Source: Candidatus Nomurabacteria bacterium (GTDB lineage: Bacteria; Patescibacteriota; Minisyncoccia; Phycocordibacterales; UBA918). Taken from it: a stretch of DNA of 64,000 nt. Numbering within the stretch: position 1 is the first letter of the stretch; each line of letters begins with the position of its first letter. Where the stretch lies: the NCBI GenBank assembly GCA_023898585.1, contig CP060229.1:11388-75387 (forward strand), written 5' to 3'. The position numbers were made by a program, and so were the translations under genes. A model generated the notes under the pieces. That model did not search any database and had not been told where the DNA came from. It worked only from the letters and a program-made list of their open reading frames with translations. This document shows, piece after piece, positions 1 through 64,000 of the stretch.

Positions 1-753
1 CGTCTTATAATAGTTATTACTTCCTTTGTACTCAACATGTTCTGAACTCCCTTCTTGTATCAATATATCCCCACCACTTGAAACAAGTGTCACTTTTGTG
101 AATTCAACTAAGTTTTCCGGTATTTGATGCCAGATGGTGGCTAAGACTTTCTCAAGTGTAGCTAAAGATAAATCTGCTACCACCATTCCATCGTATCCAT
201 CCTGAGATCCAAATCGTTCCACAGGAAATACGTATCTCTTTTTCCAGGTAGTTAAATCGGAGCTTATAATAAAATCAGATACTTGTGGATTACCTTTTAG
301 TATCTCTGATGTCTGTCCTATATTTAACCCGGCCATCTTTTCTCCTATCATGTCTGTTCTCGAAGACGCTCGCACAATTTCTTCTGCATCAACAAAAGAA
401 ACTGATTCCCACAACTCTCGGTACATACCGAATGAATCCAGATCTTCGATTACCCCACCAACCGGGTGAGCCGGCGATTCACCAAGAACGCTGATTTCAG
501 TCAAAAAGTGTTTTGGTGTATGGGAATCCGCAAGCAAAACAACACTTCTTCTACGTTCTAATAAATACTCGTCAATATTGGAGAACACCTCTGAAACGAG
601 CTGGGAATACCGCTCATTCGTAGCATCGCTGTAATGAACTTTGGTAAAGTAGTACGCCACATAAGCAATAGACATGATCGTAACCACGATAGCAACAGAT
701 ATGATAAGAATTATTTTAAATATCAACTTGTTTCGTAGCATACGAAATTTCAT
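1..753 (-). CDS. membrane-anchored sensor-like protein, N-terminal part; gene continues past window start
   Basis: Checked triplet by triplet: minus-strand frame from ATG (753..751) to position 1 has no stop in 251 codons (absent from ORF track because open-ended). N-terminal hydrophobic helix IFKIILIISVAIVVTIMSIAYVAYYF followed by a soluble domain. Confidence 0.45.
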   Translation of the reverse strand, partial: MKFRMLRNKLIFKIILIISVAIVVTIMSIAYVAYYFTKVHYSDATNERYSQLVSEVFSNIDEYLLERRRSVVLLADSHTPKHFLTEISVLGESPAHPVGGVIEDLDSFGMYRELWESVSFVDAEEIVRASSRTDMIGEKMAGLNIGQTSEILKGNPQVSDFIISSDLTTWKKRYVFPVERFGSQDGYDGMVVADLSLATLEKVLATIWHQIPENLVEFTKVTLVSSGGDILIQEGSSEHVEYKGSNNYYKT

Positions 754-884
754 TAAACGAACTCAAGGGCAACAATTGCCGTTTAACACCGTGACCTCTT
801 ACAGTTATCATACAACTATATTTCTCCTTCTTTTATCCCTGTACACAGGTTAATATATAACGATAATGATAAGATTTTGTTAAC

Positions 885-1748
885 GTGAATTACTCCATAG
901 AGAAACTACCGGCTCAGGAATTTCCCGTAGGCTTACGGGAAATTCCTGAGCCTCCAAAAACCCTTTACTACCGTGGCCGATTACCAGACCGTAGCCTTAC
1001 TCTCCTCTCCATTGTTGGTTCTCGTAATTACACGAGTTACGGGAAACAAGTCGTCGATGAGCTCGTTGGCGGACTAGCGGGGTATGAAGTTGGAATCATC
1101 TCCGGACTAGCGCTCGGCATAGATTCACTGGCGCATGAATCAGCCCTACGTCACAATCTCTACACACTAGCCATTCCCGGTAGCGGACTCGAAGATAGTG
1201 TGATGTACCCAGCCACTCACAAGAATCTCGCCTACAAGATACTGGAAGCGGGTGGTGGCCTCCTCTCGGAATTTGAACCGACATTCAAAGCGACCAAATG
1301 GTCATTCCCCATGCGCAATCGTCTGATCGCGGGAATAAGCAAAGCCACATTATTAATTGAAGCGGCGGAAAAATCCGGCACTCTCATTACCGCTCGATTG
1401 GCCACAGATTATAATCGTGAATTACTCGTTGTCCCGGGAAGTATTTTTTCTAAAAACAGCGTCGGGGTTCATCAATTCATGAAACTGGGAGCAACCCCGA
1501 TCACAATGAGCGAAGATATTCTGGACTGTCTTAGAATCGACATAAAATCAATTGAAAGGGCGCAACCCAAGCCGACTTTATCCACAACCGAATCTCTCAT
1601 CCTCTCTCTTCTTCCTGAACCGACCCATCGAGACGAGCTGATCCGCAAAACAAAGCTCGGAACCCAAGAAGCTTCACAATTACTAATGATGATGGAACTT
1701 AATGGTTACATTAAATCAGATAATAATATTTATCGTTCAACTCTATAA
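885..1748 (+). CDS. dprA: DNA-processing protein DprA (Smf)
   Basis: 287-aa ORF with Rossmann-like DprA core and motif SGLALGIDSLAHESAL. Confidence 0.85.
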   Translation: MNYSIEKLPAQEFPVGLREIPEPPKTLYYRGRLPDRSLTLLSIVGSRNYTSYGKQVVDELVGGLAGYEVGIISGLALGIDSLAHESALRHNLYTLAIPGSGLEDSVMYPATHKNLAYKILEAGGGLLSEFEPTFKATKWSFPMRNRLIAGISKATLLIEAAEKSGTLITARLATDYNRELLVVPGSIFSKNSVGVHQFMKLGATPITMSEDILDCLRIDIKSIERAQPKPTLSTTESLILSLLPEPTHRDELIRKTKLGTQEASQLLMMMELNGYIKSDNNIYRSTL

Positions 1749-1805
1749 CCACGGGACAAACGAGTTGACAGATTTTCCATATGCTAGTATTTGTACTACC
1801 TAATT

Positions 1806-4169
1806 ATGTCAAAACAAACACTGGTAATTGTAGAGTCTCCGGCCAAATCGAAGACTATAGAAAAATATCTGGGAAAAGGATTTAAAGTAATGTCTTCAAT
1901 CGGCCACATCCGTGATCTACCAAAAAACAACAAAGACGCCGTCGACATTGAAGGTGGTTTTATTCCCAAATACATTATTTCGCCTGGAAAGAAAAAAGTG
2001 ATTGAAGGTCTGCAAGAGGCCGCCACCAAATCAGATACTGTACTGCTGGCGTCCGACCCCGATCGTGAAGGTGAAGCAATTGCCTGGCACGTGGCGGAAC
2101 TGATCAAAAAACACAATTCTAACATCAAACGAGTGGCCTTCAATGAAATCACGGAAGAGGCTGTCTTAGAAGCGATTGGACATCCACGCAAACTTGACAT
2201 GCATCTTAAAGAAGCACAGGAAGCGAGAAGGGTTTTGGACAGATTGGTCGGATACGATTTGTCTGGTCTGATATGGAAAAAAGTTCGCTATGGTCTATCT
2301 GCTGGGCGGGTGCAATCACCGGCTCTCAGAATAGTGATGGAAAGGGAGCGAGAAATCAGAGCTTTCACACCTCAGCAATATTTTGTGCTCGAAGCCGACT
2401 TAAAAGATACTCAAGAGACCATCACTTTTACCTGCACCAAGGAGCCAAAGGAAGAGGAAGAAGCTAACAAAATCAAGACTATCGGCGAAAGTCATGGGTG
2501 GGAAGTAACTTCCGTAAAAGAAAGCGACACTAAACGCACTCCCTGCCCGCCCTTTACGACTTCTACCTTGCAACAAACAGCCTCAACCAGACTTGGTTTT
2601 ACACCGTCTCGCACCATGGGCGCCGCGCAAAAATTATATGAAGCCGGACATATAACCTACATGAGAACAGACAGCACGACTCTGAGCGTCCAAGCCCAAA
2701 AACAGATATTATCCTTGATAGACAAAGATTTTGGGAAAGAATATGTAATGCCTCGAACTTTTAAGACCAAGAGTAAGTCTGCTCAAGAGGCTCACGAGGC
2801 CGTTCGCCCGACCAAGTTAAGCAAGAAAACAGCGGGAACAACCGCCGACCAGAGGTCCCTTTACCAATTGATCTGGGAGAGAGCAGTCGCTTCACAAATG
2901 ACAGACGCTGTCATTAAACGAACCAAACTCTCAACAAACGTGAAGAACGCAAAAGAAGCGATACCGGATTTTGCAATCAACGGTTCCAGGATCATTTTCG
3001 ATGGCTGGCTTAGAGTCGACAAAAGAGCGCGCGGTGAAGACACTGAGGTACCAAAACTCTCAAAGGGACAGGAGCTTGGGTGTAAAGACGTTAGGATCGA
3101 AGCTAAACTGACTCAACCTCCTAGTCGCTACACTGAAGCCGGACTTATTAAGGAGTTGGAAAAACGAGGTATCGGAAGACCTTCCACTTACGCAGCCATA
3201 ATGAACACTATTGTTCAACGCGGATACGTTGAGAAAGATGGCCGAACACTTGTTCCGACTGACACCGGCGACGTTGTATCAAGCTTTCTGGAAGAACATT
3301 TCCTCCAATATATAGGCGATGATTTTACGAGCGAAATGGAAAACGAACTAGATGAAATAGCTACCGGCGAACGTTCCTACCAAAAAACACTTGAGGATTT
3401 TTACAAACCCTTTAAAAAGGCCGTGGATGATAAGGAAGACATAGAAAAGCTTACCACTCTCGGACCGGGTCCTAAGCAATTCCCCTGCCCAAAATGTAAA
3501 GGAGAAATGGTTAGAAAACTCGGAAAAAACGGCACTTTCCTCTCTTGTTTGAAATTTCCTGACTGCGATGGCGCACGCTTGATTGACGGTTCGGAAGCAA
3601 AGCCGGACGAGCCGATAGGCAAACACCCCGAGACCGGTGAACCGATATTTGTCATGAACGGAAAATTCGGGCCATATGTGCAACTCGGCGAAAATCCTGA
3701 AAAGATAAAAGGCAAACGTCAACCTTCGCCCAAGCGGTCATCTATCCCACCGGGAGTCGAGGTAAAAAGTGTGACTGTAGCTGATGCTGTTAGATATCTC
3801 CTACTCCCGCGCGAACTAGGTATACACCCCAAAACAAACGAGCCGGTTGTAGCCAATTCCGGTCAGTATGGTCCATACATTGCACACGCCGGGGATTTTC
3901 GGCCGTTGAAAGATGAGAAAGATAACCCTTACGAAATCACATTCGAGAGAGCTCTGGAAATATTAAAAAAGCCCAAACAGTTGCGTAAGGGAGAAAAACT
4001 ACTGAAAGAGCTTGGCGTGAATCCGAAAACTCATAAGTTAATTAATGTAATGGAATCCAAATCCGGCCGATACATTAAGAAGGGGTTCAAAAGAATCAGT
4101 ATTCCCGATAACGTTAAGACGGAAGATATTACTCTGGAACTGGCGATCGAACTTCTGCAACAAAAATAA
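1806..4169 (+). CDS. topA: DNA topoisomerase I
   Basis: Toprim N-terminus MSKQTLVIVESPAKSKTIEKYLG, DPDREGE motif, C-terminal zinc-ribbon CPKC/CxxC repeats. Start moved to ATG 1806 (track start 1791 is upstream in frame). Confidence 0.95.
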   Translation: MSKQTLVIVESPAKSKTIEKYLGKGFKVMSSIGHIRDLPKNNKDAVDIEGGFIPKYIISPGKKKVIEGLQEAATKSDTVLLASDPDREGEAIAWHVAELIKKHNSNIKRVAFNEITEEAVLEAIGHPRKLDMHLKEAQEARRVLDRLVGYDLSGLIWKKVRYGLSAGRVQSPALRIVMEREREIRAFTPQQYFVLEADLKDTQETITFTCTKEPKEEEEANKIKTIGESHGWEVTSVKESDTKRTPCPPFTTSTLQQTASTRLGFTPSRTMGAAQKLYEAGHITYMRTDSTTLSVQAQKQILSLIDKDFGKEYVMPRTFKTKSKSAQEAHEAVRPTKLSKKTAGTTADQRSLYQLIWERAVASQMTDAVIKRTKLSTNVKNAKEAIPDFAINGSRIIFDGWLRVDKRARGEDTEVPKLSKGQELGCKDVRIEAKLTQPPSRYTEAGLIKELEKRGIGRPSTYAAIMNTIVQRGYVEKDGRTLVPTDTGDVVSSFLEEHFLQYIGDDFTSEMENELDEIATGERSYQKTLEDFYKPFKKAVDDKEDIEKLTTLGPGPKQFPCPKCKGEMVRKLGKNGTFLSCLKFPDCDGARLIDGSEAKPDEPIGKHPETGEPIFVMNGKFGPYVQLGENPEKIKGKRQPSPKRSSIPPGVEVKSVTVADAVRYLLLPRELGIHPKTNEPVVANSGQYGPYIAHAGDFRPLKDEKDNPYEITFERALEILKKPKQLRKGEKLLKELGVNPKTHKLINVMESKSGRYIKKGFKRISIPDNVKTEDITLELAIELLQQK

Positions 4170-4228
4170 ATTCGACCAAACAATTACAAAACTTGTCAAC
4201 TGCCGATTATGTCTCTAGAATAGATACC

Positions 4229-5785
4229 ATGTATACGGTAGATCAGATTATCTCCAAACTAAACGACCCTAACCAGGCCGATGGTGATCTCATAAGAAAG
4301 GCTTATAACTATGCCTCAGAGGCGCACAAAAATCACAAGCGTTACTCCGGGGAGCCTTACATGACTCACGCCGCCGCAGCCGGCTACAAACTGGCCGCCA
4401 TGGGTATGGGACCGAGAACCATTTGCGCGGGACTGCTTCACGACACAATAGAGGACACACCGGTAACTTCCGAAGATATAGATCGCGAATTCGGAGACGA
4501 GGTGCTATTTTTAGTCGAAGGTGTGACTAAACTAAGTTCGGTTCGGTATTATGGCACCGATCGTCACAACGAGAGTCTTCGTAAACTCTTTGTCGCTACC
4601 AGTCAAGACATCAGAGTTCTTATCATTAAACTGGTTGATCGTCTTCACAACATGGAGACCCTCAGTTATGTACCGGAAGAAAAACAAAGAAGAATCGCTC
4701 GTGAGACTTTGGAAATTTACGTACCAATTGCCCATCGGTTGGGTATGGGGAAACTGCGTAAAGAACTGGAGGATTTGGCTTTTCCTTATGTTTATCCCGA
4801 AGAAGCTAAAAGAGTAAAAAAGACTTTGTCATCAAGATTTGGAAACGCCAACGAAGTCTTGGAAAAAGAAAGAAAAACTCTTCAAAAAAGACTAGCTGAG
4901 TTGAAACTGACAGACTTTAACACTTCATACCGAGTAAAAGGATTATACAGTCTGTACCACAAACTAAAGATTAAAGAATGGGATATAAACGCCATATATG
5001 ATCTTCTGGCCATGCGCGTAATAGTAAATTCGGTGGAAGACTGCTACCGGACATTGGGCATAATTCATGAGTTATGGCGCCCGTTACCAAAAAGAGTGAA
5101 GGACTATATTGCTTTTCCTAAGCCAAACGGCTACCAATCACTCCATACTACTGTCACCACTCAAAACAGTGTTATCTTGGAGATCCAAATTCGCACCAAG
5201 CAAATGCACCAAGAAGCGGAATTTGGAGTCGCTTCACACGTTTTTTATAAACCACCAACCGTATCGGATAACTCCGGTGAGAAGAAACCTTCCATGTTTT
5301 CCAGCCTCGTTCCTGCCCTGTTTCAGCCTTTCTCAAGACGTGAGACAGAATCCGAAAAAAATCTCGAGAAATCAGCCTCAACCCCCCACAACCAAAAGAT
5401 ACCGCGTTGGATATCGCAAATTGGACAAACTTACCATCACGAGTCTAAAAATCCCACCAGTAATTTTGTCGAAGATGCGGAATCTGATTTCTTTTCCAAT
5501 CGTATCTTCGTCTTCACTCCCATCGGCGATGTGGTGGATTTACCGGTTGGTGCTACGCCGATAGATTTCTCATACGCAATCCACTCGGAAATAGGCGACC
5601 ATACTTTTGGTGCGAACGTAAACCGAAAACCAGCCCGTCTGGATAAGGAGTTAAATAATGGGGACATCGTGGAAATCGTGACCAGAAAATCGGCCAAACC
5701 AAGTCCAAAATGGCTACATTTCGCCAAAACTTCAGTGGCACGAAAACATATCCGCGCCGCCATCGAACAGTCAAACAAAATCTAA
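4229..5785 (+). CDS. rel: (p)ppGpp synthetase/hydrolase RelA/SpoT homolog (HD + synthetase + TGS; no ACT/RRM tail)
   Basis: HD motif LLHDTIEDT, synthetase motif YDLLAMRVIV, TGS-like IFVFTPIGDVVDLPVGATPIDFSYAIHSEIG. 518 aa from ATG 4229 is shorter than typical Rel. Confidence 0.85.
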   Translation: MYTVDQIISKLNDPNQADGDLIRKAYNYASEAHKNHKRYSGEPYMTHAAAAGYKLAAMGMGPRTICAGLLHDTIEDTPVTSEDIDREFGDEVLFLVEGVTKLSSVRYYGTDRHNESLRKLFVATSQDIRVLIIKLVDRLHNMETLSYVPEEKQRRIARETLEIYVPIAHRLGMGKLRKELEDLAFPYVYPEEAKRVKKTLSSRFGNANEVLEKERKTLQKRLAELKLTDFNTSYRVKGLYSLYHKLKIKEWDINAIYDLLAMRVIVNSVEDCYRTLGIIHELWRPLPKRVKDYIAFPKPNGYQSLHTTVTTQNSVILEIQIRTKQMHQEAEFGVASHVFYKPPTVSDNSGEKKPSMFSSLVPALFQPFSRRETESEKNLEKSASTPHNQKIPRWISQIGQTYHHESKNPTSNFVEDAESDFFSNRIFVFTPIGDVVDLPVGATPIDFSYAIHSEIGDHTFGANVNRKPARLDKELNNGDIVEIVTRKSAKPSPKWLHFAKTSVARKHIRAAIEQSNKI

Positions 5786-5794
5786 AAAAGCTGT

Positions 5795-7219
5795 TTAGAC
5801 GGTGAAATTGTTTATTGAGTAAAGACTACTTTCATCCTTTGTCTCTTCGTCTTTTTTAGTGATGTGTGATGGTGGTTGTTCAACAGAATCAGGAGCGACT
5901 CTTTCTTCGGTAGCTGGATTGATCGTGGTAGCTTGATTTTCAATCCTTTGATCATAATCATCACCGCCTAAACCACGAACGACACTTGGTGTTTCCTCCG
6001 GCCTGGTTGCGACTTCCTGTTTTGAATATTCAACAACACTTTTTTGATTTCCGGTCTCTTCAATTTGGTTGTGCTGATTTTGTTCAGCACTGACTGAATA
6101 ATGCCCGCCTATAGTTTGCGACACGATGGTTACGTTTGGTGACCGATATACCGATCCAGGTTCAATCCTGGACACCGCCTGCTTTCCGAACTCAGATGTT
6201 TGTCCTGTTTGATATTGAGTTTGTGACTGCGATGGTTCATCTGCAACTGGCTGTTTCGAAGATTCAGGAACTTCTTGAAGTTGATCTGGTTCTGGAGGTA
6301 AAATTTCACTTTCAGACTTATAATCAGTCTCCAGCGGAGTGTGTTCGGCTAAGTGTTCAGCCATTTCTTTTTGGCCGGTTTCTTTAGCAGACGCTTCGTC
6401 ACTCATTCTCTTCAAGATGGAAGCCAGGTCATCCTCTGAAAAATAGTCGATGGTAAGCTTGCCACCAAAATCGGTTTTTTGAATCTGAACTCTTGTTCCC
6501 AACGTCTCAGTAAATTGTCTCTCAAATTCTATCAAATTGGCATCAAATTCATCGGGGTCTTTCTTTCGCACTTTATCAGTGGCTATTTTTCGGACAATCC
6601 TTTCCACTTCACGAACCGATAATTTTTTAAGCAGGATTTCTTTGTAGACCACCTCCTGTTCTTCCAGACGATCGGAAAGCATGAGTAAAGTTCTCGCGTG
6701 TCCCTCAGTCATATCGCCAAGCTTCAAAGACTCCAACATATGCTCAGGCAAGCCAAGCAAACGAATTGTATTAGACACATATTCTCGACTGCGACCAACT
6801 TTTTTGGCAACTAAAGCGTGAGAAAGACCAAAAACATCCGCTAATTGCTTAAATGCGATCGCTCTATCAACAGCGTTCAAGTCCTCACGCTGGAGATTTT
6901 CTATGATGGCCAACTCCAACTTTTCTTGTTCATTCTGTTCACCTTCTCGAATAATAACCGGGACTTGCAGGACTCCAGCGAGCTTACTGGCTCGCAGACG
7001 TCGTTCCCCGGCGATCAATTCATATTCCGTATAAAATGTCCCGTTTTCCTGCTGAACTTCATTTCTAGTGACGGTGAGTGGCTGAAGCACGCCATACATA
7101 CGAATAGAATCCGCCAGTTCCTGCAGTTTATTTTGGTCGAATTCTCGACGCGGTTGAAAAGGATTGGGGACGATTTTCTCGACCTCTACCCAATAGATTG
7201 AATCTCCCTGAAATGCCAT
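5795..7219 (-). CDS. parB: ParB/Spo0J-family partition protein with long low-complexity C-terminal extension
   Basis: ParB box GERRLRASKLAG and HTH in N-terminal ~280 aa; C-terminal ~190 aa Q/E/S/T-rich. Confidence 0.85.
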   Translation of the reverse strand: MAFQGDSIYWVEVEKIVPNPFQPRREFDQNKLQELADSIRMYGVLQPLTVTRNEVQQENGTFYTEYELIAGERRLRASKLAGVLQVPVIIREGEQNEQEKLELAIIENLQREDLNAVDRAIAFKQLADVFGLSHALVAKKVGRSREYVSNTIRLLGLPEHMLESLKLGDMTEGHARTLLMLSDRLEEQEVVYKEILLKKLSVREVERIVRKIATDKVRKKDPDEFDANLIEFERQFTETLGTRVQIQKTDFGGKLTIDYFSEDDLASILKRMSDEASAKETGQKEMAEHLAEHTPLETDYKSESEILPPEPDQLQEVPESSKQPVADEPSQSQTQYQTGQTSEFGKQAVSRIEPGSVYRSPNVTIVSQTIGGHYSVSAEQNQHNQIEETGNQKSVVEYSKQEVATRPEETPSVVRGLGGDDYDQRIENQATTINPATEERVAPDSVEQPPSHITKKDEETKDESSLYSINNFTV

Positions 7220-7381
7220 AAATAAAAACCAATTAATACCTCCGAGTTCTTACGCTCGATATGGGAACATTCTATCATATTTTACTTATACACAGTCTTT
7301 ATACGAAGTGATATGGTTTTATCTATAGCGGTGACATTCCATTCTGGTTTGTTTTCTGCTACACTCTTGGTACAAAAAAAC

Positions 7382-7466
7382 GCCTCGGTGGTGGAATTGG
7401 TATACACGTACGACTCAAAATCGTATGGCGCAAGCCGTGAGGGTTCGATTCCCTCCCGAGGCACCA
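7382..7466 (+). tRNA. tRNA-Leu (anticodon CAA), CCA encoded
   Basis: Hand-folded: acceptor GCCTCGG/CCGAGGC, anticodon loop CTCAAAA, long variable arm, T-arm GGGTTCGATTCCC. Confidence 0.85.
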
Positions 7467-7579
7467 AAAAACTAGTCTAATCTCTTTTGAATTTGAATCT
7501 GTAGTTTTTTGCTACTTTGTAGTAACATGATTCGACGTCACCTTGGCCAATACAGGCATATCAAAATAAGGAGGAAGAC

Positions 7580-8269
7580 GTGAGCACAACTGTTACAGAA
7601 ATCTGGAAGAGAATAGGTCAAATCGCGGATGTGCATGTTGACCGTCATTTCGTCATCGATAATAAGACTCACAGTAATTGTTTAGTTGACTTGTCCGGTC
7701 TGACTAATCCCGAAAACACTGGATTACTTCGAGAAGTAGCGATTGAGCTATTCAGGAGGACAATTGCGGAAGGAAGGTTTGATACAAACAAGGCAGTCAT
7801 GATGGTCGGCACGGCGTTGCTTGATACAAAATTAGTGGAACTGATGAGGGAAATTAATGAATCAGAACCAATGATTGAGTCGCTCGTGCCAGCGGAAATT
7901 CGTGAGGAAAAGCTCTTTGTCGGCAGTGACCTTGTGAATTCGATCACTCCCGAAACGCAAGTAATCTTGGTTCAAGCCCTACTTCAGGAAATAAAGTCTG
8001 TTAACAAGACGATCGGTTCTGTGATCAGACCTCTAGGATCGGGCGTTCGCGCCATAAGTTCAATTATTGACCAGAGTGGACTGGAAGCAGACGATTTTGG
8101 CGTACCTTTCGTTATTGCTCTTCGGTCAGTGGAAGTTTTACACTTTGATCTCAGTACTGGCACCTGTCCGCTATGTTCAGAAGGTAGACCAATCGTGAAA
8201 AATCGTGGACAAGGTGAAGAGCACAAAAGGCATTTCCCGAAGTACAAAGGGGGGTATATTGATCTTTAA
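7580..8269 (+). CDS. hypothetical protein
   Basis: 229-aa ORF preceded by AGGAGG; no recognisable motif; C-terminal CPLC. Confidence 0.45.
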   Translation: MSTTVTEIWKRIGQIADVHVDRHFVIDNKTHSNCLVDLSGLTNPENTGLLREVAIELFRRTIAEGRFDTNKAVMMVGTALLDTKLVELMREINESEPMIESLVPAEIREEKLFVGSDLVNSITPETQVILVQALLQEIKSVNKTIGSVIRPLGSGVRAISSIIDQSGLEADDFGVPFVIALRSVEVLHFDLSTGTCPLCSEGRPIVKNRGQGEEHKRHFPKYKGGYIDL

Positions 8270-8368
8270 CTACAATAATCAGACAAGATTACTTAAAACG
8301 CCGTCGGCAATTGGTTTACCGATGGCGTTTTTATATTGTTTACCAAATATTAGTTATTAATCTTCATG

Positions 8369-8992
8369 CTAGATCTTCCCCACCAAATCAACCCCTGGTG
8401 TTAGAGTATCGTCTCCAGTATTCCAGCTGGCCGGGCAGACATTAGCTGGATGTTCACCAACATACTTGGCAGCCTTGAACTTACGCATGGTCTCCTTGCC
8501 ACTTCGTCCAATTGAATCACAATTCACTTCCACTGTCATAATCTCCCCTTCCGGTGAGATGATAAATGTGCCACGATGCGTCACGCCCTCATCCGGAATC
8601 AATACCCCAAAAATTTCTGAAAGCAGATGGGTTGGATCAGCCGCCATCGGAAACTTAATATCCTTGATGGTCGGAGAACCGTCGTGCCAAGCTTTATGTA
8701 CTTCGACTGTATCGGTGGAAACCGATACCACTTCCGCCCCTTCTTTTTGGAATTCTTCATACAAAGCGTTCATTTCACCTAATTCAGTAGGACAAACAAA
8801 AGTAAAGTCTTTGGGATAAAACATTAAAATAACCCATTTTTCACGTAGTTCTTTGAAGCTGAGTTCGGAAAAATCATCTTTGTGGTAAACGTCAAAACTA
8901 ATTTCCTCCGGGACAATATCACCAACAGTAAGTGGGGTCAAAAATACCGGCTCGTCATCTTCACAACATCCTCCTTTACATGTATTTTCCAT
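8369..8992 (-). CDS. typical 2-Cys peroxiredoxin (AhpC/Tsa family)
   Basis: Peroxidatic motif FTFVCPTE and resolving-Cys motif EVCPASW-like (HPANVCPASW). Start placed at MENTCKGGCC (track ORF extends further upstream). Confidence 0.85.
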   Translation of the reverse strand: MENTCKGGCCEDDEPVFLTPLTVGDIVPEEISFDVYHKDDFSELSFKELREKWVILMFYPKDFTFVCPTELGEMNALYEEFQKEGAEVVSVSTDTVEVHKAWHDGSPTIKDIKFPMAADPTHLLSEIFGVLIPDEGVTHRGTFIISPEGEIMTVEVNCDSIGRSGKETMRKFKAAKYVGEHPANVCPASWNTGDDTLTPGVDLVGKI

Positions 8993-9092
8993 GATAAAAA
9001 TAAAAAAGCTATTAAGGGTATAATAATACCACAATCCAAACATTCACGTTTAAGGTGTTTTTTGAGATGAATTTTTGCTAGACTCAAACAAA

Positions 9093-10001
9093 ATGGCAGA
9101 ACAGAAACCAAAGATAATCGCCATAGTCGGACCAACCGCCGGTGGCAAAACATCACTTTCGATTGAGGTGGCTCGAAAATTTGGTGGTGAAATTATTTCC
9201 GCCGACTCAAGACAGGTCTACCGTCACTTGAATATAGGTACAGGTAAAGTTACAAAAAAAGAGATGGGTAACATACCCCATCATCTTTTGGATGTCCGAG
9301 AACCGACCGAGGTGTATACGGTAGCTGAGTTTAAGTGCGAAGCAACGCAAGCGATTCAAGAAATCAAAAGCAGAGGTCGTCTTCCTATCATTGTTGGCGG
9401 GACTTTCTTTTACCTCGATTCACTAAGAAATAGAGCTTTCTTTGCTCCGGTAAAACCGGACCTTACTTTCAGAAAGAGTCTGGGTAAATTCACGGATGAA
9501 GAACTTTTTGCAAAACTCAAAAAAGCTGATCCTAAACGTGCGACCAACATTGATAAAAACAACCGCAGACGCCTCGAAAGAGCACTGGAAGTGGTTCGCG
9601 AACTAGGAGTTGTTCCAGATTTAAAAGCTACAGAATCACCCTATGACTGGCTTATTATAGGTTTAAGCGTACCAAAGGAAGAATTACGTGAAAACTTTAA
9701 AAACCGCCTAATAGATTGGCTGGATTTAGGTTTTGAAGAGGAGGTGGGTGAGCTGATAGAAAGAGGCGTCTCAGAGAGCCGGTTTGCTGAATTCGGTTTT
9801 GAATACACTCTCATGCTAACTTTTATTAACAAGGAAATTACCAAAGAAGAGTTGATAGAAAAATTCGTCCAGAAAAACTGGCAATACGCCAAAAGACAGA
9901 TGACGTGGCTGAAACGAGATGGAGAAATAAATTGGTTTGCGCCGGAAAATCGCGAAGCGATTTTCCGGCGCGTTGACGACTTCCTTAATAACAAAAGTTG
10001 A
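9093..10001 (+). CDS. miaA: tRNA dimethylallyltransferase MiaA
   Basis: P-loop IIAIVGPTAGGKTSLS, ADSRQVY motif; start ATG 9093. Confidence 0.9.
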   Translation: MAEQKPKIIAIVGPTAGGKTSLSIEVARKFGGEIISADSRQVYRHLNIGTGKVTKKEMGNIPHHLLDVREPTEVYTVAEFKCEATQAIQEIKSRGRLPIIVGGTFFYLDSLRNRAFFAPVKPDLTFRKSLGKFTDEELFAKLKKADPKRATNIDKNNRRRLERALEVVRELGVVPDLKATESPYDWLIIGLSVPKEELRENFKNRLIDWLDLGFEEEVGELIERGVSESRFAEFGFEYTLMLTFINKEITKEELIEKFVQKNWQYAKRQMTWLKRDGEINWFAPENREAIFRRVDDFLNNKS

Positions 10002-10045
10002 CCTAAGTGTCCCTTTCGCCTACTATTACGGTCACAAAGAAAAAC

Positions 10046-10116
10046 GGGTCTATAGTTTAGTGGTAAAATTTCGGTCTCCAAAACCGAAGTCCGAGGTTCG
10101 AGTCCTCGTAGACCCG
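10046..10116 (+). tRNA. tRNA-Trp (anticodon CCA)
   Basis: Hand-folded cloverleaf: acceptor GGGTCTA/TAGACCC, anticodon loop CTCCAAA, T-arm GGTTCGAGTCC. Confidence 0.8.
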
Positions 10117-10300
10117 CAATGGAAAATACCTAGCATACGCTGGATATTTTCTTTTACCCCACATATCAGTTCAGAACTTTTTCTTTTTGTTAGAAAGTTG
10201 TATACTTCTCCTAATGAAACTCACTAACACAATCAAGACGTGGAGTAGCTTTGTTTCAACCAACCACAATCCGCACTAGTGGGTGGTTTTGGTGTCTCTA

Positions 10301-10330
10301 GCAAATCCGCCCCCTGAGGCGGATTTTTTG
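10301..10330 (+). terminator. rho-independent terminator-like hairpin
   Basis: AAATCCGCCCCCTGAGGCGGATTTTTT: GC stem plus T-run. Confidence 0.5.
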
Positions 10331-10365
10331 TTTCAGGACATGTTCTTTCACACACAGGAGGTCAC

Positions 10366-11124
10366 ATGACCAATATCACCATGCGCGACTTTGTTGTCTC
10401 AACCAAGTCAGATCATCCACCCAAGATAGTCCTTTCCGTTCCACACGACGGCTTATGGACACAAAATTTTACAGGCCATTTCACACCTCGAGAAAATGGT
10501 GTCGGTGGGTCTGATCGCTTTGTCACACCAATCGCCAACGACATATTAGTCTACTGTCAGGAAAAAGGACTAGGTGTCGATATGATTCGCTTTCTGATGC
10601 CTCGCAGGTACATAGATGCAAATCGTCCAGCACCCGGAATGCGTGACTATGCCAAGTACGAGGAAACTTCCTTTTCTGATGAAAGGCTACGAGTTTACTA
10701 CAATGCGTACTTCGAAGAATTGGAAGCAAGCATAGATCGAGCCATCGCTACGCACGGAAAACAAAATATCTTAGTGCTGGACCTGCACGGTTTCGTACGC
10801 GGACGCCGAGAAGGTCAAGTGACAGACTTTGATGTTGTACTCGGTACCTGCCACCGCAAGACAATCCGGTATGGAGAACCAGACAAGTCTCTTGGAGGTC
10901 ATCTGAGCAAAGCAGGGTTCAATACATTCACCCCCGGAAATGCTGATGTCTTACCAGGTGGTGACCCATTCTATGGCGGATTTATCTCTGAATATGTCGC
11001 CAACGAATACGAGGTAAACGCTATCCAGATTGAGACCGAAAAAAGATTCCGATCTCAAGACGGAGGACTAGTTGGTGCACGGCTTGCACAAACAATCGGT
11101 GACTGGCTAACAGCAACTTTCTGA
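10366..11124 (+). CDS. N-formylglutamate amidohydrolase-family (FGase-like) zinc hydrolase
   Basis: RYIDANR and LDLHGF motifs typical of the FGase fold; AGGAGG RBS upstream. Confidence 0.5.
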   Translation: MTNITMRDFVVSTKSDHPPKIVLSVPHDGLWTQNFTGHFTPRENGVGGSDRFVTPIANDILVYCQEKGLGVDMIRFLMPRRYIDANRPAPGMRDYAKYEETSFSDERLRVYYNAYFEELEASIDRAIATHGKQNILVLDLHGFVRGRREGQVTDFDVVLGTCHRKTIRYGEPDKSLGGHLSKAGFNTFTPGNADVLPGGDPFYGGFISEYVANEYEVNAIQIETEKRFRSQDGGLVGARLAQTIGDWLTATF

Positions 11125-11375
11125 ACTTTAGCCGTTCTTCTTTGAGGAACGGCTTTTTCATACTAAAAACTCCCGCAATACCTGAATACTACTTTTGATA
11201 TACTCCCGCTCCTTGTAGAGTTCTGAAAGCCACGTTTCTTGCCCGCGAGTACTAAAAACAGTCTGGATAGATTGTTTTTGTTGTACGAGCGAGGTCTACG
11301 AGGACTCGAAACCGCGCCACGACAAAGTCCGGAGTCGGAGCAGGTAAAATTAGCAGGTAAACCCCTAACTCGTGT

Positions 11376-12713
11376 CTATTTATAAAATTTTTCAAAATCA
11401 ACCAGACGTTTCTCGTCGTTTATATAAAGCTGTTTCGTTCGTAGTGAAGAAAAGGCATCTAACATTTCAGCATCTGATGGCTTCACGCCTTTACTTAAGG
11501 TACTCACATAAGTACGCCAAGCGTCACCCCCAAAGTGAAAAAGTATCATGCCCCCTTGTCTTCTGTCAGTACCTATAGGCGAGTAATACAAGGTGTGTTT
11601 AAGTCCCTTTTCCATAAAAGCCTCGTGGTACGCCAATTGCTTGGGCAAACAATTAGCCCCATACTCACCAACAATAACCGGTACCTGTTTCGTCGGCAGA
11701 TCGCGTAGAATATCGTTGAATTCAGCAACAAGTATCCGCTTGGCTCTTTTTTTCGTAAATGTTGGGAATAAACCATCAATAACTCCGCACGAACTGGCCG
11801 AATAATTATGAATCGTGTAAGCAAGATTATCGTCAACATCTTCAAGCTTAATTTCATCGCTAGCAAACACATCCAGTTTGGTCGCCCAGTTATCTCCATC
11901 AAGAATAATGAGGTGGTTCTTGTCAACGGAGCGAATAGCCAAGATGACATCTCGATAAAAATTAAGAAGTACCGAGTCACGTTCGGGTGTGTGCGGATAA
12001 TTATTCGGTTCGTTCATGATGTTGTAGCCAAATATAGTCGGCTCGTGAGCATAATACTTTGCCAACATAATCCACAACTCCAGAGTTTTGTCTCTGTATT
12101 CCTTGTCGTGAAAAAACGGTGCTTCATTCACACTGAGCGTAGGGTCACAGTAACTGGCAGAATTTTGACACCCGGGCACGGTTTGAACGTCAAGCATGAT
12201 ATAGGTGTCGTATTCTTTCGCCCAAGCAACAAGTCTGTCTAAATACTGCAAACCTTTGTGTCGTTCATCAAACATCCAGTAGGCGACCGGGACACGAAAT
12301 GTATTAGCTCCCATCTTGGCCAAAGTGAAAATATCCTCTCTGGTATAAAAATTGTCACGCAATTTTTGGTAAAAGAAGTCTCCGTACCCTTCCTCTACAT
12401 TAGTATCTAAAAAGGTCCGAATGGACGGCTCGTGACCGACTCCTCCTAATTGACTCCCATACCCGGCCAGCAACCAATCCTCAACCTGAAGCCAATCCGG
12501 CAAGTTAAACCCTTTTACACGAAAAGGCTCTCCGCCCGGAGCCACAATCTCACCCGCTTCCGCGTGAACAAAGCCGGTTTTTGTGTACGACTGCGTTGGT
12601 TGTCCAAATTGATATTCCATACTATTCAGTCCGTTACTAAATACCGTATAAAAAATCAATATAAGCGTGATTGCAAACACAGTAACTGAAATTCGGTGTA
12701 ATAAACGTCTCAT
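11376..12713 (-). CDS. secreted/membrane-anchored glycoside hydrolase family 5 (cellulase-like)
   Basis: N-terminal signal-anchor helix; GH5 acid/base NEP motif (GYNIMNEPNN) and nucleophile motif VIVGEYG. Confidence 0.75.
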   Translation of the reverse strand: MRRLLHRISVTVFAITLILIFYTVFSNGLNSMEYQFGQPTQSYTKTGFVHAEAGEIVAPGGEPFRVKGFNLPDWLQVEDWLLAGYGSQLGGVGHEPSIRTFLDTNVEEGYGDFFYQKLRDNFYTREDIFTLAKMGANTFRVPVAYWMFDERHKGLQYLDRLVAWAKEYDTYIMLDVQTVPGCQNSASYCDPTLSVNEAPFFHDKEYRDKTLELWIMLAKYYAHEPTIFGYNIMNEPNNYPHTPERDSVLLNFYRDVILAIRSVDKNHLIILDGDNWATKLDVFASDEIKLEDVDDNLAYTIHNYSASSCGVIDGLFPTFTKKRAKRILVAEFNDILRDLPTKQVPVIVGEYGANCLPKQLAYHEAFMEKGLKHTLYYSPIGTDRRQGGMILFHFGGDAWRTYVSTLSKGVKPSDAEMLDAFSSLRTKQLYINDEKRLVDFEKFYK

Positions 12714-12739
12714 AATTAAACCACTTAGTGCTTAGTAAA

Positions 12740-13654
12740 TTAATATATGGAGAAATGACCGCCTGTTATATGGCCATATCCAGAATCAGAACTGCAATAA
12801 GCTTCCACGCCAGCAGCCCGAGCGGCGTCTCTTTCTGCACAATCTTGGGTTTCGTATACGGCTCTACGCCCAGAAGCAGAAGCTGCGGAATGAATGCTGG
12901 TTATGTTAGACAGCGAGCATTTTCCTGAGTTATCAGCCGGACGGCAGTCAATGTCGACGCAAGTTCCATTTCGATGGCAGGCATTGGTGTGCCCGATTTC
13001 AGTTCCTGCCGTAACAACCACTCCACACTCTGGACAAGCCAGGTGAATATCAACAATATCCTCTACAGTTTCAGTTTGCATTCCGGCCAATCCGGTACAT
13101 TGACGTTGTGACGGGTCGGTACACTCGCCACTAGCTAGTACAACAATACCTTCATCGTCAAATCTCCCTTTCACCCAACTCTCTGATCTACCTGTCCCTA
13201 CCCCCAAGGGAGGCTGACTTCCACTCAACTTAACCGGCCTTGGCGCCTGAGAAGCAGTCAACGAACTACACTCAATCTTCGACCAAAACAATTTTCCGTC
13301 AATCCTGCCGTCACCACCTATCAAAAGTCCTTTCATGACAGTATCAACCATAAGCCAGGCCGCCAAAACGATAATGATACCGATAATAGCGTTGGCTATC
13401 ATGTTTTTAGCGTCTTCTTTGGCTCCCGGATTACCGCCAGAAGTGACCAACTTAAAACCAGCTACCACAATGAGTACAGCAAAGACAACCATCAAAACTC
13501 CGATCAACCATTTTACGATTCCGTTCGCCATTTGTACGAAATGACACTCGGTACACATGGGTTCTCCGGCTCCGCCACAGGTTACGAAGTCGGCGAAGAC
13601 AAGAGTTGGGAGGAGGGTGAGGGTAAGTAGTATGTATAACTTTGCGTGTTTCAT
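12740..13654 (-). CDS. secreted pilin-like (TrbC/VirB2-like two-helix) module fused to Cys-rich C-terminal domain (possible cell-wall hydrolase)
   Basis: Signal peptide, then two hydrophobic helices with GGNPGAKEDAK loop identical to the paralog at 13684..14703; C-terminal 150 aa Cys/His-rich (GHTNACHRNGTCVDID, SGYGHITGGH). Confidence 0.6.
   Translation of the reverse strand: MKHAKLYILLTLTLLPTLVFADFVTCGGAGEPMCTECHFVQMANGIVKWLIGVLMVVFAVLIVVAGFKLVTSGGNPGAKEDAKNMIANAIIGIIIVLAAWLMVDTVMKGLLIGGDGRIDGKLFWSKIECSSLTASQAPRPVKLSGSQPPLGVGTGRSESWVKGRFDDEGIVVLASGECTDPSQRQCTGLAGMQTETVEDIVDIHLACPECGVVVTAGTEIGHTNACHRNGTCVDIDCRPADNSGKCSLSNITSIHSAASASGRRAVYETQDCAERDAARAAGVEAYCSSDSGYGHITGGHFSIY
13265..13626. 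repeat. 362-bp perfect direct repeat, copy 1 (covers the 5' coding part of the pilin-hydrolase gene)
   Basis: By-eye base-for-base identity with 14314..14675. Confidence 0.8.
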
Positions 13655-13683
13655 AAAGTTTAAGCAATTATCGACAGTGTGTC

Positions 13684-14703
13684 TTAACCCTTTAATTTTT
13701 CCGATACGTCACCCACCTTTTTTACATAAGATCTGGTTTCTATATAGCCGGTATTCGGAACACAATCGGTCTTGCCTGTATTATAACAGCCGTCAGAATT
13801 CCATTCACATTCCCACCGCATCAACCCAGGACAATTTTTACTAGGTTCGTTGGCACCTTTACCTCCGTTATATCCAGCATAAATTTTCCTTTCGTCGCCC
13901 TCATAAGCTTTATATAAATCAGCGTAAATCTTTGCCCCGAGACCGATGTTATAATTATCATCATCGCGCAATTTTTGACTTATTTCAGCATCACTCAAAT
14001 TTTTTAGAGCCGGATCATATCCCCTTGCTGTCCCGGGCATTATCTGCATACAGCCCTGTGCACCAACGGGACTTGTTTTACTTCGACAACCACCCGACTC
14101 CACTCTCATCAAAGCTTGCAAATTCCTGGTTTGTTCCGCGTCTAATCCAGCCAAAGCTGCCGCTTGAACAACTTTATCGTCTGGCGCTGTTAGAGATGCT
14201 ATCGATGCTATTTGAGCCGGAGTCAGAGTTCCTTTGGCAGGGTCATAAGCAGTTCCGCGTGAGGCGTCCGGTGTAGGGTGAACAATTTTGGGTGGAAATG
14301 TTTGCGCCATCACACTACACTCAATCTTCGACCAAAACAATTTTCCGTCAATCCTGCCGTCACCACCTATCAAAAGTCCTTTCATGACAGTATCAACCAT
14401 AAGCCAGGCCGCCAAAACGATAATGATACCGATAATAGCGTTGGCTATCATGTTTTTAGCGTCTTCTTTGGCTCCCGGATTACCGCCAGAAGTGACCAAC
14501 TTAAAACCAGCTACCACAATGAGTACAGCAAAGACAACCATCAAAACTCCGATCAACCATTTTACGATTCCGTTCGCCATTTGTACGAAATGACACTCGG
14601 TACACATGGGTTCTCCGGCTCCGCCACAGGTTACGAAGTCGGCGAAGACAAGAGTTGGGAGGAGGGTGAGGGTAAAAAGAGTTAGGAGAAGCGAATATTT
14701 CAT
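13684..14703 (-). CDS. secreted pilin-like (TrbC/VirB2-like) module fused to SLT-family lytic transglycosylase domain
   Basis: N-terminal 120 aa identical to paralog; C-terminal SLT motifs RVESGG, GCMQIMPGTA, AGYNGG. Start set at MKYSLLL (ATG 14703). Confidence 0.7.
   Translation of the reverse strand: MKYSLLLTLFTLTLLPTLVFADFVTCGGAGEPMCTECHFVQMANGIVKWLIGVLMVVFAVLIVVAGFKLVTSGGNPGAKEDAKNMIANAIIGIIIVLAAWLMVDTVMKGLLIGGDGRIDGKLFWSKIECSVMAQTFPPKIVHPTPDASRGTAYDPAKGTLTPAQIASIASLTAPDDKVVQAAALAGLDAEQTRNLQALMRVESGGCRSKTSPVGAQGCMQIMPGTARGYDPALKNLSDAEISQKLRDDDNYNIGLGAKIYADLYKAYEGDERKIYAGYNGGKGANEPSKNCPGLMRWECEWNSDGCYNTGKTDCVPNTGYIETRSYVKKVGDVSEKLKG
14314..14675. repeat. 362-bp perfect direct repeat, copy 2
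   Basis: Identical to 13265..13626; divergence begins immediately outside both ends. Confidence 0.8.
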
Positions 14704-14878
14704 ATAAATAACCAATGGGGTGACAACTTATAAAAATGTTTTACTAACAAACAAGCTGATTGTATTAAAATCACTAACATGAAAATGATAGCACAACAAA
14801 ACTTCCAAAATCGCTTGAGATGTGATATTTTGTTCGCACTCAAGAGTATTCCAATACTTTGAGTTTCAGATTTAATTT

Positions 14879-15401
14879 GCGTCGGTGGAGTAGTATAGGC
14901 AAACTGCTTTGCTTATACTCCGGTCACAAGCTATGCTTGTGAGGCGACGTTGTGAGCATTTGCAAATCAGGGTGAATCAGTTTGGGAAACTGATTCGCGG
15001 GGGCCCGACACCCGCGATTGCCACGCGTTAGCATGACGTTCAAAATTTTATTTGCGTCGGTGGCGGAGTGGATGAGAAATGAAATGTTTCATTTCTCATC
15101 CGTTCTGCGAGCGATAGCGAACAGATTGGTCAATGTGAACGAAAGTGAACAGACCAAAGGAGGACAATGTAATTGATCACGGAGAAACCGTGCAAAATAA
15201 ATTGTCTTTCTACGAAATACAATTTATTTTGCGTCGGTGGCGGAGTGGACAGAAAGTGAACAGTTTCACTTTCTGTCTGATCTGTCGCTTGCGACAGAAT
15301 TGCCGATGTTTATGAGGCAATAAGAGGACAATGAAATTGACCGCGTTTATGTCGCAGAGTTTCTGATGATATAAATGGAGTCAATTCACACAAAATTCAA
15401 C
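14879..15401 (+). repeat. three tandem ~175-bp units each starting with the tRNA-Tyr 5' end (TTGCGTCGGTGG(C)GGAGT) followed by a perfect hairpin; decayed tRNA-Tyr duplicates
   Basis: Units start at 14879, 15052 and 15232 with the same upstream AAATTTATTTTGCGTCGGTGGCGGAGTGGA context as the intact tRNA at 15404. Unit 2 retains the D-loop TGGTCAAT. Confidence 0.7.
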
Positions 15402-15403
15402 TT

Positions 15404-15489
15404 GCGTCGGTGGCGGAGTGGTCAATCGCATTAGACTGTAAATCTAACGGATTTATCCTACGCAGGTTCAAATCCTGCCCGGCGCACCA
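15404..15489 (+). tRNA. tRNA-Tyr (anticodon GTA), class II, CCA encoded
   Basis: Acceptor GCGTCGG/CCGGCGC, anticodon loop CTGTAAA, long variable arm GGATTTATCC, T-arm GCAGGTTCAAATCCTGC. Confidence 0.85.
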
Positions 15490-15631
15490 ATATTGAACTT
15501 GTCGGCTCAAAACCGACGGACGAGTGGGCGGCACGAAGTGCCGCCCACTGCGTTGGGGCATAAACAGAGCCGTTTTGCGGCGCGTCGCCTGCGGCGACAG
15601 CGACGACTTTTCCGCCGAGGCGGAGGTGCGA
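15484..15631. repeat. left 148-bp inverted repeat (GC-rich, internally hairpinned)
   Basis: Exact reverse complement of 18332..18479; contains hairpin AGTGGGCGGCAC-GAA-GTGCCGCCCACT. Confidence 0.8.
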
Positions 15632-15705
15632 CATCAGAAGCGATTTTGCTACATAGTATTTGCTTTGATACAAAAAGCATTTTTGTTTGTGGTACAATGA
15701 GAGGG

Positions 15706-15800
15706 CTATCAATTCAGGTGTTTTTTGTTGTTCGGACTCAAAGAGCCGTCTTGGACAGTTTAGGTTCGCCTGAATTGATAGCACCAAGACGGCTTTTTGA
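15706..15800. other. two interleaved 15-bp inverted repeats just upstream of the recombinase start codon (candidate recombination/att or regulatory site)
   Basis: CTATCAATTCAGGTG...CGCCTGAATTGATAG interleaved with AAAGAGCCGTCTTGG...CCAAGACGGCTTTTT. Confidence 0.3.
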
Positions 15801-15881
15801 GTGTTTGTTATCAGCTATTGTATTTCAATATGAATACACAAAAATACTTTTTGTATGCTCGCAATGGAAGGTACCCCAAAA

Positions 15882-16658
15882 TTAAGACACCTTTTGCAAG
15901 TCTTTTAATAATACCTCATGTTGGTCTCTAAACAACCGAGGTGGTACTTTTAAGACGGAGTGGATGCGTTTTTGATTGTAATAATTAATCGTCTGATAAA
16001 TAGTAGCCACTAACTCACCGAGAGTATCAAACCGGTTTGGGTCACCTAAGTCCAATTTGAACCCTTTATAGAAACTCTCTTGGTAACCATTCTCCCAGGG
16101 ACAACCGGGGGCACTCATGGACTGTTTGATACCAAGCTTTTGGGTTAAGGCAGTGTAGTCTTTTGAGCAGTACTCACTCCCTTGATCGGAATGAATAATC
16201 CGTGGAGGAGCTCGATGGAGCACTGCTGAAGCCAAAGCGTTAATGACGAGCTGTGTCTGATGTGTTGTCAATATCGATACACCAACTATCTCTCTAGTGT
16301 ACGTATCGAGTACTGTAGCCACATACAACCACTTTCCTCGATATTTAAGATAGGTGAAGTCTGAGGCATATATATCACCTGGCCCTCGTGGTTCCTCACT
16401 CATTAAATAGTTGGGAAACACACTACCTTTAGGCTTTCTATAGACTTTTTTGGCTGTTCTTCGATAAGGTTTGATGTCAAAGAGTTTCATCACCCGTAGC
16501 ACCTTCTTCTTGTTCATCTTGAGGTGTTGCGATAACCGTTTGTGTCCGTACCCTGGATGCTCACGAAGAGCCGTCTCAATCTGTTGCTTGGTGTGCCAAT
16601 CCTTTTGAGGTTGTTTATGGTGATAATAGTGATGCGTACGTGAATAACCGATCACCAT
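15882..16658 (-). CDS. IS3-family transposase OrfB (DDE integrase core)
   Basis: rve-like DDE domain: YASDFTYL, HSDQGSEY, ESFY..FK motifs. Confidence 0.8.
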   Translation of the reverse strand: MVIGYSRTHHYYHHKQPQKDWHTKQQIETALREHPGYGHKRLSQHLKMNKKKVLRVMKLFDIKPYRRTAKKVYRKPKGSVFPNYLMSEEPRGPGDIYASDFTYLKYRGKWLYVATVLDTYTREIVGVSILTTHQTQLVINALASAVLHRAPPRIIHSDQGSEYCSKDYTALTQKLGIKQSMSAPGCPWENGYQESFYKGFKLDLGDPNRFDTLGELVATIYQTINYYNQKRIHSVLKVPPRLFRDQHEVLLKDLQKVS

Positions 16659-16927
16659 CCCTTGGAGAGCCCCTTTTTAGCCTCAATGGACATTTTTATG
16701 GTGAGGTCACCGATGATTTGTTTGAGTTGTTCGTTTTCCTTCTTGAGTTTGTTGTGTTCAAGGAGACTGACCGTACCCGTGGCCTTTGTACCTAGCCAAT
16801 CATAAATGGTTCGACTACTGATGCCGTATTGGTTGGCAGTATCACTAACACTCAAGCCTTCGTGTTTGATTTTATTGATAACTTCTTCTTTGATCTCAGC
16901 TGATATCTTGTATCCTTTCTTGGACAT
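16652..16927 (-). CDS. IS3-family transposase OrfA (HTH)
   Basis: 91-aa HTH protein with leucine-zipper-like C-terminus; overlaps orfB. Confidence 0.8.
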   Translation of the reverse strand: MSKKGYKISAEIKEEVINKIKHEGLSVSDTANQYGISSRTIYDWLGTKATGTVSLLEHNKLKKENEQLKQIIGDLTIKMSIEAKKGLSKGW

Positions 16928-18331
16928 ATTGCTTGTATTGTTTAAGTGATAATACTTGCAAAAGTTGTCTTAAGAAAGGGGTACCTTTCAGATAAGCAAG
17001 TGCTTTCGATAGATGCACAGCTCACCGAGTTGCGGGCGTTTGCTCGGGAGCAAGGTTTGCAGATCGTAGAGGAATTTGTTGAGAAGCAATCTGCCAAGTC
17101 TCTTGGGCGCCCTATCTTTGGTGAGATGCTTGAACGGATAGAGAGTGGTGAAGCACAAGGTATCGTGTCATGGGCGCCCGATCGCCTCGCCCGCAATTCC
17201 GTCGATGGAGGTAGGGTGATCTATCTCCTCGACACTGGCAAACTTGCGAGCCTCAAATTTCCAACCTTCTGGTGTGACAATACCAGTCAAGGAAAATTTA
17301 TGCTCTCTATGGCATTTGGACAAAGCAAATACTATGTTGATTCTCTTTCCGAAAATACGAAACGCGGACTGCGCCAAAAAGTCCGTATGGGGCATTGTCC
17401 GAGTTTAGCTCCTGTGGGGTATATCAACGATGTTCGAACAAAGACTATTACTGTGGACAAAAAGCGTTCCAAGATAATCAAGCAAGTATTTCAAGAGTAT
17501 GTTAAAGGCAACATGCGACTGGAAGATGTGGCGGACTTTTTGGCACACTCCGGCGTTACCACCAGAACCGGAAAAAGAATCTCCAAGACCAAGGCGTCTT
17601 TTATCCTCTCCAACCCCTTCTACATCGGTTTGTTCAAGTACGGTGGTGAACTCCACGAAGGCAAGCACGAGCCAATCATTGCAAAGAAACTGTTTGATGA
17701 AGCGCAGGCAGTTTTGAAACGCCGTGGACAACCAGACCGCAAACCCAAGAATGAACCGCAGCCATACTGCGGACTCATTTCCTGCGCTTCCTGCGGGATG
17801 ATGATCACTGCCGAGAACAAAACGAAGCGACAGAAGAATGGAAACGTGCATCACTATGTGTATTATCGGTGTACGAAAAAATCTAAGACACAAAGGTGTA
17901 CTGAAATGTCGCTTCGCTCTGAAGAAATGGATCGGCAGGTATCATCACTTATCAAATCGGTTTCTTTGCCCACAGACTGGGCGGAGGAATTGAATCGCGT
18001 GGCGATAGTCGAACACAAAACCTCCGCCCACTCTGCGACGCGTCTCGTGAAAGAGAAGGAGGAGAACATACAAACCATTGCGATCAAACTAGAGCGACTT
18101 TTGAATGGTTACCTCGATCAAGTGATTGATGAGCAAGATTATCGCACGCAAAAAGCAAAACTGCTCTCCGAAAAGAAGTCACTCGAAGGTGAAATTACTT
18201 CTCTTTCACACCACGCGAATGATTGGCTCGCACCTTTCGAGGATTGGCTAAAAGACGCTATGGACTTGGACAAAATCGCTTCTGATAGTAACCTTTTTGC
18301 CAAAAAGGTTACCGCCAAAGAAATCTTTGGC

Positions 18332-18479
18332 TCGCACCTCCGCCTCGGCGGAAAAGTCGTCGCTGTCGCCGCAGGCGACGCGCCGCAAAACGGCTCTGTT
18401 TATGCCCCAACGCAGTGGGCGGCACTTCGTGCCGCCCACTCGTCCGTCGGTTTTGAGCCGACAAGTTCAATATTGGTGC
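18332..18479. repeat. right 148-bp inverted repeat
   Basis: Reverse complement of 15484..15631; last 6 bp are the tRNA-Leu ...TGGTGC (CCA end). Confidence 0.8.
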
Positions 18480-18563
18480 CCGGGGCGGGAATTGAACCCG
18501 CACGCCACTTTGAATAGCAAGGGATTTTAAGTCCCTCGTGTCTACCGATTTCACCACCCGGGC
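18474..18563 (-). tRNA. tRNA-Leu (anticodon TAA), class II, CCA encoded
   Basis: Minus strand: GCCCGGGTGGTGAAATCGGTAGACACGAGGGACTTAAAATCCC...GGGTTCAATTCCCGCCCCGGGCACCA. Confidence 0.85.
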
Positions 18564-18664
18564 GTAACGTCGATTTTAACATCTAAAATATATTTTGCAC
18601 ACCTCGTGTACGCTCGTTCCAACCGGTTATGTTAGTGGCTGTTGTGTGTTATAGTGTCCGACAT

Positions 18665-18737
18665 GTCCTGGTGGCGAAGTGGTTAACGCTTCGGTTTGCA
18701 AAACCGACATGCGTGGGTTCGAATCCCACCCAGGACT
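18665..18737 (+). tRNA. tRNA-Cys (anticodon GCA)
   Basis: Acceptor GTCCTGG/CCAGGAC, anticodon loop TTGCAAA, T-arm GTGGGTTCGAATCCCAC. Confidence 0.8.
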
Positions 18738-18904
18738 CATACACTACATAACCAAACAGGTACACAGAGTCAGACACGTAATTAAAACGCCTGTTATTGA
18801 TTACAACGACAAGAAACTCACTTTATAACCTTACTTATCTGCACTTGCGGGTAAAAACTCTTGTTTTGCTGTTTGAATTATTGTACACTCTGCGCACGAA
18901 GCAA

Positions 18905-18977
18905 CCGCCCTTAGCTCAGTTGGTAGAGCAGCTCCCTCTTAAGGAGATGGTCCAAGGTTCAAGTCCTTGAGGGCGGA
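18905..18977 (+). tRNA. tRNA-Lys (anticodon CTT)
   Basis: Acceptor CCGCCCT/AGGGCGG, D-arm GCTCAGTTGGTAGAGC, anticodon loop CTCTTAA, T-arm CAAGGTTCAAGTCCTTG. Confidence 0.75.
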
Positions 18978-18990
18978 CAATCGTAAAATA

Positions 18991-19024
18991 AAAACGTTAT
19001 TCTTAAGACTAACGTTTTTATTTT
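18991..19024 (+). terminator. rho-independent terminator after the tRNA cluster
   Basis: AAAACGTTA...TAACGTTTT stem followed by T-run. Confidence 0.5.
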
Positions 19025-19341
19025 AGTCAGCAAACTGCTTTACTGATGGGCGATTGTCGAACCGGAGCGATGTGAGTTTACGGACGAGCGAGGTGGGGTC
19101 GCTAGCCGAATAAATGAAGAGTGAAGCGGCTACATTTATTCAGGACTTGTAACGACAGGAATACACCTCACTTTGCCTCACAATCGAACCTGCTCTAAAA
19201 AATTCTGGCCACGAGCAATACTAGAGTTAGAGCAAAGCAAATAATTAAAGTTGGTGACTATAGAAAACTAGATTTAAAAACGAAAGAGCCACAAACAGCG
19301 TGGCTCTTTTTATAATTTTGAAACGATCATGTACAATTTTC

Positions 19342-20430
19342 TTACCCACCGTACGAAAGTGCAAACATGCGACCACTAGCGACAGATTGTACCGCTCGGC
19401 TGATTCTGTCGGCCTCTTCTTGGGCACTCTCCGCAATTTGCATTTTTTGTTTAGCGTCCTTCTGAAGATCCTCTTCCTTTTGTTTAAGCAAAGAAACCAG
19501 TTCTCCACACAAATCCTTATACGTTCTCTCCAGCTCCTGAATTTCTTCCATCTTAAACCGGATTATGTCATCGAGAGTAGCACCTGCTTTGACCAACTTA
19601 CCTTTCTTGGGACCCTTCTTGCTCTCAAACCCCTCCGGCAACTTCCCAGAAGTAAGAACTCTGAGCCCAATCTCAGTAACACCGAGAATATCACCATTAT
19701 CCTTATTTACAGAAACTAGCGGTTGGTTAACTTTATACAGCGAAGCCAACCACCTACCTACAGTCCCATTGATAGCAAGCCTTTCCTTACTCTTTATAAA
19801 ACGAGACAAAGGGGAATGCATGACGTGATTGTTGGTAAACATACCTCTCGATAAAGACTGTCCTTTGTTGTCACGTATCGATTGGTAGACCAAACTCAGT
19901 ATTGCGATCACGCATTTAGCGTTTGTCTTCGTCTGCATTGTGGCTACATCAGACAAATCAGGTATCGTGAATTCGAGACTATAATCAGTTATTATCTCTG
20001 ATTTTGGTTCGACTACCGGCAATACTTCCTCTTCCTCCCTATCAAGACCTATATCGAGAGACTCATCAATCTCTGTACCAATCTTCGGTAACTTGTTAAT
20101 TCTGAGAACCGAAGGATCTTCGACAAAAACCTTTCTTGACTCGTAAAACTTAAACACTCCCTTGGCCGGTAGTGCCCTTATTCTGTTTTCCAGATCATCA
20201 AGAGATTGGGCCAGAGCGACTTTGTCACCGGGTTGAAAATTTTTGCGGTCTATTTCACCAATATCCATCAAGCTATGGAATATGCTTAATACTGGCAGAC
20301 CATCATCTTTTTCAGCTTTACTGGCATTGTCGTACGCTAGCGCAATACCCCATACAAGACCCATTTCTTGTCTGTTAAAAACGAAGGGTTTACCAAGCTG
20401 AGGCCTGACTTCAAACTTTTCTTCGTGCAT
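19342..20430 (-). CDS. hypothetical protein with C-terminal coiled-coil
   Basis: 362-aa ORF; no recognisable catalytic motif; K/E-rich coiled-coil near C-terminus. Confidence 0.5.
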   Translation of the reverse strand: MHEEKFEVRPQLGKPFVFNRQEMGLVWGIALAYDNASKAEKDDGLPVLSIFHSLMDIGEIDRKNFQPGDKVALAQSLDDLENRIRALPAKGVFKFYESRKVFVEDPSVLRINKLPKIGTEIDESLDIGLDREEEEVLPVVEPKSEIITDYSLEFTIPDLSDVATMQTKTNAKCVIAILSLVYQSIRDNKGQSLSRGMFTNNHVMHSPLSRFIKSKERLAINGTVGRWLASLYKVNQPLVSVNKDNGDILGVTEIGLRVLTSGKLPEGFESKKGPKKGKLVKAGATLDDIIRFKMEEIQELERTYKDLCGELVSLLKQKEEDLQKDAKQKMQIAESAQEEADRISRAVQSVASGRMFALSYGG

Positions 20431-20776
20431 GATTCTTCCCTCACAAAGTTGATTTATAGTTTCTTACTTGTACGTCAAGGTACAAAAGCTACCTGAAAAG
20501 TATTGTATTAACTTAGCTTACAATGTCAAACACACACTTCAGAGAGGTTTCGTGCCTGTGCTGACCAGCTAAAAAGATGCAACTGATCAAACTTTCTGCT
20601 ATACTCATCGACGTTCACTTGAAATTGTAGATGGCGAAATTGGTAGGTGAGAAAGCCTAGGAGGCTTTCTCCCCGAGTTTTAGACACCTCTGAGTTGACT
20701 CGTGGAAGTTGAGATATTATAAAGTATTATCTCAAAAGGGGCCGAATGTTTTGATCATTGAATTTGAATATAGAGT

Positions 20777-20858
20777 GCAGGAGTGGCGAAATTGGTAGAC
20801 GCGCTAGTTTTAGGCACTAGTGGAGCGATCCATGGAGGTTCAAGTCCTCTCTCCTGCA
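20777..20858 (+). tRNA. tRNA-Leu (anticodon TAG), class II
   Basis: Acceptor GCAGGAG/CTCCTGC, anticodon stem CTAGT/ACTAG with loop TTTAGGC, long variable arm, T-arm GGAGGTTCAAGTCCTC. Confidence 0.85.
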
Positions 20859-21060
20859 CTCTGTATTCAAAATATAAGCCACCAAAAAAATCATTGGTCG
20901 AGTCCGCTTTCTACATAAACTGTTGCCTCATGGGCTGATTCTCCTAGCCTCAAATTATTACCGCGCACACTATTCGTTTTTTCAACCTTAGAAACTGTTT
21001 AAAGTCTCATCGGAGTTTAGACAAGAATTTATTCTCTTGTGTAGTAATTTGAGACATGCT

Positions 21061-22110
21061 CTAGGCACTCATCCTGGTTTTCTGAAATGGACGTCTTTTT
21101 CTAATGTAGATGTTGTAATAACGAGCCAAAGTCTTTTTGGATTGGGCGGGTAGTTTATCAACCATCGCACAACCCCAAGAGCAATAACCATCCTTCTTTT
21201 TAACACACTCATCACATCCGATGAAAAGCGTGTGGCAAATTTGATTCCTACAATGATAGTGAGTGTCACTCTTTGTCTTTTTGCAAAGATGACACGTTGA
21301 AATAATTTCATCACCAATTCTCTCGCCAAGACGCTCATCAAACACAAAATTCTTCCCTAAAAACTTATTCTCTAGACCTTGTTGCCGTACCTGATGAGCA
21401 TAGTCGATAATTCCCCCTTTAAGGTGTTTAACATTTCTAAAGCCGTTGTGCTTCAGCCAGGCACTCGCTTTTTCACAACGAATGCCTCCGGTACAGTAGA
21501 TAGCCATCTTTTTGTCTTTATACGCTTGCAGTGTAACCGGCGTATTCTTCAATTCATCGCGAAAAGTGACAAAATTATCCGGAGTGATCGCGTTTTTAAA
21601 GTGACCAACTTCCGCTTCGTAATTATTTCGCATATCAAAGATAACTGCGTCCGGATCATCAACGTACTCATTCATCTCGGAAGCTGTGAGGTATTCACCG
21701 GTATTAGTGACATCAAAGGAACTGTCATCAAGACCGTCGGCCACTATTTTGTCTCGCACCTTAACAGTCAACTTAAAAAATGACGGCCCCTCCCCTTCCT
21801 CAACGGCAATTTTATAAGGAGTCCCTTTTAATTCGGGCTGGGATTGTACAAAGGCGTCGAATTGATCCCAGTACATTGCCGGCACGTTCATCTGAGCGTT
21901 GATGCCCTCTGAAGCGACGTAAACCCGCCCCATACAATCCAACTCAGACCACTTGGTGAAAAGGCGGTCGCGGAATTTTTCAGGATCGACAATTCGTACA
22001 TATCGATAAAACGACAAAGTTCGGCGTGGTCGCGTGTCTGCAATCGCATCCAAGCGCTTTTGTTCACGACTGCGCAAGTCTCGTCTTTGAGTTTTTTTCA
22101 TTCTCAGCAT
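21061..22110 (-). CDS. trhO: rhodanese-domain tRNA U34 hydroxylase TrhO (YceA/UPF0176) with C-terminal Cys-rich extension
   Basis: Rhodanese active-site loop YCTGGIRCEKASAWL; N-terminal SFYRYV...DPEKF; start placed at MLRMKKTQ. Confidence 0.7.
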   Translation of the reverse strand: MLRMKKTQRRDLRSREQKRLDAIADTRPRRTLSFYRYVRIVDPEKFRDRLFTKWSELDCMGRVYVASEGINAQMNVPAMYWDQFDAFVQSQPELKGTPYKIAVEEGEGPSFFKLTVKVRDKIVADGLDDSSFDVTNTGEYLTASEMNEYVDDPDAVIFDMRNNYEAEVGHFKNAITPDNFVTFRDELKNTPVTLQAYKDKKMAIYCTGGIRCEKASAWLKHNGFRNVKHLKGGIIDYAHQVRQQGLENKFLGKNFVFDERLGERIGDEIISTCHLCKKTKSDTHYHCRNQICHTLFIGCDECVKKKDGYCSWGCAMVDKLPAQSKKTLARYYNIYIRKRRPFQKTRMSA

Positions 22111-22397
22111 CTTACCGCAGAAAAGAAATATTGTCAGTAAGATTAAGGGCAGTTGAGAATTTCCAGGGTGGACGGCAAAAGAAACCTCAAGAATCTGCAA
22201 ACCCGAAATTGCCTCGCTTTTAGCAATGACCAACAAAAACTTATAGTACGGCCTTAAATAAGCCTATAATCACTCCCCTTTTCTTGACTTTTCTGACTAA
22301 ATGTGCTATTATAGTAGGTAGAAAGGTGGATTACCCACCTACCAAAAACAGTGTGGCATTTCGCCACGTTGACAATTCAATTATTTAGGAGAACGAC

Positions 22398-23729
22398 ATG
22401 AAAAAATGGTTTGAAGTTGCAGAGAATTGGGTGACTATAAATGTCATCCCGCGCATAAAAACTTTCAGAAGGAAAAAAAGTGTTGGGGCTTCAAAAGTTG
22501 TAGATGGTGTACCTTACCGAAAACATCACGGACTGATTATAAACCCTGTGTGGCTAAACATGTTTTGGAGACCTGTCATAAGTACTTTTATTGGAGCTTT
22601 GATAGCTCTAATAATCTGGATACTGTTTGGTTTAGAATTATCGAACCAAAGATTGTTCTGGGGAACAGCCTTGTTAGCATGTGTAATAATCGCGAGTACT
22701 TTATGGGAGTATCCGGAGACACAGCATATACCCAAAAAAAAGTTTGCTATACTGAGCATTTGGGGCATGCGCATTTCTGTATACTTCTCTGAAGGACGCT
22801 ATGACTGGTCGCTAAGAAAATTTGGTATCCGAATAGAGAAGGACGAGCCAAACGACAGTGCGGCTGTTGACGAGAGCGGTTATCTGCATCGAAAAGCATT
22901 TACGTTCAGAGTCTACAATAATGCTGATTTCGAGAAAGAAAAAGGTCCGGAATACAACATTTTGTCAACTGCAAGCAATGGTGCTGAGGTTAGTTCTAAC
23001 GTCACCGCAAACGTATGTTTCTTTAATGCCAAGCGTTGGCAGGATCACGAGGATCCAAATCAACTTCTTGGAGAAACACTGCGGGACGCTCACCGCTCGT
23101 CAGTAAGGTTTTTCCAGGACAAAAACGCTGCTAAACTAGGCAACGTATTTGACCAGTTGCTGATGCAAAAAACCATCCTTGTCGCGTACCGATCTGACAC
23201 AGGGTCAGTCGTACAAGACCGGGGTAATCATCCTATGTTTTTAGCAGTAGAAGTAGCAGAGCCAGAGGATAAACTCAAAGAAAGTGTCACACTGTTCAGA
23301 AATGGTCTGGCAGATAAAGGTAAACAGGATGACTTGGACAATGTGCACAGAAATAAAGAGAACGAGCTTGAGGTTCATATGTTGAGTGTTAGTAACATCC
23401 TACGTAACCCGCTTGAAACTCTTGGTATATATTTCGAAGGAGTGAAGGTGGCAGATGCTATCGCCTCGGAAGAGGTACGAAAGCAAGCCAACCGAGCATC
23501 TGGAGAAGACTATCAACTGGAAAGCAACGTGAAAAGCGCTGAAGCTTATAGCAAATCCCTTGGAATAAGAAGGACAGCTTCTGAAGATACTTCTGAGTTC
23601 CTGCAGGCGCTGACTGCAGCTGAAGATTCCGAAAGGGTTCATGCTGTAGGTATAGGCGGAGGAAATAAGATAGCGCAAGCAGCAGCAACACACGCAATAC
23701 TTTCAAAAAATGAAGGAGATAGGAAGTGA
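22398..23729 (+). CDS. membrane protein with SPFH/band-7-like domain
   Basis: Two N-terminal TM helices, then pattern resembling stomatin/flotillin (AILSIWGMRIS; NILSTASNGAEVSSNVTANVCFF; A/E-rich C-terminal helix). Weak. Confidence 0.4.
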   Translation: MKKWFEVAENWVTINVIPRIKTFRRKKSVGASKVVDGVPYRKHHGLIINPVWLNMFWRPVISTFIGALIALIIWILFGLELSNQRLFWGTALLACVIIASTLWEYPETQHIPKKKFAILSIWGMRISVYFSEGRYDWSLRKFGIRIEKDEPNDSAAVDESGYLHRKAFTFRVYNNADFEKEKGPEYNILSTASNGAEVSSNVTANVCFFNAKRWQDHEDPNQLLGETLRDAHRSSVRFFQDKNAAKLGNVFDQLLMQKTILVAYRSDTGSVVQDRGNHPMFLAVEVAEPEDKLKESVTLFRNGLADKGKQDDLDNVHRNKENELEVHMLSVSNILRNPLETLGIYFEGVKVADAIASEEVRKQANRASGEDYQLESNVKSAEAYSKSLGIRRTASEDTSEFLQALTAAEDSERVHAVGIGGGNKIAQAAATHAILSKNEGDRK

Positions 23730-25069
23730 ATAATACTGAAAAACTCAAAAACCTGCTATCGAAAAACTTGGTGATAATACCCATATTTTTCATTGCTTCG
23801 TATCTTGTTGCAACGGGGATTTTGCAGGAGTTCACTGAATCTCCTGCAAACCAACCGACGCAAAAAGAAATTGTACAAAAAAAGACTCCGGCAACGGAAA
23901 GAAGGACTTTATCTGGATCACAAAAACTTGCGGTAGTACATACAGAAAAGAACGAATGGTCTTTTTTAGCACTGTTCATAGCAGCCGGTCTGACGTTTTT
24001 TGTCGCGATACTACGCGGTGGATGGGATGCTAAAACAGATTACCCGCTAGTGGCGAGAATACTGTTTTACACTACCGCCGGTGCATTGATTGTTGTTTTT
24101 ATCTCATTTTTGTTTTTTGGCGAAGAAACCACCGAGGATGTAATCACAGAAGCAAGAGAAGCGGCACGACAGTCAGCAAGGGAAAATCTGCTCGGGGAAT
24201 CTTTCAGTAAGTATTTCGACACCACAAACGGATACCCGCGGAAAATGGTCGATCCAGGAGACAACTACAGGATTGTGGAGAAGTGGAACGGCAAGGATGC
24301 CACTCCGGAAAATTGTCTGCCTGAATTTCAGGTTAACGGAGTAACAATGAGAGCACCTCTCGTCTACCCGAAAGGCCATGAAAAAGAAGGACAGTTGTTT
24401 GACTTCGCCAACAATGGAAGGTGTCGTTCTGGCGTTAATGGTCAGAGACTTATACCCATAACACCAGAAATGGTGAAGGAGCGTAGTCTAGAAGTAAAGG
24501 TCGCTAAGGCGTGGGAGGTGGCAAGGGAGAATCCATGGATTGCAGGAGCGGTGGTGGTGTTGATACCACTGTTCCTGTGGAGGATATTCGGGTCTGGGAA
24601 ATCAGGTGAGACAAAGCCGGCAAAACGATCGACAGCACTGGATGTGTTGATCATAGTTGTTGTACTAGGCCTAATCCTGTTTACCCTCGATCGGACCGGC
24701 ACCCTAGGCAAAGTGTTGCCTTGGGCCGGAACGGTAAGGGCGACGGAGTCGGTGGAGCAAAGGAATTGCTACACCGACGATATGTCAAGCAAAATCAGGT
24801 TTGGCGAGAAAGGACAGACCATTCTGATCTGCGATGGTCAGGGCACGGTCAGACTGATCGCTGAATATGGACATGACGACCTTCGGCTAAGCATACCTAA
24901 GAATTTCAGTGAGGAGACCGGCATTACTGCCTGGAAAAATCACATGGAACTTAAAAGGGACGCTTACAGGAACACGTTCCGCTGGTACCTCGAACCCTTT
25001 AAGAATGCCGTCGACAAAAACGGCAGAACTGTTCAGGCGATACCGGTGACGATAACAGCCACCAGATAA
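23726..25069 (+). CDS. polytopic membrane protein, hypothetical (possible partner of SPFH protein)
   Basis: ATGA start overlap with upstream gene; about five hydrophobic helices. Confidence 0.45.
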   Translation: MNNTEKLKNLLSKNLVIIPIFFIASYLVATGILQEFTESPANQPTQKEIVQKKTPATERRTLSGSQKLAVVHTEKNEWSFLALFIAAGLTFFVAILRGGWDAKTDYPLVARILFYTTAGALIVVFISFLFFGEETTEDVITEAREAARQSARENLLGESFSKYFDTTNGYPRKMVDPGDNYRIVEKWNGKDATPENCLPEFQVNGVTMRAPLVYPKGHEKEGQLFDFANNGRCRSGVNGQRLIPITPEMVKERSLEVKVAKAWEVARENPWIAGAVVVLIPLFLWRIFGSGKSGETKPAKRSTALDVLIIVVVLGLILFTLDRTGTLGKVLPWAGTVRATESVEQRNCYTDDMSSKIRFGEKGQTILICDGQGTVRLIAEYGHDDLRLSIPKNFSEETGITAWKNHMELKRDAYRNTFRWYLEPFKNAVDKNGRTVQAIPVTITATR

Positions 25070-25140
25070 AAAATCCTAATAAATAATTGTGTGTTCTTTG
25101 AAGGAGGGAGAACGAAATAGCTCCGGTTTGCATTTTACAG

Positions 25141-25180
25141 GCCGGGGCTTTTTATTTTGGAAAAATAAAAAGCCCCGGGC
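25141..25180. terminator. bidirectional terminator hairpin between convergent genes
   Basis: GCCGGGGCTTTTTATTTT-GG-AAAATAAAAAGCCCCGGGC near-perfect palindrome. Confidence 0.55.
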
Positions 25181-25431
25181 CCTAGAGCATGTCCAAAAAC
25201 CCTCCGAGCTCCAAAGGTTTGCAAAATTTGAGACAAAAAATTGATAGAATTTCGAGCCATACTGATGTACGGTAAGAAATCATAGCGGTTTTTTGACCAA
25301 ATTTTGCAAACCGACGAGCCGGAACAAAATATTAGAGAAGGATTTACTCCTTTGTGTAGGGTTTTGGACATGCTCTAACCCACTCAAAAACTGAGTCGCA
25401 AGCACAAACCAAACCAAGAACCTCCAAACTA

Positions 25432-25809
25432 TTAGTTACAAGCTCTGGTGGCTGAATCCAGATCGCCACTCAAGCCAAAGGTATTGGCAGCGATAGCAAG
25501 GATGGTGAAGGCGGAAAGCATCACCACTAGCCCAATGATGCCGTAGGTGATGTGCTTGACGCCATCTTGTCTTGCTTGATCATTCGTTGCATTCATAAAA
25601 TACTGCCCGCAACCCCAAAGAAACACCAAAAAAGCAACAGCCGATAGTAGAGCGATGGTGGGATAAAGAATAACATCATTTAACTTAGCAACGAAACAAG
25701 CAGCTTGATTAGCAGCCTGGTCGGAAGGAGTTTGAGCAAATAAAGCGATGGGCAGAATGATCAGACCGGAAATTGTCGAAACTAAATACGAGACCTTATT
25801 AACTTTCAT
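25432..25809 (-). CDS. pilin-like two-helix membrane protein (TrbC/VirB2-like family), paralog A, with signal peptide
   Basis: Signal peptide, then helix-loop-helix with WGCGQYF...ITYGIIGLVVML motif shared by the family. Confidence 0.6.
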   Translation of the reverse strand: MKVNKVSYLVSTISGLIILPIALFAQTPSDQAANQAACFVAKLNDVILYPTIALLSAVAFLVFLWGCGQYFMNATNDQARQDGVKHITYGIIGLVVMLSAFTILAIAANTFGLSGDLDSATRACN

Positions 25810-26013
25810 TAGAATAGTTTATCACAAAGCAAAATGGTACAACCGGATAATTCACCGCCAAACCACCGCCCACGGTCGCGACCATTATTCTCCAGCTCAG
25901 GGGCAGTCCTCGGACTGAAAAACAACAGAGAGGAGTGAAACGAAAGTGAATGATACCAAAAAAGCCGCTTCGCGGCTTTTAAAGAGGGTACCTGCACCTG
26001 TGCTGTCTTATCG

Positions 26014-26409
26014 CTATGTCTGCTGTTTATTGGGGCCAGTAGGAATATCTGGAGCAGTCTTACCCTGAAGACCAGTACTTGATGAGAGAAGATTAATGAT
26101 TCCCCAGAAGATAATAATCAAAACGAAACCGAGGGTAGCATAAATCATCAGATTTTTACCCGATTCTTTTGCTTCCTCGTTGGCACCTCCAGCAATAAAG
26201 TAACGAAACATTCCCCAGACAAAGACCAAGAAACCTATTGCTAGAATAAATGGGATTAATACACCATTGGCAAATTTTACCAGGTCTGTTAACAGCTCGC
26301 CAAAAGGCCCAGCGTCGGTTGGAAGAACCTTTTGTGCGGTTTGTGCAAAAGTCATTAGAGGAAGCAAAAGCAAACCGACACCACTGACTGAATAAATAAT
26401 TTTTTTCAT
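26014..26409 (-). CDS. pilin-like two-helix membrane protein, paralog B
   Basis: IPFILAIGFLVFVWGMFRYFIAGGANEEAKESGKNLMIYATLGFVLIII. Confidence 0.65.
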   Translation of the reverse strand: MKKIIYSVSGVGLLLLPLMTFAQTAQKVLPTDAGPFGELLTDLVKFANGVLIPFILAIGFLVFVWGMFRYFIAGGANEEAKESGKNLMIYATLGFVLIIIFWGIINLLSSSTGLQGKTAPDIPTGPNKQQT

Positions 26410-26437
26410 AATCTTTTGTATATGTGGATAATTAAAA

Positions 26438-26821
26438 CTAATTGGTCTTATTTATTGCTGGAGCGACAGGTGTCCCAAAACTCGCACCCTCATCAAGACC
26501 GGTACTTTCTGTGATAAGATTGATGACTCCCCAAAATACAATAATCAAGACAAAACCGAGCGTGGCATAGATCATCAAACTTCTACCTGACTCTCTTGCT
26601 TCCTCGTTGGCACCTCCAGCAATAAAGTAACGAAACATTCCCCAGACGAAGACCAAGAAACCTATTGCTAAGATAAATGGTATTAAAATTTTATTTGACA
26701 GATCGACAAGTTCCCTTAATAAAGTGCCAAAAGCATTATTATCAGGGTCAAAGGCTGCTGAAGCTATAAACGGGAGAACCAGAGCCGATGTGCTACCCAA
26801 AATGTACCCAATTTTTTTCAT
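26438..26821 (-). CDS. pilin-like two-helix membrane protein, paralog C
   Basis: Core identical to paralog B (…FIAGGANEEARESGRSLMIYATLGFVLII). Confidence 0.65.
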   Translation of the reverse strand: MKKIGYILGSTSALVLPFIASAAFDPDNNAFGTLLRELVDLSNKILIPFILAIGFLVFVWGMFRYFIAGGANEEARESGRSLMIYATLGFVLIIVFWGVINLITESTGLDEGASFGTPVAPAINKTN

Positions 26822-26923
26822 ACGTATTTTACAAAACTTATAACGTTATAACGTTTACATTTAATTATAGTTCATACGTAATAACAAAACGATGAACTAT
26901 CCACAATGGAAATTGAGTATTGG

Positions 26924-27322
26924 TTATGGTCGAGGGACCGGGACGGTAGGAACATTGCGCAAAATCTCCCCGTCAAGACCGGTACTGGAGGTGATGAGGT
27001 TGACCACACCGAAGAAGATTATTATCACAACGAAACCGATGACCGCGTAAATCATCAAGCTCTTGCCTTTTTCTTTTTTCTCTTCATCGGCTCCACCGAG
27101 AATGAAGAAGAGAAACATGCCCCAGACGAAAAACAGGAAACCGATACCGATAATGAACGGTATCAAGACATTGTTAATAAACACCATAAGGTTCAACAAT
27201 AGTTCTTGAAATTCGCCACCATCGCCGGTATCGGCGAATTGAGCCAGGGCTGAATTAGGCAAAAAAGCCAACATCAAGAAGGCTGTTGCTCCACTGATCA
27301 TTCTTTTAATTTCGGATTTCAT
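26924..27322 (-). CDS. pilin-like two-helix membrane protein, paralog D
   Basis: IPFIIGIGFLFFVWGMFLFFILGGADEEKKEKGKSLMIYAVIGFVVIII; start placed at MKSEIKRMISG. Confidence 0.6.
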   Translation of the reverse strand: MKSEIKRMISGATAFLMLAFLPNSALAQFADTGDGGEFQELLLNLMVFINNVLIPFIIGIGFLFFVWGMFLFFILGGADEEKKEKGKSLMIYAVIGFVVIIIFFGVVNLITSSTGLDGEILRNVPTVPVPRP

Positions 27323-27397
27323 ACTTATTATTTTCGAAAATATTATGTTAATACTATACATCAGAATGTTGAATTGTAAATAGCTAGATGTGTTTTT

Positions 27398-27652
27398 CTA
27401 TCCGAACAACGAGTTTTTGATTAAAGCGACGATTCCCCAGGCACTCACCATCACCACAAACACGATCACGGCAGTTAGTGCATATTTCTTCCCTTCATCC
27501 CGTTTCGTCTGATCACCGGCGTGAATAATCCAAGAATCAATCATTTTCCAGATGAAAAATATAAAAAGTACGGCAAAAATGGCCGGAATTATTAGGTTGA
27601 TGATGTCTATAATCGAGCCGATCAGTTCTTTGTAGGTGGTTGGTTTAGTCAT
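27398..27652 (-). CDS. pilin-like two-helix membrane protein, short paralog E (no signal peptide)
   Basis: 84 aa; IFAVLFIFFIWKMI...GKKYALTAVIVFVVMV. Confidence 0.5.
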   Translation of the reverse strand: MTKPTTYKELIGSIIDIINLIIPAIFAVLFIFFIWKMIDSWIIHAGDQTKRDEGKKYALTAVIVFVVMVSAWGIVALIKNSLFG

Positions 27653-27680
27653 AAAATGAATTTGGTTACCGATTACTTTA

Positions 27681-27941
27681 TTATTTAAATCCTGTCACAA
27701 TGCTTTTTACTATCACCATTATCGCTTCCGCCCCGATGATAATTACCCCGCCAATTACTCCATAGAGAAGGGCTCTGCCCGCTTTTTGGATTTGTTCAGC
27801 GTTACCTCTTGCGGTCGCGTACAAAAAACCACCCCAGATGAGGAAAAAAACCACGATGGGAATGAGTACAATGACAAAAACATTCACAATCGCCATGATC
27901 AAATCGGGAATATTTTTAAAAGTAAGCGGGTTACTGAACAT
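27681..27941 (-). CDS. pilin-like two-helix membrane protein, short paralog F
   Basis: 86 aa; FLIWGGFLYATARGNAEQIQKAGRALLYGVIGGVIIIGA. Confidence 0.5.
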   Translation of the reverse strand: MFSNPLTFKNIPDLIMAIVNVFVIVLIPIVVFFLIWGGFLYATARGNAEQIQKAGRALLYGVIGGVIIIGAEAIMVIVKSIVTGFK

Positions 27942-27981
27942 AGATGAATTTGAATTTGATAAATTTACCTTTATGAAGTGG

Positions 27982-28377
27982 CTATGTAGTAAAAGATTTG
28001 ACGATATTTTCGATAATCTTGGACAAGGTTACCGCCCCAATAATAAGCACGCCACCAATGATGGAATAAGTTAAGGAAGTGGTGGCTTTTCTGATTTGTT
28101 CTTGATTGCCACCGGCGGTCACATACTGAAAGCCGGAGTAGATGATGTACAAGACCACAATCGGAATAGCGATGATGATGAAAACATTGAGTATGTCCAC
28201 TATCAATCCTTCAATCGAAGTCGGATTGATAAAACTATCTAGACAAAAACTGATACTGATACCTTTACCTCCTCCACTGAAGCCGGAACAGTTAGAGGCT
28301 AGAGCTTGTTCGGATCCCAAAATAAACATCCCGATTGAAGTTACATTTACCCAAACTAAACGTGATAATTTTTTCAT
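27982..28377 (-). CDS. pilin-like two-helix membrane protein, paralog G, with signal peptide
   Basis: YIIYSGFQYVTAGGNQEQIRKATTSLTYSIIGGVLIIGA; start placed at MKKLSRLV. Confidence 0.55.
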   Translation of the reverse strand: MKKLSRLVWVNVTSIGMFILGSEQALASNCSGFSGGGKGISISFCLDSFINPTSIEGLIVDILNVFIIIAIPIVVLYIIYSGFQYVTAGGNQEQIRKATTSLTYSIIGGVLIIGAVTLSKIIENIVKSFTT

Positions 28378-28403
28378 AATCAATAAACAACCTAACACTT
28401 ATC

Positions 28404-29702
28404 CTAATACTTATCTTTGAGACGTCCGGAAACATCTCTCACTGCAGACGAGACATCATTGCGGTTTTCGTTGATGTCTCTCGCCATGGTAGCAAAAATG
28501 CTTTCAGTCGCACTAAGTTCCGGGTTCAACCAACCCTTGGCAATAAAAGCCGACTTAAAAGATTCCCGTCCGAAGTCGTCATCGCTACCCAAATTAACAG
28601 TACTGCGGTGTGCCGGAGCCATATTGGAAGCGATGGCGATTCTGGTCGCGATATTTTCTCCGCCCAAAAGATTCATTAGATTACCGGCGCCGGTGAAGTT
28701 GTCTGATGACTTAAGCAATGACAGGGCATAAAATTTTCCGTAGGTACGTCTCACCGTCGCGGTTGCACCCTGTGGAATCTCGGCAATGGCAAAATTCAAG
28801 TTGGGATTACTGTTTTCAATCTCGCGACCTTCGCTACCATAACCGAAGTAGAAGACTAGGTCCTCAGAAGTGAAGAGGAAGCGATCTTCAGCCAATGAAC
28901 GATTCCATGAATAGAGAGTGTTGCTTGGCTTGCTGAATTTTGTGTAGAAATCGGCGGCTGAGAAAAGTGGGTCGGAGCCTCCCGGAGCGGATTGTAGCTT
29001 AATGACGTAGTTTCCGTCTTTGTCTTCGGCTACCAACTCTGACCCGCCCTGAATCATAAGAGCGGAGATTATCCCGAAAGCGTTACGGATATTGCTATAC
29101 TCACCCATCGCTACGACACTGCGGTTTATCGTACGGTCGAAATCTCGCGAAATAAGCTCCGGAAACATTATGTTGACCAGATTTTCCCAAGTCTGAGGAG
29201 GGTTCAAATATCCCTTGTTGGTGAGAATATCTTTGTTCCAGTACATCATAAGAGGATCAACCGCAATCGGCAAACCGTACACGCCATCTGACATGTAAAA
29301 GACTGAGGCGCCATCAAGGTATAGATTTCCAAAATCGACTTTTGGAATGGAAACTGGTTGAATGCGCCTGCGCATCTCAACCAACTTTTCCTGTGAGACG
29401 AGAATGAGATCGGGCCCGACCCCATCGGCTAACGCGCTTAATAAGGCGGAATCGAAATCGCTTGGTCGAAAATATCGGTAAGTGACATTATTATAAGCTT
29501 CATTTTCTTCCGCCAGTTCAGACAGGATTTGGTTTATGCCATTTCCGGGTAGGGTGCCCCAAATAGAAACTGTCCCAATGGTAACCAATTCGGATGAAGA
29601 AGAGTTAGACGGTGGGTCGATGATTTTCAGAACAAACAACGCCACAAAAGCGAAGAGTACAAAGATAATCACTAGAGCCAATTCAAAAGGACGCAGTTTC
29701 AT
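28404..29702 (-). CDS. extracellular solute-binding protein-like (ABC-type SBP fold), membrane-anchored
   Basis: N-terminal TM anchor, then SBP-like sequence pattern (VSIWGTLPG...GPDLILVSQE). No permease genes adjacent. Confidence 0.4.
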   Translation of the reverse strand: MKLRPFELALVIIFVLFAFVALFVLKIIDPPSNSSSSELVTIGTVSIWGTLPGNGINQILSELAEENEAYNNVTYRYFRPSDFDSALLSALADGVGPDLILVSQEKLVEMRRRIQPVSIPKVDFGNLYLDGASVFYMSDGVYGLPIAVDPLMMYWNKDILTNKGYLNPPQTWENLVNIMFPELISRDFDRTINRSVVAMGEYSNIRNAFGIISALMIQGGSELVAEDKDGNYVIKLQSAPGGSDPLFSAADFYTKFSKPSNTLYSWNRSLAEDRFLFTSEDLVFYFGYGSEGREIENSNPNLNFAIAEIPQGATATVRRTYGKFYALSLLKSSDNFTGAGNLMNLLGGENIATRIAIASNMAPAHRSTVNLGSDDDFGRESFKSAFIAKGWLNPELSATESIFATMARDINENRNDVSSAVRDVSGRLKDKY

Positions 29703-30247
29703 ATTTTACGAAAAGCTAGCCCGTAGTGGTGATCTCCGGCCGGATATTCTCTATCGAAAGTAAAGCCGTTGGCTTCAAAAAGAATGGTGGCGTCATCGGC
29801 TGAGATGACTTGTTCGGGTTGTGGTCCCATGCCAGCAAATGACTCCGCCCAATCAATGACAAAAAACTTTCCACCGGAGCGAACCGTTCTACCCATTTCC
29901 TTGACAGCGGTTTCTTTGTCTTCAATCAAAAATAAAGTGTTGGACAATAAAGCCACGTCCAACTCTCCATCGTCTATCATAATACCGTTGGCCTCTTCCA
30001 GATCACACCAGAGAGGATGGATATTGGTGAGTCCCATTAGACGGGCTTGATCGCCGAGTTTCTCGACTAGCGGTTTTTGGATTTCGCAGACGTAAACCCG
30101 CCCGGTCCCGCCTGTGGCTTTTGACAAAACTTTAAGAAAAAAACCGCTTCCGGCACCGAAGTCGGCGATTATGTCACCCTCTCTAATATGAAAATGTGTG
30201 GCTACTATATCCGGTACCACAAACCGCCCGCCAATTGGTGTATTCAT
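29699..30247 (-). CDS. class I SAM-dependent methyltransferase
   Basis: Motif I IADFGAGSGFFLKVL; small 182-aa MTase; stop overlaps SBP start (ATGA). Confidence 0.7.
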   Translation of the reverse strand: MNTPIGGRFVVPDIVATHFHIREGDIIADFGAGSGFFLKVLSKATGGTGRVYVCEIQKPLVEKLGDQARLMGLTNIHPLWCDLEEANGIMIDDGELDVALLSNTLFLIEDKETAVKEMGRTVRSGGKFFVIDWAESFAGMGPQPEQVISADDATILFEANGFTFDREYPAGDHHYGLAFRKI

Positions 30248-30416
30248 TATATTTATTATACATGTTCAGAGCGGTTGTTTGGAAGAGTGTTGTGAAAAAC
30301 GGGGCGGAACACAAAGGGTTCCGCCCCGTTTTTCCACCAAACAGGACTTACTTTACTCCCTCTCAAAAACCTTTGCCACGTCTAGCTTTGTATATCAGTG
30401 CCTTTATGGACAGTTT

Positions 30417-32885
30417 CTAAACAAACACCACACTAGCGATGGAGTCTCCAGCTCGCATTTTCATCACTCTCACTCCTTGAGTCTGCCGACCAAGAGTAGG
30501 CACCTGCTTGAGCGGGAGTTTGATCACTTGACCTTTCTTGCTCATAATAACCAACTCACCTTCCATTCTCTCCTCTCCGGTCACAATAATACCCCTAACA
30601 ATCTTGCCTGTTTTGTCAGTCACTTTTGCTGTTTTGATACCAGAGCCACTACGTTTTTGAGTCTTGTATTCTTTGGCCGGTGTAGTTTTTCCGTAGCCAT
30701 ACTCGGTCACGATCAACACTTCTCTGCCTTTGTCACCACCTTTCAACACATCCGCGGACACGATTTTATCACCTTTTGCCAGTTTCATAGCTGTGACACC
30801 GGCTGCCGTTCTTCCCATTTGACGCACGTCTGATTCCTTGAAACGAATCGCCTGACCTTTCTCGGTAATTAAAGAAACTTCATCCCCTTTCCCGACAAAC
30901 TGAGCCGCGATCAGGGAGTCTCCGTCTTTGAGAGTAATACCAATCAACCCGCTACGCCTTACGTCTTTAAACGAAGCTGCGTCGCTTTTCTTAGCGACAC
31001 CACTCTTGGTCACCATCATCAAAGACCAATCACCGTCCCACTCTTCCTTCCGCACTGCCAAAACCGAGGTAACATTCTCCTCGCTACTGAGAGAGAGAAA
31101 GTTCATAATTGACTTACCTTTAGTCGCTTTTCTACCTTCCGGTATTTCATACATCTTGCACTGGTAGACCTTTCCGGAGTCAGTGAAGAAAAGTAAATCG
31201 CTGTGAGAAGAAGTGGTAAGAAGAGTAGTTACCACATCTTCTTCTTTGGTATTGAGGTCGACCACACCGACGCCACCGCGTTTTTGCGTTTTGTATTCGG
31301 CAGGATTGGTACGTTTGACATAACCACCTTTGGTAAGAACCAACACACTTTCATCGTCCGGAACCAGGTCTTCGGGACTGAGCTGTTTGACTCCCCCCTT
31401 CACGATTTTGGTGCGACGGTCATCGCCAAACTTGTCAGCCACTTCTTGCAGTTCGTCTTTGACGATTTTCATCATCTTAGCTTTACTCTTAAGAATCGCT
31501 TCCAACTCTTTAATAAGTTTTTGAATGGCAGTCAATTCGTCTTCGATCTTCTTACGCTCCAAGCCAGCCAACTTCTGCAAGCGCATATCAAGAATAGCCT
31601 GAGCCTGAATAGCTGAAAACTTGAATTGCTTCATCAAGGAGGCGTGTGCTTCCGGTACATCCTTGGCTGCCCGGATCAATTTAATAATCTTGTCGATGTG
31701 GTCAAGCGCTTTTTTGAGTCCGAGCAAGATGTGCTCACGGTCTTTGGCTTTTTCCAAATCATATTCCGTACGACGTTTGATCACTTCGGCACGGTGTTTT
31801 ACATACTCCTCTAAAATAGCTTTGAGTGATAAAGTTTGTGGCACGCCATCAACCAACGCCACCATGTTGTAGTGAAAGGTATCTTCCAGCTGAGTGTGTT
31901 TGTATAGCTTGTTCAGTACAGTCTGAGGTTGGGCGCCGGTCTTGAGGTCGATCACCACTCGAACATCATTTGTCGATTCGTCCCTCATTTCCCGGATTCC
32001 GTCAATTTTTTTCTCGCGCACCAAATTGGCGATTTTTTCTTGTAGATCAGCCTTATTGACTCGAAACGGTATTGAAGTGATAACAATTGAGAAGGAGCCT
32101 CTCTTATCCTCCACTATTTCGGCTTCCCCACGTACCACCACTCCACCTCGACCATTGGCGTAAGCTTGAGCAATAGCCTTCTTATCAAAGGCGATGGCTC
32201 CCATTGGAAAATCAGGACCCTGAATATATTTCAAAAGATCGTCAGTGGATGCCTCGGGATTATCTATCAAGTAATTGGTAGCCTCGACCACTTCACGCAA
32301 ATTATGCGGTGGAATATTGGTAGCCATTCCAACGGCGATACCAAGCGAACCTAGAAGAAGCAGGTTGGGAGCAGCGGCCGGAAGAACGGTCGGTTCTTTT
32401 TTTGTGCCGTCGAAGTTTGGTCGCCAGTCAACCGTATTTTTTTCCAAATCACGAAGCATTTCCTCCGCCACCTTGGACATTTTTGCTTCAGTATAACGAT
32501 AAGCGGCCGGACTATCTCCATCAATTGAACCGAAATTACCCTGTCCAATAACCAGTGGATAACGTGTGGAAAAGTCCTGCGCGAGCTTCACCATCGCTTC
32601 ATAGACCGCAGTATCTCCATGGGGGTGAAAACTACCGAGCACGTCTCCGACCACAGTTGCCGATTTGCGGAATTTAGCGGTGGAAGTAAGACCATTAAGA
32701 CGCATGGAGTACAAGATACGGCGGTGTACAGGCTTCAAACCGTCACGCACATCGGGCAAGGCACGTTGAGTAATAACCGACATCGCGTAGTCGAGATACG
32801 CTGTTTCCATTTCACTGGTTATATTCTGCGGAATGATTCCGTTGTTAGGTTTTGTCGGTTCTGGGGCGGATGTTTTTTTCGGCAT
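30417..32885 (-). CDS. gyrA: DNA gyrase subunit A
   Basis: [16 protein letters not shown], active-site Tyr region AAYRYTE-like, C-terminal beta-pinwheel repeats. Confidence 0.95.
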
Positions 32886-32939
32886 ATTTTTTATTGCAAA
32901 TCAGGAAAACTGTAAAAATTGGGTGGTATTATAGCACAA

Positions 32940-33458
32940 TTACTCATTTGGGGCGGTAGTCGATGAATTTTCCCCTACGTCAGGAACAGTGACTATTCTC
33001 ACTTCTCTTGGCGGTGAAACAACAGTAGGTGTAGTTTTTGTCTCATTTATACCGACAGAGCTTGTAGAGGAGTCGGTTGCGTCAGAAGTTGTGCCAGAAT
33101 AAGTGGAGGTGGTAGTGGTAGCAACTGAAGAAGAAGCTTCGATAAAACCATAAAATGCTGGTTCATTCTCTATTTTACGCTCAGCATTTCGGAGCGTCCC
33201 TTCACTCACAGGCTCCGCTTCTCCCTTAACTGCCTCCTTAACAGCTGAAATTTGCCCCTCCACTCCTTGAAACATTTTGAAAAAACCGGGTGAAGAGTCA
33301 TCATTTTGCAGTTCGACCAAGGCCGCGTTTCGCGCCGGCATATGGTACAACCACACCATAAAAACAACCGCTGTGAATGAACCGGCTATGCTGAGGGCGA
33401 TATTATCACGTACTCCTTTAGGCTTGCGACGAATTGCTCTTATGAGACGTTTTATCAT
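32940..33458 (-). CDS. hypothetical membrane-anchored protein with S/T-rich C-terminus
   Basis: One TM helix (ALSIAGSFTAVVFMVWLY); low-complexity T/S-rich tail. Confidence 0.45.
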   Translation of the reverse strand: MIKRLIRAIRRKPKGVRDNIALSIAGSFTAVVFMVWLYHMPARNAALVELQNDDSSPGFFKMFQGVEGQISAVKEAVKGEAEPVSEGTLRNAERKIENEPAFYGFIEASSSVATTTTSTYSGTTSDATDSSTSSVGINETKTTPTVVSPPREVRIVTVPDVGENSSTTAPNE

Positions 33459-33466
33459 GTATCACA

Positions 33467-34087
33467 TTAAAACTTTAGTACAACCACATCTCCCGACATG
33501 GCGTGAACATCCTTTTTTTTCAGGGTGAGTTTATCAACCGGTTTTAAATCCTCTTCACTTTCTTCCTTCAAAAAAGTTTTTAGAGAGGTGGCGTCGTAAT
33601 GCATAGGAATGATCAAATGCGCTTCGAGCTTAACCGCTAGTTTGGAAGCTTGAGGTACGGATAACACGTCACCACCTCCGATCGGTAGAAAGAGAATGTC
33701 GATATCGCCGAGTTCACTGAGGATTTTCGGGTCGATTTCAGGATTACTCAACACTCCCAGAAACACTATGTTCATGTCCTCAAAATGAACTTGGTATATG
33801 GTGTTGTAGTATTCTTGATTGTGGTAAGTGGTTTTTACGCCAAAACCGCGGGCTGTTACTTGACCTATCTCATATTCACCCGGCCCATCGGCGATGAAGG
33901 GCTGTTTGGAACCGTGAGCGACTTGATCAACCCCGTTAAAATCCGGGTGCCACAGCGTGACAAAAGTGGCATCAGCACCGAATTTAACAACATCTAATTT
34001 TGATTTTTTAGCAATCGGGTTAAAAGCTATGGTCGTGCCCCCGAACGATAATTTAAAGCACTGACCCCCGTGATATGTGATAACCAT
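33467..34087 (-). CDS. MBL-fold metallo-hydrolase (UPF0173-like)
   Basis: Small 206-aa beta-lactamase-fold pattern; LFLPIGGGD...HLIIPMHYD. Confidence 0.65.
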   Translation of the reverse strand: MVITYHGGQCFKLSFGGTTIAFNPIAKKSKLDVVKFGADATFVTLWHPDFNGVDQVAHGSKQPFIADGPGEYEIGQVTARGFGVKTTYHNQEYYNTIYQVHFEDMNIVFLGVLSNPEIDPKILSELGDIDILFLPIGGGDVLSVPQASKLAVKLEAHLIIPMHYDATSLKTFLKEESEEDLKPVDKLTLKKKDVHAMSGDVVVLKF

Positions 34088-34676
34088 AGTGTGGCTAGTA
34101 TACTTTATTCTGGCCGGAAGCCAAAGTTTTGCCGTCTTTCGGTGGACTCAATCCGGCTATTGACAAATATTTTGGGTGTGCTAGGGTATGTGGCGAAGTA
34201 GTTCCCCACAACGACCCGCAACCCTAAGCCAGGAAGGAGATGATCATGCGAACGTCCATGACGCACACCAATATCTTTTAAACCTGCCACGGCGCCGCCT
34301 CCCAACCCGTAAGGGTGCTGGGAAACAAGAAGAAAGCCCCGACATCAAAGTTTTGATGTCGGGGCTATTATTTTGCTCGACAAAAATTACTTTCTATACT
34401 ATATTTGTCGCACCTTTTTAGGTAATTAATAGTTCATCCCGCACCAAGTTAATTTCGTGGTACTGATGTTTGATCAGGATGGTTGGTGAAACAAACTCAT
34501 CATCACCATCGGTACTGAGAGATTAATTTGGTGCAGGGACTTCTAGCGACACACGTTTAACCCTGCGTTCATGAACTATGGCCAGGGCGGGGTGGAAAAT
34601 TTCGAAGAAATTTTCCACCCCGCCCGTACGAGCAACAGTTACGCAGACGCGTGTCGTCGGAATAACAAAAAAATAA

Positions 34677-35798
34677 ATGTTTGGATTTAAAAAAGCCAGT
34701 GAGACTGAAACATCACCGGCATCTACACCCGCGGGTGTAATGGATAAGTATTTAGCTGAGACACCATCTTCCCCCAAGGAAGGAGAAGTGGTCGAGGGAG
34801 TGGTTTCAGCCATTGGTCGAGCTCGGGTCTATATTGATATCGCCCCATTTGGTACCGGACTTATTTATGGCCGAGAATACATGAACGCACGCGATATATT
34901 GCGTAAAGTTCACGCCGGCGACACCATCGCTTCAAAAGTAGTAATGCCGGAGAATGAAGACGGCTACATAGAACTTTCACTCAAAGAAGCGCGACAAGCT
35001 TTGATTTGGGCTGATGCGGAATCCGCGGTAAAGAACGGTACTGTTCTCAGTTTGGAGGTGAAAGAGGCGAACAAGGGTGGACTTATTATAGAGTGGCAAG
35101 GTATTCAAGGATTCCTTCCTGCATCACAGTTGTCAGCAGAAAATTATCCACGAGTTTCAGACGGAGACAAGGACAAGATCCTCACCGCTCTCAATGAGCT
35201 GGTCGGCAAACACCTTTCAGTGGTGATGATAACCGCAGATTCAAAAGAGCATAAATTGATTTTCTCGGAAAAGGGATTGCAAGAAAAAGAAGAGAAAGAA
35301 GAGAAGGTCAACAAATACGAAATTGGAAACGTGATAAGAGGTGAAGTTACCGGCGCTGTCGATTTTGGTGTGTTTGTAAAGCTGGAGCCCGGACTCGAAG
35401 GTCTGGTGCATATTTCCGAACTTGACTGGGGTCTTGTCGAAGACACCAAAGCCATGTTCAAAATCGGCGATGAAGTCGATGTGAAAGTCATAGAAGTTAA
35501 AGACGATAAGATCTCACTTTCTATCAAACAACTGAAAGAAAATCCGTGGGTAACAGCGTCAAAGAGATATGAAAAAGGTCAGATTGTGGACGGAGTGGTT
35601 ATTAAATACAACAAGCACGGGGCTCTTGCTTCGATTGAAGAAGGGGTAGCCGGGCTTGTTCACGTATCTGAATTTGAGACAGAAGAAAAGCTCAAAGCCG
35701 AATTGTCGCTTGGTAACGTTTACAAATTCAAGATTTCCCTTTTTGAGCCAAGTGAACAAAAAATGACACTCTCATTCAAAGAAGCAAAGGTCAAATAA
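34677..35798 (+). CDS. rpsA: ribosomal protein S1-like (four S1 domains)
   Basis: Repeated S1 motifs (GEVVEGVVSAI.., GDTIASKVV, GNVIRGEVTGAVDFGVFVKL, GQIVDGVVIKYNKHGALASI). Confidence 0.8.
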   Translation: MFGFKKASETETSPASTPAGVMDKYLAETPSSPKEGEVVEGVVSAIGRARVYIDIAPFGTGLIYGREYMNARDILRKVHAGDTIASKVVMPENEDGYIELSLKEARQALIWADAESAVKNGTVLSLEVKEANKGGLIIEWQGIQGFLPASQLSAENYPRVSDGDKDKILTALNELVGKHLSVVMITADSKEHKLIFSEKGLQEKEEKEEKVNKYEIGNVIRGEVTGAVDFGVFVKLEPGLEGLVHISELDWGLVEDTKAMFKIGDEVDVKVIEVKDDKISLSIKQLKENPWVTASKRYEKGQIVDGVVIKYNKHGALASIEEGVAGLVHVSEFETEEKLKAELSLGNVYKFKISLFEPSEQKMTLSFKEAKVK

Positions 35799-35956
35799 TC
35801 TAAACAAAATTTTGACGAGCAAGAACCGGCCCATAAAGCCGGTTTTTGTACAACAAATATAGGTTGCGTTCTCTGTTAAATATGCTCTAATTATTATACA
35901 ATCGGAAAAGATTTGGCCGGTTAGTACAAAACACATCTTAGAGAGGAGGAGCTGTA

Positions 35957-36154
35957 ATGTACCACAAAAAAACTGAGCTACATTCACCTCTTGAGGTAGT
36001 GATAGCAATCGTAGTGATGTGTGTTGTCGGCATGATATCGCTGGAAAATATCAGATTACTCGTTGCATTCAGCGTAGCGATAATCTTAATTTTTTTAGTA
36101 GCCGGACCCATAAAGAGACTACTTGATAAACACCTCACCCCTCCGTCCCGCTAG
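35957..36154 (+). CDS. small two-TM membrane protein, hypothetical
   Basis: Strong SD GAGGAGG 7 nt upstream of ATG; 65 aa with two hydrophobic helices. Confidence 0.4.
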   Translation: MYHKKTELHSPLEVVIAIVVMCVVGMISLENIRLLVAFSVAIILIFLVAGPIKRLLDKHLTPPSR

Positions 36155-36195
36155 GGACACCTAACCACCCTCGATCTCCGGATTTGAGGGTGAAT

Positions 36196-36783
36196 TTAAT
36201 TACATTTATTCATAGCCACTTCTGCCCCTTCAGAAACTACCATTTCAATAGCACGCTTCACTTTTTCAAACACTTCGAGTAGCTGTTTCTGTTCTTTTGT
36301 CGTAAACGGTTTCAAAACAAAACGCTCAAGTGGACCACCACCTGCTGGTCTTCTTATCTTTCCTGTCCAAAAATTTTTAGTAGCTATTCCCACCCGTACA
36401 CGAATAAAATCCTTTGAATTAAGTTTTTCTATAATTGACTGCACACCTTTATTTCCCCCTGCCCCTCTGCTCTGCACTACTTTTATCTCGCCAAAGGGCA
36501 AATCTATGTCATCGTGAACGACAATCAACTGTGAGAGCTCTTTTTTAGGAACCAGTTTCACTACTGCGCTACCAGAATTATTCATGTATGTGTTCGGGTA
36601 CAGAATTTTTACTTCCATTCCCAAAACATTACCTTCGCTTACTCGTCCCGAAAAAGTTTTTGATTCGATCGGGTCAGGCAATTGCGATTCTTCCAAAAAA
36701 TAATCCAGACACAACCACCCGACATTATGTCTCGTTTTCACATACTCATCACCCGGATTGCCCAACGCAACAATGTATTTCAT
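36196..36783 (-). CDS. pth: peptidyl-tRNA hydrolase
   Basis: MKYIVALGNPGDEYVKTRHNVGW N-terminal signature; start at ATG 36783. Confidence 0.9.
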   Translation of the reverse strand: MKYIVALGNPGDEYVKTRHNVGWLCLDYFLEESQLPDPIESKTFSGRVSEGNVLGMEVKILYPNTYMNNSGSAVVKLVPKKELSQLIVVHDDIDLPFGEIKVVQSRGAGGNKGVQSIIEKLNSKDFIRVRVGIATKNFWTGKIRRPAGGGPLERFVLKPFTTKEQKQLLEVFEKVKRAIEMVVSEGAEVAMNKCN

Positions 36784-36888
36784 TAACGTATTGTACACGA
36801 AAAATGTAAACGGGATGTGTTTTTCGTAACCATTCGCCAAGTTTGTTTTTGCCTGCAAAATTTCGTATACTACTGACAACTTAATCTT

Positions 36889-37530
36889 ATGTCATTACTT
36901 ACAGATAAAAATTTTACCGATGATATGAGTGATGACTTGTCTGACAACGAAAGCACGAAGCACCCTCTGACGGAAATCTTCCATTTTTCCATAATAGCAA
37001 TATTGATTGTTATACCGATACGAATGTTTGTAGCTCAACCTTTCATTGTGTCTGGCGCCTCCATGGACGACACTTTTGCCACTGGCCAGTACCTGATTGT
37101 CGATCAACTTACCTACCATTTTGAAAAACCAGAGAGAGGTGATGTTGTAATATTCCGCCCACCCATTGACCTCTCAAAATTTTATATAAAAAGAGTTATT
37201 GGCATCCCTGGTGACACCATCATCATAGACAAAGGCGAAGTAACTATTAAGAACGAGGGGTACCCTGATGGCTTCGTTCTTGATGAGACGTACATAAAAG
37301 AGATGTCTCCTGCTCCCAAATTAACGGAAATACTAGGTGACAGAGAATATTTTGTCATGGGTGATAATCGCAACCAAAGTTCAGACTCTCGAAGTTGGGG
37401 CATATTACAAGAAGAACTGATCATCGGTCGCGCTCTAGTTCGTCTGTTTCCTCCCAATGCAGTGAGTTACCTTCCCGGTGCGGTTGAAATAAAAGAAAAG
37501 AAGGAGAAACCAATAGACGAGCAACAATAA
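36889..37530 (+). CDS. lepB: signal peptidase I
   Basis: Catalytic Ser box SGASM, Lys box YIKRVIGIPGD, GDNRNQSSDSR box. Confidence 0.85.
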   Translation: MSLLTDKNFTDDMSDDLSDNESTKHPLTEIFHFSIIAILIVIPIRMFVAQPFIVSGASMDDTFATGQYLIVDQLTYHFEKPERGDVVIFRPPIDLSKFYIKRVIGIPGDTIIIDKGEVTIKNEGYPDGFVLDETYIKEMSPAPKLTEILGDREYFVMGDNRNQSSDSRSWGILQEELIIGRALVRLFPPNAVSYLPGAVEIKEKKEKPIDEQQ

Positions 37531-37554
37531 AAAATAAATTGTCATTTTAAAAAA

Positions 37555-38730
37555 TTGTTTATGTCACACACACCAACAGAGTTCCTCAAAATCGCCAATC
37601 GAACAGCTGAACATTTCGGCTTTCAAACGATTGACCAATTGAAGAGGTGCCCCGAATGCAAAAGGTGTGAAAAAACGATGCCTCATACTGTGACCAGTAC
37701 AAACAAACGAACTGACTCACACCAAGGATTACTCAGTTCCGGAATAGCTACTTTTTGTGAAGAAAAACTCCACTCTCTGGAAAAACCGATTCTTTTATAC
37801 TCTTTCGAGCAAGTGCCGAGAACCGGCGAGACCGCCGTCACATTTCATATATTCAATGTCGAAAGAAGTATCGCGGAAGCAATTTTGATTCATGCCACAC
37901 GAGCCCTAATAAACGATTTAGGCTACATAGACCACACCGTTCGTATCAACTCCTTGGGTGACACTGATTCCCTGACCAGATACAGTCGAGAGCTAACGAA
38001 CTTTCTCAGAAAACGCTTGGATATGATGCCTCCGGTTGCGAGAGAGCTTATGAAGGAACACCCTTTGAGCACACTCTCTTATCTCGTTGATCAAAACCAC
38101 GAGTTGGCCAACCGTAGCCCTAATCCTTTGGAATACTTGAGCGATCCGAGCCGTAAACACTTTAGAGAAATCATCGAATACTTGGATATGAGTGAGACTC
38201 CCTACGAAATAGATCCTAAAATGCTCGGTCATCACGAATGCTACTCCGATACTATTTTTTCTCTCGATATATCAAGTGACGATCCTGAATTCGAGACACC
38301 AGTAACTGCAAGGGGAGGAAGATTTGACGAATTCGTCTACCGCACCACTAGGACAAGAACCCCGGCCGTCGGGGCGGTCGTGGTATTAAAAAACAGCAAA
38401 GCCCCTGTTCGATCTCCAAAAGCAAAAACGCAAACCCCTTCGGTCTATGTGGTACAACTTGGATTTGGACCCAAAATTAAAAGCCTGTTACTTATCGACT
38501 CGCTTCGACAGGCCGGCATACCCACCTATCACAACCTTGCCAGCGATTCTCTTTCATCTCAATTGCGTGACGCTGAGGCACGAGGAGTTAAGTACACATT
38601 GATAATCGGCCAGAAAGAGTTTGTTGAAAATACCGTTATTTTTAGAGATATGGATGTCAGGAACCAGGAATATGTCGATCAAGCAACTTTAATCCGCAAG
38701 CTCAAACGCAAGTCTTCAGTCACAACTTAA
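37555..38730 (+). CDS. histidyl-tRNA synthetase-like protein (class II core + anticodon-binding domain; motif-2 arginines not conserved)
   Basis: HisRS-like blocks RINSLGD, ARGGRFDEF (motif 3-like), C-terminal anticodon-binding-like KYTLIIGQKEFVENTVIFRDMD; motif 2 region reads FEQVPRTGETAVTFHIFNVE. Confidence 0.55.
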   Translation: MFMSHTPTEFLKIANRTAEHFGFQTIDQLKRCPECKRCEKTMPHTVTSTNKRTDSHQGLLSSGIATFCEEKLHSLEKPILLYSFEQVPRTGETAVTFHIFNVERSIAEAILIHATRALINDLGYIDHTVRINSLGDTDSLTRYSRELTNFLRKRLDMMPPVARELMKEHPLSTLSYLVDQNHELANRSPNPLEYLSDPSRKHFREIIEYLDMSETPYEIDPKMLGHHECYSDTIFSLDISSDDPEFETPVTARGGRFDEFVYRTTRTRTPAVGAVVVLKNSKAPVRSPKAKTQTPSVYVVQLGFGPKIKSLLLIDSLRQAGIPTYHNLASDSLSSQLRDAEARGVKYTLIIGQKEFVENTVIFRDMDVRNQEYVDQATLIRKLKRKSSVTT

Positions 38731-38776
38731 AAAAGCTTGCACCATTAACTTCGAAGTGCTATGCTCTTCCCCACAT

Positions 38777-39022
38777 ATGGCAACCAATGTTGAAGTAAAA
38801 AAGAATAACAACGAAAGCAGTGCGAATATAATTCGTCGTTTTACGAAGCGTGTACAAAGCGCAGGCATAGTGCCGAAAGTTCGAAACGGCAGGTACTTTA
38901 CCCGTATCAAGAGCAGAAATGTTCAGCGGACAGCCAAGCTTAAAAAACTTGATAAGCGAGATGTGTACGAAAAGCTCGTAAAACTCGGTAAGGTTCAAGA
39001 GTTTCGCACTCGACGTCGCTAA
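38777..39022 (+). CDS. rpsU: ribosomal protein S21
   Basis: IIRRFTKRVQSAGIVPKVRNGRYFTRIKSRNVQRTAKLKK matches the S21 pattern; basic 81-aa protein. Confidence 0.7.
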   Translation: MATNVEVKKNNNESSANIIRRFTKRVQSAGIVPKVRNGRYFTRIKSRNVQRTAKLKKLDKRDVYEKLVKLGKVQEFRTRRR

Positions 39023-39093
39023 CAACCAAATCTTATTCAAGAAAAACAGCCGGTACACAGTGCCGGCTGTTTTCAGTCTACCGACAATGTATA

Positions 39094-39489
39094 ATGCCTG
39101 TACCAATGAATACCTTTTCAATAACAAGCACTATAAAGAGATATCCGATTGACCATCCTTACGAGAACATAAAGAATAAAATTCTTGGAGTGAAATACGA
39201 ACTGTCTTTAACCTTTGTTGGAAAAACGCGCGCTACCAAACTCAATAAGAAATATCGTAATAAAACCTATTTGCCAAACGTGCTTTCCTTCCCTCTCTCA
39301 CTCAACAACGGAGAAATTTTTATCTGTCCTTTGGTTGCTAAGTCGGAAGCTTCAGAATACGATCTTTCTCCGGACGGCTATGTTGCCTTTTTGTTTATCC
39401 ACGGACTGCTTCATTTGAAAGGTTATGATCATGGCGATACAATGGACAAAATGGAACAAAAGTATCTTAAGATGTTCAATATTTCTTAG
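39094..39489 (+). CDS. ybeY: rRNA maturation RNase YbeY
   Basis: HGLLHLKGYDH zinc motif. Confidence 0.85.
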   Translation: MPVPMNTFSITSTIKRYPIDHPYENIKNKILGVKYELSLTFVGKTRATKLNKKYRNKTYLPNVLSFPLSLNNGEIFICPLVAKSEASEYDLSPDGYVAFLFIHGLLHLKGYDHGDTMDKMEQKYLKMFNIS

Positions 39490-39491
39490 TT

Positions 39492-40661
39492 ATGTCCGAG
39501 CAAATCATTACAGGGATAGACGTCGGAACTTACCACATTAAAGTGGCTATTGCTCGTATGCCACAAAAAGGTAGCGGGGTTGTAAAACCAGAAATAATTG
39601 GTACTGGTCTGGCTGAGAGCCGAGGCTTAAAGAGTGGCTACATAATACAAACAGCAGAGGTGGCACGTAGCATAAAAAGTGCTATCTCTCAAGCTGAAAA
39701 AAATGCCGGGGTCACCATCAAGACCGCCCATGTAGCAATTGGAAGCATCGGTCTCGAAGAGATATATTCTCACGGAGAAATAATTCCGGCCCGAGCTGAC
39801 TCGGAAATAACTGCCTCTGACTTGGAAAAAGTGATGCAGGACAGTGAAGAAAGGATTATCGATCATATTCCAAACAGACGAATACTGCACAGCATCCCAC
39901 TGCGACACGTAGTAGACGGCACGGAAGTACTCGGTCGAGCCGAAGGTCTTAAAGGTACAAAGTTGGAAGTTGACAGTCTTTTTATAACGACATTTGAGCA
40001 ACATATCAATGATCTGATTGGAGCGATAGAAAGCCTAGGTGTTTATGTTGAAGATGTTATCGCCTCACCCTTGGCCGCCAGTTTTGTTATGCTATCAAAG
40101 GCACAGAAGAGAGCCGGTTGTATATTGGCAAATATTGGAGCTGAGACCACTTCTATAGTTGTTTTCGAAGACTCAACTCCCATATCTCTGAAAATTTTTC
40201 CTATCGGATCAAACGACATCACAAATGACATAGCACTCGGTCTACGCATGTCTTTGGAAGATTCTGAAAAAATAAAACGTGGAGCAATCAACAATGCTAC
40301 ATATTCCAAAAAGACCCTGGATGAAATTATTAAAGATAGACTGACAACCATATTCAACCTTATTGACAGCCACCTCAAAAAAATCAAAAGAGACGGCTTG
40401 TTGCCCGCTGGAATAATATTAACTGGAGGAGGTGCTAATGTGGGAGGAATAATCGACACTGCAAAATCCGTACTTGAACTGCCGGCTCGAACAGCCACGT
40501 TAGACATCGGTAAGAATGTTAAAATTCGTGACGCATCGTGGGCGGTCGCTTACGGTCTTTGTATGTGGGGGGCGAGTGACGCAACCGAAACGACGGCTCT
40601 TGGTATAGTGAAGCACACACGAAGAAGCATCCTTTCTTGGTTGAGTCAGTTTCTTCCTTGA
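39492..40661 (+). CDS. ftsA: cell division protein FtsA
   Basis: Actin-fold N-terminus ITGIDVGTYHIKVAIA, GGGANVGGI motif; lies immediately upstream of ftsZ. Confidence 0.9.
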   Translation: MSEQIITGIDVGTYHIKVAIARMPQKGSGVVKPEIIGTGLAESRGLKSGYIIQTAEVARSIKSAISQAEKNAGVTIKTAHVAIGSIGLEEIYSHGEIIPARADSEITASDLEKVMQDSEERIIDHIPNRRILHSIPLRHVVDGTEVLGRAEGLKGTKLEVDSLFITTFEQHINDLIGAIESLGVYVEDVIASPLAASFVMLSKAQKRAGCILANIGAETTSIVVFEDSTPISLKIFPIGSNDITNDIALGLRMSLEDSEKIKRGAINNATYSKKTLDEIIKDRLTTIFNLIDSHLKKIKRDGLLPAGIILTGGGANVGGIIDTAKSVLELPARTATLDIGKNVKIRDASWAVAYGLCMWGASDATETTALGIVKHTRRSILSWLSQFLP

Positions 40662-40802
40662 TATTAACAATTTGTCAATTACACGATTATGGATTATGTC
40701 AATATGGTGACAGATATTTTTTTGACGTGTATTATGTAGTACGTTAATAGAAACTGATACTCATGGGTGGGTACGCAGGCAATAGACACAATAATATTCT
40801 GT

Positions 40803-42056
40803 ATGGAACAAATTAGATCAGACATCGAATCATTCGCACGAATCCGTGTAGTCGGCGTAGGCGGCTCAGGAAAAAACGCGGTGAACCATATGGTGTCATC
40901 AAAAGTAAAGGGGGTTGAATTTATCGCAATCAACAGTGATGCACAAGACCTTCACCATTCTCTTGCCAAGAAAAAAATTCACATTGGTAAAAATTTAACC
41001 CGCGGACTTGGAGCGGGAGGAAATCCCGACATGGGAAGAAGAGCAGCTGAAGAAACTCGTGAAGAAATCTCAAACGCGATCAAAGGGTCTGACATGATCT
41101 TCATTACTGGAGGTATGGGAGGCGGAACCGGAACCGGAAGTGCGCCGGTTGTGGCAAGAATTGCACGCGAAAGCGGAGCACTCACCGTCGGTGTTGTAAC
41201 AAAGCCATTTTTGTTTGAAGGTCAAGAAAGAATGAGGCTCGCGCTTGCCGGTATAGAAGAATTGAAACAGGAAGTAGACGCGCTAATCACTATCCCTAAT
41301 GACAGATTGCTTGCGATTGTTGATAAAGAAACGACAGTCCAAAGCGCCTTTGAACAATGCGACAACATTCTCATGCAGGCCGTTGAGGGTATTTCCGACC
41401 TCATCACCATGCCCGGTATTATCAATGTTGACTTTGCCGATATTCGTAGTGTGATGGAGAATGCTGGATCGGCATTAATGGGCGTTGGGATTGCCTCCGG
41501 TGAAAAGAGGGCTGAGGAGGCCGCTCAATCTGCTATAAACTCTCCCCTTCTTGAAGTGTCAATCACAGGAGCAAAGGGTGTCTTGTTCGCTATCGCCGGA
41601 GGCGATGACTTAGGTATGCTTGAAATACAAGACGCCGCCAGGGTGATAACAGAGTCTATAGACCCGCAAGCGAGAGTGATCTTTGGGGCGATAAGAGACG
41701 AGAAACTAAAGAAAAATGAACTCAAAGTCACAGTGATTGCAACTGGTTTCCCGGAAGATCCAGAGAACGGGGGTAGCTACAACATATCACGTCGAGCTCC
41801 CACAACCTCAGAATCAAATGAACGCGAAAAGGAAACTGTCTCGACAACGTCCGAACAAACCGGACGTGGAAGAATCTTCAATTCCCTTCCCAAGAAAACA
41901 GAGCCAACCAAAGTCTCAGACCAGATACCTAAAAGTAATGCTCCATCTGCGCCGGAACCATTAAAAAGAGAGCCCAAGCCCGTTGATCCTGTTGATGACG
42001 ATGATGACGATTGGGGAGCTGTTCCGGCATTCCTGAGAAGAAGTAAACTGAAGTAG
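40803..42056 (+). CDS. ftsZ: cell division GTPase FtsZ
   Basis: [13 protein letters not shown] and tubulin signature [12 protein letters not shown]; C-terminal [15 protein letters not shown] tail. Confidence 0.95.
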
Positions 42057-42279
42057 CTACCGAAACTCTTCGCGAATATATTCACCAAGTCGATTACTCT
42101 TTCAGACCTGTCCAATAATACAGAAGTGGGAGTTATCTTGATTGACTTACCAGAACCTGACCGGATATCACGAGAACAGGTTGATTCGACCAACTTCTTA
42201 ACAGCTTTGATTTACAGCCATTATGTGTGTGTTATCCTGTTGTGGATTACAAGAAAATCTGTTTGCAATTCTATAAATT

Positions 42280-43203
42280 ATGTATGATCTATTAATAATT
42301 GGTGGGGGCCCGGCTGGTATCTCGGCAGGTATTTACGCGTCAAGAAAACAACTGAGAACTCTGTTTATAACCAAAGACTGGGGCGGGCAAAGTACGGTCT
42401 CCGATGACATACAGAACTGGATCGGTACTCCATCAATCAGTGGTGTGAAGTTGGCTGAAAACCTACGTGCTCACCTTGAAGCTTATGCTGGAGACAAGGT
42501 TGATATAATTTCAAATCAAACCGTACTGAAATTAGACAAGATACAAGATGGGTACTCAGTTAAATTGTCTGACGAGAGTATACACGAAGGCAAAGCTGTC
42601 TTGATCACATCCGGTTCTGAGCGCAAGAGGTTACCAATACCGGGGGCCGATGAATTCGAACATAAAGGAGTCACCTACTGTGCCAGTTGCGACGGTCCCA
42701 TATTCGCAGGACAAGACGTAGCTGTTATCGGAGGGGGAAATGCAGGGTTCGAAACGGCAGCTCAGCTTCTCGCCTACACCAAAAGTGTGACGCTTCTGCA
42801 ACATGGTCCACAGTTCAAAGCTGATCCGGTTACGGTTGAGAAAGTTCTAGCTCACGAAAACATGACCGGGCTTCTAAATGTAGAGACTAAGGAAGTGGTG
42901 GCTGATAAATTCGTCAAAGGGATAAAATATGTCGATACACAAACTAAAGCAGAACATATTTTGCCAGTCTCGGGCATTTTTGTGGAAATTGGGATGATTC
43001 CCAACACTGATTACGCCGGTGATATTGTAGAGAGAGATGAATATAAGAGAATTGTCATTGACCCCTGGACACAGAAAACATCGGCCGACAATATCTGGGC
43101 TGCTGGTGATTGCACCAATGTGAAATATCACCAAAACAATATAGCCGCTGGGGATGCGGTTAGGGCACTGGAAGATATCTACGTGACATTGAAGGCCAAG
43201 TAA
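42280..43203 (+). CDS. trxB: thioredoxin-disulfide reductase
   Basis: FAD motif IIGGGPAGISAGIY, redox CASCDG, NAD(P) motif VIGGGNAGFETA. Confidence 0.9.
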   Translation: MYDLLIIGGGPAGISAGIYASRKQLRTLFITKDWGGQSTVSDDIQNWIGTPSISGVKLAENLRAHLEAYAGDKVDIISNQTVLKLDKIQDGYSVKLSDESIHEGKAVLITSGSERKRLPIPGADEFEHKGVTYCASCDGPIFAGQDVAVIGGGNAGFETAAQLLAYTKSVTLLQHGPQFKADPVTVEKVLAHENMTGLLNVETKEVVADKFVKGIKYVDTQTKAEHILPVSGIFVEIGMIPNTDYAGDIVERDEYKRIVIDPWTQKTSADNIWAAGDCTNVKYHQNNIAAGDAVRALEDIYVTLKAK

Positions 43204-43215
43204 TCACCCAAAAAC

Positions 43216-43245
43216 AAAAACGCCCCCTCCAGGGCGTTTTTGTTT
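43216..43245 (+). terminator. rho-independent terminator of trxB
   Basis: ACGCCCCCTCCAGGGCGTTTTTGTTTT. Confidence 0.6.
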
Positions 43246-43605
43246 TGTACAACGTAGAGTTCGGTTTACGCGCTTTGCTCATATTCTTGAGCTAGTATTT
43301 TTAATACTTCACCACCGCGCAAACCTGATATATAGATTCTCATGACCAGAAAATAAGTCAATACTACAAAGAAAGCCTTATTTCAATGGGTAGCTGTGTA
43401 TAAACTGTGCAAAACTATGTAGATATCCGGTGTGAAACTATGGCGATAACTACATTGACTAAAGTTAAGCAAAAGTTAGCATTGAACAACTGTTGAGCGA
43501 ATCGTCACCAGACTGCATAGGTGGTTTTTCTGACACTCACGCTTCTCTTTTTACACAGTCCAACGTAAGGAATTATTAGCGTAAAACGCAACCTGCGATG
43601 AACTT

Positions 43606-44046
43606 ATGATTAGATTTTATTCACTATTTGTTACGGACGATAAGCTACTGGCAAGTCCGTATATTCGACGTTTCAACCTATTTCATGATTTGACTCTTCA
43701 TCTAGGAAAAGAGGAGGTCGTTCATTTCTTATTACAAACTCCCATAACAGAAAAACAACAGCAAAACTTGAACGTAATATTTGACCCGTTATCATTCGGA
43801 CTTTCTAAAGTTGAGGTCAAATCGTTTGAACATCAAACTTTAATAACAGTGACACTCACCCCCAAAGAACTAGGCTCGATGAAACTTGGGTTTACTTTCC
43901 CTCAAACTGAACACGAAAACGATAGTCACCTTAAAAAAGTTCCTTCGCCCTTTACTTCTGTGCCATGCTTGAGTTTTGGCTCCAGATATCTGACAAACAA
44001 AAGAAAGGCTGGTTTATCACGCCGGAAAAAAGTTTCCGCTAAGTGA
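43606..44046 (+). CDS. hypothetical protein (low confidence ORF)
   Basis: 146-aa ORF, no motif, weak RBS. Confidence 0.3.
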   Translation: MIRFYSLFVTDDKLLASPYIRRFNLFHDLTLHLGKEEVVHFLLQTPITEKQQQNLNVIFDPLSFGLSKVEVKSFEHQTLITVTLTPKELGSMKLGFTFPQTEHENDSHLKKVPSPFTSVPCLSFGSRYLTNKRKAGLSRRKKVSAK

Positions 44047-44224
44047 AGACATCTTCGGTAGACTACATGGATGCAAGATTTTGTCTGGGTGTTGCAGTTA
44101 TTTCTTTAACTAAGACTCTAAAAAGCTAGCATTTTTTTGATTATTTGTTATCATTTGGCGCACTTGTTATTAACTGCTTATTTTAGAATTTGAAGTATAG
44201 CAAGCCGAAATTGACCACATACAT

Positions 44225-44300
44225 TGGTCCCATCGTCTAATGGTCAGGACGTCAGGTTTTCATCCTGGAAATCGGGGTTCGATTCCCCGTGGGATCACCA
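44225..44300 (+). tRNA. tRNA-Glu (anticodon TTC), CCA encoded
   Basis: Acceptor GGTCCCA/TGGGATC (one G-U), anticodon loop TTTTCAT, T-arm CGGGGTTCGATTCCCCG. Confidence 0.8.
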
Positions 44301-44306
44301 TTGACA

Positions 44307-44349
44307 GCTAGCTGTTTATGGGTCATATTATGACCCATAAACAGCTAGC
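44307..44349. repeat. 43-bp perfect palindrome immediately 3' of tRNA-Glu
   Basis: GCTAGCTGTTTATGGGTCATA-T-TATGACCCATAAACAGCTAGC. Confidence 0.8.
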
Positions 44350-44357
44350 CCAAATCA

Positions 44358-44393
44358 ACACAAAAGCCACTCATTTTTGAGTGGCTTTTGTGT
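44358..44393. terminator. hairpin terminator for the minus-strand gene cluster ending at 44402
   Basis: ACACAAAAGCCACTCA-TTTT-TGAGTGGCTTTTGTGT. Confidence 0.55.
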
Positions 44394-44401
44394 TGATTCC
44401 C

Positions 44402-44817
44402 TTAGATTGTCTCTAAGAAACTTTCAATGTCTGGATATCGTTCATCGAACATCAAATAAAGAGTTTCAGGTTTCTCTACCTCCCCAATTAAAATCATCTT
44501 TTTACCAAATCCAAACGAAGCACCGGCTTCCATGTGTGCAGCCAAACCAGCAGGTAACAACATAACGATAGTATCTGCGTTCTTAAGACCATCCATATCA
44601 GTTTCAAAGTGATTCTGATGGACTGGATCGTTCCAAAAGTCGGGATGAGATCCGGTATCTCCATTTGTTTTTCCCAAGGCAGGTCAGGATTATCTGGAAC
44701 GGCTGGTTTATGGAGGAAGTTGTAGCAAGTGAACCCTTTAGCCTCAATACCATCAACGAGTCGTTGGATATTCTCAGAGTTACGAACTCTACCGATTACC
44801 ATATAGTCAGTTTTCAT
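44402..44817 (-). pseudogene. nucleoside 2-deoxyribosyltransferase-like (NDT/Rcl fold) gene with internal frameshift
   Basis: Two overlapping frames (44494..44817 and 44402..44677) together give an NDT-like protein: MKTDYMVIGRVRNSEN...; downstream frame NADTIVMLLPAGLAAHMEAGASFGFGKKMILIG resembles the NDT nucleophile-Glu region. Confidence 0.5.
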
Positions 44818-44821
44818 AAAA

Positions 44822-45211
44822 CTATTTTAGTACTTTAATTAAATCTTCTGGTGTAGTGAAGTAACCTCTGAACAGGACACTCCTGCACAATTCTTCGTCT
44901 TTGTCCGAAAAGGCATAAATCGGCTTTTTAGTTGCCATGGCATAACCAATTTCTAGCGTAGTGCTGTTACCACTGTATCCGTCTTTGTTGTATACAAATA
45001 CGACATCTGCCATCTCAATCTTATGAAAATGGTCGTGAGTTAGTCCTAGAGCAGTAAACTTTTTGTACTGATCTGATAGTTTCTCCCACTCGTCTTTACC
45101 CTCATGAAGATACTGAGCAAACACAACCACTCCTAATTCTTGCAGTCTCTTGGCGAACTCCACAATTTCTGGACGATAACGACGGCTACCGCAAATAACT
45201 ACTGATCTCAT
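44822..45211 (-). CDS. nucleoside 2-deoxyribosyltransferase-like protein (NDT/Rcl fold)
   Basis: ICGSRRY N-terminus and ADVVFVYNKDGYSGNSTTLEIGYAMATKKPIYAF. Confidence 0.55.
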   Translation of the reverse strand: MRSVVICGSRRYRPEIVEFAKRLQELGVVVFAQYLHEGKDEWEKLSDQYKKFTALGLTHDHFHKIEMADVVFVYNKDGYSGNSTTLEIGYAMATKKPIYAFSDKDEELCRSVLFRGYFTTPEDLIKVLK

Positions 45212-45750
45212 ATTTTTTTCTCAATGTCTTTAAAGAGGGATAATCCATCCTCATCTAGTAACGTCGGAATGAACTTTGACGCCTCTTGCTCGTCTAAGTT
45301 GAGTAAGGTAGTGACAGGATACGAAACAAACCCAAGAGCCTTACCCGCCTCAACAGTAAGGTCTTCTATAGCAACTTTTCTCTTGAGCAGATAAATATTG
45401 CGTCTTGGATGGTTGGTCATTCCTGTAACTTCATCAAAACTATTTCTTATTTCAGTTCGTAGAAAAATCAGCTCGCTAGGTTCGGCATCAAGTCCGGTCT
45501 CTTCCTTAAGCTCTTTAATGGCTGACTCCTCGTAAGTTTCTCCTAAATCAACATGACCTCCGGCAGTGGCGTCTAGTAGGTCTGGGTAGGTGTCTTTATC
45601 TTTAGCTCTATGCTGAAAGATCAATTCATTTTCTGGCGTAACGCACCACACATGGACCTCACCATGTAGCAATCCTTTCTGGTGAATTACATCTCGGTAT
45701 TCTTGACCGAGTATATTTCCTTGTTCGTCTAGAATGTTCAGTTTTTCCAT
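45208..45750 (-). CDS. NUDIX hydrolase
   Basis: Nudix box GGHVDLGETYEESAIKELKEETGL. Confidence 0.8.
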   Translation of the reverse strand: MEKLNILDEQGNILGQEYRDVIHQKGLLHGEVHVWCVTPENELIFQHRAKDKDTYPDLLDATAGGHVDLGETYEESAIKELKEETGLDAEPSELIFLRTEIRNSFDEVTGMTNHPRRNIYLLKRKVAIEDLTVEAGKALGFVSYPVTTLLNLDEQEASKFIPTLLDEDGLSLFKDIEKKI

Positions 45751-45752
45751 AA

Positions 45753-46334
45753 TTATTCTTCGATGGCATTAATATCAGCTAGTTCATTCTCAGCTTTCTC
45801 CCAAGGGAAAATGGTAATACCATCTCTCAATCCTAGTTCTTTTGCTTCCTCTGGTGTCGCCTTAAAGTTTTCATTGGTCATTGTCCCATAAAAGATACCG
45901 TCGATATCCTCCAAAGTTTCAAATCCTCCGTACACTTTTGAAAGGGTTGCCAAGTAGACTTTCGCCTTGGGGTACTTTTCTTTGATTGCCTTTGCCGCTC
46001 GCTTAGCAATAGACCCTGAGCTGGTATTACCCTCTGCTAAAATTACGTTCATCTCTTCAGGAACATCAACCAAAATGTCGGACACAGAAATAATCTGTGT
46101 GATTTCAGTAGGATTGTAGGAATATTTGAACTGTACTGGCAAGAGTGGCACCACCTCCATCTTTATTGCTAACACACTACCAACGATGCCGCCGGTCCTG
46201 TGTAGCTGAGAGATGACATGGACTTTATCAGTACTACCAAAGTGATCTGTTATTTTCTGTATCAAAACATCAATGAGTTGGTCAAACTCATGCCAGCTCA
46301 TTTGGTTCGTGTCTTTTTCTGTGTATTTATTCAT
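45753..46334 (-). CDS. phosphoribosyltransferase-like (type I PRTase fold) protein
   Basis: PRPP-loop-like NVILAEGNTSSGSIAKRA (degenerate VLLVDDVLTTGGT pattern). Confidence 0.4.
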   Translation of the reverse strand: MNKYTEKDTNQMSWHEFDQLIDVLIQKITDHFGSTDKVHVISQLHRTGGIVGSVLAIKMEVVPLLPVQFKYSYNPTEITQIISVSDILVDVPEEMNVILAEGNTSSGSIAKRAAKAIKEKYPKAKVYLATLSKVYGGFETLEDIDGIFYGTMTNENFKATPEEAKELGLRDGITIFPWEKAENELADINAIEE

Positions 46335-46337
46335 AGT

Positions 46338-46730
46338 TTATCTCTCCCATTGGGTTATGTGTGGCGAAAAGTCCACCTGATAATCTGGAATACCGAGTGA
46401 GATACCGTACTCAGTCGCTTTGTCATACTGAGCCTTATCGGTCCTGTCAGTTACATGAAATACCTTGTCACGATAAATGATGTAGTGCTCAGTATCAGAC
46501 TTAAAATCTGCGTACCAATCATGTTCTGGATCAAGTGCGTGGCTAATTTTCTCAGCTACGAGAGATGCTCTATCAGCATCAATCTCAACATTGTGCATGG
46601 TCCATTGTTCTACCCACGGAGTCTTATGACCCTCTGTAACCGACTCAACTTCGGTAGATGCAATCGTTACATCATCTAGGACCGATGTATCAACTAGGCT
46701 CTCCTCGATAATTACTCCAATGAATTTCAT
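46338..46730 (-). CDS. hypothetical protein
   Basis: 130-aa acidic ORF co-directional with and 3 bp from the upstream gene. Confidence 0.45.
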   Translation of the reverse strand: MKFIGVIIEESLVDTSVLDDVTIASTEVESVTEGHKTPWVEQWTMHNVEIDADRASLVAEKISHALDPEHDWYADFKSDTEHYIIYRDKVFHVTDRTDKAQYDKATEYGISLGIPDYQVDFSPHITQWER

Positions 46731-46894
46731 ACTTCAATTTATCTAACCTAACATTCATAATCTCTGAGTAAACAAAGAGAGCCGTGCCGGACACCCTTTC
46801 TTGACCTGTCTCTATCACCATATCAAACTTCACTACAAAGAGGACAGAAACTTCTTTTTAGTTAATCGTCCTCTTACTGAGCACAAAAAATGGA

Positions 46895-47047
46895 AAAAAT
46901 GGTGTCAGAGGAAAAAATGGTGTCAGAAAAAATGGGGAAAAATGGTGTCAGGGAAAAATGGTGTCAGGTACCTTTTTTAGGTCTTCCCCTCCCTCTAGAG
47001 GGAAAAATGGTGTCAGGTACCTTTTTTAGGTCTTCCCCTCCCTCTAG
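46895..47047 (+). repeat. REP-like tandem repeats: five copies of AAAAATGGTGTCAG, last two extended to a 48-bp unit
   Basis: AAAAATGGTGTCAGGTACCTTTTTTAGGTCTTCCCCTCCCTCTAG twice in tandem, preceded by three shorter copies. Confidence 0.75.
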
Positions 47048-47678
47048 TAGTAGCGTCAAGGTCATACTTATCAATCATATCGCCCGACCACTGCTCTCCT
47101 CCGAACGGCTTACCTTTGTTCACCGAATAACGAGCGACTTCTAGTTCTCCAGCAGTTAGGGGTGTGTGGATAAAATCTTCGTAGTCTCTAGGGAGTGCTA
47201 CTGGTAGTTTCGTTAATAGATTAGCTTTGTTGTTCTCTCTTCTATAGAAACTAGAATACTTCCAGTTATTCAGGTTTTTGACTAGCTTGGCCCTAAGTGG
47301 ATTTCGTTCAACATACCTAATGACAGTTAGCAGGTGTTGATCTTGTTCAATGAGGAAAGATTTATATCGCCCTTGGTACAAGTGCCCTGAACCGATGGTT
47401 TTATTCTGTACGTGCCATCTTTGCGTGTGAGTGAGAGTAAGCCACTGCATAAAACGCTGGAGGTCCCCATCCTTTTTGGGATACAAGATAAGATGGAAAT
47501 GATTAGGCATGATGCAGTATGCAATGATGCGCATATCGTACCTCTCAGCAGCATCTTCCAAGATAGACTCGAACAATTGATAGTCCTCCTCTTTGAAGAA
47601 AATCTTTAGTCTGGCATTGGCACGGTTGATTACGTGATACACCTCGTTACCCACATCTACTCTTGGTACCCTGCCCAT
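47013..47678 (-). CDS. HUH Y1 transposase, IS200-like / REP-associated tyrosine transposase (RAYT)-like
   Basis: N-terminal MGRVPRVDVGNEVYHVINRANARLKIFF (YHV..R.N.R..IF pattern) and HUH motif IMPNHFHLIL; flanked by inverted REP-like repeats. Confidence 0.75.
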   Translation of the reverse strand: MGRVPRVDVGNEVYHVINRANARLKIFFKEEDYQLFESILEDAAERYDMRIIAYCIMPNHFHLILYPKKDGDLQRFMQWLTLTHTQRWHVQNKTIGSGHLYQGRYKSFLIEQDQHLLTVIRYVERNPLRAKLVKNLNNWKYSSFYRRENNKANLLTKLPVALPRDYEDFIHTPLTAGELEVARYSVNKGKPFGGEQWSGDMIDKYDLDATTRGRGRPKKGT

Positions 47679-47698
47679 ATGTGTATTGTATCAGAAAA

Positions 47699-47717
47699 GG
47701 TACCTGACACCATTTTT
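47699..47717. repeat. inverted copy of the REP-like unit on the other side of the RAYT gene
   Basis: GGTACCTGACACCATTTTT is the reverse complement of AAAAATGGTGTCAGGTACC. Confidence 0.75.
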
Positions 47718-47967
47718 CACAATACCCCACTGTTTTCAGAGTCTACGAATAAGGACGATTTTTAGCTTTTTTAATTGTACTTTATTTTAAGAGTATTGTC
47801 AAGTAATCGTAATGCTCCGCAGGTAGGATTCGTCCCGCTTTTTCTAATTCACTACGTTCATAAGAACGCTGGACGCAGCTCGCTCGTTTTCTGCTCTAGG
47901 GATGAGCAGAAAACATCACTCCGCTTTTCGAATCCTAACGCAAGACACGAAGGTGTCTTGCTCCTGC

Positions 47968-48040
47968 GGAGCACTAAAATCAAAAGCCGCGCTGGTGCGC
48001 GACTAAGCTTTTATGTGCTCCGCGTGCTGGACGAGTTTGA
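47968..48040 (+). repeat. ~75-bp repeat copy A (GGAGCACTAAAATCAAAAGCC...TGGACGAGTTT)
   Basis: ~80% identical to 52302..52382, same orientation. Confidence 0.6.
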
Positions 48041-48182
48041 CCTAATTTTTAATGACTGAAAGGAGTATAAAAATGGAAATACTCTTGTGGTGCGAACCTT
48101 GGATTGGGTGAGTGTCGAGGAAACGATGCGACGTATTGGGCTTGTGACGTAAAAAACCAAACAATATAGTGAGATACAGAAG

Positions 48183-49418
48183 CTACTCCGCCCGTAGAGC
48201 ATCGACTGGATCGAGTCTAGATGCCTTGTATGCAGGATACAAACCAAACAACACACCGGTCAGGACTGAAAAGATGAAGCCAAGCAAGACCCCCGTCACC
48301 GACGGTATCATGGTGAGGCCGCTTAGGTGTGAAAGGAGTGGCAGTGTCGCTTGAGCCAGAATGATACCAGTCACACCTCCCACTACTGCCAAAACTGATG
48401 ATTCGAGCAGGAACTGCCACATGACGGTCTTGCTCTCAGCCCCCACCGCTTTCATGATGCCGATCTCGCGCGTACGCTCGGTCACGGTCACCAACATCAC
48501 ATTCATGATGCCAATGCCAGACACAACCAAGACAACTGCTGCTACAATGGTGAGCAACATCGCCATCGTGTCAGCAGATTCTTGAGCGGTAGTCACTTTT
48601 GAACCCTGATCCTTTAAGCGGAAATCATCGGGCGTGCTCGCTCGCAATTTATGATTATCTCGTAACAAGAGCGTTATTTCGTCCATGGCCGGGGCGATAG
48701 ACTCAATGTCATTAGCATTCGCTACTAAGCGTACAGTACCAGACGTGCCAAGCACTACTTTCTCAGCGGTTTCGTACGGCATGTAGACACTATCATCAAA
48801 GACCGTTGGCCCGATCGCTGCCCCACTCTGTTCGATCACTCCCACCACCTCGAACTTCTTGCGCGCGATCGAGACCGACTCACCGATCGCATCTTCAGGC
48901 ATATCACCAAAAAGATCCTCGACCGCGCTTGAGCCCAAAATGATCACCCGGTCACGACTTTCAAGCTCTGTTTCAGTCAAATTTCTTCCGGCAATAATTT
49001 CCAGATTGGTAACCGCGAAAAAACCTTGATCGATACCAAGGATGGTCAACTGACTCTCCAGTGCACCAAACGTGATCGGCAATTTGCCTTGGTACATGGC
49101 AGTCGCAGCTTCAACAGTGGTCGCCTGTTCCCGCAGCAAAACAGCGTCATCAAAATTAAGTAAAGCCGGCGAACCTTCCGTTGAAGCTGGATTGATCGAG
49201 ATGGCAGTGACACTCAGATTCTTGAACTGTTCTTCAATATCCGCCTTGGCTCCTACTCCGATCGCGACCACCAAAATGATCGTTGCGACGCCGATCACAA
49301 TGCCGAGAATAGAAAGAATATTACGGCTCTTTTTAGCCCATAATTGTTGTATCGCTATCAGTGCAAGATCGAGACTAAACATGGCTGAGTTCGTAATTAT
49401 TACTGACCACTGCGCCAT
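48183..49418 (-). CDS. ABC transporter permease, MacB/FtsX type
   Basis: N-terminal TM, large extracytoplasmic domain, C-terminal FtsX-like 3-TM bundle ending GLYPAYKASRLDPVDALRAE. Confidence 0.85.
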   Translation of the reverse strand: MAQWSVIITNSAMFSLDLALIAIQQLWAKKSRNILSILGIVIGVATIILVVAIGVGAKADIEEQFKNLSVTAISINPASTEGSPALLNFDDAVLLREQATTVEAATAMYQGKLPITFGALESQLTILGIDQGFFAVTNLEIIAGRNLTETELESRDRVIILGSSAVEDLFGDMPEDAIGESVSIARKKFEVVGVIEQSGAAIGPTVFDDSVYMPYETAEKVVLGTSGTVRLVANANDIESIAPAMDEITLLLRDNHKLRASTPDDFRLKDQGSKVTTAQESADTMAMLLTIVAAVVLVVSGIGIMNVMLVTVTERTREIGIMKAVGAESKTVMWQFLLESSVLAVVGGVTGIILAQATLPLLSHLSGLTMIPSVTGVLLGFIFSVLTGVLFGLYPAYKASRLDPVDALRAE

Positions 49419-50085
49419 CGGCTAAGAAGATCACACGGTCAGCGTACTTCGCTATTTCTGCTGAGTGCGTGACCATGATGATGGTCTTTCCTTGCTGATG
49501 CAGTTCGGTCAACAATTCCATCACCTGATCTCCTGTCTCTGAATCAAGCGCTCCGGTCGGTTCGTCGGCCAGCACGATCTCGGGATCATTGATAAGGGCC
49601 CGGGCGATCGAAACACGTTGCTGTTGCCCACCGGATAGCTCCTTTGGTTTATGGTCAGTTCGTTCCTCTAGTCCCACCTTTGCCAAGAGCTCCTTCGCCC
49701 TCGCTTCCCGCTCTTCGCGTGCCGCTTTTCGGTACAGACTGGGTAATATCACATTGCGTAAGGCAGAGATGCTGCCAATCAGATTGAACGATTGAAAGAT
49801 GAATCCGATCTTCTTGTTCCGGATAAAGGCTCTGGTATGATCGTCTTTAACGGCGCCAATATCTTCTCCATTGATGAAGTAGCTACCAGTGGTGGGATAA
49901 TGGAGCAGTCCGATGACATTAAGCAAGGTCGTCTTACCACCGCCACTCTCCCCCATCAGCGCCACAAATTCTCCTTTCATGATTGCCAGATCGATCCCTT
50001 TCAAAACCGGCACTTCCTCACCGCCAGCCAAGTAGTATGACTTCCGAATCCCTCGCATCTCTATCAGCGGCACACTATTCGACAT
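49375..50085 (-). CDS. ABC transporter ATP-binding protein (MacB/LolD type)
   Basis: Walker [13 protein letters not shown], signature [15 protein letters not shown], Walker [12 protein letters not shown]. Confidence 0.9.
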
Positions 50086-51718
50086 AGATAACAGTGTCTC
50101 CTACTTTAAGACCAGCCGTCACTTCGACCTGCTTACCATCGGTAAAGCTGGTCGTCACCGGCACCCATTCGCCACTCTCTTTTTGTACACTTGGCGCGCC
50201 ATCGTGTGGACGAACAGCCGCGACCGGGATCACCAACACATCACGTACGCCACTGGTGATCACGTCTACATACGTCGTCATACCGGCCCTAATGCGATCA
50301 TCAGCTTCTTCAGTAGCCACCACCATGCGGTACGTTACAATTCCATTTCCATCAATGGTTGGAGTATCAGAAATAAAGGTGACAACACCCTCAAACGGAA
50401 CAGAATCAAACGCATCAAAGGTGATGAGAGCCACCTGACCGACCGCTACTTTTGCCACATCGGCTTCTTCTACATACGACTCGACCGAGATACCCTCCGC
50501 GCCGACGATCGACAATACCGGTGTGTCCTTATCAGTACCAACAAATTCTCCGACCCTGAAGTTGATCGGCCCAACCGTACCACTGATCGGTGCCCGAAGA
50601 ACTAGGTTTTCATATTTCAATTGCGCAGCGGTAAGCGCTAGTTTGGCTTGCGACACTTGTGTCTCATCAGAAGTCACTCCTTGGTTCGCGGCTGCAACCT
50701 TAAGTTCCAGCGAGCGAATGAGTGCCAGCTGATCGGCAATGTCCTCCTGCTGGTCAGCTTCCAAAGATGACAACGCGTCACGGAGCTCAGTCATCTTTAA
50801 GATCTCGGCTTTCACTTTTGTCTGATGTGACTGGAGGTCGGTTAGCGAAGAATCAATGATACTTTGTGTGAAATCCTCATATGGCTCTGAATCAGAAAGA
50901 GAATTTATCCCCGCTTGCAAAGCTCGGTTCACCATTTTTCCTAGCTCTACTGAATCGGCGATGATCTGTTCCAATGCTGCCTGGTCAATGGTTTGCTTCT
51001 GGGTTTCAAGCGCATCCAAAAAACTCTCGTACGCACTCTCAGCCGTGCGATAGTTCTCGATCGTATCGAGTCGCTCACCCATCTCTCCCTTGGAGTATGG
51101 CACTACTCGTGTATCAATGATAAACACAACGTCGACGGCATGGAGAGCGTTGCTGTACACATCTTCAGTTTGACTCACTTTGATCAAAGCTTGCTTGTAT
51201 TCCTCTGCCCTGTCAGGGGCCTGGTCAGCATACATGGTCTCAAGGTCAGCTTTAGCCCGGGCCAGATCCTCAGCTGCGGCTTCCACCGTAGTGAGACCTG
51301 TGTTACCACTACTTACAGCAACGTTCTTTTGTGCTGTCTCCAAGGCTAACTCTGCCTGCGCGATCGCGAGACCAGCGTCTCGAGTATCTTGTTTAGCCAA
51401 CACCTCCCCCGCTTTGACTGACTGACCTTCTGTGACCAATACTTCCTTCAAAATACCTTGACTGGGAAAGAATAGGTCAACATCGGTCATCGAGACCACC
51501 CGACCAGTGGTAGAGATCGAGAGCACAATATCACCCTTTTGGGCCTTAGCTTGGAGCACTTCTGGTACAACTTGGTCAGAATCACCTGTAAACAACCCGA
51601 ATGCGAGTGCCCCAACGATCACTACGATACCAACCCCCCAATAGAGCTTAAGCGAGAACTGCTTCGCCTTAGCACTCTCAGCCAACAATGACTCTTCTTT
51701 GATCTCACTCATACGCAC
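50075..51718 (-). CDS. HlyD-family periplasmic adaptor / membrane fusion protein with long coiled-coil
   Basis: N-terminal TM, biotinyl-lipoyl-like and beta-barrel segments flanking ~250-aa coiled-coil. Confidence 0.8.
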   Translation of the reverse strand: MRMSEIKEESLLAESAKAKQFSLKLYWGVGIVVIVGALAFGLFTGDSDQVVPEVLQAKAQKGDIVLSISTTGRVVSMTDVDLFFPSQGILKEVLVTEGQSVKAGEVLAKQDTRDAGLAIAQAELALETAQKNVAVSSGNTGLTTVEAAAEDLARAKADLETMYADQAPDRAEEYKQALIKVSQTEDVYSNALHAVDVVFIIDTRVVPYSKGEMGERLDTIENYRTAESAYESFLDALETQKQTIDQAALEQIIADSVELGKMVNRALQAGINSLSDSEPYEDFTQSIIDSSLTDLQSHQTKVKAEILKMTELRDALSSLEADQQEDIADQLALIRSLELKVAAANQGVTSDETQVSQAKLALTAAQLKYENLVLRAPISGTVGPINFRVGEFVGTDKDTPVLSIVGAEGISVESYVEEADVAKVAVGQVALITFDAFDSVPFEGVVTFISDTPTIDGNGIVTYRMVVATEEADDRIRAGMTTYVDVITSGVRDVLVIPVAAVRPHDGAPSVQKESGEWVPVTTSFTDGKQVEVTAGLKVGDTVIYVE

Positions 51719-52239
51719 TAGTTAACCACTGATGATATCTTTACAAACTCTGCAACCTTCTTGTCAGAAACAGTAGTATCTATCCATACCGACAGCAGCG
51801 AACCTACAGAGACATCTGCCAAAGTTCCTTCTACCTCTGGAGCATCGGGACCCTGCGCTGTCTTTTTGGTCATTGGGATACCTACCGGGATCATTACCGT
51901 CACTTCACCCAAGGTGGCATTTTGTGTCACCTCTTTCAGGGCCATTCGCTCTTCTTCTGAAAGTGACTGTTTGTATGCCTGTTTCTCCTCGGTTGTCATC
52001 TCTGCAGTGGGATCAGCGGCCAGATCGATCTGAGAAATGGTCACCAGGTTACCCTCCATCTTTATTACCTTACCGTACACCTCAGCTTTCCGCTCTGGTT
52101 TTTGTGCGACAACTGACACTTCATCAGCAGCAATGTTGGTTGTAGGTAATGGATCATTATTAGTAAGTGACGTGCCGATGTAGTACGCAGCGATAGCGAG
52201 TACTACTATCAAAATTGGTGCGATCATTTTAAATTTCAT
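51718..52239 (-). CDS. hypothetical membrane-anchored protein, first gene of the efflux operon
   Basis: Start placed at MKFKMIAPILIVVLAIAA; single TM then soluble domain. Confidence 0.5.
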   Translation of the reverse strand: MKFKMIAPILIVVLAIAAYYIGTSLTNNDPLPTTNIAADEVSVVAQKPERKAEVYGKVIKMEGNLVTISQIDLAADPTAEMTTEEKQAYKQSLSEEERMALKEVTQNATLGEVTVMIPVGIPMTKKTAQGPDAPEVEGTLADVSVGSLLSVWIDTTVSDKKVAEFVKISSVVN

Positions 52240-52301
52240 GGCCCATATTGTACCATTTTGTCGAAGAAAAACCCTGACCACCGATATGTTTCACTTCGAC
52301 G

Positions 52302-52382
52302 GGGCACTAAAATCAAAAGCCCCGCTGACGCGTGACTTAAGATTTTACGTGCTCCCTCTCTTGGACGAGTTTAGAACTACAA
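52302..52382 (+). repeat. ~75-bp repeat copy B
   Basis: GGGCACTAAAATCAAAAGCCCCGCTGACGCGTGACTTAAGATTTTACGTGCTCC...TTGGACGAGTTT. Confidence 0.6.
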
Positions 52383-52708
52383 ATTGGTATAAGTTTCAAC
52401 AAGAATTGAAGTTCAGCGGAATACTTGAAGAATTTAGTTTAGAACTTAGCTAAACAAAACCTTGTAAAAATCCTCTCTTCCAATGCTATTCAGACTTTCA
52501 ATGGCCTTTCTTCCTTCTTCAAAATCTTCATCATCAGACCAGCTTATACCTAGTAGGAAGATTAGTTTAAGGGCATCAAAAATATATCTTTTGTCGTCTT
52601 CACTAAGTGGATTAACCTCATTATATGCCTGCATTAGAAAAATCGCCTGCTCTGCTTGAAAGCCCTTACTAGGAGGAAAAGCCCACCAATATATTAAACT
52701 TGCTATAT

Positions 52709-52975
52709 AAATAGGGACAGGGACAATATTCTAGGCAAAAGTGTGTTCTGATTGCTCTTTGGACTCCCTATTACATGCAGTGTATACTCGAGATTATTGG
52801 CCTTAACTGTCTCCTCCTCCAATCAAGGAGGCCGTGTTAGTGGCGGGGTATAAAATATTATATATTATGCCACGTGATTTAAGATTTTATTGTCCCTGTC
52901 CCTATTTACTATTGTCCCCGTCCCTACTTATGTCTGTCCTTATTTATTCTGTCCCTTTTTGCCTAAAATAATCAG
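52709..52975. repeat. 20-bp perfect inverted repeats (AAATAGGGACAGGGACAATA / TATTGTCCCTGTCCCTATTT) plus a run of GTCCC(T) direct repeats
   Basis: Inverted arms at 52709..52728 and 52889..52908; five to six TGTCCC(T/C) units follow at ~10-bp spacing. Confidence 0.6.
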
Positions 52976-53064
52976 AGTTACCCAAGAAATCTGCGTGTTT
53001 TGAAACGGTGACATCCACCATTTCTGCAACATTTCTGGTAAACTACTTTTTACACAGATTATAC

Positions 53065-53153
53065 GGAAGCGTGGCTGAGTTGGTTGAAGGCGCACGACTC
53101 GAAATCGTGTATGCGGTAATCCCGCATCGAGGGTTCAAATCCCTCCGCTTCCG
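53065..53153 (+). tRNA. tRNA-Ser (anticodon CGA), class II
   Basis: Acceptor GGAAGCG/CGCTTCC, anticodon loop CTCGAAA, long variable arm, T-arm GAGGGTTCAAATCCCTC. Confidence 0.85.
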
Positions 53154-53868
53154 CAAGTACAAAATAGCGTCCCGCAGGGCGCATATTTTGTTCACGGAAG
53201 CAGAGCAAAATGCCTATACACTTTGCGTGAGGAATTCGAAAGATGGAATGCTTCCTGAGACACATAAAGCAACACGGTTAGTGCTGTTTGTTGGTGAAAG
53301 CGAGAAATAAAATTTAGACATAACCAGATTAGTCGGGGCTATGTTTTTGTCCGGCAACAGATATTTCATCTTCCTGGTATAATGTTTTTTCAGCAGGGTA
53401 TGAAAATCATTTCACTGAACATGGAGAAAAACAAACACGAAGAAAGTGTTTTGGATTTGTTATCAAAAGAGAATGCTGACATCGTTTGTTTAATGGAAGT
53501 GCCGGATTACTTTTTGTCAGCCTTGGAAGAAATCGGTTACCACACGACTTTTGCTCCCATGTGTCTTCAAAAAAGTGACAGATTATTCACTCAAGGAATT
53601 ACGTTTGCTACAAAAGAAAAACATGAAGCAGAGATTTTTTGTTACCACAAACCTAAAGCCGGAATAGTTGTTCACCAAAGTGACAAAGTTGCAGAGACGG
53701 TCGCCAATCCGATTATTTTCGCTGATTATCAAAACTTTTCGGTCGCTACCACACATTTTACATGGAGCGCAAACGCTGTCGAATTTAGGGGCTAAAGAAA
53801 CAATCTAGGACCTAAAACACCAAAACCACGGCTCTGTATAGCCGTGGTTTTATGTTTATCTAGCTCGC

Positions 53869-54624
53869 ATGGTTAATAAACGAGTTAGATGTCCCTATTG
53901 TTTATCATTACAAACTAAAAAGAAAGGTAAACAAAGTGGTAGACAGCGCTATGGTTGCAACGATTGTGGTAAACGATTTCAAACTAAGCAGAGAGAAACA
54001 GGGTTGGTTAATAAATTATGGGAAGAGTATACACATCAAAAACAAACGCTGACCGAACTGTCTAACAAATACAAGAAGAGTCACGTCTGGGTACGTACAC
54101 GATTAGATCAAGTTAAAACCTCAATACCAAACATACAACCACAAAAGACGGTTATCGTAGCTGACACCACCTTCTGGGGACGACACTACGGTGTCTGTGT
54201 CTTTAGATCATGGAACTTACGAAGAAACATTTGGTGGGGTGAGGTTGAGACTGAGAAAGTGTCTCACTATCACTACGCTCGTAAATTATTAGAAGAACGT
54301 GGTTGGACATTCATCGCTGCCGTAGTGGACGGAAGGCGTGGATTAGCAACGGTTTTTAAGGATATACCAGTACAAATCTGTCAGTTTCATCAACTGAAGA
54401 CCGTGACCAAGTATTTAACTAGAAAGCCAAAGACTGAAGCTGGTAAAGAACTGCGAAAACTGGCTTTAACACTCACGAAAACAAACGAAGAAGACTTTGC
54501 TAAAGCTCTAACTATTTGGGAGGAGAAGTATCATAATTTCTATACTGAGAAAACGTACGTTACCTGTACTAACCATTGGTACTACACACACACAAGAATG
54601 TACGTAGTGCCTATATGTCACTGA
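53869..54624 (+). CDS. IS transposase, N-terminal part (zinc-ribbon + HTH + start of DDE domain)
   Basis: InsA-like zinc finger CPYC...GRQRYGCNDCGKRF; DDE aspartates in VIVADTTFW and AVVDGRRG. Confidence 0.65.
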   Translation: MVNKRVRCPYCLSLQTKKKGKQSGRQRYGCNDCGKRFQTKQRETGLVNKLWEEYTHQKQTLTELSNKYKKSHVWVRTRLDQVKTSIPNIQPQKTVIVADTTFWGRHYGVCVFRSWNLRRNIWWGEVETEKVSHYHYARKLLEERGWTFIAAVVDGRRGLATVFKDIPVQICQFHQLKTVTKYLTRKPKTEAGKELRKLALTLTKTNEEDFAKALTIWEEKYHNFYTEKTYVTCTNHWYYTHTRMYVVPICH

Positions 54625-54800
54625 AACGAAACTTGCCTAATTTATTTACCTACCAAAAATATCCAGAGCTTAATATTCCTAACACCACCAATACTATTGA
54701 TGAATACTTTGCGTCACTCAAAAAGAAAATCGCCCAACACCATGGACTGAGGAGAGACAGAAGGCTTAGGGTTATTTCTGAGCTACTAAATAGGTCCTAA
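54576..54800 (+). CDS. IS transposase, C-terminal part in overlapping frame (frameshifted or programmed -1 as in IS1)
   Basis: Carries the DDE glutamate region NTIDEYFASLKKKI; overlaps the upstream ORF by 48 nt. Confidence 0.5.
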   Translation: MVLHTHKNVRSAYMSLKRNLPNLFTYQKYPELNIPNTTNTIDEYFASLKKKIAQHHGLRRDRRLRVISELLNRS

Positions 54801-55181
54801 AAAGTTTCTTTACTCCGAATTTAGTGAAAAACAACACGCTGACCTACAAAAAATGCGTGATTTTTTAGAGCCCAGACCACCACACGTATTGTGCGGGGAT
54901 TTTAACATTCCGAGAAAAATCAGTCCTCACTATAAAGATATGGTGTCCGGATATACTGAAAATGTCCCCGCCACCTACCAAAGTAGTCTGGACAAGAATC
55001 ATCATCGACTCAAAGATAATGTTGATAAAAAAACATCTTTTAGATATTTTTATGGTTGATTACTTGTTAACCCAACCACCATACACAGCAAAAAATGTGG
55101 AACTTATATTTAACGTTAGCGATCACGCAGCCATAGTCGGCGACGTTTATGGAGAACAGGAGATTATGTCATAATATTCCT

Positions 55182-55694
55182 ATGCGTAGCGCAGGTCTGT
55201 TAAAAATTATTGCCGGAATCTTTCTCTGTACCAATGCCTTAGAACAAATCTTTTCGCACCAAACCTGGTGGTTCATTCAAAACGTAAACCTAATCTTTCA
55301 CGAAGCAGGACATTTCATATTCATGTTTTTTGGCAAATTTATGGCCGTACTTGGGGGGAGTTTGTTAGAAATACTCGTACCAACAATTGTGATCTTCAGT
55401 TTTTGGCGAACCAGACAATATTTCTCGGCTACTTTTGGTTGTTGGTGGTTGGCTACCGCTTTACTAAGTGTCAGCGTTTACGCCTCTGACGCTCAGGAAA
55501 AAATGTTGCCTTTACTTGGTGGCAAGCATGTCGTACACGACTGGTCTTTTCTTCTTACACAACTTGGTTTACTAAAATACGATAATTTGGTTGGGTATGT
55601 TTTCTGGTTAGGCAGTATTTTAGCGATTGTTTGGTCATTATACTTCTTAACTAGAGACAGGGGTGTTGCGTCATTATTTAAAAAAACCGACTAG
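55182..55694 (+). CDS. polytopic integral membrane protein, hypothetical
   Basis: About five hydrophobic helices; start placed at MRSAGLLKIIAG. Confidence 0.5.
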   Translation: MRSAGLLKIIAGIFLCTNALEQIFSHQTWWFIQNVNLIFHEAGHFIFMFFGKFMAVLGGSLLEILVPTIVIFSFWRTRQYFSATFGCWWLATALLSVSVYASDAQEKMLPLLGGKHVVHDWSFLLTQLGLLKYDNLVGYVFWLGSILAIVWSLYFLTRDRGVASLFKKTD

Positions 55695-55737
55695 CAATTG
55701 AGCCAGCCGGTTTAAAAAATTGTTCTTTACGCTCGAA

Positions 55738-56193
55738 CTATATCCGTATAAATTGCATCGTTGTGGGGATATCCAAGACAGTTCCGGTCTCCCTTTTCAC
55801 AAACCGAAACCCGATTCTGATCAAAAGTTTGAGTAAGGACGTATTAGTGTCTATATTCAAGCAAGCTTCAGGAGTACCGACCGAATCAAAGTATCTAAGT
55901 ATTCCAGCAAACAAAGTCAGTATAACCTCAAGTGAGACGGCGCGGTACAAGCCCGGTTTGGTGCAAAACCTAGCAACCTGCGGAGGAGTGTCTCCTTCCT
56001 CGGTAACCCTGAAACCGCCAACAACTCCACTCTCGCGCACCACGACGACAAAGATAGCGTTTTCATCTTTTTCATCTTTATCTTTGTCTCCCCAGTTTTC
56101 TTTTCTTATTTGGAAAAATTCTTCCTTGGATTCTTCGTCACCATCTTCCAAAATGTAGCAAGTACAAGAGTCTCTTTGGTAAATCTCTTTCAT
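55738..56193 (-). CDS. possible GNAT-family acetyltransferase-like protein
   Basis: Weak: VVVRESGVVGGFRV and IGFRFV segments; acidic insert. Confidence 0.3.
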   Translation of the reverse strand: MKEIYQRDSCTCYILEDGDEESKEEFFQIRKENWGDKDKDEKDENAIFVVVVRESGVVGGFRVTEEGDTPPQVARFCTKPGLYRAVSLEVILTLFAGILRYFDSVGTPEACLNIDTNTSLLKLLIRIGFRFVKRETGTVLDIPTTMQFIRI

Positions 56194-56366
56194 TTACTAT
56201 CTCCTTTTCTGACTCACACTATTTCTTTGTGAAAGCGATAAAGACGTACGAGGAACTGAAGTGTATTACAAAATTCGCTAAAAATTATATACCGAGATTA
56301 GCCAGTTGTCAATTTTATTGACCTTTACTAACTATTATCAATCTGTTAGGCCAAAAGTGAACAAAC

Positions 56367-58181
56367 CTACTCAACCGTCACACTTTTCGCCAAATTTCTT
56401 GGTCGGTCGACATTAAGCCCTTTTTCTACCCCAACATAATAAGAAAGTAATTGTAGCGGAACAGTTGAAACAATCGGTTGGAGAATAGGATGAACTTTCG
56501 GAACGAATATCACATCATCAGCCACTCCAGAAATACTTTTGTCATCTTCCGTCGCCACAACTAAAGTCGGCGCTTTTCTGGCTTTTACCTCTTCTACATT
56601 GGAAATCATTTTTTCATAAACATCGTCTTTCGGAACCAATGCTACCACCGGAAAATTTTCATCCAGCATAGCGATAGAGCCATGTTTCAGTTCTCCTCCC
56701 GCATAGGCTTCGGCATGAATGTAGGTTACTTCCTTCATTTTTAAAGAGCCTTCGTAGGCAATCGGAGTGTGTGATTTTCTTCCGATAAACATCATGTCGC
56801 GATAGTTCGCGTATTTTTTTGCGACCCTCTTAATATCATCAGTATTCTTGAGATAACTTCTTAAAGTTTTGGGCAAATTAGCTAAATCCTCGGCTATCCG
56901 CGTGCCCTCTTCTTGTGACAAACCTTTTTCACGACCAATCAACAAAGTGAGAAGAACAAAAACCGTAAGTTGTGAGATGAAGGCTTTCGTGGAAGCAACA
57001 GCCACTTCGGGACCAGCATGATTATAAACACCAAAATCTGTCTCACGAGCAATAGTGGAACCAACCACATTAACGACACCGAGAGTAAGCAAGCTTTGTT
57101 CTTTAGCGGACCTGATGGAAGCAAGTGTGTCGGCTGTCTCTCCCGATTGAGTAATGGCTAAAACCGCGGTTTTTTTGTCTGTTAGATTTCGTTTATACCG
57201 ATACTCGCTTCCCAACTCAACCTCAACCGGCAAGCCAGCGTATTCTTCCAACATAAAACGTCCAACTAAGCCGGCATAGTAGGCGGAACCACAGCCAACG
57301 ATAACCAGACGGTTTAGTGCGGTTAGCTTATCAACCACCATCTCCACACCTCCGAGTTTAGCCCTTCCTTTACCTGGCATCAGTCTGCCTCTAATGGTAT
57401 TTTCTATCACTTCAGGAACTTCGAATATTTCCTTTTGCATGAAATGTTCATAACCTTGTTTTTGTACAGACTCAATATCCCACTCCACAGTTTCCGGCTT
57501 TTTCGATAGCCTTTTTCCTTTGGTGCTCAAAACCTCATAGCTATCTTTTGACACAATGGCGCATTCCCCGTCTGCAAGGTAAATGACGTCTTTCGTGTGA
57601 GCCAAGAGAGCTGAAGGGTCGGATGAGACAAAATTCCCGTCGACAGCCAAACCCAGTACAATGGGACTACCCATGCGAGCGGTGACAATTGTATTGGGGT
57701 CGTTTTCCGCGATAACAATAATACCGTAAGTGCCTCGAACTAAGGACAGGGCGTTTCTGGTCGCAGTAAACAAATCTCCTTTGTATAGAGTACCAATCAA
57801 TTTTGCCAAAACTTCAGAATCGGTCTCCGATTCAAACTCAATTCCTCTCATCACGAGACCTTCCTTTAATTCTCGATAATTCTCTATGATGCCGTTGTGG
57901 ACCAGTGCCAATGTGCCGGACATATCAAGATGGGGATGAGCATTTACTTCTGTTGGCGCTCCATGAGTCGCCCAACGGGTGTGCGCTATGCCAGATGTTC
58001 CCGACAAAGGAGAAATTATCTTTTTCGCCAGATTATCAATCGGACCAACCGCTTTTATAGGACTGTACCCGGGGACATAAATACCCGCAGAATCATACCC
58101 ACGGTACTCTAACGTCCGCAGACCATCGAGCAAAACCGGCGAAGCAGTTCTAGAACCAACGTAACCAAAAATTCCACACAT
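56367..58181 (-). CDS. glmS: glutamine--fructose-6-phosphate aminotransferase
   Basis: N-terminal MCGIFGYVG nucleophile; two SIS domains; C-terminal VE. Confidence 0.95.
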   Translation of the reverse strand: MCGIFGYVGSRTASPVLLDGLRTLEYRGYDSAGIYVPGYSPIKAVGPIDNLAKKIISPLSGTSGIAHTRWATHGAPTEVNAHPHLDMSGTLALVHNGIIENYRELKEGLVMRGIEFESETDSEVLAKLIGTLYKGDLFTATRNALSLVRGTYGIIVIAENDPNTIVTARMGSPIVLGLAVDGNFVSSDPSALLAHTKDVIYLADGECAIVSKDSYEVLSTKGKRLSKKPETVEWDIESVQKQGYEHFMQKEIFEVPEVIENTIRGRLMPGKGRAKLGGVEMVVDKLTALNRLVIVGCGSAYYAGLVGRFMLEEYAGLPVEVELGSEYRYKRNLTDKKTAVLAITQSGETADTLASIRSAKEQSLLTLGVVNVVGSTIARETDFGVYNHAGPEVAVASTKAFISQLTVFVLLTLLIGREKGLSQEEGTRIAEDLANLPKTLRSYLKNTDDIKRVAKKYANYRDMMFIGRKSHTPIAYEGSLKMKEVTYIHAEAYAGGELKHGSIAMLDENFPVVALVPKDDVYEKMISNVEEVKARKAPTLVVATEDDKSISGVADDVIFVPKVHPILQPIVSTVPLQLLSYYVGVEKGLNVDRPRNLAKSVTVE

Positions 58182-58271
58182 GATAATTTATGTTATAGCG
58201 TATATGCTATATATTACCATCGATCAGATCATTAGGTTATGTTTCCTGGAAACAAACAAGAAGTGTCTTTT

Positions 58272-60041
58272 TTATTCATCTGGCATAAAACCACCGGCTT
58301 GATGGTTCCATAATTTTTCGTAGACTCCGCCGGATCGTGATAACTCTTCATGATTACCATCCTCAATAATTCGACCGTTTTCCATGACTATTATCCGGTC
58401 CATTTTACGTAAAGTGGAAAGACGATGAGCAATCGCGATCACCGTTCGCCCCTCCATCAGACTCTCCAGGGCTTTCTGAATAGCTACTTCACTCTCGCTA
58501 TCAAGGGCTGAGGTAGCTTCATCAAGCACCAGTATAGGAGCGTCTTTTAACATTGCTCGAGCTATCGCTACCCGTTGTTTTTGTCCACCCGAGAGCTTGA
58601 CGCCACGTTCCCCTACCAAAGTCTCGTATCCGTCCGGTAATTCTGAAATGAAGTCGTGGGCTTGTGCTTTTTTAGCCACCTCTAACATCTCCGCTTCGGT
58701 AGCATTGGGGTTACCGTAAAGTATATTCTCACGAATACTGCGGTGGAAAAGCGCCGGCTCTTGAGGTACTACTGCGATCGCTTGGCGCAATGAATCCTGA
58801 GTAACGAGTGCGATATCCTGCCCATCAATCTCAATCGAGCCGGCGCTTATGTCATGCTGTCTAAGCAAAAGCGAAACGAACGTTGTCTTTCCAGCCCCCG
58901 ATTGACCGACAAGACCGAGCCGTTGGCCGGAAGGAATATGTAGGTCGAAATCTTTAAAAACAGCATTGCCACTGAACTCAAAACCAACCCCCTTCCAGTC
59001 AATTTGAGCTTGATCAGCCAAAAGTGGTTGAGCATTGGGAGTATCAATGATTTCATATGGTAACAATATTTCTTCCAGACCTTCTCTCATCTCGCCCACC
59101 ATTTCAGCCGCGTTGTTGAAAGCACGCCCGATAAATATGAGAGTACCGGCAATCTGTGAATACAAGGCGAGAATCAGTACAACTTCTCCAGTGCTGGTTT
59201 TTCCGTTTTGCCAACCATAGACCAGAAACCAAAACATCACCAACGAAAACACAAACAAAATGATGCCGTTCCAAAACATAATCCGTACCGAGTACCCCCA
59301 ATTCTTATCAAAGATGTTTTTTAATTGGGTAGATAAATTGAAAATTCTTTCTGCTTCCAGTTTGTTACGACTGTATTGTCGTACCGCTTGCACGTTGGTA
59401 ATAGTGTCAATCAAACCTGCCCTCAGCGCTGTATTAGCAGCCGCATTTTCCCTTGAATATTTCACTTTAGTCGGCGCAGCATATCGATTATACAAAACAA
59501 GTGTAGCAATTAGAAAGGCAAAAGTCAGGGCCGCATTGATATCGACTACTATCAAGAAAATAATTGTGACAATAAATGAAACTAGGGCTGTAAGATGTTG
59601 CCACAACATATCAGGGATAAGATTGCTAACCGCGTTGTTGACATTCTGCATCTTACTCATAAGCGAACCGGCAAACCGATCAATAAAATATCCATGACTA
59701 TGTCCGAGCAAATATTCCGTCAAACGGTCATAAGAATACTTGGAAGCATTAGTAACCCATTGTCTACCCAACAAACCACTACCCCGAAACATTAACTGAA
59801 TAATTAAGACAGCCACAGGATACAAAAGAGCATAACGAAGGGCTTTGACGGGGTCATCAGCTTCGACAGCATCAACAATCAATCTAAAGAAGTAAGCTGA
59901 GGACTGATTAAAAACCGCTGCAATAATAACAACCATCGTGACAGCTAGCGCCCACCACTTAAATGGCTTGGTAACAAACCAAAAATACCGAAATGGAGTT
60001 GATGGAATAACAAGTTTTTCTTTGCGAGGGATGGTTTGCAT
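58272..60041 (-). CDS. ABC exporter, fused permease/ATPase (MsbA/lipid A export type)
   Basis: Six-helix TMD, Walker A GQSGAGKTT, signature LSGGQKQRVAIARAM, Walker B ILVLDEATSALD. Confidence 0.85.
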   Translation of the reverse strand: MQTIPRKEKLVIPSTPFRYFWFVTKPFKWWALAVTMVVIIAAVFNQSSAYFFRLIVDAVEADDPVKALRYALLYPVAVLIIQLMFRGSGLLGRQWVTNASKYSYDRLTEYLLGHSHGYFIDRFAGSLMSKMQNVNNAVSNLIPDMLWQHLTALVSFIVTIIFLIVVDINAALTFAFLIATLVLYNRYAAPTKVKYSRENAAANTALRAGLIDTITNVQAVRQYSRNKLEAERIFNLSTQLKNIFDKNWGYSVRIMFWNGIILFVFSLVMFWFLVYGWQNGKTSTGEVVLILALYSQIAGTLIFIGRAFNNAAEMVGEMREGLEEILLPYEIIDTPNAQPLLADQAQIDWKGVGFEFSGNAVFKDFDLHIPSGQRLGLVGQSGAGKTTFVSLLLRQHDISAGSIEIDGQDIALVTQDSLRQAIAVVPQEPALFHRSIRENILYGNPNATEAEMLEVAKKAQAHDFISELPDGYETLVGERGVKLSGGQKQRVAIARAMLKDAPILVLDEATSALDSESEVAIQKALESLMEGRTVIAIAHRLSTLRKMDRIIVMENGRIIEDGNHEELSRSGGVYEKLWNHQAGGFMPDE

Positions 60042-60441
60042 ATGGTTAAAGAGACGGATAAATATGGGTTTTCTTACAGTTTACACCACAGTCAGCTATA
60101 GAATGGTAGAATCAGTGCATTATCAAATTTGGAAATCATTTCACTGAAGGAGTAAATTAAAAAAATAATTATTTATGAAATACGATTACGCAGAAAACAT
60201 AGACCGTAAGCACGAACACTCTCCCAAGGAAGAACAACAAAATAGATTAGGAGAAGCTTTTGAAAATGCTAGCATTGATGTTAACAAACTCTACAAAATC
60301 ATTTCGAAATTAAATGATGATTTACCACTAAATGAAGAAGAGCGTGAAATTATCAAATTGGTTAATGAAAACGAAAGAGGAAAAAACAACTGATATATGT
60401 TACGTATCAAAAAAGGCGCGGGTTTGAAAACACGCGCCATG

Positions 60442-60672
60442 TTAGACAGTAGAACCTGAACCGGTTGTTTTGTGGTAGATGATACAAAGAGTACCTCTCA
60501 CCTCAATTCTACCGACTTCAGAATAGTAGTATTCGTCTACTTCCGTTTCAGAAAGAGCAATATATTTCTTTCCGGAACCGGTAAGATGACGAATCTCCCC
60601 TACTTGCAGGGGGTTTTTTTCTATGTTACCCAATATTCTTTGAGCGAAGGTTTTAGTCAAGAACATGTTCAT
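60442..60672 (-). CDS. small hypothetical protein overlapping (ATGA) the kinase-like gene stop
   Basis: 76-aa ORF translationally coupled to upstream gene. Confidence 0.3.
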   Translation of the reverse strand: MNMFLTKTFAQRILGNIEKNPLQVGEIRHLTGSGKKYIALSETEVDEYYYSEVGRIEVRGTLCIIYHKTTGSGSTV

Positions 60673-61589
60673 ACTCCTCGTGTTCTTTCACGGTGACCGG
60701 AAAGTGCTTCTCTGACTCTATTAACTAGAGAGGTGTCATTTAAATGTAAAAAGTCATCATTGTCAACAAGAGTGACCTTGTACGGATCATCGCCTGGGTA
60801 CACATACGCTGACAAGCCGAAATCTATTAGATAACCCCACTTACCATCTTCCGGCATGTCATCAGATTGACTAATCATGATATTGCCGAAGTTTGTATCA
60901 CGATGATACAAGTTATTGTTATGAAGCGTTTCAATAAATGTGTTAAGGTTGCTACAAAACACATCAACGTCAAGCCAGTCAGGCAGCTTACCAATGCCGG
61001 CCAAAATATCTTTCATACTAGTAGCCGGCAATTTCTCCATCGCAAAAACCTTATCATTTCCAATCTCAATCAAATAGTAAGGAGTAGGGACTCCTATTCC
61101 AAGCTCACTATTGTCTTCCGCCAATCGATAAAAATCTTCATGTAAATTCACCTCAGCAGACATTACGTTTCTACCGCGTTGAATTTTTTCTTTCTTTTCA
61201 ACCTTGTAACAAATTTCAGCTGGAAGCTCATTACACTCACTCTTATCTATGACAACGAATGCGTCTAATCCTGAACCAATTCTCTGTTGGTTAGCTTTGA
61301 TGGAATCTAGCATTTTAATGATACCAGGAATATTAACAGATATCTCTTCAATTCCTTCTACTGCGCCCAATGATTTCATTTTGAACGTCCCTTCCAGACG
61401 TTTTAGGATTAGACTTTTAGCAATACTTAGCGCTTCAGCTGCGGTTTCTGCATTGTCAATTTTTTCTCGATTGCTGAGATGCTCAGAAAGAAAGGCATTA
61501 TCAGGATCATCCAAAATTTTTTGCAGAGCCAATTCTGCCTCTTTCTCGACAGAAATCTTTGTTTTTTCAGTTTTCTGGAATTCAATCAT
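60669..61589 (-). CDS. protein kinase-like fold protein (HRD and DFG motifs)
   Basis: Catalytic-loop-like YHRDTNFGNIMI and LIDFGLS; size compatible with an atypical small kinase. Confidence 0.5.
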   Translation of the reverse strand: MIEFQKTEKTKISVEKEAELALQKILDDPDNAFLSEHLSNREKIDNAETAAEALSIAKSLILKRLEGTFKMKSLGAVEGIEEISVNIPGIIKMLDSIKANQQRIGSGLDAFVVIDKSECNELPAEICYKVEKKEKIQRGRNVMSAEVNLHEDFYRLAEDNSELGIGVPTPYYLIEIGNDKVFAMEKLPATSMKDILAGIGKLPDWLDVDVFCSNLNTFIETLHNNNLYHRDTNFGNIMISQSDDMPEDGKWGYLIDFGLSAYVYPGDDPYKVTLVDNDDFLHLNDTSLVNRVREALSGHRERTRGV

Positions 61590-61732
61590 GGTGTCAATTC
61601 AAATCATGTAATTTGTATGCTATCATCTTACCACTTTATTCGACTTAAATGTTTAGTAACCGCTTGGGTACGGCTGGTCGAATAAAAGTCGCACGAGTGA
61701 TTAGCTCATTAGAAGAATAAATTTATTGTGAG

Positions 61733-61756
61733 CGATTAGCTCAGCTGGTAGCGGTT
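61733..61756 (+). repeat. exact copy of the first 24 nt of tRNA-Val (one of several tRNA-Val fragments in 61733..62178)
   Basis: GTGAGCGATTAGCTCAGCTGGTAG identical to 61933..61956. Further fragments at 61895..61912 (5'), 61866..61880 and 62068..62085 (anticodon arm), 62153..62177 (3' end). Confidence 0.7.
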
Positions 61757-61934
61757 CGAAAGTCTTCTTGCAGAAGCAGTACACCTTTTGAATGATGTGT
61801 TCACAGACTCCGAAACATTTCAAAAGGTCTTGCGAAGTGACATTTGTCACCCACACTTTCTCACCCTTTCCATTGTAGAGGTCAATCGAATAAATTATAT
61901 GTGAGCGATTAGCTCACCGAAATGAGTTTAATGT

Positions 61935-62007
61935 GAGCGATTAGCTCAGCTGGTAGAGCGCTACATTGACATTGTAGAGGTCACAAGTTCAAGTCTTGTA
62001 TCGCTCA
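61935..62007 (+). tRNA. tRNA-Val (anticodon GAC)
   Basis: Acceptor GAGCGAT/ATCGCTC, D-arm GCTCAGCTGGTAGAGC, anticodon stem CTACA/TGTAG with loop TTGACAT, T-arm CAAGTTCAAGTCTTG. Confidence 0.85.
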
Positions 62008-62262
62008 CATTGAACTCATTCAAAAAATTGCTTGGTAGCGGTAAAAAGTCATCCCATGATTTTTTACCATTTCCATTATAGAGATCACAAGGCGCCCTAG
62101 AATCCAAGGAGACGACAGTCGACTATGGGTTCGGAAGTGCTCTTGGGGCGCAAGTCTTGTATCGCTCACACAATTTTTATCCTCGTATAATAAACAAGTT
62201 CAATTCTTGTTCGCTCATTTTAATTTACACTACCACCTGAGTTTGTGTTCAAAGTATTTATT

Positions 62263-63120
62263 ATGGATAAAAATCTGAAAGATATTGTCATTATCTATCA
62301 CGACCAATGTCGTGATGGTTTTGGGTCGGCTTATGCTGCATGGAAGAAGTTTGGCGACAAAGCGGATTATTTACCACTTAAAACTCAAGCCAAACCTCCA
62401 GGAGGATTGACGGGTAGAGAAATTTACATATTGGACTATAGCTTTGATAAAGACACCTTGCAAAAGCTAGTCGATCAAAACAAATCGGTTCTTGTTATAG
62501 ACCACCACAGGAGCACAGAAGAAGCCGTGACCAGTTTCCCTGCTAACATATTTGACAAGAATCATTCGGGGGCTGTTTTGTCGTGGAAATATTTTCACCC
62601 CAACACCGCTACGCCACCTCTGCTTGAATATATCGAAGATCACGACCTCTGGCAGTTTAAATTACCAAACAATCGCGAATATAACGTTGCACTATCTCAA
62701 TACCCAACCACATTCGAGGATTGGGACAGGTTGGTTGAGGATCTTAAAAACGAGCAATTTTTATCTGAATACCTGAAAAAGGGTGCGATTATATCGAAGT
62801 TTGAAGACAAATTGGTTGAAAATTTACTCCAATATAAAGAAAGAGTTCTGTTTGAAGGTCACGAAATTTGGGCGTTAAACGTAGCTCGCACTTACCGCTC
62901 TATCTTGGGCCATCACCTGGCGACGATAAACGAGAAGTCCGGAGGGGTGGCCTTTGGTGTCGTATATTACAGGAATAATGGTGGGGTACATTTATCCCTT
63001 CGCAGTAATGGAGATTTTGACGTCAGCGAGATTGCAGTTAAATACGGGGGTAGGGGTCATAAAAACGCAGCTAGTATCAGAGTAGACTCTTTCACAGACC
63101 TTCCTTTTACTTTTTTATAA
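62263..63120 (+). CDS. DHH-family phosphoesterase (NrnA-like)
   Basis: DHH motifs IYHDQCRDGFGS and VIDHH; start placed at MDKNLKD. Confidence 0.75.
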   Translation: MDKNLKDIVIIYHDQCRDGFGSAYAAWKKFGDKADYLPLKTQAKPPGGLTGREIYILDYSFDKDTLQKLVDQNKSVLVIDHHRSTEEAVTSFPANIFDKNHSGAVLSWKYFHPNTATPPLLEYIEDHDLWQFKLPNNREYNVALSQYPTTFEDWDRLVEDLKNEQFLSEYLKKGAIISKFEDKLVENLLQYKERVLFEGHEIWALNVARTYRSILGHHLATINEKSGGVAFGVVYYRNNGGVHLSLRSNGDFDVSEIAVKYGGRGHKNAASIRVDSFTDLPFTFL

Positions 63121-63146
63121 GACCCGGCATAGGCGCTGAAGATGAA

Positions 63147-64000
63147 CTACTCAAAAGCGTGGCCGGCGGCTTTCAGAGCTGACTCTTTGGTTTTAGCTAC
63201 GAAAATATATCTTTCCTTATGACAAAAAACCGCTCCTTCAACTCCCGATTCTTTTTCCAGATCTCCGTCAACCAAACCGCCCCACGACTCAGGAAAAATA
63301 GCGCGGTTCTGAAAACCGTATCGGGAAACCGGTATGACTGAGGCCATCCAGCAGTCTGAATCGGGAGAAGGCACGGGAGTAACCACTACCCTCACTTCCT
63401 GAAATTCTATAAAAAAATGTCTGGGGATTGATTCGGAAAATACCAGTATGGATTTTCTGACCGCAGAATCGTAGTTGGCTTTGATTTTTTCCGACACAGC
63501 AACCCTGGCCTTACCGTGCATAATTTTTCTCTCTAGTAAACCGCGCGCGAATTCAACCGCTTGAAGAAATTGAGAATCGAAGCTTTCTTCACTCCCCCAC
63601 ACTGGTTTAATAGCATCAATAACGTCAAAAAATTCAAACGGTATTACGTCCTGTTTGTTTGGATGAGAAATGGCTATGTGATTGTCGGCGGCGTCAATCG
63701 GATAAACCAGTTTTCTTTCAATATGAAGAGCTAGGCTTTCGGAATCACAGATAGCCACCCCAAACTCTTTCCAGATAAGACCAAAGGCAGAATATGGTAT
63801 GCCATTTTCACGCTTCGGAACACCGTTTTGGTGATGATCAAAGCGCCTTTTTTCAGCATCATATACTCCACCAACATCCACCACCCAATCGGCGCTGTCA
63901 ATGATTTCTTTATTACGACTACGAATCACTTTCGTATTCTCAACACCTAGATATAGTTGCAAGGACGCGATCGCCAAAACATCATCCGGATCAAAACTGC
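63147..64000 (-). CDS. MYG1/UPF0160-family metal-dependent hydrolase, C-terminal ~285 aa; N-terminus beyond window end
   Basis: VVDVGGVYDAEKRRFDHHQ motif; the frame stays open upstream of the track's TTG start (…SFDPDDVLAIAS matches the family's FH.DEVLA segment), so the gene runs off the window. Confidence 0.6.
   Translation of the reverse strand, partial: SFDPDDVLAIASLQLYLGVENTKVIRSRNKEIIDSADWVVDVGGVYDAEKRRFDHHQNGVPKRENGIPYSAFGLIWKEFGVAICDSESLALHIERKLVYPIDAADNHIAISHPNKQDVIPFEFFDVIDAIKPVWGSEESFDSQFLQAVEFARGLLERKIMHGKARVAVSEKIKANYDSAVRKSILVFSESIPRHFFIEFQEVRVVVTPVPSPDSDCWMASVIPVSRYGFQNRAIFPESWGGLVDGDLEKESGVEGAVFCHKERYIFVAKTKESALKAAGHAFE

Follow-up and report, generated by a model that had tools for sequence, protein, structure and literature searches.

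Two adjacent genes of a Candidatus Nomurabacteria bacterium encode proteins that begin identically and then diverge, and they raise two questions: what such a pair of proteins does, and why their N-terminal parts are the same. We analyzed these genes, here called ORF A and ORF B, in a 64,000-nt stretch of the genome (contig CP060229.1; hereafter the window). A first-pass annotation, made from the sequence alone, had described two adjacent secreted proteins with an identical 120-residue N-terminus. We found that residues 11-130 of the two proteins do match exactly, with ORF B counted from its ATG.

ORF B, ORF A and a gene for a GH5 glycoside hydrolase are transcribed in that order, with gaps of 29 and 26 nt (Table 1). 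The GH5 gene, 26 nt 3' of ORF A, had been taken to lie immediately upstream. Its enzyme family and signal anchor were correctly called; by transcription it lies downstream, and it is probably co-transcribed with ORF A. It is absent from the syntenic loci of four other genomes (L001, L007, L008 and L009). L006, from the same organism, does have it; at the locus of the pair the gene is a lineage-specific insertion. Consensus scans for promoters and terminators between the three genes gave no excess over the shuffled expectation. Rfam models found tRNAs alongside the cassette and nothing else.

ORF B has an alternative TTG start at 14715 (13684-14715), which gives a 343-residue form. The ATG at 14703 (protein MKYSLLL...) is more probably the start. 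The NCBI annotation begins both genes at internal methionines (263 and 298 aa); these starts drop the signal peptide and the cysteine motif, both of which are retained in orthologues. The motifs found in the ORFs were ESGG (with E202), GCMQIMPGTA, AGYNGG, CHRNGTCVDID and GYGHITGGHFSIY.

Table 1. Features of the gene pair and its surroundings, in window coordinates
Feature	Position	Strand	Details
GH5 glycoside hydrolase, N-terminal signal anchor	11376..12713	-	Pfam Cellulase, E 8e-30
ORF A, pilin-hairpin + LAS-type zinc peptidase fusion	12740..13654	-	304 aa
C-terminal domain of ORF A, Hedgehog/DD-peptidase (LAS) fold	12743..13183	-	about aa 158-304
Predicted zinc ligands of ORF A	H227, 12974-12976; D234, 12953-12955; H300, 12755-12757		
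Mature pilin module of ORF A	13268..13591	-	aa 22-129; AlphaFold2 hairpin, conserved Cys
Repeat copy 1	13265..13626		ORF A codons 10-130; exact extension
ORF B, pilin-hairpin + lytic transglycosylase fusion	13684..14703	-	339 aa from ATG 14703
SLT (family-1 lytic transglycosylase) catalytic domain of ORF B	13849..14127	-	Pfam; residues 197-289 of the 343-aa form
Mature pilin module of ORF B	14317-14640	-	same residues as in ORF A
Repeat copy 2, in ORF B	14314..14675		exact extension; probable conversion recipient
Five stand-alone PF18895 pilin genes	25432..28398	-	125-145 aa; T4SS_pilin, E 4e-9 to 9e-8

We found that the shared N-terminal unit is pilin-like, as had been proposed. Both ORFs matched the Pfam family T4SS_pilin (PF18895), a VirB2-like family (ORF A, E 5e-12; ORF B, E 6e-12), with scores of 46.2 and 45.9 bits against a gathering cut-off of 26.6. 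The N-terminus reads as a signal peptide, MKHAKLYILLTLTLLPTLVFA, with the break before DF. It is followed by a cysteine motif (C26, C34 and C37), helix 1, the loop TSGGNPGAKEDAK, helix 2 and C129. Across 98 sequences C26 and C34 were invariant and C37 and C129 nearly so. AlphaFold2 modeled a 115-residue query (ORF A residues 21-135) as a hairpin of two helices, at query residues 16-51 and 56-93, with a pLDDT of 75 (83-91 within the helices). In NCBIfam the module also matched the Mbov_0395 pilin-like conjugal transfer protein, below threshold (E 7e-8). A Foldseek search of the PDB with the hairpin model returned no pilin and only non-specific helical matches (best E 1.0), and was uninformative, as two-helix hairpins are.

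The same Cys-bearing hairpin exists in stand-alone proteins of 140-160 aa, and is thus a unit in its own right. The window also contains an array of stand-alone pilin genes 11 kb from the pair. These five pilins are 24-60% identical among themselves and 25-32% identical to the fused module, and their sequences show no evident counterpart of its four-cysteine motif. Co-assembly of the fused proteins with these stand-alone pilins is therefore not evident.

Profile searches of the two C-terminal domains, a check that the first-pass annotation had suggested, recovered the SLT family in ORF B and reached the Hedgehog N-terminal domain (ShhN) from ORF A; the existing M15-type Pfam models matched neither ORF A nor its closest homologues. 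For ORF B the match to Pfam SLT (PF01464) scored 54.6 bits (cut-off 21.3; E 9.8e-15). ESGG lies at residue 202, GCMQIMPGTA at 217 and AGYNGG at 276, so that the E-S, G-x-M-Q and A-Y-N-x-G catalytic motifs of the SLT family are all present; the codons of the catalytic E202-S203 begin at 14098-14100. E202, S203, Q220, Y278, N279 and G281 were invariant in 48 orthologues. Based on the SLT match and the invariance of these catalytic residues (ES, the Q of GxMQ, YNxG), the head of ORF B is, by sequence, a family-1 lytic transglycosylase, as first read, and is predicted to cut glycan strands. Orthologues of ORF B form at least 65 full-length clusters at 40-62% identity, nearly all with both Pfam domains. 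No VirB1-specific model in NCBIfam matched the SLT head; its best NCBIfam hits, all sub-threshold, were to Slt70 and a flagellar-assembly transglycosylase. A profile scan of contigs with the SLT-fusion alignment returned generic Proteobacteria SLT genes, with no CPR locus among the matches listed.

The head of ORF A was more distant from known families. With the full-length protein only T4SS_pilin was significant in Pfam, and Peptidase_M15, M15_3, M15_4, VanY and HH_signal gave no match at E up to 10 for ORF A and its two closest homologues. A word-indexed search with the head found 3 proteins, and a profile of 3 sequences gave nothing useful against Pfam and the PDB (LysM14_C, E 0.01; beta-glucosidase, E 0.64). 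An exhaustive profile search gave the wider set, a family of 840 cluster representatives at E<=1e-3; the orthologues P0002, P0003 and L001_X have the same architecture as ORF A. A profile of 50 sequences reached ShhN (E 0.005), and the alignment placed H227-x6-D234 opposite the Shh zinc ligands H141 and D148 (Shh sites from PMC6027127). H222 and D234 were invariant in the 50 sequences, and H227, G230 and H300 were conserved in at least 90%. Alignment with hhalign to a fusion bearing HH_signal covered the motif alone, at a probability of 44%.

We conclude that the head of ORF A has the Hedgehog/DD-peptidase (LAS) zinc-peptidase fold with a conserved H-x6-D...H triad, and zinc binding is predicted. 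This gives substance to the earlier suggestion that a Cys/His-rich domain here might be a metallopeptidase. We regard the head as a new family of the LAS superfamily (MEROPS M15 and relatives), one outside Pfam coverage, since the existing M15, VanY and HH_signal models do not match it. Its nearest known counterparts are ShhN and bacterial Hh-like proteins (PMC6027127), MepA, VanX, VanY/LdcB, the phage L-alanyl-D-glutamate peptidases (T5, RB49, Ply500 and LysB4) and SEML1_0007, discussed below. The domain has 10 cysteines and a distinctive N-terminal sub-domain, SSGxCxDxxxxxCTxLxG. Both heads are Cys-rich (10 and 6), which fits an extracytoplasmic location. A catalytic glutamate (Shh E177, or the Glu of E-x-x-H) has no obvious counterpart in ORF A. 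Most relatives have E-x-x-H-W-D at this place; the ORF A subgroup has GH295-ITGG-H300-FS, with no Glu there and, unlike known LAS families, neither E-x-x-H nor H-x-H. The activity or mechanism of ORF A may therefore differ.

The two enzymes belong together. A pilin-transglycosylase gene and a pilin-peptidase gene are adjacent at the same chromosomal site in L001, L007, L008 and L009, with clpB on one side and miaA-parB-relA on the other, and the protein P0172 has the hairpin, an SLT domain and a LAS domain in one polypeptide. More widely, the hairpin is fused to SLT, Peptidase_M15_3, VanY, M15_4, HH_signal and PF18896 heads as well as to the new LAS family, with sub-threshold hints of VanY, M15_4, CHAP and NlpC/P60. 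Among the LAS head's 149 best relatives, 89 carried PF18895; heads of this family are also attached to large secreted proteins and, in one case, to a WXG100 protein. The many heads on one hairpin, and P0172 with two of them, upheld the idea that enzymatic heads have been shuffled as modules. Genes for an IS3-type transposase and a serine recombinase are found 1.2 kb from the cassette. A mobile-element origin was rejected, as the cassette keeps the same core-gene neighbors in genomes that lack those elements.

None of the scanned ORFs of at least 120 aa in the window matched Pfam models for VirB4, VirD4, VirB6 or PrgI-like proteins (a few ORFs, e.g., 19342-20430, 22398-23729 and 23726-25069, had no match at all). 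No match to such models was detected either in the 6-10-kb flanks in L001, L004 and L007-L010, where the context is housekeeping. PF18895 pilins are treated as VirB2-like T4SS parts of Patescibacteria, and most genomes that carry them lack VirB1 (PMC12102498). A pilin is near virB4 in only 1135 of 1948 assemblies (PMC12102498), so proximity to virB4 is not universal. The essential T4SS locus of S. epibionticum encodes a lysozyme-like protein (SEML1_0006), VirB4 (SEML1_0008), a protein with a C-terminal Hedgehog/DD-peptidase fold (SEML1_0007) and PF18895 pilins (SEML1_0014-0019) (PMC10633639, Tables S1 and S2). With no T4SS core gene detected in the 64 kb, the T4SS role is an inference that leans partly on this Saccharibacteria locus. 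The first-pass description of a VirB2-VirB1-like fusion thus holds at the level of family and activity; the neighborhood and the NCBIfam search for VirB1 did not bear it out.

With moderate confidence, we favor the notion that the two genes are a conserved cassette of Parcubacteria-type CPR bacteria in which two hydrolases built on one pilin chassis open the wall locally at a T4SS/pilus site, and in which the hairpin has been converted from the peptidase gene to the transglycosylase gene. In the chassis, a Sec signal peptide would be followed by a short Cys-rich segment and then by a PF18895 two-helix membrane hairpin ending in a conserved cysteine; the above-gathering PF18895 match, the helical hairpin model and the four conserved cysteines are the grounds for this reading. 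The signal peptide would place the N-terminus outside and the hairpin would bring the chain back out, so that the enzyme head would sit on the outer face of the membrane. There the ORF B transglycosylase would cut glycan strands and the ORF A peptidase would cleave the wall's peptide moiety; the bifunctional wall hydrolases of Gram-positive T4SSs combine these two activities. Beyond anchoring, the hairpin would steer both enzymes to wherever PF18895 pilins are processed, the site of T4SS/pilus assembly, and the wall would be opened locally at that site. The pair would then be the functional counterpart of VirB1 in a lineage mostly without separate VirB1 genes.

The proposed pair resembles known systems in part. 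Like the T4SS wall hydrolases, which are VirB1 in Gram-negative systems and enzymes such as PrgK (pCF10) and TraG (pIP501) in Gram-positive ones, it would hold a predicted transglycosylase and a peptide-bond hydrolase at the membrane to act on peptidoglycan. PrgK and TraG are membrane-anchored bifunctional SLT + CHAP proteins (PMC12102498), and P0172 similarly joins both heads in one chain. Unlike PrgK and TraG, the pair has a pilin-type hairpin as anchor instead of a plain transmembrane segment, a LAS zinc enzyme instead of a CHAP cysteine peptidase, and its two activities on two proteins whose genes lie outside a T4SS operon; ORF B also differs from VirB1 in matching no VirB1-specific model in NCBIfam. 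The described PF18895 pilins (Wang et al. 2023, PMC10633639; Quinonero-Coronel et al. 2025, PMC12102498) belong to the same Pfam family and share the signal peptide and two-helix hairpin, and the window has a typical five-gene array of divergent stand-alone pilins, as in other Patescibacteria. However, the described pilins are small and stand-alone, with at most 54% identity inside arrays (PMC12102498). Here the identity between two genes is 100%, and the fused hairpin bears a 170-210-aa enzyme and a four-Cys motif, far from T4SS genes. We found no description of a fusion between a PF18895 hairpin and a hydrolase in the searchable literature, including papers on the T4SS of Patescibacteria.

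Our results might also indicate that the two proteins are housekeeping autolysins, with the hairpin a mere anchor, that remodel the cell's own wall during growth or division and have no tie to type IV secretion. We regard this as possible, if rather unlikely. It would fit the neighborhood, which in five genomes is one of conserved core genes (clpB ... miaA, parB, relA, topA, dprA) with no T4SS gene near. It would also fit the Slt70 and flagellar hints for the SLT head, which are not to VirB1, and the fused hairpin's standing as a Cys-bearing subfamily of its own, separate from the stand-alone pilin array. However, many different wall-hydrolase heads are carried by this hairpin and not by an ordinary single-pass anchor; the hairpin also exists in stand-alone proteins, the Saccharibacteria T4SS locus pairs the same fold types, and the hairpins have been repeatedly homogenized within pairs, as described below.

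Two further readings go beyond local wall opening. It is improbable, in our estimate, that the hairpin-enzyme fusions are true minor pilins, which the T4SS would pull from the membrane into a pilus together with the stand-alone pilins, making a drill through the host wall with the transglycosylase and the zinc peptidase on its surface or tip; repeated conversion would then keep the hairpins fit for one machine. We give little credence to a related reading, that the fusions are host-directed weapons displayed as minor subunits of a T4SS pilus, with heads on its surface or tip and GH5 assisting at the host wall. The hairpin's C-terminus probably faces outward, judging from the signal peptide and two helices, and a signal-anchored GH5 is encoded directly downstream of the pair. 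LAS heads on large secreted proteins and on a WXG100 protein are typical of exported effectors. CPR bacteria are also largely epibionts in which the T4SS and pilin arrays are essential with no known role (PMC10633639, PMC11665869); in the one genetically tractable Patescibacterium the role of its essential T4SS and VirB2-like pilin arrays is "completely unknown" (PMC11665869). Against display on a pilus, it presupposes that PF18895 proteins polymerize, which is itself hypothetical, and a head of 170-210 aa per subunit would pose a packing problem; the cassette is not part of a T4SS locus, and relatives lack GH5.

We found that the identity of the two N-termini extends to the DNA. The base-perfect direct repeat of 362 bp that had been reported was confirmed, at an offset of 1049 nt. 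Copy 1 spans part of the signal peptide and the whole pilin module and ends one codon past Cys129. Just beyond both ends of the repeat, 20-nt blocks are 10-55% identical, a background level. Window positions 14338 to 8740 are matched, with a single mismatch, by an independent assembly, GCA_020428745.1, whose contig stops 24 nt inside copy 2. Such a break is what a short-read assembler is expected to produce at a true repeat, and an assembly artefact is therefore unlikely.

Recent duplication or ongoing gene conversion had been offered as the cause of the repeat, and only conversion stood up to comparison with other genomes. The hairpins within the pair are just 43-57% identical in L001, L008 and L009. 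In contrast, the L007 pair has its own perfect repeat, of 499 nt, and the L092/L093 pair has one of at least 101 nt, clipped by a contig end; this third homogenized pair came from a metagenome scan with the head profile, which gave 6 short loci. The modules themselves differ between genomes (62% identity between the window and L007). Because three syntenic pairs have diverged hairpins whereas those of the window, L007 and L092/L093 are homogenized, gene conversion, recurrent in at least two other lineages, is supported as the source of the 362-nt identity. A recent tandem duplication was rejected, since the pair is ancestral, keeps its chromosomal site and has hairpins that have diverged from each other in L001, L008 and L009. 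That the repeat is an artefact of assembly or polishing, or that a very recent tandem duplication left it behind and a head was then replaced, is highly improbable: the window does come from a metagenome-assembled genome and consensus polishing can wipe out small differences between near-identical copies, but the independent assembly is in agreement for every unique flank and is broken precisely at the repeat, two genomes from other projects show a repeat of this kind with contigs broken at its borders, and the two-gene layout is ancestral, its hairpins differing in L001, L008 and L009.

The peptidase gene appears to be the donor and the transglycosylase gene the recipient, judging from module identities: the shared module is 58-61% identical to peptidase-type modules of other genomes and 49-51% identical to transglycosylase-type modules. 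This direction rests on 8-12 identity points and a rough NJ tree. Single comparisons were ambiguous as to the donor, and a comparison of modules from four paired genomes was clearer. On our favored reading, the hairpin of the peptidase gene would have overwritten that of the transglycosylase gene.

Concerted evolution by gene conversion is known from duplicated tuf genes and from the pilE/pilS pilin cassettes of Neisseria. As in those systems, a tract of perfect identity bordered by unrelated sequence lies in neighboring paralogues, and such tracts recur independently in several lineages. Unlike conversion at pilE/pilS, the process here homogenizes a module shared by two enzymes with different heads and does not diversify an antigen. 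The end of the tract coincides with the end of homology, at the junction of module and linker.

The pair, which is widespread and conserved, offers a possible answer to where VirB1-type wall hydrolase activity resides in genomes with VirB2-like pilins. Wall hydrolases built on a pilin hairpin suggest that the hairpin is a targeting module. The analysis also delineates a sizeable branch of the Hedgehog/DD-peptidase superfamily that had not been catalogued, and provides a clean natural case of recurrent gene conversion limited to a single module shared by two distinct enzymes. Should the enzymes work on the walls of hosts, they would become candidate instruments of epibiotic life. If the fusions are minor pilins that drill through the host wall, the essential T4SS and pilin system of Patescibacteria would have a concrete job.

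We found that two neighboring genes in the window, ORF B and ORF A (Table), are predicted to encode exported enzymes tethered by a common pilin-type hairpin, one with the signature of a lytic transglycosylase and the other with that of a LAS-type (Hedgehog/DD-peptidase fold) zinc peptidase, and that this pairing is conserved. The window derives from the chromosome of a CPR/Patescibacteria bacterium and contains dprA, topA, relA/spoT, parB, miaA, gyrA, the S1 gene, ftsA, and ftsZ. Transcription runs from ORF B through ORF A to a third gene, encoding a GH5 glycoside hydrolase, with intergenic gaps of 29 nt and 26 nt, respectively. No promoter- or terminator-like site stood out in either gap. The first-pass annotation placed the GH5 gene upstream of the pair, but in this order it is downstream. 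Together with a divergently oriented N-formylglutamate-amidohydrolase-like gene, it lies between the cassette and miaA. Neither gene is present in the relatives' loci L001 and L007-L009, which are syntenic in other respects; the two genes are a lineage-specific insertion. ORF B more plausibly starts at the ATG than at the TTG. The NCBI records use internal Met codons for both genes, giving proteins of 263 aa (ORF A) and 298 aa (ORF B). These starts lose the signal peptide and Cys motif that orthologues keep, and are likely misannotated.

Features of the window discussed in the text
Feature	Position	Strand	Remarks
GH5 gene and N-formylglutamate-amidohydrolase-like gene	10366-12713		
GH5 glycoside hydrolase gene	11376-12713		follows ORF A; N-terminal signal anchor; Pfam
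ORF A, hairpin and LAS-type peptidase	12740-13654	minus	304 aa
Direct repeat, copy 1	13265-13626		362 nt; in ORF A
ORF B, hairpin and SLT domain	13684-14703 (ATG); 13684-14715 (TTG)	minus	339 aa from ATG
Direct repeat, copy 2	14314-14675		362 nt; in ORF B
Four direct repeats	14866-15489		starts 14866, 15041, 15218, 15391
tRNA-Tyr	15404-15489		
Inverted repeat, left arm	15462-15631		170 nt
IS3-type transposase ORFs	15882-16927	minus	inside 2.7-kb segment
Large serine recombinase	16946-18517	plus	inside 2.7-kb segment
Inverted repeat, right arm	18332-18501		170 nt
tRNA-Leu(taa)	18474-18563	minus	
ORFs by the pilin array	19342-20430; 22398-23729; 23726-25069		362, 443, 447 aa
Five stand-alone PF18895 pilin genes	25432-28398	minus	125-145 aa; 24-60% mutual identity
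IS200-like transposase gene	47013-47678		
G+C-rich region	48000-52300		G+C ~0.50

The perfect 362-bp repeat and common 120-aa N terminus described in the first-pass annotation are exact: the two copies do not differ, and residues 11-130 of the proteins are identical (numbering is common to both with the ATG start). Identity falls to background less than 20 nt outside the repeat on both sides. An assembly made independently from this organism (GCA_020428745.1) includes a 10.3-kb contig that corresponds to positions 14338..8740 with one mismatch, traverses copy 1, and stops 24 nt into copy 2. This is how short-read assemblers behave at a two-copy repeat, so the repeat appears genuine, and two other genomes with the same feature also support its reality. 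A few differences between the copies could have been erased by polishing.

Other repeats and mobile elements are present in the window. Four direct repeats, approximately 175 nt apart, each contain the initial 18 nt of tRNA-Tyr, GCGTCGGTGGCGGAGTGG. ARAGORN and Rfam recognized a tRNA in the last one alone; of the three preceding copies, at least two (15041 and 15218) continue into hairpin-forming inverted repeats, not tRNA. The arms of an inverted repeat (97% complementary) surround a 2.7-kb segment that may be an invertible or integrated element. The left arm starts in the 3' end of tRNA-Tyr and the right arm in the 3' end of tRNA-Leu(taa). A region of elevated G+C (compared to ~0.43 elsewhere) encodes a MacB-type permease, an ABC ATPase, and an HlyD-type adaptor, with an IS200-like transposase gene just upstream, and may have been horizontally acquired.

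Both proteins score well over the gathering score for Pfam T4SS_pilin (PF18895). The shared module consists of a signal peptide (…LLPTLVFA/DF), a stretch with C26, C34, and C37, a hydrophobic helix, a loop (TSGGNPGAKEDAK), a second hydrophobic helix, and WSKIEC129. In the 98 relatives that were aligned, C26 and C34 never vary and C37 and C129 almost never do; disulfides may join the two ends of the module at the external face of the membrane. AlphaFold2, with a 115-residue query (ORF A residues 21-135), predicted a helical hairpin (helices 16-51 and 56-93; pLDDT 83-91 within helices, lower towards the ends). A structure search with this model was uninformative, as expected for two helices. There was a sub-threshold NCBIfam match to Mbov_0395, a 'pilin-like conjugal transfer protein' of mycoplasma ICEs, and the nearest stand-alone relatives are 140-160-aa proteins bearing the same Cys motif. 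With the signal peptide cleaved and the chain crossing the membrane twice, the part beyond C129 should be extracellular, in agreement with the 10 and 6 cysteines in the heads (the C-terminal enzyme domains).

The ORF B head has a Pfam SLT match (E = 9.8e-15), and the first-pass annotation had likewise recognized an SLT domain. The motifs of family-1 lytic transglycosylases are present, and E202, S203, Q220, Y278, N279, and G281 are invariant in 48 orthologues. A Cys-rich tail behind the SLT domain is likewise conserved.

We found that the head of ORF A is most readily explained as a LAS-type zinc peptidase from a family without a Pfam model. Initial searches of Pfam and PDB sequences gave no match, and only three homologues came from a word-indexed search. 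With an exhaustive profile search, the number rose to 840 cluster representatives at E<=1e-3 (103 at E<=1e-10). In an alignment of 50 of these sequences, all have H222 and D234 and at least 90% have H227, G230, and H300, a pattern of H-x6-D plus a distal His. The AlphaFold2 model from this alignment was confident (pLDDT 91.5, pTM 0.86). Agreement by Foldseek was weak (E = 0.03), and the 50-sequence profile matched ShhN by sequence (E = 0.005), aligning VTAGTEIGH222TNACH227RNGTCVD234 with Shh VTEGWDEDGHHSEESLH141YEGRAVD148. The zinc ligands of Shh are H141, D148, and H183, and H-x6-D is the DD-peptidase signature (PMC6027127). These findings give substance to the previous suggestion that this Cys/His-rich head might be a metallopeptidase. 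Most relatives have a VanX-like ending, E-x-x-H-W-D. In contrast, the ORF A subgroup ends in GH295ITGGH300FS, so the general base is not obvious. We consider both enzyme assignments highly probable.

The two-gene arrangement is, judging from synteny, old and conserved. In L001 (977-kb contig), L007 (389 kb), L008, and L009, found in the genome neighborhoods of orthologues, a pilin-SLT gene and, directly behind it, another pilin-fusion gene are flanked by clpB and miaA-parB-relA-topA-dprA. The head of this second gene is the new LAS domain in L001, L007, and L008 and a weak Peptidase_M15_3 match in L009. L004/L005 have the peptidase fusion alone, and L010 and L011 the SLT fusion alone in a different gene context. 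Short direct repeats with an ACTAAGT core are on either side of the cassette in L001 (9658-9726 and 11984-12132). One relative, P0172 (508 aa), has hairpin, SLT domain, and LAS-like domain in one chain, a Rosetta-stone fusion that speaks for joint action of the two activities.

The hairpin also appears to be a general chassis for wall hydrolases, in line with the shuffling of enzyme heads proposed in the first-pass annotation. Full-length orthologues of ORF B (40-62% identity) form at least 65 clusters, and both Pfam domains are present in nearly all of these. The same search yielded 51 further hairpin fusions, with heads assigned to the new LAS domain (18/51), Peptidase_M15_3 (4), VanY (4), M15_4 (2), HH_signal (1), and PF18896 (1); several others had sub-threshold hints of VanY, M15_4, CHAP, or NlpC/P60. 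Among the best 149 LAS-head relatives, 89 also have PF18895. Some LAS-head relatives have an additional N-terminal domain ahead of the hairpin, and one LAS-like domain is within a 2193-aa subtilase/PG_binding_1 protein. In P0201, P0205, P0219, and P0280, an extra domain of 280-480 aa (in one case with a bacterial surface Ig-like domain) precedes hairpin and LAS head, indicating that the hairpin can occupy the middle of a larger surface protein.

We found that the hairpins of the pair have been repeatedly homogenized by gene conversion. The repeat had been attributed to recent duplication or ongoing conversion. Recent duplication is contradicted by the age and synteny of the pair and by its diverged hairpins elsewhere: within-pair identity in L001, L008, and L009 is only 43-57%, with no DNA repeat between the hairpins. 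Conversion is upheld by homogenized tandem pairs in 3/6 independent cases (the window, L007, and L092/L093). The repeat in L007 is a different one, perfect over 499 nt (6022-6520 and 7186-7684), and extends from 24 nt before the start codon to four codons past the conserved Cys. In L092, the first 101 nt (contig end) are the same as the hairpin end and linker of the downstream peptidase fusion, with an SLT domain between them; L093, a 116-kb contig from a sister sample, ends at the opposite border of the same module. Across genomes, hairpins cluster by gene type (58-82% identity among peptidase-type modules, 54-80% among SLT-type). The ORF A/ORF B module is closer to peptidase-type modules (55-61% identity) than to SLT-type ones (49-51%), so the hairpin of ORF B most likely came from the peptidase gene. 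The L007 module is also of peptidase type and 62% identical to that of the window. In a rough NJ tree of SLT heads, ORF B and L007 group with three other SLT genes that have peptidase-type hairpins, and four more are scattered, suggestive of early module replacement with conversion going on afterwards, and of separate events besides. On their 3' side, the tracts end at or just past the module/linker junction, the limit of homology, so selection is not needed as an explanation. The hairpin identity in the window very probably arose by gene conversion.

A role linked to type IV secretion (T4SS) is more tentative. PF18895 comprises VirB2-like pilins of Patescibacteria T4SSs, in arrays of 2-11 genes; it is near virB4 in only 1135/1948 assemblies, and most such genomes are without VirB1 (PMC12102498). 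The T4SS locus of Southlakia epibionticum is essential (PMC10633639). There, SEML1_0006, a lysozyme-like/cysteine-protease protein, and SEML1_0007 (1113 aa), with a Hedgehog/DD-peptidase fold at its C terminus, directly adjoin VirB4 (SEML1_0008), and SEML1_0014-0019 are PF18895 pilins (PMC10633639, Tables S1, S2). Thus, the same three ingredients occur in both: a glycan cutter and a Hedgehog/DD-peptidase-fold enzyme lie close to PF18895 hairpins in Saccharibacteria and are physically fused to them in the window's proteins.

Our results might also indicate that the hairpin is a mere anchor and the enzymes are housekeeping autolysins. Neither the window nor the flanking regions in relatives yielded a VirB4, VirD4, VirB6, or PrgI-like gene, and the five stand-alone PF18895 proteins are only 25-32% identical to the fused hairpin; both findings argue against a T4SS link. 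The Cys motif is not visible in these five proteins, and there is no T4SS ATPase near their array. The array has small ORFs of 62-86 aa between its genes and an adjoining solute-binding-protein gene; three ORFs nearby (Table) had no Pfam or NCBIfam match. Set against the ingredients shared with S. epibionticum, the anchor reading is the main rival and is rather unlikely. The bolder reading, that the enzymes are pilus-borne and directed at a host wall, is improbable. The T4SS-linked role is possible, and the joint statement of paired hairpin-tethered enzymes, gene conversion, and a T4SS-linked role is one that we favor with modest confidence.

The component families are individually known, and public databases list the proteins as 'pilin', 'hypothetical protein', or 'lytic transglycosylase domain-containing protein'. 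In the searchable literature, we found no account of VirB2-like hairpins joined to wall hydrolases, of the LAS family defined here, or of the hairpin conversion. Both heads are expected to face outwards and to act on peptidoglycan, one on its glycan and the other on its peptide part. If the T4SS-linked role is correct, the pilin-type hairpin would bring both enzymes to the site of T4SS or pilin assembly, where the pair would act as VirB1, the T4SS wall hydrolase, or as the SLT+CHAP hydrolases of Gram-positive T4SSs.

Follow-up and report, generated by a model that had tools for sequence, protein, structure and literature searches.

Structured units with copies of the tRNA-Tyr 5' end in tandem upstream of a tRNA-Tyr gene of a Candidatus Nomurabacteria bacterium: a candidate RNA module of some Patescibacteria

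In E. coli K-12, the tyrT-tyrV locus contains three copies of the rtT repeat at spacings of 178 and 178 nt, the first of which overlaps the last 19 nt of tyrV; the sRNA RttR and a small tpr ORF are annotated within these repeats. A functional RNA can also be a by-product of tRNA precursor processing, as is the E. coli 3'ETS-leuZ sponge. Integron attC sites and the attP hairpin of the CTX phage are folded single-strand recombination sites and can be compared in principle, and the tRNA fragment displaced by a genomic island is usually the 3' part. Integrating elements that duplicate part of a tRNA gene are a widespread origin of tRNA fragments (PMC9897764, PMC4383910), and according to the Islander abstract a regenerated gene together with a displaced fragment marks the ends of a genomic island (PMC4383910).

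The locus described here lies in a window of 64,000 nt, which is the whole stretch of DNA that was analysed. An earlier note had described four units with a period of about 175 bp, the fourth of them being the intact tRNA-Tyr, and this layout was borne out: TTGCGTCGGTGG occurs in four exact copies on the + strand, at 14877, 15052, 15229 and 15402, i.e. with a spacing of 175, 177 and 173 nt. When one mismatch is allowed, the sequence contains five matches, a number reached by none of 100 dinucleotide-preserving shuffles. The copies lie in a family of 31-nt blocks (14866-14896, 15041-15071, 15218-15248 and 15391-15421; start-to-start distances 175/177/173; identity 74-100%). Units 1-3 are ~72-77% identical over aligned columns, and the array of units was not reported by Tandem Repeats Finder because the unit bodies are too diverged. 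The features of the array are as follows.

14821-14829, + strand (inferred): TGTGATATT, extended -10-like element and candidate promoter P0, upstream of the whole array and followed by a hairpin at 14839-14863
14866-14896, + strand: repeat block 1, with a weak -10-like TCAGAT, 7 nt and then GCGTCGGTGG-AGTAGTAT, a copy of tRNA nt 1-10
14879-15053, + strand: unit 1 (U1), 175 nt, subtype with the junction after tRNA nt 10
15018-15046, + strand: sigma-70-like candidate promoter before unit 2, by consensus match (TTGCCA, 17 nt, CAAAAT)
15054-15230, + strand: unit 2 (U2), 177 nt, with core 15054-15071 equal to tRNA nt 1-18
15192-15232, unstranded: near-perfect 19-bp palindrome (95% complementary) across the unit 2/unit 3 junction
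15231-15403, + strand: unit 3 (U3), 173 nt, with core 15231-15248
15391-15403, + strand: upstream part of repeat block 4, a CAAAAT -10-like hexamer and 7 nt, abutting tRNA-Tyr
15404-15489, + strand: intact tRNA-Tyr(GTA) with encoded CCA (ARAGORN; Rfam tRNA, 62.9 bits)
15490-15631, unstranded: 142-nt G+C-rich hairpin block directly after the tRNA-Tyr CCA, 3'-side context outside the 5' array

In line with the earlier note, the fourth copy alone is an intact tRNA, called by ARAGORN as tRNA-Tyr(gta); in units 1-3 neither ARAGORN nor the Rfam tRNA model called a complete tRNA or anything tRNA-like. The statement that every unit starts with the tRNA-Tyr 5' end holds for U2 and U3, in which the tRNA-identical core has 18 nt, and has to be narrowed for U1, which shares GCGTCGGTGG (+AGT) alone, a core of 10 nt. 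Such cores correspond to the displaced tRNA fragment of an att-site scar. U2 and U3 additionally retain a diverged stretch resembling tRNA nt ~20-33 (CAATGNAATTGA versus CAATCGCATTAGA), and no T-arm or 3' acceptor remnant was found in either; arm remnants combined with a 3' acceptor strand, as in a tRNA pseudogene, do not occur in units 1-3. Because of the repeated 5'-end copies and the nt ~20-33-like stretch in U2 and U3, partial duplication of the 5' half of the tRNA gene is the likely ultimate origin. The sequence supports an array made up of reiterated promoter-proximal segments, each joined to the tRNA-Tyr 5' end. An AGGAGG-ATG arrangement in U2 and U3 was rejected as a small ORF: it is not conserved, U2 having ATG-TAA, U3 11 codons and the homologous unit of locus L128 no ATG.

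A -10-like hexamer is located 7 nt ahead of every core copy; before U2 the candidate CAAAAT ends 7 nt before G15054, and the TACAAT hexamer of unit 3 (15218-15223) is contained in the palindrome 15192-15232. Since the start of a unit duplicates the promoter-proximal sequence of tRNA-Tyr, the units are probably transcribed on the tRNA strand. GTGTGATATTTT(G/A) is found at the same place as the P0 element in all syntenic relatives (L124, L128, L130, L135, L138, L142 and L143). In 31 of the 72 distinct upstream regions of tRNA-Tyr genes from Patescibacteria, the end of the best -10 match is 8-10 nt ahead of +1. In the promoter scan, promoter-like sites were no more numerous than in shuffles.

The 18-nt core is the conserved tRNA-Tyr 5' end of Patescibacteria. 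A genome scan with it gave at least 120 loci, and the locus frequencies are therefore those of a sample; some upstream copy of the tRNA 5' end is present at about a dozen of ~71 Patescibacteria tRNA-Tyr loci among the matches listed. Comparison with other Patescibacteria contigs, along the lines of the check on orthologous loci proposed in the earlier note, revealed homologous units directly upstream of tRNA-Tyr in L128/L129 (159 nt), L026 (139 nt) and L083 (121 nt). In total the family has seven copies in four lineages, corresponding to six distinct sequences, its members having been found via the shared tRNA 5' end. Two subtypes exist in one array: U1 resembles the units of L026 and L083 (junction at nt 10), and U2 and U3 resemble that of L128 (nt 18). 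U1 is closest to the L026 unit (92 of 118 aligned columns identical, 78%), and U2 matches the L128 unit in 115 of 145 positions and U3 in 112 of 145. The proteins next to the locus are 62% identical to those of the window in L128 and 27-30% in L026; the non-coding identity of the L026 unit is far above what its 27%-identical neighbouring protein would lead one to expect. The core follows the local tRNA: the L128 unit and the L128 tRNA both have GGTGGTGG, and the window tRNA and units 2-3 both have GGTGGCGG, positions which U1 does not contain. The L128 unit retains 19 nt identical to the tRNA (CAATCACAACAGACTGTAA). In L026 and L083, no -10-like hexamer was seen between unit and tRNA, and the unit therefore reads as a co-transcribed leader.

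The copy number at this locus among relatives is 0, 1 or 3. Of the seven other syntenic relative lineages, six are devoid of units and L128 has one; the module is therefore dispensable. A covariance model (R1), which scored U1, U2 and U3 with 62.7, 107.9 and 98.1 bits, detected in 84 sources the training units alone and a weak match upstream of tRNA-Leu in L113. There, a 30-nt copy of the tRNA-Leu(tag) 5' end precedes a module of two hairpins that is similar to the units, with a junction resembling the Tyr core. When metagenomes were scanned for cores whose next base departs from the tRNA, three chance matches in G+C-rich DNA resulted, and viral contigs scanned for the HP3 motif (see below) and for the core plus HP1 gave chance matches alone and no covariance-model match.

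At the level of RNA, a hairpin (HP1) adjoins the tRNA-like start in each of units 1-3, as stated in the earlier note, which had called all these hairpins perfect. Perfect pairing was found in U2 (15070-15101, 14-15 pairs); HP1 of U1 (14887-14921, 15 pairs, loop CUGC) is imperfect with a 3-nt bulge, and that of U3 (15247-15278) has 13 perfect pairs and one G·U. Downstream of HP1 the following elements were recognized.

14924-14942, + strand: U1 HP2, 8 perfect pairs
14951-14969, + strand: U1 UGUGAGC...GCAAAUCA motif
14974-14996 and 14996-15016 (CGCGGG/CCCGCG), + strand: U1 hairpins
15102-15122, + strand: U2 anti-core/HP2-like element
15126-15157, + strand: U2 HP3, with UUGGUC/GACCAA as outer stem and with tandem G·A and a GAAA loop in the inner stem
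15159-15169, + strand: U2 GGAGGACAATG
15159-15210, + strand: U2 3' domain
15281-15293, + strand: U3 anti-core, overlapping HP2 at 15282-15297 (CUGUCG-CUUG-CGACAG)
15299-15321, + strand: U3 HP3
15323-15333, + strand: U3 AGAGGACAATG
15335-15386, + strand: U3 3' domain

The D-loop remnant TGGTCAAT noticed earlier in unit 2 is indeed present (15126-15133) and serves as the 5' arm of the conserved HP3. The minimum free energy (MFE) is -67 kcal/mol for U1 (z -4.35 versus shuffles), -70.7 kcal/mol for U2 (z -8.93) and -68.6 kcal/mol for U3 (z -6.73) on the + strand; the minus strand gave -53.5 kcal/mol (z -6.12) for U2 and -51.3 kcal/mol (z -5.80) for U3. The + strand fold is better than that of the - strand by 10-17 kcal/mol, and its z-score is also lower in the case of U2 and U3; for U1 the two strands have nearly the same z-score. 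The units of L128 and L026 have z-scores of -4.48 and -5.71. In the MFE fold of a whole-array transcript the domains mix: 39 of 218 pairs cross unit boundaries, and units and tRNA are not separate.

The pairing was analysed in an alignment of six units (A3), whose structure was derived from the same sequences on which it was later tested: 90.2% of the cells are paired versus 76% in shuffles and ~40% with the partners slid, and 15 of 32 pairs are altered on both sides versus 6.3±1.7 in shuffles. The observed value was reached by none of 500 shuffles on any one of the pairing measures. In this alignment pairing reaches 97.5% in HP1, where 7 of 14 pairs have changes on both sides, and 100% in HP3, where this holds for 5 of 11. 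The divergence among U2, U3 and the L128 unit amounts to ~21-27% of the aligned positions, yet their HP1 and HP3 pairs are essentially unbroken, with many double changes. The six distinct sequences thus have stems kept by compensatory changes on one strand, which is the generic criterion for a structured RNA. RNAalifold with the same three units predicts a helix between core and anti-core, in which two or all three of the units retain the predicted G·U/U·G positions. The predicted G·U pairs would be A·C mismatches on the opposite strand, and the structure is therefore specific to the tRNA strand. Further, HP2 has a CUUG loop both in U3 and in the L128 unit, and two compensatory pair changes distinguish these two hairpins; in HP3 the tandem G·A pairs are flanked by a G-C to A-U change, a GAAA loop being also present. 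Selection on RNA and not on DNA is indicated by the G·U-dependent pairing, the G·A motif and the two loop types, CUUG and GAAA.

A match to a known ncRNA family, which the earlier note had named as a refutation, was not found: Rfam gave no non-tRNA family at threshold (gathering cutoff in the whole window; E<=10 in 14400-16000), the sub-threshold hits being chance miRNA or unrelated matches, and RtT had no match at E<=10 in 14400-16000 on both strands. Several known structures were considered and rejected. The G·A motif does not suit a C/D-box or K-turn, as its G·A pairs are located within a helix and have no 3-nt bulge next to them. A T-box leader is contradicted by the lack of an Rfam T-box match at E<=10 and by UGGC in the window core, which does not fit discriminator A. 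A group I intron or alternative 5'-exon is incompatible with the repeat, which makes both junction nucleotides the same base, instead of U at the 5' site and G at the 3' site.

The earlier note had regarded units 1-3 as decayed copies. This view was not upheld, given the strong folds, the compensatory stem changes and the homologues upstream of tRNA-Tyr in genomes whose neighbouring proteins are 27-62% identical. On the best reading, units 1-3 are copies of a conserved structured RNA module which in some Patescibacteria is linked to tRNA-Tyr on its 5' side, and are not decaying pseudogenes. A same-style module before a different tRNA, the tRNA-Leu of L113, is an observation that counts against this reading. 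Starting from the observed repeat, structure, covariation, homologues and strand asymmetry, we tentatively propose that the units are structured leader or small-RNA modules which carry a duplicated tRNA-Tyr promoter and initial transcribed sequence and whose number changes by block recombination. Each would start with the -10-like hexamer, 7 nt and tRNA nt 1-10 or 1-18, and transcription could occur from this promoter copy or by read-through from the element at 14821. In the transcript, the core is predicted to pair with the anti-core just past the 14-bp HP1, resulting in an irregular helix of ~30 bp. As the anti-core doubles as the 5' arm of HP2 with its CUUG loop, two mutually exclusive folds are predicted. 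A third predicted hairpin is HP3, which has a conserved UGUGAGC/GCGAACA stem with tandem G·A pairs. RNase P cleavage at the tRNA 5' end, possibly with cuts in the long helices, could free the modules as stable RNAs, which might have a regulatory or trans-acting role, and sequestration of the core may prevent its mispairing with the 3' acceptor strand of the tRNA. Growth and homogenisation of the array may proceed by recombination or gene conversion between the 31-nt blocks, which would explain the 0, 1 or 3 copies and the cores identical to the resident tRNA. Template-switch mutation can keep DNA palindromes perfect without selection, although it leaves the G·U-rich helix and the G·A motif unexplained. 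The patchy distribution would be accounted for just as well by a mobile or selfish element. It is tempting to speculate, although we consider it rather improbable, that the units represent a new class of bistable 5' leaders dedicated to a tRNA gene, in which a switch between core decoy, anti-core and real 5' end gates tRNA-Tyr folding or maturation or releases a protein-binding small RNA, or else a hairpin-guided, promoter-bringing mini-cassette inserting at tRNA 5' ends.

The main alternative, that the units are miniature integrative cassettes, i.e. non-autonomous modules which recombine at the tRNA-Tyr 5' core and form a tandem array by repeated insertion, seems rather unlikely to us. The promoter and tRNA 5' copy at the far end of a unit would then restore the gene after insertion, and the long core-containing hairpin with its imperfect complement would be a folded single-strand recombination site. 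Indeed, core direct repeats bracket every unit, and such insertion would suit the varying copy number, the two subtypes in one array, with U2 as near to the L128 unit as to U3, and the L113 module with its Tyr-core-like junction after the tRNA-Leu(tag) 5' copy. However, the nine ORFs that were tested from 9.0 to 22.2 kb gave no tyrosine or integron-type integrase (Phage_integrase-type domain), the L128 unit has no recombinase nearby, the units have no coding capacity, and the remainder of the 64-kb window and ~630 kb of Patescibacteria loci contain no additional copies. The G·U-dependent pairing, the loops and the G·A motif suggest selection at the RNA level instead. In addition, fragment and gene here bracket just ~145 nt of non-coding DNA between successive core copies, with no integrase and no cargo, unlike a genomic island as presented in the Islander abstract (PMC4383910). 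The adjoining recombinase element is responsible for the 3' side of tRNA-Tyr, not for the 5' array: rve and serine-recombinase ORFs sit downstream of tRNA-Tyr, and the block 15490-15631 corresponds to the 3' end of the serine-recombinase reading frame and recurs as an identical inverted copy behind tRNA-Leu(taa), at 18332-18473. A recombinase gene abutting the tRNA 3' end, the typical 3'-side arrangement, is also found at the tRNA-Leu of the window, in L131 and in L077. The 5' junctions were rejected as serine-recombinase att sites, since the post-junction sequence is not an inverted core and the recombinase-related repeat is on the 3' side.

Unlikely as well are neutral scars, the main reading of the earlier note, that is, iterated partial duplications of the tRNA 5' end or att-type leftovers which drift and whose hairpins are palindromic via template-switch mutation alone. 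Recombination has a hot spot at the tRNA-Tyr locus, where a recombinase-gene remnant, an IS element and the identical 142-nt blocks are found; U2 and U3 still show the diverged nt 20-33-like stretch, and the units are dispensable in relatives. In the same genome, tRNA-Val(gac) at 61935-62008 also has three upstream 5' fragments, besides scattered internal ones. But the structure of its 173-nt unit is not significant (z -1.55), compared with z-scores of -4.4 to -8.9 for the tRNA-Tyr units. Drift is further at odds with the unbroken HP1 and HP3 pairs despite the ~21-27% divergence and with the 78% identity of the L026 unit beside a 27%-identical protein, and palindrome correction yields neither conserved G·U pairs nor a tandem G·A motif.

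DNA-level palindromes acting as operators or cruciform sites that control tRNA-Tyr or the divergent SLT/pilin operon are very improbable: the palindromes do abut or overlap promoter-like elements, as at 15192-15232 over the -10 hexamer of unit 3, and the array is placed between divergent genes, but the + strand structure is clearly better, pairing and not stem sequence is conserved, and the L083 unit is located between tRNA-Trp and tRNA-Tyr with no adjacent SLT gene. For the neighbouring gene of the window, no exact-protein match was obtained with the longer ORF start; a 298-aa form is annotated in NCBI.

Should the units prove to be real RNAs, they would constitute a previously undescribed structured RNA family, with no Rfam match, of the little-studied Patescibacteria. 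The tyrT/rtT repeats of E. coli, for which an explanation has long been lacking, would then have their first counterpart on the 5' side, which would suggest that tRNA-Tyr genes repeatedly spawn linked, repeated RNA modules. The competition between core, anti-core and HP2 offers a concrete, testable hypothesis for the control of tRNA maturation. If they are mini-cassettes instead, they would represent a new way for tiny elements to insert at tRNA 5' ends. The practical impact is modest, since the family is rare (four lineages seen) and dispensable in close relatives.

Among the known systems, the tRNA fragments left by integrative elements (PMC4383910, PMC9897764) likewise consist of a partial copy beside an intact regenerated gene. 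Here, by contrast, the 5' end and promoter are copied, the intervening ~145 nt are structured and conserved between genomes, and fragment and gene do not bracket an integrase and cargo as in an att scar. With integron cassette arrays and attC sites the locus shares tandem units, a short conserved junction and an adjoining hairpin conserved in structure and not in sequence. It differs in that the junction repeat of 18-31 nt is a tRNA 5' end, the units are non-coding and have nearly perfect stems, and an IntI-type integrase was detected in none of the nine ORFs examined at 9.0-22.2 kb; the locus is not an integron cassette array by these features. Moreover, the pairing in the units depends on G·U and is therefore RNA-like, unlike that of attC. 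By analogy, the units could be set beside spacer sRNAs of tRNA precursors such as 3'ETS-leuZ; they are much larger and repeated, and their processing and targets would be hypothetical. The E. coli tyrT/rtT (rttR) repeats of 178 bp share with the window the tandem non-tRNA units of ~175-180 bp at tRNA-Tyr, each with a terminal tRNA segment. There is no sequence or Rfam similarity between the two, and the period of 173-177 nt and the linkage to tRNA-Tyr agree with the RtT layout, but not the position: the window units are located 5' of the gene and carry promoter and 5' end, whereas the E. coli repeats are located 3' and carry the 3' end. Finally, the copies are 95% identical in E. coli, whereas those described here are ~72-77% identical with compensatory changes in their stems.

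Read over 14500-15900, the plus strand holds four copies of GCGTCGGTGG, and exact matches to TTGCGTCGGTGG lie at 14877, 15052, 15229 and 15402 (+). With one mismatch permitted there are five matches, a number which none of 100 dinucleotide-preserving shuffles attained. A repeat finder defined a family of 31-nt blocks with start spacing of 175, 177 and 173 nt and identity of 74-100%. Together with the exact matches at four sites, this spacing bears out the four-copy repeat of about 175 bp period described in the earlier note, as do the tRNA calls its proposal that the fourth copy alone is an intact tRNA:

14866-14896, 15041-15071, 15218-15248 and 15391-15421, plus strand: copies of the 31-nt block
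15404-15489, plus strand: tRNA-Tyr(gta), the only tRNA called here (ARAGORN; Rfam tRNA, 62.9 bits)

Between units 2 and 3 (U2, U3) the alignment extends past the block, over stretches of 64 nt (75% identity) and 31 nt (77%). Tandem Repeats Finder reported no array at U1-U3, because the unit bodies are too diverged. Other details of the first description had to be modified: U2 and U3 share the tRNA-Tyr 5' end, while U1 has just 10 nt of it (plus AGT), and each unit has a hairpin, but that of U1 carries a 3-nt bulge and is imperfect. A match of U1-U3 to an ncRNA family unrelated to tRNA had been named as evidence to the contrary; Rfam gave no family at threshold, the search at E<=10 included.

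The ORFs neighbouring the array encode an SLT/T4SS-pilin protein, a second pilin and MiaA. The syntenic relatives have SLT proteins 53-62% identical to that of the window, and there too tRNA-Tyr is divergent from the SLT gene. The 5' end of tRNA-Tyr is merely 80-175 nt or so from the SLT start in unit-free relatives, against 688 nt in the window, and therefore the array is extra sequence in the window lineage. Units are absent from six of the seven other syntenic relative lineages (L124/127, L130-133, L135/136, L138-140, L142, L143-145). The two adjacent T4SS-pilin-domain proteins at 12740-14715 (-) have an identical N-terminal region, as seen from the same residues of both aligning to the pilin of locus L026; this points to recent tandem duplication or gene conversion.

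On the 3' side of tRNA-Tyr, the 142 nt that follow CCA (15490-15631) recur as an exact inverted copy behind tRNA-Leu(taa). They belong to a 167-nt inverted repeat (15465-15631 / 18332-18498; 97.6% identity, 100% from CACCA onward), which spans the 3' ends of both tRNAs plus 142 nt of G+C-rich hairpins and encloses an IS element together with a large serine recombinase gene. The 142-nt block is the 3' end of the recombinase reading frame (16946-18517), which runs through it into the tRNA.

15458-15787, minus strand: remnant ORF matching serine recombinase residues 452-519 at 84% identity
15865-16990: IS3-family-like element, inserted immediately upstream of the recombinase gene, with 40-nt terminal inverted repeats (15865-15904 and 16951-16990, 83% complementary)
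15882-16658, minus strand: rve-domain ORF of this element
16652-16927, minus strand: its 91-aa upstream ORF

From the remnant ORF it seems that another copy of the recombinase element once adjoined tRNA-Tyr, or that the two tRNA-linked ends recombined. In two other Patescibacteria loci (L131, L077), too, a recombinase gene directly adjoins the 3' end of tRNA-Tyr. This arrangement is ordinary tRNA-3'-end integration biology and leaves the 5' array unaccounted for. In L138-L140 a partial copy of the tRNA-Tyr 3' end (GAATCTTCTCCGGTAG) lies about 130 nt downstream of the intact gene and is a displaced 3' fragment of the usual kind. The motif CAAAATCGCTT(G/C)...GAT is found at 14806-14823, a short way ahead of the array, and recurs in inverted and in direct orientation at 15631-15648 and 18271-18286, where the two recombinase-linked blocks have their inner ends (18 nt, 89% complementary); its recurrence may be chance or the relic of a recombination site.

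In every block copy a -10-like hexamer (TCAGAT, CAAAAT, TACAAT, CAAAAT) stands exactly 7 nt before the G of GCGTCGG; in U2, 17 nt separate the hexamer from a TTGCCA. The 18-nt GCGTCGGTGGCGGAGTGG at the tRNA-Tyr 5' end is conserved in Patescibacteria among the matches listed. Of 72 distinct Patescibacteria tRNA-Tyr upstream regions (L004-L145), 31 have their best -10 match ending 8-10 nt ahead of +1. As far as can be read from sequence, tRNA-Tyr transcripts of Patescibacteria would thus often have hardly any 5' leader; the promoter and the first tRNA bases would form one compact block, because of which both were probably duplicated together. The element TGTGATATT at 14821-14829 is conserved throughout the syntenic relatives and could represent an additional promoter farther upstream. 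No intrinsic terminators were predicted. AGGAGG-ATG in U2 and U3 was considered as an ORF start and rejected, since it is not conserved.

The plus strands of U1, U2 and U3 fold with minimum free energies of -67.0, -70.7 and -68.6 kcal/mol (z = -4.35, -8.93 and -6.73), and no shuffle folds as stably. The reverse complements fold worse by 10-17 kcal/mol, with z less negative for U2 and U3 but nearly unchanged for U1. In HP1, the first of the successive hairpins HP1-HP3 in a unit, five pair positions differ on both arms between U2 (GGAUGAGAAAUGAA/UUCAUUUCUCAUCC) and U3 (GGACAGAAAGUGAA/UUCACUUUCUGUCU) without a broken pair. The tRNA-like 5' core of U2 and U3 is predicted to pair with a segment after HP1, the anti-core. 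For three units RNAalifold predicts a single long 5' helix of core:anti-core plus HP1, with predicted G·U/U·G positions of core:anti-core retained in two or more of these units. The anti-core and the 5' arm of HP2 share nucleotides, and therefore the core helix and HP2 are mutually exclusive; as alternative folds, both predicted, each has comparative support.

For a covariation test, HP1, HP2 and HP3 were written into an alignment of six distinct units from the window and other lineages. Standard pairs occupied 90.2% of cells, as compared to 76.1±1.9% in shuffles and 36-44% with slid partners, and 15 of 32 pairs were changed on both sides (6.3±1.7 in shuffles); none of 500 shuffles matched the observed value on any measure, for six sequences and a structure derived from the same six. 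HP1 was 97.5% paired with 7/14 pairs doubly changed, and HP3 100% paired with 5/11. HP2 was poorly aligned by MAFFT in two sequences, and direct reading revealed a perfect 6-8-bp hairpin in U1, U3 and the units of loci L128 and L026, with two compensatory pair changes between U3 (CUGUCG-CUUG-CGACAG) and L128 (CUUCCG-CUUG-CGGAAG). Strand-specific features of RNA type are also present, namely G·U pairs, CUUG and GAAA loops, and a UGUGAGC/GCGAACA stem with tandem G·A pairs, in which a flanking G-C changes to A-U between L128 and U2. Palindrome 'correction' at the DNA level would not yield the G·U pairs, these loops or the G·A stem.

A second GCGTCGGTGG upstream of tRNA-Tyr was sought in all fetched loci and found in about a dozen of some 71 Patescibacteria loci among the matches listed, in several sequence types. 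Single units clearly homologous to those of the window occur in three lineages: a unit of 159 nt in L128/L129, which of the syntenic relatives is the closest (62% identity in the SLT protein), one of 139 nt in L026 and one of 121 nt in L083.

Identical aligned columns number 115/145 for U2 and L128, 112/145 for U2 and U3, and 92/118 for U1 and L026; HP1 is almost identical between L083 and L128. In one subtype (U2, U3, L128; the units folded jointly) the junction follows tRNA nt 18, and HP3 then GGAGGACAAU are common. In the other (U1, L026, L083) it follows nt 10, the HP1 loop is CUGC and a related G+C-rich hairpin lies further on (GGCCGACACC in L083, GCCCGACACCC in U1); the linker CCGGUC is common to U1 and L026. 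The pilin adjoining the L026 unit shares just 27-30% identity with the window pilin, and therefore the unit is far better conserved than its surroundings. The L128 unit contains 19 nt identical to nt ~21-39 of its own tRNA, and core and tRNA there carry the same lineage-specific base (GGTGGTGG; GGTGGCGG in the window). No -10-like hexamer was seen between unit and tRNA in L026 and L083, so their unit reads as a transcribed leader.

Other short unit types that lie upstream of the gene and open with the tRNA-Tyr 5' end seem unrelated to these: a 70-75-nt type (GCGTCGGTGGCGGCGGTCA...) in L052 (two tandem copies), L086 and L064, a GGTGG-CGGA-CCACC type in L011 and L050, and a 58-nt unit in L081. 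In L113, a Patescibacteria MAG labelled Saccharibacteria, a 30-nt duplicate of the tRNA-Leu(tag) 5' end stands ahead of that gene at 6078-6190 (-), followed by perfect hairpins of 13 and 7 bp. On the same contig, at 1565-1853 (-), tRNA-Tyr has upstream of it a copy of its first 37 nt, the break falling in the anticodon loop, and some 165 nt rich in hairpins adjoining a 100-N scaffold gap.

Our leading reading, to which we give slightly less than even weight, is that the units are a conserved, structured plus-strand RNA module associated with the tRNA-Tyr 5' side. The module most likely originated from a duplicated promoter and tRNA 5' end, of which the window holds three old copies in two subtypes. 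The modules would be transcribed with or alongside tRNA-Tyr and released by tRNA processing, and the core:anti-core helix could stop the extra acceptor/D strand copy from disturbing tRNA folding. Copy number may change, and the cores stay identical to the resident tRNA, through recombination or gene conversion among the repeated blocks. The array as first observed is thus confirmed, and its interpretation as iterated duplication and decay of a tRNA gene is partly supported: duplication stands, while covariation and cross-genome conservation speak against decay.

That the units are instead mini integrative cassettes restoring the tRNA 5' end is unlikely. The patchy distribution (0, 1 or 3 copies), two subtypes within one array, the bracketing of each unit by core repeats and the similar two-hairpin module at tRNA-Leu(tag) of L113 would fit, but no integrase is encoded nearby (nine ORFs, 9.0-22.2 kb), L128 is without a recombinase nearby, no copies exist elsewhere in the 64-kb window or in ~630 kb of Patescibacteria loci, and the RNA-type features argue against it. 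Still less probable are neutral scars, in favour of which are plain, unstructured 5' fragments in the same genome upstream of tRNA-Val(gac):

61935-62008: tRNA-Val(gac)
61695, 61730 and 61903: copies of its 5' end ahead of the gene, of 14 nt (1 mismatch), 22 nt (identical) and 14 nt respectively

The 173-nt unit 61730-61902 is not significantly structured (z -1.55), whereas the tRNA-Tyr units covary and are conserved across genomes. An internal piece of this tRNA-Val (CATTGTAGAGGTCA-like) is also copied at 61869-61887 and 62073-62092 (region 61695-62092). DNA-level operators are very improbable in view of the strand asymmetry of the fold and the lack of conservation of the stem sequences.

Under the reading as an RNA module, the array consists of tRNA-Tyr-linked repeat modules, possibly a new structured RNA motif. 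Passages in PMC4383910 and PMC9897764 describe displaced tRNA fragments left by integrative elements; as described there, these resemble the units in being partial tRNA copies and differ in anatomy. The nearest analogue is the tyrT/tyrV locus of E. coli, where, as checked in this analysis (PMC3318445), three repeats with 178-nt spacing and 95% identity exist; the terminal 19 nt of tyrV lie within the first, and the annotations of rttR and tpr fall inside the repeats. The window units have no sequence or Rfam similarity to these repeats. By comparison the window array is mirrored, with promoter and 5' end copied on the 5' side, and its copies are old, diverged and kept by compensatory change.

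What the first reader, a model, noticed from the sequence alone, without database searches (positions are those of the whole stretch)
25432..28398. Tandem array of seven paralogous pilin-like two-helix membrane proteins
Seven co-directional small genes (84-145 aa) share one architecture: an optional signal peptide, a hydrophobic helix, a short charged loop (AGGANEEAKESGK / TAGGNQEQIRKA / ARGNAEQIQKA) and a second helix rich in G, I and V (LMIYATLGFVLIII). This is the architecture of TrbC/VirB2-type conjugative (T4SS) pilins. Two of the seven lack signal peptides. The same module heads the two hydrolase fusions at 12.7-14.7 kb. A seven-gene expansion of a secreted structural protein suggests a variable surface appendage or secretion-apparatus component, possibly tied to a host-attached lifestyle.
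Basis: partly seen in the sequence, partly recalled or inferred. Interest (0 to 1): 0.8.

Follow-up and report, generated by a model that had tools for sequence, protein, structure and literature searches.

The report
VirB2-like pilin gene array, Patescibacteria
Seven neighbouring small genes in this ultra-small (Patescibacteria) bacterium encode two-helix membrane proteins of the "type IV secretion pilin" family; such arrays were described in 2023-2025, so this is an ordinary new example of a family whose function is still unproven.

Summary
Seven co-directional minus-strand genes (25432-28398) all match Pfam PF18895 (T4SS_pilin) above its curated cut-off. A profile built from them finds only these seven plus the two fusion genes among 713 window ORFs.

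The window is chromosomal DNA of a "Candidatus Nomurabacteria" (Paceibacteria) genome. Arrays of 2-11 VirB2-like pilin genes in Patescibacteria are already published, and one is essential in Southlakia epibionticum. This is therefore a new member of a known kind.

What this study adds:
- The seven genes are four conserved types, in the order A(A)-B-C(1-3)-D. The order is kept in about 27 related species, always directly after an orphan solute-binding-protein gene. Only type C is amplified here.
- No VirB4, VirB6 or VirD4 gene lies in the 64 kb window or within 10 kb in relatives.
- The link to authentic VirB2/TrbC is weak. It rests on recurrent sub-threshold Pfam TrbC hits for type A only. Fold and PDB searches could not discriminate.
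- The same module heads cell-wall-hydrolase fusions that are homogenised by gene conversion.
- Elsewhere the module occurs as single-chain concatemers of 2-17 copies.

The conserved types and the concatemers favour a heteromeric assembly over interchangeable antigenic variants.

The parts
27982..28377 (-). p7: type-A pilin-like gene with a signal peptide. 131 aa from the ATG; the longest ORF starts at GTG 28398.
   Evidence: PF18895 at 37 bits. PF04956 TrbC E = 1.1e-4, below the cut-off. It is 51% identical to p6. Another assembly calls it as 131 aa.
27681..27941 (-). p6: type-A pilin-like gene without a signal peptide (86 aa).
   Evidence: PF18895 at 35.8 bits. No start codon lies upstream in frame. 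Short orthologues occur in 12 relatives.
27398..27652 (-). p5: type-B pilin-like gene without a signal peptide (84 aa). It is single-copy in every complete relative locus.
   Evidence: PF18895 at 34.2 bits. There is exactly one type-B gene per locus in 27 relatives.
26924..27322 (-). p4: type-C pilin-like gene with a signal peptide. 132 aa; the longest ORF runs to 27361.
   Evidence: PF18895 at 35.2 bits. It is 52-55% identical to p2 and p3. Another assembly calls it as 132 aa.
26438..26821 (-). p3: type-C pilin-like gene with a signal peptide (127 aa).
   Evidence: PF18895 at 33.5 bits. It is 58% identical to p2, and the core DNA is 81-87% identical.
26014..26409 (-). p2: type-C pilin-like gene with a signal peptide (131 aa).
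   Evidence: PF18895 at 33.2 bits. For the p2-p3 core, dN/dS is about 0.13.
25432..25809 (-). p1: type-D pilin-like gene with a signal peptide (125 aa). It is the last gene of the array and the most conserved type. A 204-bp gap separates it from p2.
   Evidence: PF18895 at 32.5 bits. Orthologues are 54-77% identical, with invariant R80, G83 and H86. It is identical to NCBI H6782_00205.
28404..29702 (-). Membrane-anchored orphan solute-binding protein gene directly upstream of the array. Its stop lies 5-26 nt before the p7 start, and it overlaps the methyltransferase gene 29699-30247 by 4 nt. It is probably in the same operon.
   Evidence: Pfam SBP_bac_8 at 43.7 bits. The order methyltransferase, SBP, array is kept in about 27 species.
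13684..14703 (-). f2: pilin module fused to an SLT lytic transglycosylase (339 aa from the ATG).
   Evidence: PF18895 at 45.9 bits plus PF01464 at 54.6 bits. The same architecture occurs in more than 80 protein clusters.
12740..13654 (-). f1: pilin module fused to an unassigned C-terminal domain with an H-x6-D...H motif. A metallopeptidase of the LAS/M15 type is inferred.
   Evidence: PF18895 at 46.2 bits. H222, H227, G230 and D234 are invariant and H300 nearly so in 14 homologues. The fold search was not significant.
13265..13626 (-). 362 bp that are 100% identical to 14314-14675. The stretch covers the pilin module of f1 and f2.
   Evidence: The same within-genome identity is seen in relative L056 but not in L054.

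Best explanation
The seven genes encode subunits of the Patescibacteria-specific VirB2-like pilin family (Pfam PF18895).

Shown:
- Each protein is a hairpin of two hydrophobic helices joined by a short polar loop. Five have a cleavable-looking signal peptide and two do not.
- The genes fall into four types. Type A is p7 and p6, type B is p5, type C is p4, p3 and p2, and type D is p1.
- These types are kept as orthologues, in the same order, across a whole Paceibacteria lineage. Only type C varies in copy number, from 1 to 3.

Inferred mechanism:
- The precursors are inserted by Sec and trimmed by signal peptidase I.
- They wait in the membrane with both ends outside and the loop inside.
- A VirB4-type ATPase of the chromosomal, Gram-positive-like T4SS, encoded elsewhere in the genome, extracts and polymerises them into a surface filament or conduit.
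- In that structure the conserved helices and loop form the core. The variable N-terminal segments and the Pro/Gly-rich C-terminal tails face outward, towards the host cell.
- Because all four types are retained, and because the module also occurs as covalent concatemers elsewhere, I favour a mixed (heteromeric) assembly with distinct roles for each type.
For: Family membership:
- PF18895 is above the gathering score for 7 of 7 genes.
- 35 of 39 type-A orthologues also hit PF04956 TrbC/VirB2 at E <= 0.01, best 8.6e-8. No other family recurs.

Structure and constraint:
- The AF2 model of p1 is a helix-turn-helix hairpin with pLDDT 78.5.
- Helices and loop are conserved within each type, while signal peptides, N-segments and tails vary.
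- The p2-p3 core has dN/dS of about 0.13.

Conserved layout:
- Every complete relative locus has exactly one B, one D, 1-2 A and 1-3 C genes, in the order A(A)BC..D.
- Identity to the window's proteins is 55-63% for the pilins. It is 54% for the neighbouring SBP and about 25% for the hypervariable genes downstream.

Concatemers:
- 132 of the best 150 family representatives carry 2 or more modules in one chain, about 106 aa per module.

Literature:
- 441 VirB2-like arrays of 2-11 genes were found in Patescibacteria, and most of those genomes carry VirB4 (PMC12102498).
- The pilin array of S. epibionticum is essential for its growth (PMC10633639, PMC12857230).
Against: - No VirB4, VirB6, VirB3 or VirD4 gene lies in the 64 kb window, in the about 5 kb upstream of it, or within 10 kb of the array in about 29 relatives.
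- Homology to solved or authentic VirB2 is not significant by hhalign, with probability 2.9%, or by an HMM search of PDB sequences.
- Fold searches return thousands of generic helical hairpins.
- Types B, C and D connect to TrbC only through PF18895.
- No pilus has ever been seen on these organisms.
- Two members lack signal peptides, so their membrane topology is uncertain.
- The heteromer idea rests on conservation and on fusion proteins from other lineages, not on any interaction data.
Confidence: 0.55

Rival explanations
1. The paralogues are interchangeable variants of one pilin, kept to vary the exposed surface. This would serve host-range adaptation or evasion, as proposed for the VirB2 paralogues of Bartonella and Anaplasma and suggested for Patescibacteria.
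For: - Type C is present in 1-3 copies depending on the species, and the window has three.
- The exposed N-segments and tails of p2, p3 and p4 have diverged far more than the core: dN is 0.45-0.56 against 0.07-0.18.
- The tails of type-D orthologues are low-complexity and very variable.
- The published interpretation points this way (PMC12102498).
Against: - The four types are each conserved as orthologues at 55-63% identity, in a fixed order, in about 27 species. Types B and D are always single-copy.
- There are no pseudogene cassettes and no recombination repeats inside the array apart from the type-C duplication.
- Three independent assemblies of this organism are 100% identical across the array.
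Confidence: 0.2
2. The hairpins are not pilus subunits. They are a general membrane-embedded module, either an anchor or scaffold, or an oligomeric channel. It works with the co-transcribed solute-binding protein or presents enzymes at the cell surface, independently of a T4SS.
For: - No T4SS gene lies nearby, in the window or in relatives.
- An orphan SBP gene is tightly linked upstream in about 27 species.
- The same module serves as the N-terminal part of SLT and M15-type hydrolases in many genomes.
- It occurs as polytopic proteins of 2-17 hairpins, which cannot polymerise like a free pilin unless they are cleaved.
- There is no significant similarity to solved VirB2 pilins.
Against: - TrbC/VirB2 profile hits recur for type A and for nothing else.
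- In other Patescibacteria the family lies beside virB4 in 1,135 of 1,948 assemblies, and the array sits inside the essential T4SS cluster of S. epibionticum (PMC12102498, PMC10633639).
- SBP-dependent transporters need permease and ATPase genes, and none lies next to the array.
Confidence: 0.2

Closest known systems
VirB2-like pilin arrays of Patescibacteria: six essential pilins in the T4SS locus of Southlakia epibionticum ML1, and 441 arrays of 2-11 genes surveyed in 3,035 genomes (PMC10633639, PMC12102498, PMC12857230)
   Same: - Same Pfam family (PF18895).
- Tandem, co-directional, sequence-divergent paralogues, here 17-58% identical.
- Chromosomal location in an ultra-small, probably epibiotic bacterium.
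   Different: - This array is in Paceibacteria, whereas arrays were reported as most abundant in Microgenomatia and Saccharimonadia.
- It is not near virB4. It sits after gyrA, a methyltransferase gene and an SBP gene.
- Its top pairwise identity (58%) slightly exceeds the reported maximum of 54%.
- The fixed four-type order and the single amplified type are not described in those papers.
TrbC/VirB2 conjugative pilins of Gram-negative MPF_T systems (Pfam PF04956), such as Agrobacterium VirB2
   Same: - Small precursor with a long signal peptide.
- Two hydrophobic helices joined by a short loop.
- Weak but recurrent profile similarity for type A.
   Different: - Below the curated cut-off for the window proteins, and not significant by profile-profile comparison.
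- The loop is about 8 residues longer, and the mature proteins are 84-109 aa. The ~74 aa size of mature T-pilin is from my own knowledge.
- Authentic virB2 sits between virB1 and virB3; these genes do not.
- The host is a monoderm.
VirB1-type and PrgK-type cell-wall hydrolases of T4SSs
   Same: f2 carries an SLT lytic-transglycosylase domain that is predicted to lie outside the membrane.
   Different: The hydrolase is fused to a VirB2-like hairpin rather than to a simple signal peptide or anchor. It is paired with a second fusion to a different domain and is not next to virB4.

Membership tests
Pfam PF18895 T4SS_pilin | Match to the family profile at or above the curated gathering score (26.6 bits) | tested here: met
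   All seven genes score 32.5-37 bits and both fusions score about 46 bits. All 39 type-A and all 34 type-D relatives also match.
Pfam PF18895 T4SS_pilin | Short protein with two transmembrane helices and a short connecting loop | tested here: met
   Hydropathy shows two segments in each protein. AF2 gives helices 28-72 and 77-110 joined by a 4-residue turn in p1, and helices 35-71 and 76-112 in f1.
Patescibacteria VirB2-like pilin array (as defined in PMC12102498) | Two or more pilin genes in tandem, each hitting PF18895 or PF04956 with i-E < 0.001 and more than 50% profile coverage, in a Patescibacteria genome | tested here: met
   Seven adjacent genes have E-values of 3.5e-9 to 9.2e-8 and profile coverage of 72-96%. 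The organism is named Candidatus Nomurabacteria, and the relatives are Paceibacteria.
Patescibacteria VirB2-like pilin array (as defined in PMC12102498) | Association with virB4 (within 20 CDS) | tested here: not met
   No VirB4-like gene lies 25 kb to one side or 36 kb to the other, in a further 5 kb beyond the window start, or within 10 kb in about 29 relatives. The paper finds the same for about 40% of genomes.
TrbC/VirB2 conjugative pilin (Pfam PF04956) | Match to the family profile at or above the gathering score (27.9 bits) | tested here: not met
   The best window protein, p7, scores 22.8 bits with E = 1.1e-4. p6 has E = 4e-3 and p4 has E = 0.047. Among relatives, 35 of 39 type-A proteins hit at E <= 0.01, best 8.6e-8. 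Type D hits in only 2 of 34.
TrbC/VirB2 conjugative pilin (Pfam PF04956) | Detectable homology to authentic VirB2 proteins encoded between virB1 and virB3 | tested here: not met
   hhalign of 39 type-A sequences against eight plasmid VirB2/TrbC proteins gives probability 2.9% and P = 0.015, although in the expected register. Type D gives probability 0.6%.
TrbC/VirB2 conjugative pilin (Pfam PF04956) | Fold matching solved conjugative pilins (F, T, pKM101 and archaeal Ced pili) | tested here: inconclusive
TrbC/VirB2 conjugative pilin (Pfam PF04956) | Polymerises with phospholipid into an extracellular pilus in a VirB4-dependent way | not testable with these tools
   This needs multimer modelling with lipid, cryo-EM or cryo-ET, or shear-fraction proteomics.
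Antigenically variable VirB2 paralogue arrays (Bartonella or Anaplasma type) | Paralogues vary between close relatives without stable orthology | tested here: not met
   Four types are conserved as orthologues, in a fixed order, in about 27 species. Three assemblies of this organism are identical across the array.

The most novel reading that the evidence does not exclude
The four conserved pilin types may be obligatory partners in one heteromeric membrane or surface assembly of fixed composition, not alternative versions of one subunit. Two observations support this:
- every complete locus keeps exactly one B and one D gene, in a fixed gene order;
- other lineages carry natural single-chain proteins with 2-17 of these hairpins joined end to end.

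In addition, the same hairpin, fused to a lytic transglycosylase and to a putative M15-type peptidase, may act as an adaptor. It would load cell-wall-cutting enzymes into, or next to, that assembly so that it can breach the host's wall.
Probability: 0.3. Interest if true: 0.65.

Novelty: new member of a known kind. Interest (0 to 1): 0.33.

Why it matters
The role of the T4SS and its pilin arrays in Patescibacteria is an open question. They are essential in the one species tested, yet no pilus, substrate or direction of transport is known (PMC11665869, PMC12857230).

This locus does not answer that question. It does offer a clean natural comparison:
- a minimal four-gene set (A-B-C-D) that can be tested type by type;
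- one type that amplifies;
- linked hydrolase fusions;
- concatenated versions elsewhere, which predict which subunits sit next to each other.

It also shows that the "VirB2" label on this very large family rests on thin sequence evidence. The family has about 65,000 clusters at 50% identity, and the label should be tested structurally.

Tried and rejected
- **PDB sequence searches.** Family profiles found only spurious hits: rhodopsin at E of about 0.1 and designed "Pizza" repeat proteins.
- **Fold search of full-length f1.** It was dominated by histidine kinases (hairpin plus alpha/beta domain). Sonic hedgehog appeared at rank 7 with E = 1.4, which is only a hint of a LAS fold.
- **f1 C-terminal domain by sequence.** The Pfam and PDB searches found nothing significant.
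- **Profile-profile comparison with authentic VirB2.** Not significant.
- **Promoter and terminator scan of the array.** Counts were no higher than in shuffled sequence, so the operon structure is inferred only from spacing and synteny.
- **Locating VirB4 in this genome.** All attempts failed. The 994,774-bp record is not in the context index. The genome is not in the held part of the supplement of PMC12102498. The region upstream of the window holds type IV pilus genes (PilB, PilT, PilC), not T4SS genes.
- **Reference plasmids.** R388 and RP4 could not be fetched by accession. I used Agrobacterium-type VirB2 hits instead.
- **Phage or mobile-element origin.** No relative was found in IMG/VR.
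- **Homologue search with the SBP.** It returned only close orthologues, so it could not show whether the SBP-array link extends beyond this lineage.
- **Strain micro-diversity.** It could not be assessed, because all other assemblies of this organism are 100% identical.
Full report
**What is there.** Seven ORFs of 84-145 aa lie head to tail on the minus strand between 25432 and 28398, separated by 28-204 bp. Gene calls in other assemblies of the same organism, and the position of signal-peptide-like segments, favour later starts for two of them. That makes p4 132 aa (26924-27322) and p7 131 aa (27982-28377).

Each protein has two strongly hydrophobic segments joined by a short polar loop. Five (p1-p4 and p7) have an N-terminal signal-like segment ending in an AxA-type site. 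p5 and p6 start directly at the first helix. No in-frame start lies further upstream, and their orthologues are equally short in 27 and 12 other genomes.

**Is it more than chance?** Yes. All seven pass the curated cut-off of Pfam PF18895 (T4SS_pilin), at 32.5-37 bits against 26.6. A profile built from the family finds exactly nine of the 713 window ORFs of 40 aa or more: these seven plus the two fusion genes at 12740-13654 and 13684-14715. The next ORF scores E = 0.18.

Pairwise identities define sub-groups. p2, p3 and p4 are 52-58% identical, p6 and p7 are 51%, and p1 and p5 stand alone at about 20-37% to the rest.

**Where it comes from.** p1 is identical to NCBI protein H6782_00205 of a "Candidatus Nomurabacteria bacterium", on a 994,774-bp contig. 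The window is ordinary chromosome. It encodes DprA, TopA, RelA/SpoT, ParB, GyrA, FtsA, FtsZ, signal peptidase I and tRNAs, among others. Eleven kilobases including the array are 100% identical in two other public assemblies.

**Surroundings and T4SS genes.** No ORF in the 64 kb matches VirB4, VirB6, VirB3, VirD4 or a relaxase. The 5 kb beyond the window start encode a HAMP sensor and the type IV pilus proteins PilB, PilT and PilC. That is a different machine. I could not read the rest of the genome.

**Related loci.** A search with type-D orthologues returned 29 species-representative genomes of Paceibacteria. Two further long contigs came from exact look-ups. All share the same gene order: beta-lactamase-fold gene, a small unknown gene, gyrA, a methyltransferase gene, a solute-binding-protein gene, the pilin array, variable convergent genes, and a rhodanese gene.

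Every complete array has exactly one type-B gene (like p5) and exactly one type-D gene (like p1, always last). It also has one or two type-A genes (like p7 and p6) and one to three type-C genes (like p2-p4), always in that order. Array sizes are 4 (seven loci), 5 (eight), 6 (eleven) and 7 (one, plus the window).

The window is therefore not one free seven-fold expansion. It is a conserved quartet with a duplicated A and a triplicated C.

Identity of the relatives' proteins to the window's:

| Protein | Mean identity |
|---|---|
| Pilin type A | 55% |
| Pilin type B | 59% |
| Pilin type C | 60% |
| Pilin type D | 63% |
| SBP | 54% |
| Methyltransferase | 66% |
| GyrA | 87% |
| Convergent genes next door | about 25% |

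Within each type the two helices and the loop are conserved, while signal peptides, N-terminal segments and C-terminal tails vary. The core of p2 against p3 has dN/dS of about 0.13. The termini have diverged close to saturation.

None of the relatives has a VirB4-like ORF within 10 kb. The only large Walker-A proteins there are IF-2 and ClpB. No relative of the family was found in viral contigs.

**How good is the VirB2 label?** Membership of PF18895 is solid. The step from PF18895 to authentic conjugative pilins is weaker.

- Window proteins hit PF04956 (TrbC/VirB2) only below its cut-off, best 22.8 against 27.9 bits.
- I collected eight authentic VirB2/TrbC genes from plasmids, each lying between virB1 and virB3. 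The profile-profile comparison with 39 type-A sequences aligned in the expected register (first helix, loop, second helix). It reached only 2.9% probability. Type D was worse.
- Profiles searched against PDB sequences gave only spurious hits.
- The best positive evidence is recurrence. 35 of 39 type-A proteins hit the Pfam TrbC profile at E <= 0.01 (best 8.6e-8), and no other family recurs. For type D it is 2 of 34.

The rest of the link comes from the literature. In Patescibacteria these genes lie near virB4 in 1,135 of 1,948 assemblies. A six-gene array sits inside the essential T4SS cluster of Southlakia epibionticum (PMC12102498, PMC10633639, PMC12857230).

**The fusion genes.** f2 is the pilin module plus an SLT lytic transglycosylase. 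That architecture occurs in more than 80 protein clusters. Other proteins with the same N-terminal module carry Peptidase_M15_3, VanY, Peptidase_M15_4 or Hedgehog-type domains.

f1 carries a domain with no Pfam match. In 14 homologues H222, H227, G230 and D234 are invariant and H300 nearly so. That pattern fits the H-x6-D...H zinc site of LAS/M15 peptidases. This is inference, because the fold search was not significant.

The f2-f1 pair is syntenic in relatives. In the window the two genes share 362 bp of 100% identical DNA covering the pilin module, and are unrelated on both sides of it. The two modules are also identical within relative L056, but only 37% identical within L054. That points to recurrent gene conversion.

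With both ends of the hairpin outside the cell, the enzyme domains would be extracellular.

**Family size and concatemers.** A profile search of 1.84 billion representative proteins found 64,939 clusters at E <= 0.001. This agrees with a report that PF18895 dominates freshwater-specific protein clusters (bioRxiv 10.1101/2025.04.23.650224).

Of the best 150 hits, 132 carry 2 or more modules in one uninterrupted chain (up to 17 stretches by the remote search), at about 106 aa per module. That ranking favours long proteins, so the fraction is not representative of the family. The proteins come from several independent sources. I found no mention of such concatemers, or of the hydrolase fusions, in the papers I read.

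**Interpretation.** The most likely reading (0.55) is the published one, applied to a new lineage. These are VirB2-like subunits that a T4SS encoded elsewhere in the chromosome assembles into a surface structure used in contact with a host.

My data add a preference for a mixed assembly of four non-redundant types. The grounds are fixed order, single-copy B and D, purifying selection on the core, and covalent concatemers elsewhere.

Two rivals remain:
- Interchangeable variants for host adaptation (0.2). This fits the amplification and terminal divergence of type C, but not the stable orthology.
- A T4SS-independent membrane module linked to the SBP and to surface enzymes (0.2). This fits the lack of nearby T4SS genes, the fusions and the weak VirB2 similarity, but not the recurrent TrbC hits or the published linkage to virB4 in other classes.

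**Verdict.** The phenomenon is already in the literature, so this is a new member of a known kind and of modest interest. The function of the family remains unproven.

Noticed in passing
window 14866-15421: There are four direct copies, about 175 bp apart, of a ~22-31 nt unit that contains the leader and first ~18 nt of tRNA-Tyr (the real gene is at 15404-15489). The three upstream copies are 5' tRNA fragments, each followed by its own hairpin. An rve integrase gene (15882-16658) and a serine recombinase gene (16946-18517) lie next to them. They may be scars of repeated integration.
   Followed up: no
window 13265-13626 and 14314-14675: 362 bp are 100% identical between the adjacent fusion genes f1 and f2, with unrelated sequence on both sides. 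The two modules are also identical in relative L056 but only 37% identical in L054. This suggests recurrent gene conversion of the pilin module.
   Followed up: partly
window 12740-13267 (C-terminal half of f1): This domain has no Pfam family. H222, H227, G230 and D234 are invariant and H300 is nearly invariant in 14 homologues, which resembles the LAS/M15 zinc-peptidase motif. Sequence and fold searches were not significant.
   Followed up: partly
window 28404-29702: An orphan, membrane-anchored solute-binding protein gene (SBP_bac_8) lies 5-26 nt upstream of the array and overlaps a methyltransferase gene by 4 nt. No permease or ATPase gene is adjacent. This order is conserved in about 27 species.
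   Followed up: partly
window 22398-25069: Two convergent genes sit between the array and the rhodanese gene. One encodes 443 aa with one predicted TM segment and the other 447 aa with about five. They have no Pfam match and are hypervariable between species, at 18-30% identity or undetectable.
   Followed up: no
window 25432-25470 (C-terminus of p1): The window's p1 lacks the C-terminal CAxDPxxxGC motif that nearly all orthologues have. That motif is probably a small disulfide loop. p1 also lacks the Gly/Pro/Ser-rich tail seen in many of them.
   Followed up: no
window 1-762 and loci L058-L061 upstream of the window: The window starts inside a HAMP sensor gene. Just beyond it lie the type IV pilus genes for PilB, PilT and PilC (T2SSE, T2SSE and T2SSF in Pfam terms), next to dprA.
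   Followed up: partly
database proteins P0241, P0242, P0249, P0256 and others (not in the window): These are single polypeptides of 300-1775 aa built from 3-17 tandem T4SS_pilin hairpins, at about 106 aa per module. They come from several independent metagenome sources. The papers I read do not mention them.
   Followed up: partly
window 11376-12713: A GH5 cellulase-family gene lies directly downstream of f1 on the same strand. f2, f1 and GH5 therefore look like one operon of wall- or polysaccharide-degrading enzymes.
   Followed up: no
window 47013-47678: An IS200/Y1-type transposase gene lies beside a MacB/HlyD-type ABC export cluster at 48183-51718.
   Followed up: no
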